In this document: one piece after another, positions 1 to 38,851 of the stretch
Layout: each line of letters begins with the position of its first letter
Numbering within the stretch: the first letter of the stretch is position 1
DNA from: Myxococcota bacterium
GTDB lineage: Bacteria; Myxococcota_A; Polyangia; Polyangiales; Houyiibacteriaceae
Length of the DNA stretch: 38,851 nt
Assembly: GCA_039201085.1 (NCBI GenBank)
Contig: JBCCRV010000001.1
Location: forward strand, 1-38,851
Reading direction: 5' to 3'
Position numbers and translations under genes: made by a program
Notes under the pieces: generated by a model
What the model was told of the DNA's origin: nothing
The model's database searches: none
Seen by the model: only the letters and a program-made list of their open reading frames with translations

Positions 1-2
1 CC

Positions 3-362
3 ACCGTCGACGATGCGGCCCAAAGCATGGAGACCGGCGTGCACGCGCCGCTGACTGGACGCCACACGATCGCCGATGGCCTGCGAACCCGCCTTGGTGA
101 GCGCGGCTTGGCGATTCTTCGGCGCCTGGAAGTGCCGATCATTCGCGTGCAGGAAGCGACGATCGTGCGCGCGATGCGTTTGCTTTTCGAGCGCGCCAAG
201 CTCGTTGTCGAACCCTCCGGCGCCGTACCGCTCGCGGCGCTCCTGGAGGCTCGCGAGTCAGGCCGAGGCCCGGAGGGCCAGGTGGCCCTCATCCTTTCGG
301 GCGGAAACGTGGACTTGGACACCCTCTTCACACCGCTTGAGAGCGCGACGGGCGCTGGCTAA
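3..362 (+). CDS. C-terminal fragment of a fold-type II PLP enzyme (threonine/serine dehydratase or serine racemase-like); 5' end outside the window
   Basis: The frame is open from the window edge (TVDDAAQS precedes the listed Met at 27). The tail VVEPSGAVPLAALL...VALILSGGNVDLDTL resembles the C-terminal end of threonine ammonia-lyase/serine racemase family proteins. Recognised by eye only. Confidence 0.6.
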   Translation, partial: TVDDAAQSMETGVHAPLTGRHTIADGLRTRLGERGLAILRRLEVPIIRVQEATIVRAMRLLFERAKLVVEPSGAVPLAALLEARESGRGPEGQVALILSGGNVDLDTLFTPLESATGAG

Positions 363-418
363 GCGGCGTCTGGGGGGATGGCAGCGGTTTCCACGCTCAA
401 CCTGGTACGCTCCCCTCG

Positions 419-796
419 ATGCGAGATCCCCTCGACACCCAGCAAGCCGAGCTGACGAACTTTGACAAGACCGCCGTGCGCGTATGCCTGCTTGGCGCCG
501 CGGTGATCATCGGCGTGTATTTTGGCTTCGTCGACGTCGCTTCGGGAAGCTACCGGCGAAGCCTCCGCGAGTTGCCGGAGCTCTCCGAGGTGGTTTTCTC
601 ACCGTTCTATCCGGTGAGCATGGCCATGCTCATGCTGTACCTCGCCTACTACGGCACCCGCCTTCGCAAGCTCTACGACCGCCCCAGCGCAAGCCAGGTG
701 CTCTTTCTGGGCATTCTGACGGCCGTATTGGCCAACTTTGGCTTGCTCTACGCGCTCATTAGCCCCGCAAGCCGCGCTTTTTCACCCCTGCGCTGA
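419..796 (+). CDS. Small hypothetical integral membrane protein (125 aa, about 3 hydrophobic helices)
   Basis: ATG start at 419. Hydrophobic segments VCLLGAAVIIGVYFGFV, FYPVSMAMLMLYLAYYG and VLFLGILTAVLANFGLLYALI. GC3-rich codon use. No family recognised. Confidence 0.5.
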   Translation: MRDPLDTQQAELTNFDKTAVRVCLLGAAVIIGVYFGFVDVASGSYRRSLRELPELSEVVFSPFYPVSMAMLMLYLAYYGTRLRKLYDRPSASQVLFLGILTAVLANFGLLYALISPASRAFSPLR

Positions 797-817
797 AGCG
801 AAGCCCATCGCTGGCGC

Positions 818-1489
818 TCAGCCGGCGTCGTCGAGGAAACGATCGAGCTCTTGAAGCACGGTCGGTGGGATGCCGTGACCCCCCTCAAAAGGATGCCACG
901 CCACCTGGACCTTGGCCTCCTCTAGGGCGTCCCGAAGCGCGTCGGCCCCCTGGATCGAAAGCACGGCGTCTTGGCGACCGTGGCTTTGAAACACGGGAAC
1001 GTCCGCAAGTTCCGCAAGGCGAGGCTTCCACCAGTCCTTTGCGAGGTACGTCCCCGAGAGGATCGTCAGGCTCCTCACCCGGTGATGAAGCGCGTAATCC
1101 GTAGCGAGCATGGCGCCTTGGGAAAAGCCCCCCAGGTGCACCCCAGATACGCCCGCGCGTTCACCCACCGCGTGAATGAGCGAATGCACCTGTCCACGAA
1201 GATCGGGCAGCGTTTCCGGATGCTCACCGGAGAGATCGCGCGGAATGCCCGTCATCATCGCCTGCTGAAGGGCCGCCATGTCGAGGCTCCACCAGGCTCG
1301 ACCATCGCCGTAGGCCGGTGGTAGACGTATGGGTGCAGCTGGAAAAACGTATTGACGCTCGTTTTTTAGAGCGCCAGCGAGCGGCACGAGATCCGTTCCG
1401 GGCGCTCCAAAACCATGAAAGAGGACCACCGCCGGGCCCCTATCTCCCACCCAACGCACCTCAAAATCGGCCACTCGAATCGTCTGCAT
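818..1489 (-). CDS. Phospholipase/carboxylesterase-family alpha/beta hydrolase (cytoplasmic form)
   Basis: VVLFHGFGAPG oxyanion region, nucleophile elbow GFSQGAML, and later HGRQD and GGHGIP complete a Ser-Asp-His triad. The ORF track starts at a TTG (1558). In-frame ATGs at 1510 and 1489 are more plausible, so the start is uncertain. Confidence 0.8.
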   Translation of the reverse strand: MQTIRVADFEVRWVGDRGPAVVLFHGFGAPGTDLVPLAGALKNERQYVFPAAPIRLPPAYGDGRAWWSLDMAALQQAMMTGIPRDLSGEHPETLPDLRGQVHSLIHAVGERAGVSGVHLGGFSQGAMLATDYALHHRVRSLTILSGTYLAKDWWKPRLAELADVPVFQSHGRQDAVLSIQGADALRDALEEAKVQVAWHPFEGGHGIPPTVLQELDRFLDDAG

Positions 1490-1591
1490 GCTGGCTACCT
1501 GAGGCGCCATCCAGGGCCGTGCATCCGCTACCGTGAGCAAACGCAGGAATAGGCTCAACGGACAAACCGTTACGATCTTTACCCTTGTACA

Positions 1592-1603
1592 AATTCGCGA
1601 ATT
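1592..1603. promoter_or_regulatory. Perfect 12-bp AT-rich palindrome AATTCGCGAATT, candidate operator or upstream activator site
   Basis: Read directly. The sequence is self-complementary and lies in an AT-rich island of the divergent intergenic region, about 140 bp upstream of the sigma-54 -24 element at 1739. Function is inferred only. Confidence 0.35.
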
Positions 1604-1642
1604 ACGAGGGTATCATCGTTATTTAACGCGTCTTTGGACCAT

Positions 1643-1653
1643 GCTGAGTCAGC
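1643..1653. promoter_or_regulatory. Second palindrome GCTGA-G-TCAGC in the same upstream region
   Basis: Read directly: 5+5 inverted repeat around a central base, about 90 bp upstream of the -24 element. Function unknown. Confidence 0.25.
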
Positions 1654-1738
1654 TTGGCGCACCGCGTTAGATACGATGTAGGACAAAGGGCGTCCAGATC
1701 TGCCTTGGCACGGGCCCGATCCACGTATTTCGCCAGAA

Positions 1739-1754
1739 TGGCACGAGCCTTGCT
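1739..1754 (+). promoter_or_regulatory. Sigma-54 (RpoN) -24/-12 promoter element TGGCAC-GAGCC-TTGCT
   Basis: Exact match to the TGGCAC-N5-TTGCW consensus. It sits on the + strand inside the intergenic region, about 209 nt upstream of the ATG (1963) of the first metalloprotease gene. Ten fixed bases give well under one expected chance hit in this window on both strands. Confidence 0.55.
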
Positions 1755-1880
1755 CCGGGCAGTTCGCCTCAAGCCCCGTGCACGTGGATCGACGTGCGCG
1801 CCTTGACGCCCCCCTGACCCTTGCCTACACCGCCATGCTCGGCGTTGTCGAAAAAACCGCTCGATTTTGACTACGGAAAA

Positions 1881-1950
1881 CACTTTTGAAGAAAGGTCGC
1901 CATCCAGCGGACCTTTCACATTTGAAAAGAGGACGTCCACCGCGTCCTCG
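1881..1950 (+). repeat. Tandem duplicated stem-loop module in the 5' leader (period about 36 nt)
   Basis: Unit A is CACTTTTGAAGAAAGGTCGCC with stem GAAAGGTC (1891-1898) / GACCTTTC (1910-1917). Unit B is CACATTTGAAAAGAGGACGTCC with stem GAGGACG (1929-1935) / CGTCCTC (1943-1949). The head sequences match at about 16 of 21 positions. The stem sequences differ but each stays self-complementary. The 3' arm of stem B abuts the GGAGG Shine-Dalgarno at 1950-1954. Confidence 0.45.
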
Positions 1951-1962
1951 GAGGCCCTCCGA

Positions 1963-4900
1963 ATGAAGCGTTCCCTTAGGTTGCTCACCCTGACCGCCCT
2001 CACCGCGGTCATCGCTGCCGGTTGCTCCCAGCCACCGACCATCAACCGCGTTGGTGTCAACGTCGTCGATAAGAGCCTGTTCACGGGCTCCTGGTACTAC
2101 TCGACCACGGTTATCGACGTGGACTACACGGCGTCGGGCTTCGGCACCTACCCCGGCGACTCGGCCTACGATTTCGCGACCGACGACATCACGTCGATGC
2201 CGCGAATTCGCTGGGTTATCGATGAAGATACGCTCTTCGCGTACCGCGATTATGAGATGTACGAGGGTGCGAACATCGACCGCGAAGGCAACACGGTGGA
2301 ACCCGGGCAAGAGATTCACTCGCCTGTGGCCGCTTTCGCAGTTGAGTCGCATTTCGACATCCAGCGCGACTACAACGTCGCGACGGGCGAAGAGAACAAC
2401 GTCCTCGTCGAGAACACGGAAGACCGCTTCTGGTACGAGCGCCAGTTCATGCGAGTCGACTGGTCGGCGAACCTGCTTCCCGCGTACTACGGCCAGATCC
2501 GCAACATCTACGAGGTCATCGGCCTCTACAACCGCGAGCCGGCTTCGCTCTTCGTTCAGGGCACGTCCGATTTCCCCGCGAGCTGGCGCCCCTCCTTCGA
2601 CTTCATGTCCTGCACGTCGGCAGACGACACCGAGTGTGCCGCTGAAGACCGCGACATGGCCGAGGACTACGACCAGGGCGAGTTCTACCACTTCAGCTTC
2701 GTCACCCAGGACATCCTCTCCCCCGGCATGGTCTTCGACCCCTTCGCCGGCCGCATGCTGAACTGGTGCCAATCGATCTTCGCCGACTCCCCCGACTGCG
2801 TCTCGGTGGCGGTTTACGTTCGCAACTCGTTCCTCAAGGTGAGCGACAGCCGCCAGTACATCGCGGAGAACTGGCCCGACTCACGCTTCGACCGCCACGG
2901 CTACTTCCGCCTCGAGCGACGCACCTTTGACCGCGCTTCGTCGTCCGACGCCAGCGACACGCAGCAGGGCTTCACGGACTTCCGCAACTACAGCGTCAAC
3001 CGCCACAACATCTGGCGCGATTGGACCGACGAAGCCGGTAACGTGCTTCCCTTCACGGAGCGTCGCACGCGCCCGCTCGTCTACTACACTTCGACGGAGC
3101 TTCCCGCCCACCTCGTGCGCCCGAGCTACGATCTCTCCGGAGCCTGGAGCCAGGTCTTCATGCGCCTCGTCCGGAACCTGCGCGGCCAGCAGGACATGGT
3201 CATTCCGCGGCAGAACTGCCAGACGGAAGACCCCGAAGCGTACTGCTACTGCACCGCAAACCCGGAGACCGGCGAGGTTATGAACCCCACATGCGCCGGA
3301 CACTGGGACCCCTTCGTACGCCCCGAGGAGTACCTCGCGCGCGGCGCCACCAACCCCTACGACTGCTGGGTTGACGTTCCCGAAGGTGCGGACCTGAGCA
3401 TCGAACAGCTCAACAACCCCGCCCTTAGCGACGAAGACTTCTACGGCTGGTTCGGTGCCTCCTTCCAGGGCTCCGAGTGCATGGTCGACCTTCGAATCAA
3501 CACTTGCAACCGCGCATCGGTCGCGGCCAACGAGGGCACGTCGGAAGGTCTTGAATGCCAAAACCGTGGCGACATGCGCTACCAGCTGCTCAGCTACGTG
3601 GACCAGCCCGGCACGCCGTTTCTCGGTGTAGCCACCCTTCGCGGCGACCCCGTTACCGGTGAGATTCGCGCGGGCGACGCCAACATCGGCGGTCCCGCTC
3701 TGGACGGCTACCGCACCCGTGCCCTTCAGGAGTATGATCTCATCAACGAGGGCATCACGGACCGCAACTTCCTCATCGGTGAAGACGTTCGCGACTACCT
3801 CTCCAACGTTGACCGCATTCAGCCGCCAAACCTGCCGGTTGAGCCCTTCATCGCGGCGAGCGTCGGCGTGGAGAACGCCACGCCAGCGATTGGTCGCACG
3901 GCCATCGCCAACCGCATGGCAGCGTTCGAGGGCCGCGCCCGCGCCCTTCAGGGACCGGAAGGCCGCACCGCGGTGCTTCAGGACCGCATGCTCCGCGCCG
4001 CGGGCACTGACCTCGAGGCGCGCCTCATGGGCGGCATGGAGATGCTCGCGATGTCCGGTGCCGAGTCGATGCCCGCCGGCTACGGCCCAGGTTCGACGCT
4101 CCCCGATGAGATGATGGAGCAGCTCTCGCCCTTCCGCACCAACGCGGCCGAGCGCCTCGCGTACCAGCGCGACCTGGAGACGCGTGTGTCGACGGCGAAC
4201 ATGATGATGCCCAACGAGTTCGTGGATGCGTCCGTGTCCGAGTTCGTGCGTCGCCACGCCGGTTGGCCCCGTGCTCGCCTTGAAATCACGCTCAACCAGC
4301 TTCTGTACTACCAGACGCAGCTTCACGAGCTTGGTCACTGCCTTGGCCTCCGTCACGACTTCGGCGCCTCCGCCGACATCGGCAACTACGACGATGACTA
4401 CTACATCATCAACAACACGTTCCCGAACCCCATCGCCGACGATTTCGATACGGACGGCACGCCCGGCCTGAGCCTCGAAGAGCAGACGGCCTTCGAGACC
4501 GAGTACCGTCGCGTCAAGGATCTTCGCGAGCTCGCCGGCATCGACCGCTGGATGAACTCCTCCATCATGGAGTACACCGCACAGTGGTACGAGCGTACGG
4601 CCACCACGCGCGGCGCCGGTCGTTACGACCATTCCGCCATCAACGCCGCCTACGCGGACCTCACGGAGATTTACGACAACTCCGCCGGTCTCTCGCTTGC
4701 GGAGATCAATCCGATCAACACGCCACGTCAGTGGGTCACCTTCTACAACGGCGGTGACAGCTGCGAAGTGGACACGGACTGCCCCTACGCGGCGGGCGGG
4801 CCAAACGGCGCGCTCCTCCAGCAGGGGAACCTCGACGCCGGGCTGACGCAGCGCTGCGTGCAGCACCCGAACGGCGGCGGCCGCGGCAACATCTGCTCAA

Positions 4901-6300
4901 ACTTCAACAGCGATTTTGACCAGCTGCTCGAGTCGTCGACCCGCTACGTGCCGGTCAACTACAACTTCTGCACCGACGACCTCGCGGACATTCGCCCCGA
5001 CTGTCACCGCTTCGATGAGGGTGACAGCTACCGTGAGATCGTTCGCAACCTCTCCGAGCAGTACGACCGTCAGTATATCTTCACGAACTTCCGGCGCTAC
5101 CGGTCCGGCTTCTCCTTCGGCGGTTACCTCTTCAGCCGTTTGATGGGCCGTCAGTGGAACATCCTCCAGTCCATGTACGCCGGTCTCGTGTTCGACTACC
5201 TGAACGACGACGATTACCGCAACACGTCGGGTAACTACCAGTTCGACGACCACTTCCTCGCGGCCGCCGACACGGTGAACTTCTACGCGCGCCTCGTGAC
5301 CCAGCCGGCGCTTGACTCGTACAACTACGATGAGGGCTGGCAGCGCTACGAGCGCACCTTCACGGACGATCCGACGATTCCGGGCGCGGACCTTGCTCTG
5401 CCGCTAGGCATGGCGCGCTACTCGAGCTCTGAGTTCCAGCGTGGTCTCACCGGCCTCGAGCGCCTCGAGCGCATCGGTACGTTCTTCGAGAAGCGTTCGG
5501 CGATGGAGATGCTTACGGGCCGCGGTTTCGTGCCCTCCTACGGCCGCGATGCGCTGCCCTTCTGGGTCAACTTCTACGACCTCTTCCCCGAAGAGATTCA
5601 GCAGATTTTCCAGGGCATGATGCTCGACCAGCCCGAGGTCATCGCGCCTCGCGTTCGCTGCTCGAACAACGGCATCGAGTGTGAGGATCCCGAACTCATC
5701 TACCTCGACTTCTACACGGGCGACCCGGACAACCCACGTCCTCCAACCGAGCAGCGCTACGCGGGCCTCGAGCATGTCGATACGGGCGCTGGCTTCCAGC
5801 TTCAGGCTTACGCACTCATCTTCGGTCTGCGCGACCTTCCGACCTTCTTCGACACCACCTTCGACCGTCAGGTCTTCGTATGTGTCGTCGGCGAGGGCGA
5901 TTGTCCCGACCGGGTCGAGGGCCAGGTCGAGGGCGTCGACTACATCGAGTACGCATCCGAGGACTTCGGAAAGACCTTCCGCGCTTGGCAGGTCAACCCG
6001 CGTGCGGACATTCCTTCGCAGCGTTCCATCTCCTTCGAGTACCTCCGCGAAGCCAAGGACTTGGCCACGACCCTTCGGGCCCTTCAGACCTACCGCGGCG
6101 ACTTCGGCGGCTCGCCCTTCACCCAGGGCAACCTCTCCACGGAGCAGCGCACTTTCCTCGATTCGATTGGCTACACGCTGCCGTCCGACCCGGAGACGTT
6201 CATCGAGGAGCTGAACCGAGTTGACCAACGCATCGGACAGATCGAGTCCTTCACCTTCTACACGCAGCAGTGGATCCGACTGCTGGGGATCGCGGGTTAG
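1963..6300 (+). CDS. Giant secreted lipoprotein, metzincin-type zinc metalloprotease (paralog 1, about 1445 aa)
   Basis: ATG at 1963 is preceded by GGAGG (1950-1954). Signal peptide and lipobox MKRSLRLLTLTALTAVIAAGC|S. Zinc site HELGHCLGLRH (4324-4356) plus Met-turn SSIMEY (Met codon 4567-4569). Collinear similarity to the next gene. The TTG at 1867 in the ORF track is rejected as the start. Confidence 0.9.
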   Translation: MKRSLRLLTLTALTAVIAAGCSQPPTINRVGVNVVDKSLFTGSWYYSTTVIDVDYTASGFGTYPGDSAYDFATDDITSMPRIRWVIDEDTLFAYRDYEMYEGANIDREGNTVEPGQEIHSPVAAFAVESHFDIQRDYNVATGEENNVLVENTEDRFWYERQFMRVDWSANLLPAYYGQIRNIYEVIGLYNREPASLFVQGTSDFPASWRPSFDFMSCTSADDTECAAEDRDMAEDYDQGEFYHFSFVTQDILSPGMVFDPFAGRMLNWCQSIFADSPDCVSVAVYVRNSFLKVSDSRQYIAENWPDSRFDRHGYFRLERRTFDRASSSDASDTQQGFTDFRNYSVNRHNIWRDWTDEAGNVLPFTERRTRPLVYYTSTELPAHLVRPSYDLSGAWSQVFMRLVRNLRGQQDMVIPRQNCQTEDPEAYCYCTANPETGEVMNPTCAGHWDPFVRPEEYLARGATNPYDCWVDVPEGADLSIEQLNNPALSDEDFYGWFGASFQGSECMVDLRINTCNRASVAANEGTSEGLECQNRGDMRYQLLSYVDQPGTPFLGVATLRGDPVTGEIRAGDANIGGPALDGYRTRALQEYDLINEGITDRNFLIGEDVRDYLSNVDRIQPPNLPVEPFIAASVGVENATPAIGRTAIANRMAAFEGRARALQGPEGRTAVLQDRMLRAAGTDLEARLMGGMEMLAMSGAESMPAGYGPGSTLPDEMMEQLSPFRTNAAERLAYQRDLETRVSTANMMMPNEFVDASVSEFVRRHAGWPRARLEITLNQLLYYQTQLHELGHCLGLRHDFGASADIGNYDDDYYIINNTFPNPIADDFDTDGTPGLSLEEQTAFETEYRRVKDLRELAGIDRWMNSSIMEYTAQWYERTATTRGAGRYDHSAINAAYADLTEIYDNSAGLSLAEINPINTPRQWVTFYNGGDSCEVDTDCPYAAGGPNGALLQQGNLDAGLTQRCVQHPNGGGRGNICSNFNSDFDQLLESSTRYVPVNYNFCTDDLADIRPDCHRFDEGDSYREIVRNLSEQYDRQYIFTNFRRYRSGFSFGGYLFSRLMGRQWNILQSMYAGLVFDYLNDDDYRNTSGNYQFDDHFLAAADTVNFYARLVTQPALDSYNYDEGWQRYERTFTDDPTIPGADLALPLGMARYSSSEFQRGLTGLERLERIGTFFEKRSAMEMLTGRGFVPSYGRDALPFWVNFYDLFPEEIQQIFQGMMLDQPEVIAPRVRCSNNGIECEDPELIYLDFYTGDPDNPRPPTEQRYAGLEHVDTGAGFQLQAYALIFGLRDLPTFFDTTFDRQVFVCVVGEGDCPDRVEGQVEGVDYIEYASEDFGKTFRAWQVNPRADIPSQRSISFEYLREAKDLATTLRALQTYRGDFGGSPFTQGNLSTEQRTFLDSIGYTLPSDPETFIEELNRVDQRIGQIESFTFYTQQWIRLLGIAG

Positions 6301-6311
6301 GGGAGGCTTAG

Positions 6312-9300
6312 ATGTCTACGAATCATCGCTTTTCATTCAACACCACCACGAACGTTCACACCATGCGCACTCGCTTACCCGTCATCTTCCTAGCCCTTGC
6401 CGCTCTTGCGGTGGGCTGCACCTCCGGTCAGGAGTCGGTCACCCGCACCCAGACCAACCTCGTTCCGAAGGACATCTTCACGGGCGAATGGTGGGTCAAC
6501 CAGACGGTCGTCGAGGCCAACGCGGACGACTCCTTCATGGGTCCGTACACGTTCTTCTCCGGTGGCGCGGGCTGGACCGACTACGCCCTCGACGGTGGTC
6601 AGTCGGGCGCCCTTAGCCGCATCCGCTGGGTCATCGACGAGGACTTCCTCTTCGCCTACCGAGCGTACGAGATCATCGACGGCGGTAACGACGACGGGAA
6701 CAACCCGAACTTCCGCGGCCAGCCGCTCGCTGCCTACATGATCGAGGCGCACGTGGATGTTCGCAGTCAGTACAACGGCCTTACCGGCGAAGAACTCAAC
6801 GTGGTGGTTGAGAACACGTCGGACCGCCGTTGGTACGAGCGTGATTTCATTCGCGTCGACTGGTCGATGAACCATGTGAACTCCTTCAACTTCCTGATCA
6901 ACGACGTGACGATGGGCGGCGGGTATCAGATGGAGTCGATGCCCTTCGACGTGCAGACCCGCGAGTCGAACCCCGATTTCAGCGCGGCCTTCGCGCCCCA
7001 GTTCGTGTCCGTCGGCAACGATCCCGACTACCGTTTCCGCGACGAGTGGCCGGAAGGCACCGAAGACACGATTCACTACATGAGCTTCACGAGCGTCACG
7101 CTCTTCTCGCCCGGAGGCAGCTGCTTCCTCATCGGTGGCGGTCCTTGCAACACGTTCTCCGTGCCGATGCGCACGGCGTTCCTTCGCGTTCCTCCCGGGC
7201 ACCGCTTCGCGTCGCAGCGCCAGTCGCACGACCAGTTCGACCGCTTCGGTCTCTTTCGCGCCCACCAGCGCAGCTACATTCGTGGTGGCGTGTCCGAGAT
7301 CGCTTGCACCCGCGACGCAGACTGTGGTTCGAACGGCTACTGTCGCCCGGCCTCCGCCGACGACAACATCCGCTACTGCAGCGGCCTTGCCTCCGACTTC
7401 GGTGAGACGGACGCTCTCAACTTCCTTCGTCCGACGCACAACATCTTTCGCGCCGGTCTGACGGACCAGGCTTGCCTCATCGATTCGCACTGCGGGACGG
7501 CGGGCTCGGTCTGTGATAGCGCCTCGCGGCTTTGCACCATTCCGATGCAGGACCGGGAAATTCGCCCGATGGCCTACCACCTGAACGAGGGCTACCCGGG
7601 CTACCTGGTCAACGCCGCCTACGAAGTGATGGGCAACTGGAACGAGGTCTTCATGCGCGGCTGGCGTGCGGTGCGGAACCTCACGGTTCCGGACTACTCG
7701 GTGGGCACGATCGCGTGTCAGAACGAAGACCCAACCTCCTACTGCTTCTGCGGTTCGGCGGACGATCTCGGCGGCTCCTGCCAGACCGAATACAACCCCT
7801 TTGTGACGCCTGACGAGTGGCGCGCTCAGGGCGTCGCCGACCCCTACGACTGCTACATCGCGAACGACAGCTTCACGGAGCCCTCGAACCCGACGAGCTT
7901 CGACCAGTACCACCCCGAGGGTGACTACGCGGCGGTGTACCGCTACGAGTTCATCGGCAGCGAGTGCATCTTCATGCTCGAGTCGAACAGCTGTGACCTG
8001 GCGCGTTCCTCCGCCGGCGAGCGCTGCGAAGACATCGTCGACGAAAACGGCGCGCCCATCACCTGGGAGCAGCACGGCGACCTTCGCTACCAGTTCTTCA
8101 ACTACATCCACGAGGCCGGCGTCCCCTTCGGCGGGCTTTCGGAGGTTCGCGGCGACGCGGTGACCGGTGAGCTGCTGGCTTCCGACGCCAACGTCAACTC
8201 CGGTGCACTCGACGGCCAGCGCACCCGCGCCATCGAGTGGTTCCCCGTTCTTCGCTGCCGCAACGCGGACCTTGGCTGCGCTCCCGGCGAGGAAAACGCG
8301 GACGTCCAGTACATCGAAGGTGAGAACGTTCGCCAGTACTTCGAAAACGTGGACCGCGTTGAAATCCCCGTCGCCATTGCCGGTTCCGGTGAGAGCGGCA
8401 TCCCGGAAACGGGCGGTCGCGTGTCGCCCTCGGGCGCATCCCGGCTGGGTGGCCTTCCGGCCTCCGACGCAATGCGGGTCGGCATGCTCGACCAGATTCT
8501 CGAGCGTCAGCCCATCCTGGACAGCATCTCCGGTGAAGACGCGCACTTCAACGTCTTCTCGTCACGCCTCCAGAACCTGGGTGAAACCGAGTTCGAGTCG
8601 AACCTGCTTAGTGCAGCGGAGACCGAGATTCGCGCCGGCCTCTACCACAACAACCCGCTCCGCAACACCGTTGCGATTGCGGAGTCGGCTTCGCTGCTTG
8701 ACGACTCCGTCGCGGACCAGACCTCGCCCTTCCGCAACCTTGGCGGCTTCATTGAGCAGGCGACGGACATCCAGCAGATGGAAGCGACGCTCTCCGCGCG
8801 AGGCGCCGATTTCTTCGAGCTCATGGATGGCAGAGACTTCCAGCGCAACCGCTACTGGGAGTACTGGGCGGAGGCTTTCCGCGGTCGCTCCGTGGAGGAA
8901 GCCGCCATTCGTATGGCCCAGCTCTACCTCCGTGCCGTCCAGCATCATGAGGTGGGCCACTCGGTCGGTCTTCGACACAACTTCGCCGGTAGCACCGACC
9001 GCAACAACTTTGGCGACGGCTACTTCCGCATCACCCTCAACCAGGACGGTTCGCCCGGTGCGGTGCTGCCGAACCTCGGTGACTACGATGCGCCGGCCCT
9101 TGGCGGTGACGGCGACCTCTTCGTAGGCGGCTCCGAGACATTCCGCTACCAGCAGGATCTCGACGAAGTTCGTGAGGTTCGTGCTGAGCGCGGCGCCCAC
9201 AACTACATGACGTCGTCCATCATGGACTACAACGGCGACATGTCGGACAGCTACGGTCTTGGTCGATACGACCAGGCGGCCGTGCTTTGGAGCCACTTTG

Positions 9301-11057
9301 GCCTGCTCGAGGCCTACGTTGGCGACCCGCGTATCGAGAACGGTCCAACGAGCCTTCGTGGCCTGCATCGCCGCTACGACACGGAGACCGGAGCGCAGAT
9401 CCAGCGTGTGCTGTGGTCATCTTACGAGGGCGGCGAAGACTGCTTCGTTCCCGAGGGTGGCGGCGCCGCCGACGCCGACTCGATGTGCCCCTACGCCGCA
9501 AGCAACGGTCTCCTCGCCGACGGCCAGATCATCGGCCAGCGTTGCGTGCGTAACCCGCGTAACTCACGGCTTCAGGAATCGTGTCAGGCCGGTGATACGG
9601 ACTGCCTCTGCTCCAACTTTGACGCGGACTTTGACGACTACGAGCAGAGCGCTCCGTGGGCGCCCAACGTTCGTGACGAGGACGGCAGTCTGGCGTTCTT
9701 CCCCGTGAACTACGCCTTCTGCGGCGACGAGCGCGCGATGGACATCTCCTTCTGCTCGCGCTTCGACGCGGGTGAGTCCTTCCAGGAGATCATCGCTCAC
9801 TACCGTCGCTCCTGGTACGAGGGCTACGCGAACGCGTACAACCGTCGTTTCCGCGGGACGCGCGCGGCCGCCTCCTTCGGTTCGCAGATGGACGCGCTGA
9901 AGATCTTCCAGCACCTCTACTACCGACTCTTCTTCGAGCCCGGCTTCCAGTCGAACTCCGGTCCGCTCGGTTTCCCTGACCAGTTCCAGGCCTCGGTAGA
10001 CGCAATGAACTGGCTTGTGGAGATCGTGAACCTCCCGGACCAGGGTGCGTATGCTCTCGAAGACGGCCACCTTCGTCGTATGTCCGAAGATCCGGCGATG
10101 CCTGGTATGGACGCCAACTTCGACGACGGCGCCGGCTTCCAGATGTGGTCCGAGTTCCAGACCGGTCACATGGGCTTCCGCCGAATCGAAAAGCGCGGTG
10201 TGTTCTTCGACAAGTACGTCGCCATCTTCCACCTCACGCAGCGGTTCGCGCCCATTGCACGGATCCAGCAGGTGGAGACGTTCCCCTTCAACTTCTACGA
10301 CCTCTTCCCGGTCCCGATGACCGAGTTCTTCGGCGGCATGATTCTCGACCGTCCGAGCTGGTTCGCGCCTCGCTACGACATGGCCACGGGTACCGTCGAG
10401 CACCTATCCTGGTACCGCGGCTTCGCCAACCTCATTCGTGAGTGCGGCCCGCGCGGCGCCACCGTTCCTTGTCGCGGCAGCAACGAGGAGGTTTACCCGG
10501 TCACCGACGAGCGTCCGGTCATCGACGACACCTCGAACATTGTGCTTCGTCAGTGGGCAACGATTCTTGCCCTCGCGACGTTCCCGAACGTCTTCGATAC
10601 AAGCTTCGAGCAGCGCCTCATCATCTGGCGTGACGGCGACGGTTCCGGCTACGACCTCCCGGTCATCTTCCGCGAGCGCACCACGGGTGAGGAACGCCCC
10701 TACTGCGCGTACGGTGACGGCACCATCGATGACCGCCACGTCGCGGCCGGTGCCGACCCGACCTGTGCCGACGCGGACGACGCCAACTACGTCACGTACG
10801 AGTCGGACCGTCTGAACTTCCGCTACGTCGCGGAAAAGACCTACACCCGTGAAACCGTCAACCTCGAGGAAGAGCAGATCGGCTTCCAGATGCTTCGCGG
10901 TCTTTACGACCTTCAAAACGAGGTTCGACGCCTTGAGGGCCTTGGCCCCTCGCCCGAGCTGGACGAGCGTCGTCGTGAGCTCTTCGAGGGCGAAAGCTAC
11001 CTCGAGTACCTCATCGACCTTCAGGCTCGTTTCGGTATCAACAACGCCTTCCTCTAG
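6312..11057 (+). CDS. Giant secreted lipoprotein, metzincin-type zinc metalloprotease (paralog 2, 1581 aa)
   Basis: ATG at 6312, 11 nt after the upstream stop, with GGGAGG at 6301-6306. Lipobox VIFLALAALAVGC|T. Zinc site HEVGHSVGLRH (8946-8978) and Met-turn SSIMDY (Met codon 9222-9224). An alternative start at ATG 6363 is possible. Confidence 0.9.
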   Translation: MSTNHRFSFNTTTNVHTMRTRLPVIFLALAALAVGCTSGQESVTRTQTNLVPKDIFTGEWWVNQTVVEANADDSFMGPYTFFSGGAGWTDYALDGGQSGALSRIRWVIDEDFLFAYRAYEIIDGGNDDGNNPNFRGQPLAAYMIEAHVDVRSQYNGLTGEELNVVVENTSDRRWYERDFIRVDWSMNHVNSFNFLINDVTMGGGYQMESMPFDVQTRESNPDFSAAFAPQFVSVGNDPDYRFRDEWPEGTEDTIHYMSFTSVTLFSPGGSCFLIGGGPCNTFSVPMRTAFLRVPPGHRFASQRQSHDQFDRFGLFRAHQRSYIRGGVSEIACTRDADCGSNGYCRPASADDNIRYCSGLASDFGETDALNFLRPTHNIFRAGLTDQACLIDSHCGTAGSVCDSASRLCTIPMQDREIRPMAYHLNEGYPGYLVNAAYEVMGNWNEVFMRGWRAVRNLTVPDYSVGTIACQNEDPTSYCFCGSADDLGGSCQTEYNPFVTPDEWRAQGVADPYDCYIANDSFTEPSNPTSFDQYHPEGDYAAVYRYEFIGSECIFMLESNSCDLARSSAGERCEDIVDENGAPITWEQHGDLRYQFFNYIHEAGVPFGGLSEVRGDAVTGELLASDANVNSGALDGQRTRAIEWFPVLRCRNADLGCAPGEENADVQYIEGENVRQYFENVDRVEIPVAIAGSGESGIPETGGRVSPSGASRLGGLPASDAMRVGMLDQILERQPILDSISGEDAHFNVFSSRLQNLGETEFESNLLSAAETEIRAGLYHNNPLRNTVAIAESASLLDDSVADQTSPFRNLGGFIEQATDIQQMEATLSARGADFFELMDGRDFQRNRYWEYWAEAFRGRSVEEAAIRMAQLYLRAVQHHEVGHSVGLRHNFAGSTDRNNFGDGYFRITLNQDGSPGAVLPNLGDYDAPALGGDGDLFVGGSETFRYQQDLDEVREVRAERGAHNYMTSSIMDYNGDMSDSYGLGRYDQAAVLWSHFGLLEAYVGDPRIENGPTSLRGLHRRYDTETGAQIQRVLWSSYEGGEDCFVPEGGGAADADSMCPYAASNGLLADGQIIGQRCVRNPRNSRLQESCQAGDTDCLCSNFDADFDDYEQSAPWAPNVRDEDGSLAFFPVNYAFCGDERAMDISFCSRFDAGESFQEIIAHYRRSWYEGYANAYNRRFRGTRAAASFGSQMDALKIFQHLYYRLFFEPGFQSNSGPLGFPDQFQASVDAMNWLVEIVNLPDQGAYALEDGHLRRMSEDPAMPGMDANFDDGAGFQMWSEFQTGHMGFRRIEKRGVFFDKYVAIFHLTQRFAPIARIQQVETFPFNFYDLFPVPMTEFFGGMILDRPSWFAPRYDMATGTVEHLSWYRGFANLIRECGPRGATVPCRGSNEEVYPVTDERPVIDDTSNIVLRQWATILALATFPNVFDTSFEQRLIIWRDGDGSGYDLPVIFRERTTGEERPYCAYGDGTIDDRHVAAGADPTCADADDANYVTYESDRLNFRYVAEKTYTRETVNLEEEQIGFQMLRGLYDLQNEVRRLEGLGPSPELDERRRELFEGESYLEYLIDLQARFGINNAFL

Positions 11058-11074
11058 TAGGCAACGAAGAAGTG

Positions 11075-11114
11075 AAGGAACGCCCGCGGCTTTTGGCCGT
11101 GGGCGCTTTCCTTT
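11075..11114 (+). terminator. Hairpin terminator after the metalloprotease operon
   Basis: GC-rich 9-bp stem CGCCCGCGG (11081-11089) / CCGTGGGCG (11097-11105, one G-U pair) with loop CTTTTGG. The stem is extendable by AAGGAA/TTCCTT with a 2-nt bulge. The 3' side runs into the T-rich CTTTCCTTT. Confidence 0.6.
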
Positions 11115-11200
11115 AAGGCGGATTTTACAGGACCGATGCGCAGCACCCTTGCTTGATCGGGCCGCGCTCACTACCGTCCGCTGGACCCCAAGGAGGTAGC

Positions 11201-12190
11201 GTGGCTTCAGGACGCGACGAACTACTGGCGCACTACGAGAAGATGTTCGAGATCCGCCGCTTTGAGGAAGAGGCGGCACGGGCGTACGCGCAGAGCAAAA
11301 TCGGTGGCTTCTTGCACCTCTATATTGGCCAGGAGGCCATTGCGGTGGGCACGAACGCCGCGCTTACGGACGACGACTACGTCTTTCAGACCTACCGCGA
11401 CCACGGCATCGCCCTCGCGCGGGGCATGAGCCCAAACGCGGCGATGGCCGAGCTCTTCGGCAAGGACGCCGGCTGCAGCCGGGGACTCGGCGGCTCGATG
11501 CATTTCTTCGACGTCGAAAACAACTTTCTCGGCGGCTGGGGCATCGTAGGCGGCCATCTCGCGCTTGCCGCTGGCGCGGCTTTCAAGTCGAAGTACACGG
11601 AAGATGGTCGAGTCACCGTCTGCTTCTTCGGTGAAGGGTCGACCAATATCGGCGGCTTTCACGAAGCGCTCAGCCTCGCCGGCCTCTGGAAGCTTCCCAT
11701 CGTGTTCATTTGCGAGAACAACCAATATGCGATGGGCACGCCGATGAGCCGCACCTCGCCCCTCGATGACCTCACCCTCAAGGCGCAGGGCTACGGCATG
11801 CAGGGCGACCGCTTTCAAGGGTACGACGTTCGCACCGTTCAGGAGCGCGTCGGCCTCGCCGTGAAGCGCGCCCGCCGCGGTGAAGGTCCGACCTTCATCG
11901 AGGTCGAAACGTACCGTTTCCGCGGCCACTCGATGAGCGATCCCGCGAAGTACCGAAGCCGTGCCGAGCTTGAAGAGCGCAAGAAGAAGGACCCGCTCGT
12001 CATTGCGCGCGACCTGCTCAAGGAAGCGGGCGTGGGCGATGAACAGATGGACGAGATCGAAGAGCGCGTCGAAGCGGCCATCGATGCGTGCGTAAAGTTC
12101 GCCGCCGCCGCCGAACCGGCAAAGGAAGAAGTCATGTGGGACACGGTGTACGCCACGGACCTCTCCACCAAGCGAGGGGCGGGCCGATGA
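11201..12190 (+). CDS. pdhA: Pyruvate dehydrogenase E1 component, alpha subunit
   Basis: GTG at 11201 is preceded by AGGAGG (11191-11196). TPP-binding signature FFGEGSTNIGGFHEALSLAGLWKLPIVFICENNQYAMGT and YRFRGHSMSDP. The upstream ATG at 11153 lacks an SD. Confidence 0.9.
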   Translation: MASGRDELLAHYEKMFEIRRFEEEAARAYAQSKIGGFLHLYIGQEAIAVGTNAALTDDDYVFQTYRDHGIALARGMSPNAAMAELFGKDAGCSRGLGGSMHFFDVENNFLGGWGIVGGHLALAAGAAFKSKYTEDGRVTVCFFGEGSTNIGGFHEALSLAGLWKLPIVFICENNQYAMGTPMSRTSPLDDLTLKAQGYGMQGDRFQGYDVRTVQERVGLAVKRARRGEGPTFIEVETYRFRGHSMSDPAKYRSRAELEERKKKDPLVIARDLLKEAGVGDEQMDEIEERVEAAIDACVKFAAAAEPAKEEVMWDTVYATDLSTKRGAGR

Positions 12191-13170
12191 GAGAGCTGCG
12201 TTACCGCGAGGCGCTGCGTGAAGCGATGATCGAGGAGATGGATCGGGACGACCGCATCTTCCTGATGGGCGAAGAGGTCGGCCACTACCAAGGCGCGTAC
12301 AAGGTCTCGGAGGGTCTGTTGGCCCAGTTTGGGGAAAAGCGCGTCATCGACACGCCGATCGCCGAAGCGGGCTTTGCCGGCGTAGGCGTTGGGGCGGCGA
12401 TGGTGGGTCTGCGGCCGATCATCGAGTTCATGACCTGGAACTTTAGCTTCGTCGCCTTCGACCAAATCATCAGCAATGCCGCGAAGATCCACCAGATGAG
12501 CGGCGGGCGCTTGAAGGTGCCCGTGGTGTTTCGCGGGCCGAACGGCGCTGCAAAGCAGGTGGCGTCGCAGCACAGCCACTCCGTCGATCCCTTCTACACG
12601 AACATCCCGGGCCTCTACGTCGTCATGCCGGCGACGCCCCGCGACGCGAAGGGCTTGCTCAAGGCGGCGATCCGCTGCGAAGACCCCGTGGTATTTCTGG
12701 AAGGCGAAACGCTCTACAACGTGAAGGGCGACGTGCCCGACGCGGACGAGGAAGAAGTAATTCCCCTGGGCAAGGGCCGCATCGCTCGCGAAGGATCGGA
12801 CTGCACGATCATCGCGTGGGGCCGGCCGTACTACACGGCCATGGCCGCCGCCGAGCAGCTCGCCGCCGAGGGCACCGAATGTGAGGTCGTCGACCCGCGC
12901 ACGCTGCGCCCCCTCGACACGGACCTGATGATCGAAAGCGTGCGCAAGACGAACCGCTGCGTGCTGGTGCACGAGCACTGGCCCTACGGCGGGCCGGGCG
13001 CCGAAATCGTCGACCGCATCCAGCGAGAGGCCTTTGACCATCTCGACGCGCCGATTCTGCGTGTGCCGGCCCTCGATGTGCCGATGCCCTACGCCACGAA
13101 CCTCGAGGAGCTCGTGCTCCCCACCACCCAGCGCGTCGTCGACGCCGTGAAGCGCGTCACCTACGCCTAG
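12187..13170 (+). CDS. pdhB: Pyruvate dehydrogenase E1 component, beta subunit
   Basis: ATG at 12187 overlaps the pdhA stop (ATGA). MRELRYREALREAMIEEMDRDDRIFLMGEEVG...VIDTPIAEAGFAGVGVGAA is a typical E1-beta N-terminus. A transketolase-like C-terminal region follows. Confidence 0.92.
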   Translation: MRELRYREALREAMIEEMDRDDRIFLMGEEVGHYQGAYKVSEGLLAQFGEKRVIDTPIAEAGFAGVGVGAAMVGLRPIIEFMTWNFSFVAFDQIISNAAKIHQMSGGRLKVPVVFRGPNGAAKQVASQHSHSVDPFYTNIPGLYVVMPATPRDAKGLLKAAIRCEDPVVFLEGETLYNVKGDVPDADEEEVIPLGKGRIAREGSDCTIIAWGRPYYTAMAAAEQLAAEGTECEVVDPRTLRPLDTDLMIESVRKTNRCVLVHEHWPYGGPGAEIVDRIQREAFDHLDAPILRVPALDVPMPYATNLEELVLPTTQRVVDAVKRVTYA

Positions 13171-13185
13171 GAGCCAAGTAAAGCC

Positions 13186-14421
13186 ATGGCGAAGATCATT
13201 GGATTGCCGAAGCTCTCCCCAACGATGGAGGAGGGCGTGCTGCTCGAGTGGACCAAAAACGAGGGCGACGCCGTCGAGATCGACGACCTCCTTGCGGAGG
13301 TGGAGACGGACAAGGCGACGATGGAGTTTCGCTCCTTCGACCGCGGCGTGCTCCTTAAGATCTTGGTTCCGGCCGGTGAGTCCCTCGCGCCCGATACGCC
13401 AGTGGCCATTATCGGCGACGCCGGCGAGGACATCAGCGAGCTGCTGGCCCAGGTGGCTTCGGCGCCCGCGAAGCCGGAAGCCGCCGCCGAAGCCTCCTCG
13501 CCGGCTGCGCCCGCTTCCCCCGCGCCCGCTGCAGCGCCTGCGCCCGCTTCCACCGCCGCCGTGGCACCGGAAGCGACGAGCGGCGAACGGGTGTTTGCGT
13601 CGCCCCTCGTCCGCCGTCTTGCGCGTGAACGCAACATCGATCTGCGCACCGTGTCCGGCAGCGGCCCGCGCGGCCGCGTGATCAAGCGCGACCTTGAAGG
13701 CGTGCAGGTGGCGCCCGCGCGCTCCGCCGGCGCCCGTCCTGGGCCGCGCGTCGTAAAGGCATCGCCCACGCGCAAGACGATCGCACGCCGCCTGACCGAA
13801 TCGAAGCAGACCGTTCCGCACTTCTACCTCACCATCGACGTCAACGCTGCGCCGCTGGTGGAAGCGCGCCGAATGATGAACAGCACGCTCGACGGCGACA
13901 AGGTCTCCTTCAACGACCTTGTGATCAAAGCGAGCGCATTGGCCCTTCGCGCCGTACCGGCGGCCAACGCCTCCTGGATGGGCGATGCGATCCACTTCCA
14001 TCAGGTGGTCGACATTTCCGTGGCCGTCGCCATTGATGAAGGCCTGCTGACACCCGTGGTGCGCGACGCCGACCTGAAGGGCGTGCTCGCGATCAGCCAC
14101 GAAGTGCGCGACCTTGCGGCGCGCGCGCGGAACAAGAAGCTTCGGCCCGAAGAGATGCAGAACGGCACCTTCAGCATCTCGAACCTGGGCATGTTCGGCG
14201 TTCAAGAATTCGCCGCGGTGATCAATCCGCCGGAAGGCGCCCTCCTTGCGGTCGGTGCCCTTCGCGACGACGTGGTCGTCGTCGACGGCCAGCTCACGGC
14301 CGGCAAGCGGATGAAGGTGACGCTTAGCTGCGACCACCGGGTGGTGGACGGAGCCGTCGGCGCCCAGTGGCTTCAGGCGCTGCAGAAGTACCTTGAAGCG
14401 CCGGCTTCGATGCTGCTCTAA
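13186..14421 (+). CDS. pdhC: Dihydrolipoamide acetyltransferase (E2) of the pyruvate dehydrogenase complex
   Basis: Single lipoyl domain with EVETDKATMEF. Ala/Pro-rich linker. E3/E1-binding domain ASPLVRRLARERNIDLRTVSGSGPRGRVIKRD. Catalytic DHRVVDGA motif. Confidence 0.93.
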   Translation: MAKIIGLPKLSPTMEEGVLLEWTKNEGDAVEIDDLLAEVETDKATMEFRSFDRGVLLKILVPAGESLAPDTPVAIIGDAGEDISELLAQVASAPAKPEAAAEASSPAAPASPAPAAAPAPASTAAVAPEATSGERVFASPLVRRLARERNIDLRTVSGSGPRGRVIKRDLEGVQVAPARSAGARPGPRVVKASPTRKTIARRLTESKQTVPHFYLTIDVNAAPLVEARRMMNSTLDGDKVSFNDLVIKASALALRAVPAANASWMGDAIHFHQVVDISVAVAIDEGLLTPVVRDADLKGVLAISHEVRDLAARARNKKLRPEEMQNGTFSISNLGMFGVQEFAAVINPPEGALLAVGALRDDVVVVDGQLTAGKRMKVTLSCDHRVVDGAVGAQWLQALQKYLEAPASMLL

Positions 14422-14501
14422 CCAACCGAGCGTGCTTCGGCGACAGCGGGCCGGATCCGCGTGGCGCACAGGGTTGGACGCGATCGGTAGTCGTCCGAGT
14501 C

Positions 14502-14526
14502 AAAAACGCGCCACAGGCGCGTTTTT
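14502..14526 (+). terminator. Rho-independent (potentially bidirectional) terminator after E2
   Basis: AAAAACGCGCC-ACA-GGCGCGTTTTT forms a perfect 11-bp stem (6 GC pairs plus an A/T extension). A T5 run follows on the + strand and an A5 run precedes it. It lies 81 nt after the E2 stop. Confidence 0.8.
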
Positions 14527-14564
14527 GCTGGCGGCGTGCTGGAGCCGGGATACCGTCTGCGCCT

Positions 14565-15527
14565 GTGCGCGACGCTGTCAAAGAAGGGCCTCCGCTGCGT
14601 TCGGATTCGGGCCCGCGCATTCCGCGGGCGGCGTGGATCGTCGGCGGCTTTCTGACCCTTGCCCTGATCGAAGTCGTGGGTGCGTCTACAATTCGAAACC
14701 GCGTGCCCCCCGAGACCGACTGGGAGCAAGCAGCACGACATGTGGACGGGGTTTGGCAAGACGGCGACCTGGCGATCGTGGCGCCCTCGTGGGCCGATCC
14801 CGTCCTGCGTCAGCACATGGGGGCGCGCATCTCCGTGCAGGACGCCGGCCGCGCGGACCTCGCGCCCTACGAGCGCGTGTGGGAGTTTTCGCTCGGCGGT
14901 CACGTCGCCGACGAGGTGCGTGGACTGGAGCCGACGGAGGTGCACCGCGTCGGGCGCATCACCGTCCGGCGCTACGATCTCGGCCCCTCGAACGTGCTCT
15001 ACGACCTGACGTCGAACATTCTCGAAGCGAAGGTGAGCGCCGGCGAGCGCGAGTGCCGCCTGCGGCGCCTCCCCCCCGAAGGCGGCGGACTCTTCGCCGG
15101 CCCGATGCGTCCCGAAGCGCATTTCTTTTGCGGTCCTGAACCCTGGTTATGGGTCGGCCCAACGGTCAGCGAGGATCTTTCGCTGCGCAACCGCTACTGC
15201 GTTTGGCAACACCCGCGCGTGGGCGATGCGCCGACCACCGCGACCTTTGAAGACGTGCCCTTGGGCGAGTCGGTCGTGCTCAATGCCGGTCTCTACTACG
15301 CCCACGAGCGGCCCCTCGAGCACGGCCCGTTCACCGTGCAGGTGCTCGTCGGCGACGACGAGGTGGGCCGCCTCGTGCACCGCGACGGCGACGGCTTCGA
15401 GCGCATCGACGCCCTCACGCCTGGCCGCACCGGAACACGCGGTGACGTGAGCATCGTCGTCACGGCGCCGGACAACAACATGCGCACCGTATGCTGGGCC
15501 GCGAGCGTTCGCGGAGCAGAGCGATGA
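14565..15527 (+). CDS. Hypothetical N-terminally anchored (single-pass) extracytoplasmic protein, first gene of the GT-C module
   Basis: GTG start. One hydrophobic helix AAWIVGGFLTLALIEVVGA is followed by about 280 aa with no motif I recognise. The stop overlaps the next ATG (ATGA at 15524-15527). Confidence 0.6.
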   Translation: MRDAVKEGPPLRSDSGPRIPRAAWIVGGFLTLALIEVVGASTIRNRVPPETDWEQAARHVDGVWQDGDLAIVAPSWADPVLRQHMGARISVQDAGRADLAPYERVWEFSLGGHVADEVRGLEPTEVHRVGRITVRRYDLGPSNVLYDLTSNILEAKVSAGERECRLRRLPPEGGGLFAGPMRPEAHFFCGPEPWLWVGPTVSEDLSLRNRYCVWQHPRVGDAPTTATFEDVPLGESVVLNAGLYYAHERPLEHGPFTVQVLVGDDEVGRLVHRDGDGFERIDALTPGRTGTRGDVSIVVTAPDNNMRTVCWAASVRGAER

Positions 15528-17239
15528 GGCGCGGCCGCACGACGCGCATCGGCGCCGTCGATCAGCTCGTCGGCGCCTTGCTCGCCCTCAGCTACATCGC
15601 GTTGCTCTTCCTGCAGAGCCCAGAGCTGGGCATGTCGCGCGACGAGAGCTTCTACGTGATCGCGGCCCAGGACTACGCCGGCTGGATCGAGCAGTTCGTC
15701 ACCGGCGAAGGCGCGATGGCGCAGGAGGTCATCGATCCGGCGTGGGACTACAACCACGAACACCCCGGACTCGCCAAAGCGCTCTTTGCCATCAGCTGGC
15801 TGGCCCATCAGAAGTACGAGCTCTTTCCCGACGACTCCACGGCCTTTCGCTTTCCCGGTATGGTGCTGTCGGGCCTGCTGCTCTGGCTGATCTACCTATT
15901 CGGCGCGCGCATCTTCGGGCGCACCGCGGGGCTCTTCGCGGCCGTGGCCTTCGCGCTCATGCCGAGGCCCTTCTACCACGCGCACCTCTGCTGCTTTGAC
16001 GTGCCGATCACCTTTGCCCTGACGCTAGCGACCTACGCGTATTGGCGTTCGCTCACGTCGCGCCGCTGGGCCTTCGGCTTTGGCATCGCCTTCGGTATTG
16101 CCCTCGCCATCAAGCACAACGCGTGGATCTTGCCCGGCGTGCTGCTCATCCACTTTTTATGGATGATCGTGGAGCAGCGCCGACGCGGTCTTCCCCTCGA
16201 GGATCCAAGACGCGTGTCCGCTCGGCCGTGGTGGATGCTTAGCATGGGCCTGCTCGGCCCGGCGGTCTTCCTGCTCACGTGGCCGTGGCTCTGGAACGAC
16301 ACGCTCGCCCGCCTCGGCTGGTACGTGCGCTTTCACACGGGGCACGAGTACTACAACATCGCCTACCTCGGTACGACGTGGTTCCGGCCGCCCTTTCCCG
16401 TGCACTACCCGGTGCTCATGACCTGGTTCACCGTGCCGATGGTCACCCTTGCGCTCGCGGCCTACGGGCTGCGCATGCGCTTTCGTGCAGCCTTGCCTTC
16501 GGCCTTTACGTCGCGCTACTGGCGCCGCGGCAAGGCCACGCCCGATCCGCGCTGCACCGACGTGTTGCTCATCGGAAGCCTCCTCGCGCCCATCGTGGTC
16601 ATCGCCCTGCCGAGCTCGCCGATCTTTGGCGGAACAAAACACTGGATGCCGGCCTATCCATTTATCGCGATCTACGCGGGCTTTGGCTTTTGGCGCTTGA
16701 GTGAGCATCTCAAGGAGCTCTTGCGCGCACGGCTGGGCACGCGTCGGCGTCTTGAGAGTTGGGCCACAGCCGGGGCCTTCGTCGCGCTCATGCTGCCGTC
16801 GGCGCAGGCCGCCGCCCATAGCCATCCCTACGGCCTGTCCCACTACACCTTTGCCGCCGGGGGCGTTCCCGGTGCGGCGGACCTGGGCTTGAACCGGCAG
16901 TTTTGGGGATTCACGACGGGAAGCCTGACCGAGTTCTTCAAGGAGCGGCTGCCCGATGGTGGCACCGTGTGGCTTTGCGACACGACGGACATCGCTTGGC
17001 GCATGCTCCAGCGCGACGGCCTGATTCCCGCCAACATCCGCGGCTCGTGGTCCCTTTCCCGGGCCGACCTGGTGATGGTGCACCACGAAGACCACTTCGC
17101 CGAGATCGACGCTCAGGCATGGGTGGCCTTTGGCGATGCATCGCCGCTGCACGTGCTCACCTACGACGGCGTGCCGATCATCAGCATTTATGCCAATCCT
17201 ACCGGTAGGGCCATGCGAGACGAAGGAGAGCAGCCATGA
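15524..17239 (+). CDS. GT-C fold glycosyltransferase, PMT/ArnT-like (family 39/83-type) polytopic membrane protein
   Basis: ATG at 15524. Many hydrophobic helices. First-loop acidic motif SRDESFYV followed by HPGLAKALFAISW resembles dolichyl/undecaprenyl-phosphate-sugar dependent PMT_2/ArnT enzymes. Soluble C-terminal domain of about 150 aa. Confidence 0.8.
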   Translation: MRRGRTTRIGAVDQLVGALLALSYIALLFLQSPELGMSRDESFYVIAAQDYAGWIEQFVTGEGAMAQEVIDPAWDYNHEHPGLAKALFAISWLAHQKYELFPDDSTAFRFPGMVLSGLLLWLIYLFGARIFGRTAGLFAAVAFALMPRPFYHAHLCCFDVPITFALTLATYAYWRSLTSRRWAFGFGIAFGIALAIKHNAWILPGVLLIHFLWMIVEQRRRGLPLEDPRRVSARPWWMLSMGLLGPAVFLLTWPWLWNDTLARLGWYVRFHTGHEYYNIAYLGTTWFRPPFPVHYPVLMTWFTVPMVTLALAAYGLRMRFRAALPSAFTSRYWRRGKATPDPRCTDVLLIGSLLAPIVVIALPSSPIFGGTKHWMPAYPFIAIYAGFGFWRLSEHLKELLRARLGTRRRLESWATAGAFVALMLPSAQAAAHSHPYGLSHYTFAAGGVPGAADLGLNRQFWGFTTGSLTEFFKERLPDGGTVWLCDTTDIAWRMLQRDGLIPANIRGSWSLSRADLVMVHHEDHFAEIDAQAWVAFGDASPLHVLTYDGVPIISIYANPTGRAMRDEGEQP

Positions 17240-17751
17240 AGCGCGTTGCGCTCGCCGCGTTCGTGCTCGCGTTTGCGGGCTGTTCGAGCGACGAAGGGTT
17301 TGCCGCGAGCTGTGGCGGCGCTGCGATCACCAACTGCCTCCCCTTTGAGGCATCGGTCATCACGGAAGCGACCGCCGAGCCGAATGAGCTCACGCTCGAC
17401 GACCTCAGCGAAAACCTGCGCGTGCAATTGCGCTTTGATGTCTGCGAACAGAACCCGCGACCCCACGAGGTCGCCGTGGCCGTTCGCATCGGCGAGGGCG
17501 AAGAAGCGCAGGTAGTCGACATTCTCACCCTCCGCGACGACGGCCGAAACGGGGACGCGACGGCCAGCGACGGCGAGATTGACGTCGAGGTCGTCAACCC
17601 CTTCGTGAACCCGCTCTTGCCAACGCGTGAGAACGTTTTCCTTCGCTTTCAGGTTCGTTCGACCCGCGACTGCTCGAGCGGCACCTGCGTGGGCGGCACC
17701 TGCGTGAGCGAGCTCTTCGAGATCCCCTACCGCACGGGCACCCGACTCTGA
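17236..17751 (+). CDS. Small Cys-containing lipoprotein (171 aa), hypothetical
   Basis: ATG at 17236 overlaps the glycosyltransferase stop (ATGA). Lipobox MKRVALAAFVLAFAGC|SS. C-terminal CSSGTCVGGTCVS motif. Confidence 0.7.
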   Translation: MKRVALAAFVLAFAGCSSDEGFAASCGGAAITNCLPFEASVITEATAEPNELTLDDLSENLRVQLRFDVCEQNPRPHEVAVAVRIGEGEEAQVVDILTLRDDGRNGDATASDGEIDVEVVNPFVNPLLPTRENVFLRFQVRSTRDCSSGTCVGGTCVSELFEIPYRTGTRL

Positions 17752-17763
17752 TAAGCCGGTGCC

Positions 17764-19236
<1,473 letters not shown>

Positions 19237-19324
19237 TGGGCGTCGCGAGTTCCTCCGCCTGCGCGCGCGCGTTGCGCCCGTACAATCCTTGCGGCCGCGC
19301 GTGCATAGCGGCGCCGTTCCGTTG

Positions 19325-19948
19325 ATGGACCTCTGCACCCATGGCTCGCCGTCCGAGGAAGCCGCCCGCCGGCTGGCGCGAATGCTCACCTCCGATTCGC
19401 CGCGCCTTGCCGTCAGCGGGGGCAGCGCACTCACCGTGCTTCCATTGCTCCGCGTACTCATGGGGCCGGCGCACGCAGCGCTCCGCCTAACCTATGCCGA
19501 CGAGCGTGCGGTGCCCTTCGAGTCGGACCAATCGAACGCGGGGGCCACGCGCACCTTTGTCAGCGGCGTGCGCGATGAGCTCCGCCTTTACCGCGATGGC
19601 GAATCGCTGGAGCAGGCCCAGGTGCGCGCCAGCCGCGCCTTCGACGAACGCTTCGGCGGGCTGGACGCCGTCCTGCTCGGATTGGGCGCCGACGGGCACA
19701 TCGCGTCGCACTTCACAGGCGTGGACGTGGAACCGACGGACGTCCCTGTGCAGCTCGTACGCGACAGTCCGAAACCGCCAAGGGAACGACTCACGCTTTC
19801 GATGGACGTGCTTGCCGCTACGGAGGCGGTGATCTTCGCGACCGGCGAAGGCAAACGGGCGGCGATTGAAGCGGCGCTTGGGGGCGGAACGACGCTGCCG
19901 ACGGCGCGGCTCAAACGCTGCACGATCGTCACCGATCTGGCGATATAG
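19325..19948 (+). CDS. pgl: 6-phosphogluconolactonase
   Basis: LAVSGGSA and GLGADGHIAS motifs of the 6PGL/NagB family, located directly after zwf. The start is uncertain: the ORF track begins at a TTG (19289), and ATG 19325 is chosen here. Confidence 0.8.
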   Translation: MDLCTHGSPSEEAARRLARMLTSDSPRLAVSGGSALTVLPLLRVLMGPAHAALRLTYADERAVPFESDQSNAGATRTFVSGVRDELRLYRDGESLEQAQVRASRAFDERFGGLDAVLLGLGADGHIASHFTGVDVEPTDVPVQLVRDSPKPPRERLTLSMDVLAATEAVIFATGEGKRAAIEAALGGGTTLPTARLKRCTIVTDLAI

Positions 19949-20082
19949 CCAACCGCGCGAGCGCTGGGCACCGCTACCGATGGCGCCGGCGCGAGAAGCC
20001 CTACACCTGCGCCCCAGGCCCATCGATTCGCCGTCCGCACTTCACTGCACGGCGTTGAGACGCAGCTGGTAGGCTCCGGCCC

Positions 20083-22365
20083 ATGAGCCTGCAAGACGAT
20101 GCGCTCGAGTACCACCGGAAGGGACGGCCCGGAAAGATCGAGGTCGTACCGACGAAGAGCGTGGGCACCCAGCGCGAGCTGAGCTTGGCCTACTCGCCCG
20201 GCGTCGCCGAGCCCTGCCGGGTCATTGCGAAGGAGCCGAACCGCGTCGGCGAGTTTACGGCCCGCCGCAATCTCGTGGCCGTGATCACCAACGGCTCGGC
20301 TGTGCTCGGCCTTGGCAATATTGGACCGCTGGCCGCCAAGCCCGTGATGGAGGGCAAGGCTGTGCTCTTCAAAAAGTACGCGGACATCGACGTTTTCGAC
20401 ATCGAGGTTGACGCGTCCGATCCGGAGCGCTTCATCGATGTGGTGGCTGCGCTGGAGCCGACTTTTGGCGGCATCAATCTCGAAGACATCAAGGCACCGG
20501 AGTGCTTTGCGATCGAAGAGGCGCTCGAAGACCGCCTTTCGATTCCCGTCTTTCACGACGACCAGCACGGCACGGCGATCATTAGTGCGGCGGCGCTGCG
20601 CAACGCCGCCGAGCTGCAGAACCACAACTTCGACGAGATGCGCGTCACGTGCATCGGCGCCGGGGCGGCGGCCATCGGCTGTATGCGCCTTTGGACGCAC
20701 CTTGGCGTTCGCGCCGAGAACATCACCTTGGTCGATCTTGACGGCGTCATTCGCGAGGACCGCGGTGATTTGGATCACTGGCGCCGGACCTTCGCGCGCC
20801 CGGCGAGCGATCCACGCCGAACGCTTGAGGAGGCCGTCGCCGATTCGCACGTGCTGATCGGTCTCAGCGCCGGCGGCATCGTCAGCGAAGCGATGCTGAA
20901 GACCATGGCCGAGCGGCCCATCGTGTTTGCGCTCGCCAACCCGGACCCGGAAATCGGCTATGAAGCGGCGCGTCGCGCAAGGCCCGACGCCGTGGTTGGT
21001 ACGGGCCGCACCGACTTCCCGAACCAGGTCAATAACGTCCTCGGCTTTCCCTACCTCTTTCGCGGCGCCCTCGATGTGCGCGCCACACACATCAACGTGG
21101 AGATGAAGGTGGCCGCGGCACGCGCCCTTGCCCGCCTTGCGCGCGAAGGCGTGACGGACGCCGTACTCGAAGCCTACGGTGACGATTCGATCAAATTTGG
21201 CCGCGACTACATCATCCCCAAGCCCATGGACGCACGCTCGCTCCATTGGGTGGCCCCGGCCGTGGCGGAGGCGGCGATGGAGTCGGGCGTTGCGCAGGAA
21301 CCGCTCGACGTGCGCGAGTACCGCCATTCGCTGTTGCGCAAGCTGAGCCCTACGCGTCGGGTCATGTGGCACGTCACGGGCGTTGCCCGAAAAGACCCGC
21401 GCCGCGTGGTCTTTCCCGAGGGCGAAGAGGACGCGATCCTACGGGCCGCGGATATCGTGCAGAGCGATCGCATCGCCCTGCCCGTACTCCTCGGACGACC
21501 GCACGTGATCAAGCAGCGCGCGGCGACGCTTGGCATCGACATGACGGGCGTCGAGATGGTCGACTCTGAATCGCTACCGAAGCTCGACCACTACACGGAC
21601 GTCCTGTGGGAAAAGCGGCAGCGCCGAGGTCTTACGCACACGCGCGCCCGCCGCCAGCTTGAACGCAGCCGCACGACCTACGCGATGACGATGCTGGCGG
21701 CCGGCGATGTGGACGGCGTGGTCTCCGGCTTGACGTCGTCCTACCCGGAAACGATTCGGCCGGCCCTTCAGATCATCGGTACGGCGCCGGGCGTGAAGCG
21801 CGCATGCGGTTGCTACATGGTGATCACCAAGGACGGCGTTCGCTTTCTCGCCGATACCACCGTCAACATCGATCCCGACGAGGACACGCTTGTCGAGTCG
21901 GCTTTGCTCACCGCGGACCTCGCCCGAGAGCTTGGCGTCACGCCGCGCGTGGCGATGCTCTCGTTTTCCAACTTTGGGGACGCACCGCACCCGGCCCAGG
22001 CCAAGGTGGCGCGGGCGACGGCCGCGATTCGGCGCCGCCGCCCGGACCTGGAGATCGACGGCGAGATGCAGGCCGACGTCGCGCTCCTCGAGTCGGCCCG
22101 AGGACCGTACCCGTTCATGCGCCTTTCGGGCCCGGCCAACGTGCTCGTCTTTCCCAACCTCGGTGCGGGCAACATTGCCTACAAGCTCCTCGCGTCGACG
22201 GGCCATGAAGTTGTGGGCCCCCTCGTGCTCGGCATGGCGAAGTCCGTGAACGTGCTGCACCAAGGCGCCAGCGTCTCCACGATTGTGCACATGACCTCGC
22301 TCACGGTGGCCCACGCGATTCGCCTCGACAGCGGCCGCGCAAGCCTTCCGCCGTCGCTAGGCTAG
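20083..22365 (+). CDS. maeB: NADP-dependent malic enzyme with C-terminal phosphate acetyltransferase-like domain
   Basis: [26 protein letters not shown] and [10 protein letters not shown] malic-enzyme motifs. 760 aa with a PTA-like C-terminal half, as in MaeB. Confidence 0.93.
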
Positions 22366-22368
22366 CGA

Positions 22369-24174
22369 CTACCGAGCCGAGCTAAATTCCAGCGCGCCAA
22401 CGTCGACCTGGCCGTCGCGTGGGTGGTTGAAGAAGTCGTCTTGAGGAAGGTCGTCCATCGTCGAATCGCCGGCGTTGATCGCGGCGCTATCCGGCGCGAT
22501 GGCGAAGATACCGCGGCTGATGTCGAGGGTGATCGCCGGGTCGGCTTCGATGACTTCGCCCTCCTCCGAGCCGGGACGCCCGCCGAAGACGAGGTTGTTG
22601 CGAACCACGGTGTATCCCTCGCCGCCGAAGTAGTCCTTGGACGGGTCACTCAGGTGCACGATGTTGTTCACGAAGACCGTGCTTAGGGCTCCTCGCCGGT
22701 CGATGATGAAGCCCTTTCCCACGGTGTTATAGAGCGTGTTGTTGACGAATACTCCATGGCCGTTGCGGTTGAACATCGCTGGAAAGTCGTCTTGGCCGCA
22801 GGCCACCGCAAGGTTGTTGTAGACATAGGTCGGCTCCGGTTCGACGGGCTCGCCCTCGTCCCAGGACTGATCGAACACAGCGATCGCGCGGCTCGGTGAG
22901 CCAGAGCAATCCACGACGTTGTGGTGAATGCGGTGCGACTTGAGGTACTGGCCGTCGCCGCAGCGGTCTTCTTGGTGGTTCACGATGAAGTGGGGCCCTC
23001 GATCGAAGGAGTTGTCGAACGAATGGTTGTACGCGACTTCGGCGCCGCGCGTATGGGCGCAGCCGTTGAGGTAGATCGAGTGATCGAGACGGTTTCCGGA
23101 ACGTGCGCCGTGCACGGCGTTGCCCAGGATCACCGGGCCGTCGCCGGCGATGATGATGCCCGTTCCGGAAACGAAGTTGGTGGTTCCAACGAGATCGTTG
23201 CCGACGGCGCGCCCATAGGGGCCGACGGCGATGCCCGTACCAAAGGCCATGCTGTGAACCTTGGCGATCGTGATGTGACGTGAGTCGACGTCGATGCTGC
23301 GGTTGAAGTTCGCCCGCGTACCGTCGGTGATCGAGTCAAACATGGCGATTTCGTTTGGGTAGCCGACGAAGGCGATGGGCGCGTCGGCGGTACCGGATGT
23401 TTCGGTGTCGCGAATCCAAATGTTGGCTTTGCCGCCGTTGTACTTTCGGTTGAAGACGCCTTCGCGCAGGTAGGCGATGTCTCCTGGCTGCATGGTGTCG
23501 ATGAAGTCCTCGGGGTCGCCAAAGGGATCGTCGATCGTGCCCCGTCCGTTGCCCTCGCCGGCGTTTGCGTCGATGAAGAAGATGCGTCCTTCGCCGATGC
23601 GAAAGGGAAGGGCGTTCGACTCGACGCCGTTCACGCTGACAACGATCTCGCCCTCGCCCTCGTCGATCCCATCGTGCAGCTGAAAGGTGATGGTCTGCAG
23701 GAAGGGCACAGGGTTGTTCGTTTCGCCCCAGTCATCAACATAGTCGGCTTCAGCGCGTAGCTCCGTACCGTTGACGCGGACAAAGCTGTCGCCCCGTTCA
23801 TTTCCGAAGTTGCGGCCCCACACGGTGACAACGGCGCCGCGCGTCGGTTCGGCACCGCTCCAGCCCGAGTTGGGCGCAAAGGTGAGGTCGACGAACGCGA
23901 GCACCGGGTTGCCCGCTGGGGGCACCAGCAGACCGCCGTCTACGCCCGCTTCGGAGCCCACTCCGGCATCCACGGGCACAAGTCCGGCTTCCCGGCCCCC
24001 ATCGGGGCGGTCGATTGGCTGGTCAGGCTGCCGTGCGTCGACCGGTAGAGCCTGGTCGAGCACTTCCATGTCGCTCCCAGCCCCCGCGTCAGGGTTCGCT
24101 CCCGGCGGCGCGTCGTCGCCGCAGCCCAGGGCGAGGCAGCATAGGGTGAGGGCGAAGGCGTAGCGTTCGTTCAT
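22369..24174 (-). CDS. Secreted lipoprotein with IPT/TIG-like domain and right-handed parallel beta-helix region (putative polysaccharide-active enzyme or adhesin)
   Basis: Lipobox MNERYAFALTLCCLALGC|G. The IPT-like segment GAVVTVWGRNFG...GEIVVSVNGVESNALPF is followed by GTIDDPFG...PGDIAYLREGVF and repeated N/G-rich turns (NNLAV, NNTLY, NNIVH, RNNLVF) typical of pectate-lyase-fold beta-helices. Confidence 0.7.
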   Translation of the reverse strand: MNERYAFALTLCCLALGCGDDAPPGANPDAGAGSDMEVLDQALPVDARQPDQPIDRPDGGREAGLVPVDAGVGSEAGVDGGLLVPPAGNPVLAFVDLTFAPNSGWSGAEPTRGAVVTVWGRNFGNERGDSFVRVNGTELRAEADYVDDWGETNNPVPFLQTITFQLHDGIDEGEGEIVVSVNGVESNALPFRIGEGRIFFIDANAGEGNGRGTIDDPFGDPEDFIDTMQPGDIAYLREGVFNRKYNGGKANIWIRDTETSGTADAPIAFVGYPNEIAMFDSITDGTRANFNRSIDVDSRHITIAKVHSMAFGTGIAVGPYGRAVGNDLVGTTNFVSGTGIIIAGDGPVILGNAVHGARSGNRLDHSIYLNGCAHTRGAEVAYNHSFDNSFDRGPHFIVNHQEDRCGDGQYLKSHRIHHNVVDCSGSPSRAIAVFDQSWDEGEPVEPEPTYVYNNLAVACGQDDFPAMFNRNGHGVFVNNTLYNTVGKGFIIDRRGALSTVFVNNIVHLSDPSKDYFGGEGYTVVRNNLVFGGRPGSEEGEVIEADPAITLDISRGIFAIAPDSAAINAGDSTMDDLPQDDFFNHPRDGQVDVGALEFSSAR

Positions 24175-24237
24175 GCCTTCAAACGTAGGAGAAAGCGCGC
24201 GAAGCTTAGCGCGAACGTCAGCCCGTTTAAGGCGGAT

Positions 24238-25143
24238 TCAGACGAGCGCGCGGCGTTGGTCCGCGAGCAGCTCGATCACGATTTCCCGGTGCCGCGCGTG
24301 CATGTCCTTGTTCATCGCGTGGTCGTTGGCTTCAAAGACTTCCATCGTGGCGTCGAGGCCCAACTCGCGGAGCCTCGCGATGAGGGCCACGGCGGGGCTC
24401 GCCTTCACGATCGGATCGCCCCGGCCGTGCATCGCGTGAATCGGCGGGTAGACCTTGCCCTGCTGCACGTTCTCGTCGACGAGAAAGTTCGGCATCCATC
24501 CGGCAACAGGAACGGCGCCGCCGATGCGCGGCGCGTGCCGAAGGGCCAAGGCAAGGGTCATCATGGCGCCCTGCGAAAAGCCCGTCACCACGGGCCGTCC
24601 AAGGGTGGGGCGGCGGCTGACCAGCTCGCGCAGCATTTTGTCGACCACGTCCGACTGCTCGCGAATGTAGTGGCCGAGCACCTTCTCGTCGCGGCTTCGG
24701 TCCGTCACGCTGAGCGGGTACCACGTGTAGCCATCGCCGAGCCGGTCCGGCGCCCAGGGAAAGATGAGGCGCGTTTGGGGCGTGCCGCCGTGGTCGCCCT
24801 GGGGGAGGTGCGGTTGGTCGCCGCGCCCATGAAAGTGCACGAGCATCGGAAGTCGATCGTCCAGCTCGGCCTTGCCGAGCACCACCTCCGTAACGCGGAG
24901 CCCCACGAGTTCATGTTCACGAACCTGCACGAAGCGGCTCCCTTCGGGCGGAGGTGCGTAGGCCCCGCTGAGTGATTTCAGTGTGTTGCCCGGCCGATCC
25001 GTGAGGTGGACGGAGCTGAGGACGCCGAGCGTTCCAAGACCGGTAGCCTGAAGCCATGCGCGTCGGCCGCGTCGGCCGATCACGCGTTCGCCCCGAGGCG
25101 TGGACGTTGTTGCGCCGTGATCCGGATGGGGCATCGCTTCCAT
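24238..25143 (-). CDS. Phospholipase/carboxylesterase-family alpha/beta hydrolase with twin-arginine-like signal (exported paralog)
   Basis: Start is taken at ATG 25143 (MEAMPH...) because the longer listed ORF overlaps the upstream gene. GRRGRRAWLQATGLGTLGVLSS resembles a Tat signal. LVHFHGRGD, nucleophile elbow GFSQGAMM, HGRGDP and a late His complete the triad. Confidence 0.75.
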   Translation of the reverse strand: MEAMPHPDHGATTSTPRGERVIGRRGRRAWLQATGLGTLGVLSSVHLTDRPGNTLKSLSGAYAPPPEGSRFVQVREHELVGLRVTEVVLGKAELDDRLPMLVHFHGRGDQPHLPQGDHGGTPQTRLIFPWAPDRLGDGYTWYPLSVTDRSRDEKVLGHYIREQSDVVDKMLRELVSRRPTLGRPVVTGFSQGAMMTLALALRHAPRIGGAVPVAGWMPNFLVDENVQQGKVYPPIHAMHGRGDPIVKASPAVALIARLRELGLDATMEVFEANDHAMNKDMHARHREIVIELLADQRRALV

Positions 25144-25273
25144 TCTGTGGCCAATCGCGTGCAGACCCCAGGGACGGAACGACCGGCGTCCAAGGAAGCC
25201 GCGATAAGGGGGTTCGGTCCAGCAACCGCGCTGGTGCTCCGGCCAGAGGAATCGGTACCCAATGACTGCCGTG

Positions 25274-26287
25274 CTAAATGAGCGGCGGGAAGTTCTGGCA
25301 AGCGACGTTGAAGGTGTTGAGGGCTGTTTCGAGGCTGCCGGCCAAGTCGCCGTCGCAAATGGACGAAAATACGGCGTTCTCGCCGGCTTGGCGCACGAAC
25401 TCCTGAAGACGCGTCGCTTCCGTGGCATCGCCGAAGCGGGACGAGCACGTGCCGGGACCCGGACCGGCGATCACGGACATGGCCCATCGGCCCCGGTCGC
25501 CTTTGGCGCTGTCGAGGGCCGCGAGCACCTGACCGATCGGCGTGATCGTTGGGGCGTCGGCGTTGCAAATGTCGGCGCCGGCAACGGGGTTGCTGAAGTC
25601 CACTTCGAGGCGGAGCGTGTCTTCGGGCCGGGAGCAATCGTCTTCGTCCGTAAGAATGATGACCGCAAGCAGGGCGTCGTTACGGAAAAAAGCGCGGTTC
25701 GAGTTGTCGGCGACGCGGTCCGCGACGGCGAACTGGGTCATGAGCAGGGGCATTTCGGTTCCCGAGCCACTCGTACCAACGTTGGCGAGGCAGGAGAACT
25801 TGCCCGTCACGTCGGGGTCAACGCTGTCGATCCAAGGCTGGGTCATGCCGCACTCGGCGGGCTGAAGGAGCCGGCCGGACGGGCCGTCCTCCATGATCGT
25901 CATCGACTGGGGCGGCTGGCCGGGCAGCCCGAACACGATCTCCGTCGTCAGGTCCTTGCCGGTCGTGGTCACGGCGACGCGGTAGTCGAGCGGGTTGCCC
26001 GCATCGGTCCGAAACTCGTTCAGGACCTCCACAAAGCGCGGAAAGTTCGTCGCGAGGTTGCCCTGCTCCTCGGCCATCGATCCCGAATCATCGACGACGA
26101 AGAGAATGTCCATCTTCTGGCAGGTGTCTTCCGCGGGAGGCAGCTCGGGGGTGTTGCCGTCGATCATCCCCGTTTCCGCGCCGCCGCCGAGGTCCGGATC
26201 GGGCCCGCCATCGCGGGTCACGACGCGCGAGTCGCTGCCGCAGCCAAAGAGGCAAAGGACGAGGGACAAGGTAAGGAAAACGCGCAC
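25274..26287 (-). CDS. Secreted von Willebrand factor A (VWA) domain lipoprotein
   Basis: GTG at 26287 with GGAGG about 7 nt upstream. Lipobox VRVFLTLSLVLCLFGC|GS. MIDAS motif DILFVVDDSGSM. The longer ATG-26455 version overlaps the upstream gene and is rejected. Confidence 0.8.
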   Translation of the reverse strand: MRVFLTLSLVLCLFGCGSDSRVVTRDGGPDPDLGGGAETGMIDGNTPELPPAEDTCQKMDILFVVDDSGSMAEEQGNLATNFPRFVEVLNEFRTDAGNPLDYRVAVTTTGKDLTTEIVFGLPGQPPQSMTIMEDGPSGRLLQPAECGMTQPWIDSVDPDVTGKFSCLANVGTSGSGTEMPLLMTQFAVADRVADNSNRAFFRNDALLAVIILTDEDDCSRPEDTLRLEVDFSNPVAGADICNADAPTITPIGQVLAALDSAKGDRGRWAMSVIAGPGPGTCSSRFGDATEATRLQEFVRQAGENAVFSSICDGDLAGSLETALNTFNVACQNFPPLI

Positions 26288-26369
26288 AGGACCTCCAAGG
26301 CGCCCACTATAGCCGCCCAATTTGTTCGCGTCACATGAATGCCAAACCGATCGCTCCCCGTCTTTGGCC

Positions 26370-26741
26370 TCAGTCGCGGCGGTCCGAGATGATGGACGCC
26401 TCAAGGGTGTTTGAGGCGTTTCCGGACCGGTCCCGGGCCTCGAAGCGAAGCGCAAGGGTGCCTTCGCTCGGAGGCTGGAGCTGCAGAATGACGTTGACGC
26501 GACCTTGGGTCAGGCCCGCAGCGCCACTCACCGCCACCGTCTGCGGAGGCGTGCCATCGACGTCCACGCGGAGCTCGAGTAGGTCGCCATCGGGATCGGT
26601 AAAGTCGATGTCGGCCCGGACTTCGGTGAGTTCGCCGGCCCAGACCCGGTCGGGCGAGAGCGTGACGTTGGCCAGAGTGGGCGGCGAACCCTCGCTTGCG
26701 CATCCCCAGAGAACGAAGACCAGCCATAGCGTGTGCTTCAT
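26370..26741 (-). CDS. Small lipoprotein (123 aa), probably a single beta-sandwich/Ig-like domain
   Basis: ATG at 26741. Lipobox MKHTLWLVFVLWGC|AS. The rest shows an alternating beta-strand pattern (VRADIDFTDPDGDLLELRVDVDG...). No family recognised. Confidence 0.6.
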   Translation of the reverse strand: MKHTLWLVFVLWGCASEGSPPTLANVTLSPDRVWAGELTEVRADIDFTDPDGDLLELRVDVDGTPPQTVAVSGAAGLTQGRVNVILQLQPPSEGTLALRFEARDRSGNASNTLEASIISDRRD

Positions 26742-26778
26742 GGCGCGGACGATGACGGTCGACGGATGTTAATTCGAA

Positions 26779-28212
26779 TCAATTGGCGATGATCTCGCAC
26801 TCCTGTTCGAGACGGTAGCCGCCGTGAACCCGCTGCAGTCCGTCGCCCACGACCCGCTTGCGAAGCTCGGAGACTGCCACGCGCAGCCGGCGGCGTTTTG
26901 ACGCTATCGAGCTTTGGTCGTCGCCCCACGCGCGCTCGATCAGCTGCTCGTCCGAAGCCCCTTTGCCCTCGGACCATGCGCATACGAGAGTCCACAGCAG
27001 CCGCGAGAGCTTGCTGTGCTCCCGAAGATCAAACGGTCCTTGCGACGTGTAGCCGCTGAGCGCCCCCAGTTCGACGGCAAGCGTGTTCGGAGCCGGTGCC
27101 TCGGATCGTGATACGAACTCGTGCAGGAGTCGCCGTGTCGATCGCACTGCAATACGCCCGTCGTCCTCGACCCTGGGGGCCGCCTCGATCCGTTCGTGCG
27201 CCGAGCAGAGATGAAATAAACGCTCGCGTCGCCCGTTCGCTTGGGACGCCGCTCGTAGGTCGCTTGCTACATGAAGTACCTCCAATGCGTTGGCGCGTTG
27301 CACGTCGCCCGTCGCCCTCAGCGAACCGAGCGCCGCTTCCAGCCTTAGCGGATCGGTGGCTTGCCAAAAGAGTGCTGCACGCAGCGCGGCAAACTGGTGC
27401 GAAAAGCGTTCGAGGCCAAGGGCCGTGCACTCCACCGCCGACGAACGAAGCCGTTGAGGCGACGCCGATTTTCCCTGCTCCGCGAGGCACCACCCAAGGT
27501 ACCCGGCGTAAATGGCTGCTACCGATCGAATCGATGCCGCCCGCGCGCGGTCGATCGCTTGCTCAAAGGACGCTTCGGCGCTTTGCAAAAACCCGAGGTC
27601 AAACTCGATGTTGCCTCGCAGTCCGAACAAGAGGCAGAGCTCCGCGGCGCTGTAGGTGAGCCCCAGGCCGATGGCGTGGTGAAGGCTGTCCAGGGCGTCC
27701 CGGAAGCGTTCTTCCGAACAGCGAAGTGTCGCCTCGACGGCGTAGACCAGCGCGCCGACCCTCGCGCTTGGATCGGCGTCAAGGAGGGCCTTCGCTTCCC
27801 GCAAGGCATCGCCGGCACGCTGGTCGCGTCCCTGTAGCTGGTAGAGCCGCGCGAGATGGGCGCACCCGGAAGCGCGCCATGAAGCTTCCCGAGCCTCAGC
27901 GGCGAGTTTCGCATAGAGCGCCACCGCGTCATCGAGCCTGCCCGCGGCGCGATGACCCGCGGCGGCGGCCGCGAGAACGCTCGGTTCCGGCATGCGCGCA
28001 CACCAACGTTCCACCACCGCGAGCACTTCCGCATCGGTCCCATCGGCGTTGAAGAGGCGGGCCAGCGCGACGGAGGGCCAGGGCGTGTCTTCCTCCAGAC
28101 GCGCGCGAAGCTCCGCCGCGTGCGTGCGAATCTGCTGGAGCGTCTGCCCATCGGCGGCTTCCGCCCAGCCTCGAAGATCGTCTGGAACGGGTGTCATCTT
28201 GCCATGCGACAC
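26779..28212 (-). CDS. Transcriptional regulator: N-terminal TPR-like helical-repeat region plus C-terminal OmpR/PhoB-type winged-helix DNA-binding domain, no receiver domain
   Basis: C-terminal about 100 aa: LSRLLWTLVCA...ASDEQLIERAWGDD...RRRLRVAVSELRKRV...VHGGYRLE matches the Trans_reg_C pattern (L..L....G..vs.eeL.e.vWg....r.l.v.Is.LRkKl....GYrl). The N-terminal about 370 aa is Ala/Leu-rich helical repeat. The start is GTG 28212 or ATG 28197. Confidence 0.7.
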   Translation of the reverse strand: MSHGKMTPVPDDLRGWAEAADGQTLQQIRTHAAELRARLEEDTPWPSVALARLFNADGTDAEVLAVVERWCARMPEPSVLAAAAAGHRAAGRLDDAVALYAKLAAEAREASWRASGCAHLARLYQLQGRDQRAGDALREAKALLDADPSARVGALVYAVEATLRCSEERFRDALDSLHHAIGLGLTYSAAELCLLFGLRGNIEFDLGFLQSAEASFEQAIDRARAASIRSVAAIYAGYLGWCLAEQGKSASPQRLRSSAVECTALGLERFSHQFAALRAALFWQATDPLRLEAALGSLRATGDVQRANALEVLHVASDLRAASQANGRRERLFHLCSAHERIEAAPRVEDDGRIAVRSTRRLLHEFVSRSEAPAPNTLAVELGALSGYTSQGPFDLREHSKLSRLLWTLVCAWSEGKGASDEQLIERAWGDDQSSIASKRRRLRVAVSELRKRVVGDGLQRVHGGYRLEQECEIIAN

Positions 28213-28225
28213 CCGGTGCGAGGGC

Positions 28226-30274
28226 TTATTCCTTGACGTCGCCGCGGGCGAAGATGCTTGCGACGTAGGCGAGCACGTCCGTCGCGGACTGCTCGTTGTA
28301 GCCGTAGTGCTTCACCAGGCGGCCCTTGATGATGTCGATCTTCTCCTGCGTCTCCTTGTCGATGACGTTCGACGCAAAACCTCGGAGGTTGATCGAGTCC
28401 TTCTGGTCTTCGAAGAGCTTCAGCTCGAAGGCTCGGCGCAGGCGGTCGATCGAGTCGTAGCGAAAGGGCTTCTTTTCCAGCGCGTAGTGACCGATGTGGT
28501 TGAGAATTTCGCGGCGGAAGTCGTCCTTGAGGCCTTCGTCGATGCCGATCTTCTCTTCGACGGAGCCCATCAGATGCTCGTCCGGTTCCTCGTCCTTGCC
28601 CGTGTACTTGTTCTTCACCTTCTGCTTCATCAAGTACGCGCGCATGTTGTTGACGTAGTTCGTCGCCAGCCGCGTGATGGCCTCTTCGTCCGAGGAGATC
28701 GCGCGCTGAACCTCGTTCTTTACGATGTCGTCGTATTCGCTCTTCACGACGCCGATGAGTTCCTGGTAGCGCTTCTTCTGTTCGTCGCCGCTGATCAGCG
28801 AGTGGTGCTGCAGGCCCTTTTCCAGTTCGTTCAGGACCATGAAGGGGTTGATATATCCCTCGTCTCCGTCGCGAACGAGCGCGTTGCTGATCTTGTCCTG
28901 AATGAAGCGCGGTGAGACGCCGTCGAGGCCCTCGCGGGTCGTTTCCTTGCGCAGCTCCTTGACGTTGTCCTGCGTGTACCCGGGCAGCTCCTTGCCGTCG
29001 TAGAGCTTCATCTTTTGCAGGACCGTGAGCTGGTGCTTCTTCGGTTCTTCGAGGCGCGTGAGCACGGCCCACATGGCGGCGACTTCCAGCGTATGGGGCG
29101 CCACGTGTTTGCCGCGAAGCCGCTCGGCGCTGAAGTCCTTTTGATAGATCTTCACCTCTTCGCTCATCTTCGTGATGTAGGGCACGTCGATCTTGATCGT
29201 GCGGTCACGAAGGGCCTCCATGAACTCGTTGTTCATGAGCTTCTTGTATTCGGCCTCGTTTGTGTGGCCGATGATCACTTCGTCGATGTCCGTTTGGGCG
29301 AACTTCTTGGGCTTGATGCGCTGCTCCTGCGTGGCGCCGAGCAGATCGTAGAGGAACGCGACGTCCAGCTTGAGCACCTCGACGAACTCGATGATGCCGC
29401 GGTTGGCCACGTTGAACTCGCCGTCAAAGTTGAAGGCGCGCGGGTCCGAATCGCTGCCGTACTCGGCGATCTTTCGGTAGTTGATATCGCCCGTGAGCTC
29501 CGTCGAGTCCTGGTTCTTTTCGTCCTTCGGCTGAAACGTGCCAATGCCGATGCGGTCCTGCTCGCTGAGCAGCAGGCGCTTTACGCGCACGTGGTTGTTC
29601 ACCACCTTGCCCCAATCGCCGTCGTACTTGTCGAGGAGCTCGCGAAAGATGTAGCGGCAGGCCGGGTTCAAATCGCCCTTGACCTTTATGCGGTGCTCGT
29701 CGTTGCCGAGCTTTAGCTCCGCCATGACCTTTTCGCGCCATTCGATCGGAATCAGCCGCAGCGGCTCGTCGTGCATCGGGCAAGGGAAGGTCGCATCGCC
29801 GCCCGCGAGGCCCGTCCCTTCGAGGCCGACCCACTCGTAGGTGTAGAGGGCGCCCTCATCGGTGCGCGAGTAGGCCTCGAGGCCCTTCTTCAACAGGCGG
29901 GCGATCGTGCTCTTCGACGAACCGACGGGGCCGTGAAGCAGGATGATGCGCTTTTCGGGCCCGTAGTTCTGAGACGCGGCGCGCAACACGTGCACGAGGC
30001 GCATCAGCGGAATGTCGAGGCCGAAGATGCCGTCCTTTCCGTGATCGATCGGATCCGAGAAGAACGGGTAGCGCACCAGGCGCTTCTTGTTGTCGATGTA
30101 CTCCTCTTCGCCGTAGGAGACGACCATGTCGTAGATGCGCTGAAAGGCGTTGCGCGTCACTGTCGGGCGTTCCCGTACGATCCCGAGGTAGTCCTCGAAG
30201 CTGCCCTCCCAGTGGAGATCGCGGTAGCGGTCGTAGTCCTGAAGGGCGGCAATGCGTGAGACGAGTTCGCTCAT
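28226..30274 (-). CDS. prkA: PrkA-family AAA-type serine protein kinase (YeaG/PrkA homolog)
   Basis: 682 aa. N-terminus [18 protein letters not shown]-loop region [13 protein letters not shown], and the long conserved PrkA core and C-terminal domain ([37 protein letters not shown]...) are characteristic of PrkA/YeaG. Confidence 0.9.
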
Positions 30275-30385
30275 GAATGGTTCCTTTGGCGGCGGAGGCC
30301 TGAAGACAAGCTACCGCGGCGAGGGGCGGACGAACAAGCTCGTCGGCGCGGCATGTGCATCCCGCTCCTTATTCGCCTTTCAGCC

Positions 30386-32212
30386 TCAAAGACGATCCGC
30401 GGTACCGGCTCGCTTTTTCCAGGCGTTGATCCATTCGCGCAGTCGCTTCCGGCGCGGCTTTAGCCCGCCGACCCAGTCGCCATAGGTCTCCGGCGCAAGA
30501 TCGGTCATGTACTTGAGGGCTCGAATTAGCGCATCGTCGTGGGGTCCGCCGGCTTGCCGGAGAAACCAGCTTGTCGCTCGCTTCGCGGCCTCTGGATGCC
30601 GAAGAAAGAGGTGTTCAAGCCTTTGATTCGTCCGAAGTGCGCGGGTTTCTGGGTGCGTACTTTCCGCTTCGGGCGTTCGCTCTGTGGCTGCCGGCGGGGT
30701 GACGAGCGCGCCGTGCCTTAGCAGCTTGGCGCGTGCCTCCAAGAGCACCATGAGTTCCACCGGTCGGGAGACCAATCGTGGACTGATCGCCAGCCGCTCA
30801 GGGTCGACCCGAAGTCTCGCAACGAGTGTCCTGCCTTCTCTTGGGTCAAACTGAGCCGCGAGCATTCCCGCCCGCCGTCCGAGCTCGCCCTCGGGCATTC
30901 GCTTCCATTTGCTGGGCGCCCCGGTGAAGGCAGGTTTCTTACCCGGCTTGTCGAGGAGCGGGCCAAGAAGAACGTCTTCGTCCGTATCTTCACCGCGAAG
31001 CCACGCCGCGATCGCACTCGCCCTTTCAGGTACGTGCGTCTCGAGCCACTCTTCCGCGAGTCGCAAGTACAGCGATGTGAGTATCGCATTGGGGAGATAG
31101 GGCGCGAGCTTCTGGGCCAACGTTGGCTCAAGTCGATCGAGCCGATCTCGAATTCGTTGCCAGTCCGGATCGGCATGCTTTGCCATCTCAATGAGCTGCG
31201 GCGTGGTGCCCAAAGCGGCCTCGTACATCGGCAACATGAACGACTCGCGCGGACCGAACCCATCAAGGTAGGCCCACGCGCCCTCAATCCAGTGGGATGG
31301 TGGATCTTCTGGAAGCGCCTTCACTATGAGCTCCCATCCCTGATGGCCCGTGCCCTCGGCGAAGCGGAGCGCGCGAATGACCGTTTCGGGCACCGGTGAA
31401 AGCTCATCCGTGTACTTCAGGAAGTGACGGATATGCTCGCTTTCGTCGCGCTTGCCGACGGCGACGAGAAGACGCCGCATCATGGCGTGGTCGTCCGGAA
31501 TGATCGCTTCGATGAGGGCGTCGAGGATCATGGACGGCGTCATCAGGTAGGGTGGTATCTGATCGATCCGTCCTACGATGTAGTTTACATCCTTGATGGT
31601 GGCGCCTCGCTTCATCATCGCGATGCGCACATTCCGCGCGTCGTTGAACTGCACCGCGTCGAGTGCATCTTTGTGGGTTTCGTAGAGCTCGCGCATTTCC
31701 TCGTGGTCCGCGTAGCGTCGACGATATCGGGCGACTAGCTGGAGACCTTCATCGCGTCGGCCCAGCGCGAAGAGCAAGCGGGCGTGCACGTTGACGCACG
31801 CGCTGTTGCGAGGGCCGAGCGATTGTGCCCATTCGATCCAGTCTACGGCTTCCTTATGCAGTTCGGGGGCGCGCGAAAGAGCCGCAGCGGCGGCGTGGTA
31901 GAGGTGCCCCTGCGTGATCGTCGAGTGGCTGTGGCCAGGTAGACCGAACTTGCGGTAGTTGGTCCGCACGGCGATCCATCGCTGGAGTCGATCGAGCGCC
32001 TCGCGAGCGCACAGAGCGTCGTCGTGGTCGTCGAAGACATGAGCGCACGCGATCAAGCCTTGGATCTGTGTTTCAAGGGCCGGGTAGTTTCGCGCACATT
32101 CGCGCCATACGGAGATGGATGGCTTCTTTTTGAGGAGCGGCGGAAGGCCTACGGCGCGCAAGACCTCGAATCGATCGATGTACGTCTGATGGAGGTCCCT
32201 CTTGCGTGTCAT
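30386..32212 (-). CDS. Hypothetical cytoplasmic alpha-helical (TPR/HEAT-like) protein, about 608 aa
   Basis: Long ORF with no signal peptide. ATG at 32212; the listed start at 32227 is a TTG overlapping the upstream stop. Helical-repeat character near the N-terminus (HLYHAAAAALSRAPELHKEAVDWIEWAQSLG...ARLLFALGRRDEGLQLV). No catalytic motif recognised. Confidence 0.6.
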   Translation of the reverse strand: MTRKRDLHQTYIDRFEVLRAVGLPPLLKKKPSISVWRECARNYPALETQIQGLIACAHVFDDHDDALCAREALDRLQRWIAVRTNYRKFGLPGHSHSTITQGHLYHAAAAALSRAPELHKEAVDWIEWAQSLGPRNSACVNVHARLLFALGRRDEGLQLVARYRRRYADHEEMRELYETHKDALDAVQFNDARNVRIAMMKRGATIKDVNYIVGRIDQIPPYLMTPSMILDALIEAIIPDDHAMMRRLLVAVGKRDESEHIRHFLKYTDELSPVPETVIRALRFAEGTGHQGWELIVKALPEDPPSHWIEGAWAYLDGFGPRESFMLPMYEAALGTTPQLIEMAKHADPDWQRIRDRLDRLEPTLAQKLAPYLPNAILTSLYLRLAEEWLETHVPERASAIAAWLRGEDTDEDVLLGPLLDKPGKKPAFTGAPSKWKRMPEGELGRRAGMLAAQFDPREGRTLVARLRVDPERLAISPRLVSRPVELMVLLEARAKLLRHGALVTPPAATERTPEAESTHPETRALRTNQRLEHLFLRHPEAAKRATSWFLRQAGGPHDDALIRALKYMTDLAPETYGDWVGGLKPRRKRLREWINAWKKRAGTADRL

Positions 32213-32223
32213 AGCCAGCCCGT

Positions 32224-34818
32224 TCAACGATTGTAAGCGCCAACAAGTTCGGTCCGGTTGCTCTGCTGTTCCGGTCCAATCCAGGGTCCCGAAGCTTGGC
32301 CCCAGCAGACAACGCCGCCCTCCTCAATCAGGGCGCAGGCGTGCGTTGCGGATAGGCCGACGTCCGAGGCGTCTTGGACGCCAACGACTTCATGGACGTG
32401 AAAGCGCATGTCTTCTCGGTCGGCGAAACCATCGTCGCCCGTGCTGCCTGCGAGCGGCGAACCGAACAGGCCATCCAGACCTCCGGTGTCCCCCCAACAC
32501 CGAACGCGGCCGTCCGGACCGGCGGCGCACGCCAAAGAGTCGTAAACGGAAACGGCACCGGGACGTGCCAGCACTGCCGTGGAGGGTTCGAGTCGCCGGC
32601 AGTGCACAAGGCCACTTCGAAGCTGTACGCAGGGTTTGTTGTCGAACGCAACATGCTCACGGCGAACGCTCCCCGACGGTGCGAGTTCAGAATCGCGGAT
32701 GGCAACGGCGCGTGCTAAACGGTTTGGCGGCCTACTCGGACCCCAGCTTTCGGGGGTTCGCCAGCTTTCGGCGCCCCAATAGAAGAGCCCGCGGCGCGTT
32801 GCCGCGAAGATGCCGTCACTGCCGCCCGAGAGCGCCTGCACACCCGTCAACCTCCGGCCCTTGGCCTGCTGCACCGGTTCGAACGTGGTTTCTTCTGGAC
32901 GGGTGAAGGGGTGGTCGCTCGGACGGCTACAAAGGACCGTGCCCCCCCGGCGCAGGAGGCACACGCGCTCTTCATCGTTTGCTTCGGTCATGATTTCCAG
33001 ATCGATGACGTTACGAATGGCGGGGAAGGGACGGGGGGCTTGTCGGCCTGATTCCCGCTCCCAGCAGGCGACGCGACCGCTGCGCTGACGCGCACAAATC
33101 CCCGATCGGTGCGCACGGAGCTGCACGACATCGCGTAGGCCCGGCACTTCCCAGATCTCGTCCGGTCCGCCTGAGCTGCCCCAGCAGCGGACCGCACCGG
33201 CGCGTGTTCGAATGCAGGTGAACGCATCGCCGACGGCGACTTCCGCGGCGTTCTGAACGCCGCTGACGCGGCGCGCTTCGCGCGGTGAGTGGCCCCAGCG
33301 GTAGAGCTGGCCGTTCTCGGTGAGCGCCGTCGCGCCCCAACTGGAGACGGCGACCTTGCGTATCGCAGGGAGCCCTTCGACTACCGTCGATTGGAGGCGA
33401 GCCGGTCCCTCGTCGATGGGGACCGAAGGACCGCGAAGACCGCTCCAGTTGGTGCCCCAGCACCGAACGGTTCCGCGGGCCACGGCACAGCCGAGATGGC
33501 CAAAGAGCGACGCCGTCGACACGTTTCGCGCCACCGTTTGAAAGCGCGCGAGCTCTGCCGCGCTGCGCGGAAGAATCGTGCGAAAGGGGCGGCGGGGATC
33601 GAGCGTCGGAGGCGCGAGCGCACATTTCAACTCACCCGTTCGGCACAGAATGCACGCCATCACGCGGGCGACCTGCGCCATGTGTTGATCCGCCCAAGGG
33701 CGCATGAGTGCTGCCACATCTTCGGGGCCTTCAAGGGGTGTGACCGTCACACCATCGGCCTCGATGCACGCGGCGCCGCCGCGCCTCGTGGCCCCGCAGA
33801 CGTGTGTCGAGTCTTCGCCGAAGCCGTCCGAAAGCTGGGTAAAGCGCACGCGCGTGCGTACGCGGCAGTAGACCGAGCCGTGGTCGGGAGGGCCAAGGCG
33901 GAGCGATGCGGCGCACGCGCCCGCGGGCCGTTGGCACGCCACCGTTCCGTCCTCCAATGCAAGGCAGCGTCCATCGTCGAGGATCTGCCGCACCGCGGGG
34001 GCGTCGCTACGGAGCCCCGGAAGCGGAAGCGACGGACGGCAGTGCGGTCGGCCGGTTTCGTCGATGCCGCAGACGCCCTCTTGGCGGCGCTGAAGCACGA
34101 GCGAGACGAGGGGCGGAAGATTCTCCTGCAGACGGCTTACGCGCCACCCATCGAGCCCGCGCCCACCCCAACAGCCGATCTCGTCGCCCCGCGTATAGCA
34201 GGTGCGCGATCGATGGGCGTCGATGTCTTGCACGCCTTCGAGCGGAAAGAACTCGAGGAGCGCGCTGCCGTCAATCGAGTCTACGACGTCCTCGTCCTCG
34301 TCCTCGCCCTCGTCCTCGTCCTCGCCCTCGTCCTCGTCCTCGTCGCCGACCGCCGCGCCGGACTGAGCAGCACCGACCGAACCCTGCGCCGGGTCCGGTG
34401 CACGTGGCCGGCCCACGTCCACCACGCATCGCTCGTCGCCTGCCTCGCGAACGCGAAGGCAGTGACCGAAGAGGACTGCGAACGTTTCGTTGCCCACCGC
34501 GGGCAGCCAGGACGCTTCTTGGCCGTTCGCCCTCACGCGAAAGCGCGCGATGACTCCCGGTGCGCCATTTTCCTGACTGTCGAACGACACGCTCTCGAAA
34601 TGAAGCTGTAGTCCCGAGGCCAGGGTTCGAGGAACGCCGGCTCCAACTTCGACGGAGTCGAACTGAGTGGCTTCACACGAGTCGTGCGTTGACGACGTCG
34701 GCTCGTCTTGCGGCATGGCGGCGCCGCTGGTTTCGACGGAAACCGGCGGTTCACCGCCGCACGCGGAAACCAGAAGGGTCGCGATCAGCCGAGGTCGTGT
34801 CTGGAGAAGGAAGCGCAT
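32224..34818 (-). CDS. RCC1-like repeat beta-propeller lipoprotein with acidic DE-rich linker
   Basis: ATG at 34818 gives the signal and lipobox MRFLLQTRPRLIATLLVSAC|GG. Repeated RCC1-type signatures: IGCWGGRG, VRCWGTNWSGLRG, LYRWGHS, VRCWGSSGG, VACWERESG, LFYWGAESW, VRCWGDTGGLDGLFG, VVCWGQASG. Linker GDEDEDEGEDEDEGEDEDED. Confidence 0.8.
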   Translation of the reverse strand: MRFLLQTRPRLIATLLVSACGGEPPVSVETSGAAMPQDEPTSSTHDSCEATQFDSVEVGAGVPRTLASGLQLHFESVSFDSQENGAPGVIARFRVRANGQEASWLPAVGNETFAVLFGHCLRVREAGDERCVVDVGRPRAPDPAQGSVGAAQSGAAVGDEDEDEGEDEDEGEDEDEDVVDSIDGSALLEFFPLEGVQDIDAHRSRTCYTRGDEIGCWGGRGLDGWRVSRLQENLPPLVSLVLQRRQEGVCGIDETGRPHCRPSLPLPGLRSDAPAVRQILDDGRCLALEDGTVACQRPAGACAASLRLGPPDHGSVYCRVRTRVRFTQLSDGFGEDSTHVCGATRRGGAACIEADGVTVTPLEGPEDVAALMRPWADQHMAQVARVMACILCRTGELKCALAPPTLDPRRPFRTILPRSAAELARFQTVARNVSTASLFGHLGCAVARGTVRCWGTNWSGLRGPSVPIDEGPARLQSTVVEGLPAIRKVAVSSWGATALTENGQLYRWGHSPREARRVSGVQNAAEVAVGDAFTCIRTRAGAVRCWGSSGGPDEIWEVPGLRDVVQLRAHRSGICARQRSGRVACWERESGRQAPRPFPAIRNVIDLEIMTEANDEERVCLLRRGGTVLCSRPSDHPFTRPEETTFEPVQQAKGRRLTGVQALSGGSDGIFAATRRGLFYWGAESWRTPESWGPSRPPNRLARAVAIRDSELAPSGSVRREHVAFDNKPCVQLRSGLVHCRRLEPSTAVLARPGAVSVYDSLACAAGPDGRVRCWGDTGGLDGLFGSPLAGSTGDDGFADREDMRFHVHEVVGVQDASDVGLSATHACALIEEGGVVCWGQASGPWIGPEQQSNRTELVGAYNR
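34288..34344 (-). repeat. Coding tandem repeat (GACGAG/GGCGAG units, 18-nt period) encoding (DEDEGE)n
   Basis: The + strand reads gtcctcgtcctcgtcctcgccctcgtcctcgtcctcgccctcgtcctcgtcctcgtc. It translates on the minus strand to DEDEDEGEDEDEGEDEDED. Confidence 0.85.
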
Positions 34819-35304
34819 CTCTTCATCACTCAGCAATGCGTGTGCCAAGCGGGATACGATGCCCTTTATCGTCAGCTCGCTCGAATCGAACCATCGGTGT
34901 TACGCGCAACGCCGCGTGCGTGACACTGCACGTGCACCTGCGTTCACGCCGCGGCGCACCCGAGCAAGGCTTCCGAGTGCACGGCTCCCAACTGTGCGCG
35001 GCGGGAAACGCCCATCGTTTCGTCCTCCCCACCAACGCGCACCGCATTTCGTTGCTTCGCGGTTAAGCGATAGGTACTGCGGTCCGAAACCGACCGCGCG
35101 CCGCCATGCGCACTGCACGGAACGAAGCACGCCAGATCGCGTACCGAATGCGCCACCTTCGTCGTTCGTGTCTTGCCCTGACTCGCCGGCGAAACCGCAT
35201 CCGAAAACTTGAGTGCGGTTGAAGACCGTTGATTGACCTGGTGTTCGTTGGGATCGCATGTCCAGATTGGGGCGCAACAAGAGCCGCCGGTGTGAGGTTC
35301 CCAA

Positions 35305-35320
35305 TGGCAGCCCCTTCGCA
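35305..35320 (+). promoter_or_regulatory. Weak sigma-54-like element TGGCAG-CCCCT-TCGCA upstream of the PD40 lipoprotein gene
   Basis: GG and GC dinucleotides have the correct 10-nt spacing. There are two mismatches to TGGCAC-N5-TTGCA. It ends only about 20 nt before the GTG at 35340, which would leave an unusually short leader. Confidence 0.2.
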
Positions 35321-35339
35321 AAGCTTCTAGTTTTGGATC

Positions 35340-36482
35340 GTGCGCCTCTCCTGCCGCGTGTGGGCTGTACTTGCGCTGTTTGCTGGCGCGGGTTGCGGTC
35401 AGCTTTTTTTGGAGGAAGTGCGCGTGGATGCTCACGTGATTGCCGTCGACCGCGGTGTCGATGGCGCGGACGAAGGCGGCGCTCCCTTGGAAGGCGGAGC
35501 GACGGAAGCGGGCCCGGACGTCTCGATGGAGGTGAGCGCGCAGGACGCCGATCAAACCCTGGACTCCGATGGAGGCGCCGACGACCTGACGCTGGATGAC
35601 AGGTTGCCCGAGCCGCTAGCGCCGATTCTCTGTGGGCGATCGCTCGCGGAGCTGGAGTTCGGTGCACCGGAGCTCATGGCCGAAGTGGCCAGCCTGATCG
35701 AAGCCATCATGCCTGGGCGCCCGGGCGTGCACTTTGACCCGGCCTTCTCCGCCGACGGTCTGACGCTCTACTTCACATCCGACCATGAGTTTGAGTTCAA
35801 GGTTTGGAGCGTGTCTCGCGCGACCCTCGATGGGCCCTTCGACGCCCTCGAGCGAGCGCCGGCCGACATCAACGGCGATTTTACGTTTCGAACCGATCAG
35901 TTCGGGTTCCAGCCCGTCGAGTCGCTAAACCTGGCGGCGATCACTGCGAGCTACCCCGTCATGGACCTCGAGCCGCCGGGCCGCTCGCATGCGTTCGTGG
36001 GACGCTTCGCGGGAGGCGCCTACGAATGGAGCGTATCGCCCGTGTCCTTCCTGCACGAATCGATTTCGGACGTGCGCCTTAGCCTCGACGGGCTGCGGCT
36101 CTACTACGGGGCACCCGGCGCGGGCGAGCGGGATATCTACGTGTCGGAGCGACCGGACTTGGCCAGCGCCTTTGAAACGTTCGACCGGGTGCCCTTTGTC
36201 ACGCAGGACGAGAACGATTCGGCGCCGGCGCCGGTCCGCGATCGTGACACGCTGCTTTTCGTACGTGCCGGCACCGATACGGGCGACGATCTGTTCGTCA
36301 CCAACCTCGGGCTCGACGGGCGGCCCGTCGAGCCGATCGAACTCAGCGGCCTGAACTCGCCCTCCTTCGACGGTGAGCCGGTGGTTCTAGAGCTTCCCGA
36401 TCGGTGCGAGCTGGTGTTTGTTTCAAGCCGAGGCGACGACTTCAAGCTCTGGCGAAGCGTGATCACTCCACGGATGGAGTGA
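35340..36482 (+). CDS. Secreted lipoprotein with TolB-like PD40 (WD40-like) beta-propeller repeats
   Basis: GTG start. Lipobox MRLSCRVWAVLALFAGAGC|G. Acidic linker. PD40-type repeats FSADGLTLYFTSD, LSLDGLRLYYGAPGAGERDIYVSER, RDRDTLLFVRAGTDTGDDLFV and ELVFVSSRGDDFKLW. Confidence 0.75.
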   Translation: MRLSCRVWAVLALFAGAGCGQLFLEEVRVDAHVIAVDRGVDGADEGGAPLEGGATEAGPDVSMEVSAQDADQTLDSDGGADDLTLDDRLPEPLAPILCGRSLAELEFGAPELMAEVASLIEAIMPGRPGVHFDPAFSADGLTLYFTSDHEFEFKVWSVSRATLDGPFDALERAPADINGDFTFRTDQFGFQPVESLNLAAITASYPVMDLEPPGRSHAFVGRFAGGAYEWSVSPVSFLHESISDVRLSLDGLRLYYGAPGAGERDIYVSERPDLASAFETFDRVPFVTQDENDSAPAPVRDRDTLLFVRAGTDTGDDLFVTNLGLDGRPVEPIELSGLNSPSFDGEPVVLELPDRCELVFVSSRGDDFKLWRSVITPRME

Positions 36483-36483
36483 T

Positions 36484-36500
36484 CGCGCTTACGGTGCGCG
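36484..36500. terminator. Short GC hairpin between convergent genes (possible bidirectional terminator)
   Basis: CGCGC-ttacggt-GCGCG lies in the 31-nt gap between the stops at 36482 (+) and 36514 (-). The stem is only 5 bp and there is no U-tract, so this is weak. Confidence 0.25.
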
Positions 36501-36513
36501 CCGATCCGCACGT

Positions 36514-38118
36514 TCACTCGGCCAAGGGCTCGGCGGGGCGGGGCGCCTCCGTGGGATCGACACCGGAAACGTCGCCGCCGCGCGTCGCGCGGGTGAAACG
36601 CCCGTCGTGGGCGAAGGCGCTGAAGCGGTAGGTTGGCGTGGCGCTGGCGAGTTCGGTCACAGGAATAAAGAACGTCACCACGTTCTGCACGACCACGACC
36701 CGCACCGCGCTGGGTACGTCCTGCTGCATTTGCGCGGCGTCCACCTGGGTGGCGCGCACGGTCCATGTGCTTGCCTGATGGTTCCAAATCAGCTGGTACC
36801 AGCGGTCCGTTCCTTGAAAGTAATCCCAGACGAAGGGATCGACGGGCATCCAGTTGTTCGCGTCGTCGCCGTCCGAATCGAAGACAAGCGAGTAAATATA
36901 GGATTGGTCCGGGTCATTGTCGGGAACGTCGGCGCCGAGAATCATCGTGCCAATCCACATGGCGCCTTCGGGAAAGACGCCGGGCGTGCCCGTGCAGACC
37001 GTTCGCAGGCCGTCGCCGAAGGTGTCGCAGGGGTAGGCGGTGTTTCCGAAGAGGCTGGCGATTTGCTCCTGCGAGACTTCACGATCGCGAACGCCAAAGT
37101 TCCGAATGTCGATGAGTTCATCGAAGAAACCGCAGGTGGCTTCTGGTCCTTCGCTATCCACGCAGTCGTCGGGCGCGTCCGAGATCGCTGGACCGAAGCA
37201 GGTGCCAACCGTCTCGCGAAGCGCCGTGTTGCGAACCGGCAGCGTGCCTTGAATGTCCGCGGCGCCGGACCTTTGAATGAGCACGGAGAGCGACAAGCGG
37301 TAGCGAACGTTGATCGTTACCGCGGTTCTTCCACCGCCCGTGCACCGAAAAACGGGGTCCCAGTCGCTGGGCAAGTCAACCACCCCAGAGCGCGTTGGTC
37401 CCACGATCTCCAGGTTCTGGAGCGAGCTTGTTGCAAACTCGCCGCGAATCTCCATCGGGACCAACGTGACGAAGATGGCCGTTTGGCCGTTTCCAAAGAC
37501 CACGGTTTCCTCGCCCGTGTCGACTTCGGCGTTCGCGCGCGTTTCCGTAAGGCCGCCCATGAAGGTCGCAGGGAGCGGCGACGCTTCGACGCTGACCGGC
37601 CTGACGCGCATGAAGATGAAGTCGCCGGCCGCCGTGATGAAGCTGAAGTGCGGGATCGGCAGCGAGACTTCGTTCAGCGCCGCATCCGGATCGACCGTCT
37701 CGCTTTCGATCAGCTCCACCGTGCCGTCGTCGCTTTCGAGCACGCCGATGGGCGTCGTGGACCACTCGCGGCGAAGAATGAGTGCGGCCGGCTCGCGAAA
37801 GCGAAGACCGCTCGGCAGCAGCTCGTAGCTGAGCACCGTTGCTTCGCTGTCGGTGGTGAATCGAGGTTCGACCGGCGTGACGGAGATGTCGGCCGCGCGC
37901 ACGCCCTCGGGAAGCGTGTTCGGCGCAATGATCAGCTCAGCGATTCCATCTCCCGCGTCCACGCGAATCTCGTCGTGCTCCTGAAATGCCCCATCGAGCG
38001 GCGCATCGTTTCCGACCTCTTGGGCGGTCCCATCGTTTCCGACCTCGGCGGCGCCGTCGGGTGCCGCCGAATCGTCTCCGCAGGCGACAAGCGCCAGAAG
38101 CAGGAGTGCGCGCCTCAT
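36514..38118 (-). CDS. Hypothetical secreted lipoprotein (about 534 aa)
   Basis: ATG at 38118 overlaps the upstream stop (ATGA) and gives the lipobox MRRALLLLALVAC|GDD. The longer listed ORF (to 38388) overlaps the upstream gene. No recognisable catalytic motif. Contains a short N-terminal repeat (AEVGNDGTAQEVGNDAP). Confidence 0.7.
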   Translation of the reverse strand: MRRALLLLALVACGDDSAAPDGAAEVGNDGTAQEVGNDAPLDGAFQEHDEIRVDAGDGIAELIIAPNTLPEGVRAADISVTPVEPRFTTDSEATVLSYELLPSGLRFREPAALILRREWSTTPIGVLESDDGTVELIESETVDPDAALNEVSLPIPHFSFITAAGDFIFMRVRPVSVEASPLPATFMGGLTETRANAEVDTGEETVVFGNGQTAIFVTLVPMEIRGEFATSSLQNLEIVGPTRSGVVDLPSDWDPVFRCTGGGRTAVTINVRYRLSLSVLIQRSGAADIQGTLPVRNTALRETVGTCFGPAISDAPDDCVDSEGPEATCGFFDELIDIRNFGVRDREVSQEQIASLFGNTAYPCDTFGDGLRTVCTGTPGVFPEGAMWIGTMILGADVPDNDPDQSYIYSLVFDSDGDDANNWMPVDPFVWDYFQGTDRWYQLIWNHQASTWTVRATQVDAAQMQQDVPSAVRVVVVQNVVTFFIPVTELASATPTYRFSAFAHDGRFTRATRGGDVSGVDPTEAPRPAEPLAE

Positions 38119-38851
38119 TGAAGGCTTACAAGCCGGTTGGCCACGGCGACGAGGGGCACGCCTTCGTCGTCCACGGTGAGGGCGACCGATTCCGGCGTAC
38201 GCCCAACAACGTCGCCACGGATCTGGTAGGTGCTTCGTTCGCTTCCCAGCGGATAGAAAAGCTCCGGGTAGCCGTTCCCGCCAATGCTGACGGCCCCAAC
38301 AACCCAGACTTGCCCATCCGGGCCCAAGGCTGCGTCGAGGTCCCCAAATCGAATCGAGTCGTCGGCGACCAGCGATGTTTCGCTCCACGATCCGTCGAAT
38401 CGGCTCACGTAGAGCCCTTGGGCACGGCTGCTGACGAGACCCGCCGATGCGATCATCGGTTGGTCCTCGCCGTTGAGCAGGATCGTACCGAAGACGCCCT
38501 TGTTCTCACCGGGCACATCTTCGACCGACCAGCTTCCGGCGCCGCCGCTCGCATGGCGCAGGATGGGCGCGTCGCCGACGATCGCGAGGTAGGAAAGGTG
38601 CAGCGTTCCATCGCTGGCCACCGCGATGCGCGCGTACTCGCCGTTTTGATCTCCGTCTGCAGGTGGATCCACCGTTTCCACATCGAAGGCATCGCCGTTT
38701 CGCCGTCCGTAGCGCAGGGCGAGCGTCCTTCGGTCGAACCAAACGACGTGAACATCACCGCCCGCGTCCACCGCAATGTCAAAGTGGGTGAACATATTGC
38801 CCACATTCGAATCGCCGATGGGGATCGCTTGCCAGGTCCCGGCGAGACACG
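38115..38851 (-). CDS. Beta-propeller-like repeat protein, C-terminal part (5' end outside the window)
   Basis: The frame stays open to the window edge (..CLAGTWQAIPIGDSNVGNMFTHF..). Repeats of about 45 aa: DIAVDAGGDVHVVWFD, RIAVASDGTLHLSYL, LNGEDQPMIASAG, ALGPDGQVWVVGAV, LTVDDEGVPLVAVA. Confidence 0.65.
   Translation of the reverse strand, partial: CLAGTWQAIPIGDSNVGNMFTHFDIAVDAGGDVHVVWFDRRTLALRYGRRNGDAFDVETVDPPADGDQNGEYARIAVASDGTLHLSYLAIVGDAPILRHASGGAGSWSVEDVPGENKGVFGTILLNGEDQPMIASAGLVSSRAQGLYVSRFDGSWSETSLVADDSIRFGDLDAALGPDGQVWVVGAVSIGGNGYPELFYPLGSERSTYQIRGDVVGRTPESVALTVDDEGVPLVAVANRLVSLQ

Follow-up and report, generated by a model that had tools for sequence, protein, structure and literature searches.

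The gene pair and its flanks

The window, by which we mean the whole stretch of 38,851 nucleotides that was analyzed, comes from an uncultured myxobacterium and carries two adjacent plus-strand genes that we call A and B. Gene A (1963-6300), the first of the pair, is an open reading frame with a translation of 1445 aa that includes MKRSLRLLTLTALTAVIAAGC followed by SQ, and it encodes the shorter of two metzincin-type lipoprotein paralogues; gene B (6312-11057), the second, encodes the longer one with a translation of 1581 aa. The A stop codon is a TAG at 6298-6300, and the 11-nt spacer between the genes (6301-6311, plus strand) contains a GGGAGG at 6301-6306 that would act as a translational-coupling signal for the B ATG at 6312. 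An earlier sequence-only reading had described the tandem genes, the 11-nt gap, and the GGGAGG Shine-Dalgarno (SD) sequence ahead of B, and the coordinates agree with ours. In the NCBI annotation of the same contig, B begins at a second ATG at 6363 and is 1564 aa long (P0121). However, in 14 of 14 orthologous loci inspected, the A stop is followed within 10-14 nt by an SD-like GGAG and a start ATG, and for this reason the start at 6312, which the sequence-only reading had also used, is better supported than 6363.

A protein identical to A (P0001) comes from an NCBI Myxococcota MAG. There are >300 homologues of A, which are 1420-1510 aa long, and >240 homologues of B, which are 1490-1640 aa long and share contigs with the A homologues. 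BLASTP aligns A and B collinearly from end to end over 1589 columns, with 29% identity, 44% positives, and an E-value of 2e-161. This similarity is far above chance, and we conclude that A and B are true full-length paralogues, as the sequence-only reading had proposed. The blocks common to both proteins include RIRWVIDED, ENTxDRxWYER, FDRxGxFR, GDxRYQ...RGDxVTGE...DAN, CSNFxxDFD, and PVNYxFCxD; the shared blocks listed earlier were thus recovered, most of them with little or no variation among the 31-58 homologues compared. Minus-strand ORFs at 2881-4866, 6390-8546, and 11839-14469 were rejected as shadows, as each overlaps real genes in a genome of 64% G+C; the sole one of the three that was scanned, at 11839-14469, gave no Pfam match.

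The 5′ leader of A (1931-1962, plus strand) contains a hairpin, GAGGACG...CGTCCTC (1931-1949), directly followed by an SD sequence, GGAGG (1950-1954), which is located 8 nt ahead of the ATG and is paired with CCUCC in the predicted fold. The RNA fold of 1880-1975 has an energy of -32.4 kcal/mol, with a z-score of -3.0 relative to shuffles, and the hairpin may have a regulatory role. No Rfam family was found in 1-12500, and the region upstream of A gave no sigma-70-like promoter. A terminator-like hairpin with an 11-bp stem, 9 G-C pairs, and a T-rich tail lies 24 nt past the B stop (11081-11115, plus strand) and may end the two-gene operon; the terminator search found one site versus 0.6 expected in shuffles, which alone is weak evidence.

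The gene downstream of B in the window encodes pyruvate dehydrogenase E1 alpha, and in about 24 loci the pyruvate dehydrogenase E1 alpha, E1 beta, and E2 genes are all downstream of the pair. Genes for G6PD and malic enzyme are also near the pair in the window, and 16 loci of one subclade have a gene for an M16 peptidase just upstream on the same strand. We found no consistently linked secretion-system or toxin genes. Because the conserved neighbors are housekeeping genes, they give no pointer to predation, and they suit a core function in the envelope no less well than a role in foraging or predation.

Predicted lipid anchors, zinc sites, and domain architecture

Both A and B are predicted bacterial lipoproteins with a lipobox and an invariant Cys. 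The signal peptide of A (1963-2025, plus strand) is MKRSLRLLTLTALTAVIAAG followed by Cys21, with the lipobox AAGC and a Ser at +2. The N-terminus of B (6312-6419, plus strand) starts with a polar extension, MSTNHRFSFNTTTNVHT (6312-6362), after which the signal peptide MRTRLPVIFLALAALAVG leads to Cys36 (codon 6417-6419), with the lipobox AVGC and a Thr at +2. B orthologues have polar extensions of a similar kind, with many N, Q, H, and T residues. Of 114 A-type homologues with an initial Met, 86 have a lipobox, as do 94 of 117 B-type proteins, and the lipobox frequency is 75-80% in each of three homologue groups. A Lys at +2 retains lipoproteins in the Myxococcus inner membrane, so that with Ser or Thr instead of Lys at this position, A and B would be expected at the outer membrane. 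The proteins contain 26-35 Cys residues, which suggests disulfides.

Each protein has one extended zinc motif. In A, this is HELGHCLGLRH (residues 788-798, with H788, E789, H792, and H798; 4324-4356, plus strand), and in B, HEVGHSVGLRH (residues 879-889, with H879, E880, H883, and H889; 8946-8978, plus strand). Both lie in matches to Pfam DUF4953, "Met-zincin," which scores 27.0 bits in A (residues 786-806, profile positions 17-37) and 28.5 bits in B (residues 868-896, profile positions 8-36) versus a gathering cut-off of 24.2. Met-turns follow the third His by 71 aa in A (SSIMEY, residues 866-871, with M869 and Y871; 4558-4575, plus strand) and by 81 aa in B (SSIMDY, residues 967-972, with M970 and Y972, placed by the A-B alignment; 9210-9227, plus strand). 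Our analysis thus upholds the earlier description of both proteins as lipoproteins of metzincin type, each with a single zinc site and a Met-turn.

These residues are strongly conserved. The zinc motif of A is invariant in 31 of 31 aligned homologues, and H788, E789, H792, H798, M869, and Y871 are invariant across the alignment of A and B. One HExxHxxGxxH is present in each of 114 of 114 A-type and 115 of 117 B-type proteins, and S.M.Y occurs ≤160 aa from the zinc site in all 114 A-type proteins; 109 of the 117 B-type proteins have an S.M.Y motif. Among 346 family proteins scanned, HExxHxxGxxH is single copy in 344 and S.M.Y is found in 325. DUF4953 scores above its gathering cut-off in A and B (2/2), in the orthologues (31/31), and in diverse representatives (34/34). 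On the basis of the extended zinc motif and the downstream Met-turn, A and B classify as metzincin-type proteins. We also considered whether one of the two has become a pseudo-protease, a situation common among M16 pairs, and rejected this since all catalytic residues are kept in both.

In the AlphaFold2 (AF2) models, A appears to consist of three parts. The predicted N-terminal domain (~residues 23-360; 2029-3042, plus strand) is beta-rich and contains RIRWVIDED, ENTxDRxWYERxFxRVDWS, and FDRxGxFR; a model of 598 aa (ma9917a81dea0; pLDDT 82.8, pTM 0.82) shows this domain with long beta strands. The putative catalytic region (~residues 365-905; 3055-4677, plus strand) has boundaries drawn from the order of its predicted secondary structure. 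The C-terminal region (~residues 906-1445; 4678-6297, plus strand) is predicted to be alpha/beta, with a pLDDT mostly of 80-95, and contains CSNFxxDFD, PVNYxFCxD...CxRFDEG, NFYDLFP, and conserved Cys residues. A second model (mbed99cd2b28e) covers 1115 aa with a pLDDT of 85 and a pTM of 0.86.

The predicted core of A starts with a strand (372-376) and a backing helix (382-406), followed by a Cys-rich insert (~407-496), continues with strands at 500-576 that bear GDxRYQ, LGVATLRGDPVTGE, and DAN, followed by a helical insert (~599-761), and ends with the zinc helix (770-793) and the Met-turn. If two inserts are allowed, this order of elements in the AF2 model would be compatible with the metzincin sequence of a five-stranded sheet and backing helix, active-site helix, Met-turn, and C-terminal helix, and the metzincin core appears to be split by two large inserts. 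When the inserts were spliced out, a profile of the core matched the astacin-family hatching enzyme 3vtg in the PDB (E = 0.001) over a stretch that runs from the zinc helix to SSIMxY, and it also matched MMP-1 (E = 0.0014). In the full-length PDB profile search, the zinc motif was the only part matched (E ≥ 0.017), and the catalytic segment alone did no better. The metzincin fold is a tentative assignment drawn from the motifs, the order of secondary structure, and profile matches that are weak (E ~1e-3).

Searches with the remainder of the proteins gave little. Pfam finds no domain in A or B beyond the DUF4953 stretch of 20-30 residues at the zinc helix and has no match to the N- and C-terminal regions of A and its relatives, and no NCBIfam model scores above cut-off for A or B. 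With Foldseek, neither model matched any PDB entry at E ≤ 0.001, including the classical metzincin catalytic domain; the best E-value was 0.08 for the N-terminal model (TM ≤ 0.1) and 1.9 for the second model, which includes the C-terminal region. The top Foldseek rows (coronavirus spikes, FlgK, and nuclear receptors, all with TM ≤ 0.1) were treated as noise, and a Catovirus "zinc-dependent metalloprotease" in BFVD (E = 0.034, TM 0.12) was set aside as not significant. We conclude that ~1000 residues of each protein are unlike described domains or solved structures. Described domains do not cover the whole length of either protein, and the earlier statement that more than 1000 aa of each could not be named holds in Pfam, NCBIfam, PDB profile, and Foldseek searches. 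Approximately three quarters of each protein is therefore outside described domains and solved structures despite confident AlphaFold models, and a solved member of the family would probably bring new folds along with a new, insert-built metzincin catalytic domain.

The conservation extends well beyond the zinc site. When 70 A and 70 B sequences were compared, 195 positions were conserved at ≥90% in both clades, and these are spread over the entire length, including throughout the C-terminal region. B has extra Cys-rich inserts that are common to single-copy relatives and are missing in A.

Relation to known proteases and age of the duplication

A profile search collected 1206 clusters at E ≤ 1e-30, and the best 150 of these are all full-length giants of 1220-2240 aa. 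Canonical DUF4953 proteins are ~800 aa long, and none are among these best 150 matches, with the family boundary lying beyond them. Clusters of 10 diverse representatives have members from Myxococcota, Bradymonadia, and "Proteobacteria" MAGs, and single-copy relatives occur in Myxococcaceae, Bradymonas, and Bdellovibrio. The clades of the family are only 24-31% identical to each other. In the literature, we found no characterization of any family member, including under DUF4953 (PF16313), DUF5117 (PF17148), and Sandaracinus lipoprotein metalloproteases, which bears out the earlier suggestion of an uncharacterized family of very large proteins. Metzincins are among the best-studied proteases, and here is a branch of >1200 sequence clusters for which no characterization was found. 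The family is present in Myxococcota, Bradymonadia, and Bdellovibrio, which are known as predators and macromolecule degraders and whose extracellular proteolysis is poorly mapped.

The sequence-only reading had likened A and B to DUF4953/DUF5117-type metalloproteases, and the DUF5117 part of this comparison does not hold. DUF4953 (PF16313) appears as "EcxA zinc-binding domain" in a UniRef name of the family member P0320, a single-copy form from Bradymonas sediminis. The HExxHxxGLRHNF zinc helix scores above the DUF4953 gathering cut-off in all members tested, and in the best case, among distant relatives, the alignment covers profile positions 6-101 and extends to the Met-turn. However, the alignment spans only 20-30 of the 316 profile positions for A and B and no more than ~100 (at most a third) for relatives, no protein matches the C-terminal two thirds of the model, and the family proteins are 1250-1600 aa long. 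DUF5117 (PF17148) was detected in neither of the two window proteins, in none of 31 orthologues, and in none of 34 diverse family representatives; one of seven distant relatives gave a sub-threshold match (E = 0.0016, 18.7 bits vs. a cut-off of 27). This lone match was not reproduced among the 74 proteins tested, and we rejected the DUF5117 link. For TIGR03952 (the BF0631 family), A scored 13.9 bits, far below the equivalog cut-off of 208.1 bits, and B had no match.

EcxA/CfxA, with structures 4L63 and 4L6T (Ng et al. 2013, cited in PMC11610972), is a metalloprotease that forms the A subunit of an AB5 toxin. It is a putative metzincin, and its zinc helix is of the same type as in A and B. However, the PDB profile match to EcxA has an E-value of 0.055 and covers just 23 residues at the zinc helix. 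EcxA is 266 aa long, and the gene that comes after it encodes a B pentamer like that of cholera toxin, whereas A and B are lipoproteins five to six times larger, with no B-subunit gene beside them and with pyruvate dehydrogenase E1 alpha as the downstream gene.

Astacins (M12A) provide the top PDB sequence match, 3vtg, and share with A and B an SxMxY Met-turn with its Tyr. However, A and B have RH(D/N)F at the third His, with D/N-F where astacins have Glu, and lack the HExxHxxGFxHExxRxDRD signature, of which HExxRxDRD is the part from the third His onward, and Pfam Astacin reaches at best E = 1.9e-4, under its cut-off of 22.5 bits, among orthologues and diverse representatives. A and B also differ from astacins and meprins in having no MAM, TRAF, or EGF domains and no Foldseek match. 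SslE/YghJ are large lipoprotein metalloproteases (M60-like/M98) of ~1500 aa and resemble A and B as giant Gram-negative lipoproteins with a single HExxH and long, poorly annotated regions. Unlike SslE/YghJ, A and B have HExxHxxGxxH plus a Met-turn where the M60 motif is gluzincin-like, no M60-like or related Pfam match is found in A, B, or 65 relatives, and the window has no linked type II secretion operon.

The sequence-only reading had also suggested a survey of whether orthologues occur as adjacent pairs. In ~45 species-level Polyangiales/Sandaracinaceae genomes (GTDB representatives), A is followed by an adjacent B in a fixed order while the flanks differ; three such loci, L001-L003, lie in three distinct neighborhoods. 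Wherever a locus with both sides complete has a clear A orthologue, B is directly downstream. In the tree, A and B form sister clades with the single-copy relatives as the outgroup, and a deep-branching groundwater MAG (L024) has one gene from each of the two clades. From the trees and synteny, we rejected a recent lineage-specific duplication, and the sequences place the A/B duplication before the radiation of Polyangiales/Sandaracinaceae, so that the pair is both ancient and conserved. Between the clades, 48 positions differ that are ≥90% conserved within each; positions 870 and 873, beside the Met-turn, are among them, as are 541 and 544 from the strand block. Tandem pairs have also arisen elsewhere in the family (L054, L070, and L064). 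Neighboring paralogues that keep a fixed order and both retain an active site would be just as expected if A and B were enzymes that work independently.

Possible roles of the pair

We think it probable that A and B are exported lipoprotein metzincins that are both active, are translated together, and have non-redundant roles. The two-gene operon would yield a pair of giant metzincin-type zinc endopeptidases that are lipid-anchored via the N-terminal Cys. Each would form one large compact body of three parts, namely a beta-rich part of ~340 aa, an insert-split metzincin core, and a C-terminal alpha/beta part of ~540 aa; in the core, two inserts, one Cys-rich and one helical (~160 aa), would separate the beta-sheet half from the zinc helix. 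Because both proteins keep the three His, the Glu expected to act as general base, a Met-turn, and a Tyr of the astacin/serralysin type, they are predicted to cleave peptide bonds. Their role would be extracellular protein degradation. B appears to be translationally coupled to A, so both would be made together, and the clades have been distinct since before the Polyangiales/Sandaracinaceae radiation, so their roles would be non-redundant.

Whether the two proteins work in contact is a separate matter. The meprin subunits alpha and beta are active metzincin paralogues that assemble into membrane-bound hetero-oligomers, and by analogy they are the closest functional parallel that we can offer for the conserved A/B pair. 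A meprin-style assembly would bring together in one complex two active metzincin paralogues whose cleft residues differ, and a physical partnership of this kind at the outer membrane is the arrangement that we favor, although at somewhat less than even odds. The alternative that A and B are independent outer-membrane or secreted proteases, which took on different substrates after an old duplication and share a promoter without contact, is possible to a similar, not quite even, degree. It agrees with the complete active sites in both proteins, with the 48 clade-specific conserved differences, some of which are near cleft elements, with the Cys-rich inserts that B shares with single-copy relatives and A lacks, and with the single-copy members in Myxococcaceae, Bradymonas, and Bdellovibrio, which evidently work alone. 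However, it does not account well for the strict 1:1 co-occurrence, fixed order, and conserved SD plus ATG across ~45 species, as strict co-occurrence, order, and coupling are more typical of fixed-ratio subunits than of merely co-regulated enzymes, or for tandem pairs having arisen repeatedly in the family. If A and B are ordinary independent proteases, their description would still help to annotate thousands of proteins that are currently called "hypothetical" or "zinc-dependent metalloprotease." With its fixed order and coupling, the pair is a clean test case for how duplicated proteases turn into non-redundant partners.

A stronger form of partnership, which we consider decidedly unlikely, is an obligate cell-surface heterodimer of ~330 kDa in which A and B would share a gated chamber with two different active sites for digestion of extracellular or prey protein. 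The chamber would be built by the two large domains that have no structural relatives, and the machine would be specific to Polyangiales/Sandaracinaceae, with single-subunit ancestors persisting in Myxococcaceae, Bradymonadia, and Bdellovibrio. If true, it would be a new architecture for a cell-surface protein-degrading machine. That one or both proteins are instead adhesins, receptors, or scaffolds, with a metzincin-like zinc site used for binding or structure, is very improbable. The >1000 aa per protein with no structural neighbor would suit such a function, and the large inserts modeled in the core could occlude the cleft. However, the Glu, three His, Met-turn, and Tyr are kept in ~99% of 346 sequences from clades only 24-31% identical, and pseudo-enzymes usually lose catalytic residues.

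For the preferred pair of active lipoprotein metzincins, the setting could also be the periplasm. A housekeeping envelope protease system that faces the periplasm seems unlikely to us, if less so than the obligate heterodimer; its function might be the processing or quality control of proteins of the outer membrane or matrix, and it would not be an extracellular weapon for foraging or predation. It would be in keeping with one pair per genome across the whole order, with the very strong full-length conservation, with core metabolic surroundings (pyruvate dehydrogenase in ~24 loci, and G6PD and malic enzyme in the window), and with secretion-system and toxin genes not being consistently linked. 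However, the +2 residues and the many conserved Cys residues suit both faces of the outer membrane equally, and the M16 peptidase gene upstream of the pair in 16 loci would be suited equally well to a chain that degrades proteins to peptides.

Operon structure of the paralogous genes

The window is a 38.9-kb contig with a G+C content of about 64%, and by protein identity (P0001, P0121) it derives from an uncultured Myxococcota MAG. Its forward strand carries gene A (1963-6300, 1445 aa) and gene B (6312-11057, 1581 aa). A GGAGG precedes A, 8 nt before its ATG, and at the A/B junction GGGAGG (6301-6306) comes directly after the TAG stop codon of A (6298-6300), ahead of the start codon of B, an ATG at 6312. 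By BLASTP, the two proteins are collinear over their whole length, with 29% identity and 44% positives (E 2e-161). Each has a lipoprotein signal peptide (...VIAAG-C21-SQ in A, ...LAVG-C36-TS in B) and a single HExxHxxGxxH site (A 788-798; B 879-889), with the Met-turn SSIM(E/D)Y lying 71 aa (A) or 81 aa (B) beyond the third His. Thus, ORFs, sequence, and BLASTP confirm all of the features from which a tandem pair of metzincin lipoproteins had been proposed in the sequence-only reading, including the 11-nt gap with its Shine-Dalgarno sequence.

In the NCBI annotation of the same contig, B begins at the second ATG, at 6363, giving 1564 aa. In all 14 orthologous loci inspected, however, the A stop codon is followed at 10-14 nt by a GGAG-type motif and an ATG, from which 17-30 polar residues, rich in N/Q/H/T, lead into a canonical signal peptide. 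Because this junction geometry is conserved, we favor the upstream start of B at 6312, and the geometry supports translational coupling of B to A. The polar extension, which the NCBI start omits, keeps its position among B-type proteins (6312-6362 in the window and the junctions of homologous loci L004-L051; e.g., MSTNHRFSFNTTTNVHT), and it may extend the signal-peptide region or simply serve as a coupling spacer.

A terminator-like hairpin (11081-11105, forward strand) lies 24 nt past the B stop codon. The flanking genes, an Abhydrolase_2 gene upstream of A on the opposite strand and a pyruvate dehydrogenase E1 alpha gene downstream of B, are unrelated to A and B. From the coupling geometry, the hairpin, and the unrelated flanking genes, we conclude that A and B form a two-gene operon and are co-translated. 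The 5′ leader of A (1880-1975) is predicted to fold (-32.4 kcal/mol, z -3.0) into several hairpins, and in one of these the Shine-Dalgarno GGAGG of A pairs with a CCUCC farther downstream. This leader had no match in Rfam, and it may be a translational control element. Elsewhere in the window, four large reverse-strand ORFs with no Pfam match at E <= 0.001 (22369-24174, 30386-32227, 34900-35667, and 36514-38388) adjoin genes for a PrkA kinase (28226-30274) and an RCC1-repeat protein (32224-34848).

The predicted metzincin core and the surrounding protein body

Both proteins exceed the cut-off of the Pfam family DUF4953 ‘Met-zincin’ (24.2 bits; A 27.0, B 28.5), with an alignment limited to the zinc helix, 20-30 of the 316 profile positions. 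Other metzincin Pfam families gave weaker, sub-threshold matches on the same helix, and an NCBIfam scan of A and B returned nothing real. When 31 orthologues and 34 very diverse family representatives were scanned against Pfam, DUF4953 was found in every one (31/31 and 34/34) and DUF5117 in none (0/31 and 0/34). Among 7 distant relatives, DUF5117 appeared below threshold in one (E 0.0016), reproduced nowhere else, and DUF4953 aligned at most over profile positions 6-101, approximately the span between zinc helix and Met-turn. Of the proposed likeness to DUF4953/DUF5117 proteases, then, the DUF4953 part stands at the zinc helix, whereas the DUF5117 part falls away. A family profile searched against all PDB sequences matched at the zinc motif only, with E values of at least 0.017. 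The longest members (P0489, P0446, and P0483; 1870-2240 aa) have a borderline DUF4397-like insert N-terminal to the zinc site, scoring E 1e-6 to 1e-3 and under the gathering cut-off.

AlphaFold2 models of A, built on a 58-sequence alignment, reached pLDDT 82.8 and pTM 0.82 for residues 23-620 and pLDDT 85.4 and pTM 0.86 for residues 331-1445. These values indicate that A would fold as a compact multi-domain body and not as beads on a string. Foldseek found no match to either model at E <= 0.001 among 350,542 PDB chains, the best values being E 0.08 (23-620) and 1.9 (331-1445) with TM <= 0.1. After profile, sequence-to-structure, and fold searches, it still holds that more than 1000 aa of each protein belong to no nameable domain. 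The sole named weak fold match to the 331-1445 model (mbed99cd2b28e), from BFVD, is A0A1V0SBN5, a 1072-aa ‘zinc-dependent metalloprotease’ of Catovirus CTV1; the match is non-significant (E 0.034, probability 0.72, TM 0.12), and the protein may be a remote giant-virus relative.

The model places a strand at 372-376, a long helix (...AWSQVFMRL...) at 382-406, a Cys-rich stretch at about 407-496, strands with the invariant GDxRYQ, LGVATLRGDPVTGE, and DAN blocks at 500-576, about 160 mostly helical residues at 599-761, and finally the zinc helix at 770-793, with the Met-turn after it. Apart from two large inserts, this predicted order is that of a usual metzincin (strand, backing helix, sheet, active-site helix, Met-turn), and we suggest that the fold search missed the catalytic domain because the inserts split it. 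When both inserts were cut from 14 family members and the resulting profile was searched against the PDB, matches became stronger, with the astacin-family hatching enzyme 3vtg (E 0.001) aligned from the zinc helix through SSIMxY. The spliced profile also matched MMP-1 (E 0.0014), where the backing-helix region was correctly placed yet non-significant, and EcxA (4L63; E 0.055) at the zinc helix alone. Motifs and weak profiles together point to a metzincin core in which the Met is followed by a Tyr, as in astacins and serralysins.

Among 346 family proteins with intact N-termini, 344 have a single HExxHxxGxxH and 325 have S.M.Y within 160 aa of it, and H788, E789, H792, H798, M869, and Y871 (A numbering) are invariant across aligned A and B. 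Both paralogues thus look catalytically competent, which argues against one member of the pair being a pseudo-enzyme, and A and B would be zinc-dependent endopeptidases. Lipoboxes occur in 75-80% of the sequences of each group, the remainder probably having mis-called starts, and the signals predict export and acylation of A and B. Lys at +2 retains Myxococcus lipoproteins in the inner membrane; A has Ser and B has Thr at this position, and a putative outer-membrane location is in line with this and with the 26-35 Cys of A and B, which suggest disulfides.

We searched 1.84 billion cluster representatives exhaustively with a family profile built from A 23-1200, the corresponding stretch of B, and five distant members. 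This gave 4615 proteins at E <= 1e-3, of which 2400 reached <= 1e-10 and 1206 reached <= 1e-30. The best 150 matches were all near-full-length, in proteins that span 1220-2240 aa or in fragments of them. Family members are named ‘hypothetical protein’ or ‘zinc-dependent metalloprotease’ in their sources, and a literature search found no paper mentioning the Pfam families involved. By their motifs, A and B would work like metzincins. They pass the DUF4953 threshold yet match a small part of the model, and they do not qualify as canonical DUF5117-DUF4953/BF0631 lipoproteins, astacins, the EcxA AB5 toxin subunit, or SslE-type M60-like lipoproteins; on these grounds, we class them as a distinct, uncharacterised giant branch of metzincins.

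Conservation and age of the pair

The A-type and B-type homologue lists have contigs in common throughout, and on three long contigs with unrelated neighborhoods the B orthologue starts a few nt after the A orthologue. Scanning GTDB with each species represented by one genome gave 373 stretches encoding relatives, and long ORFs were classified in 68 loci. Wherever a clear A orthologue was present and the locus was complete on both sides, B lay immediately downstream (about 45 loci, all from Polyangiales, Sandaracinaceae, or ‘Deltaproteobacteria’ MAGs). In neighbor-joining trees, A and B form sister clades, and the outgroup consists of single-copy relatives at about 25% identity; these relatives (1250-1400 aa) were found in Myxococcaceae, Archangiaceae, a Bdellovibrio MAG, and cultured Bradymonas sediminis (P0320). 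A deep-branching groundwater MAG (L024) already has one gene of each clade. The pairing is therefore ancient and conserved in order, and the sister clades and the roughly 45 A-B loci rule out a recent lineage-specific duplication. The two outcomes named beforehand as counting against the sequence-only reading, full coverage by described domains and a pair lacking conservation elsewhere, are not what we observe.

Further tandem pairs occur in family clades outside A and B, at L054 (2847-11128), L070 (6842-15425), and L064 (5450-13671). In L054 and L070, the two upstream genes group with each other, as do the two downstream genes, apart from the A/B split, a pattern suggestive of a second old duplication; both copies in L064 are apparently recent. 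On a crude neighbor-joining tree, this suggests more than one origin of pairing. In MAG CAZAQV01, contigs 1 and 5 (L012 and L058) carry A/B pairs with identical BLAST scores, either a true second operon copy or assembly redundancy.

Joint, separate, or housekeeping function

Subunits classically show strict co-occurrence, a fixed order, and a conserved coupling signal; because A and B show all three, we tentatively favor a physical partnership, in which the two would be made together and then partner at the membrane. Meprin alpha/beta, two active paralogous metzincins working as one membrane-bound assembly, makes such an arrangement plausible by analogy. The main rival, a possibility that we also rate below even, is that A and B are two independent specialised proteases. 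Comparison of 70 A and 70 B sequences at a threshold of >=90% gave 195 positions conserved in both clades. Their even distribution between residue 1 and about 1300 shows that constraint extends beyond the catalytic core to the entire body. Another 48 positions are conserved within each clade and differ between A and B, including 870 (E/D) and 873 (A/G) by the Met-turn and 541 and 544 in the strand block. These clade-specific positions fit long-standing non-redundant roles and are compatible with a complex and with two specificities alike.

The pair could serve a housekeeping role in the envelope rather than foraging or predation, and we regard this as a serious alternative, given that the pair is single-copy across the order and has pyruvate dehydrogenase genes as conserved neighbors at about 24 loci. 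At these loci, E1 alpha, E1 beta, and E2 lie directly downstream on the same strand (11153-14421 in the window; 18114-21298 in L001), so that synteny of the protease pair with a core metabolic operon is conserved. At 16 Sandaracinaceae-type loci (L018, L022, L034, and 13 others), two genes on the strand of the pair sit directly upstream of it, about 1-7 kb from the A orthologue: one for a large protein of about 1200-1280 aa with M16 (insulinase) domains, the other an ORF of 520-560 aa with no Pfam match. The window lacks this arrangement, which would fit a degradation chain in those 16 loci.
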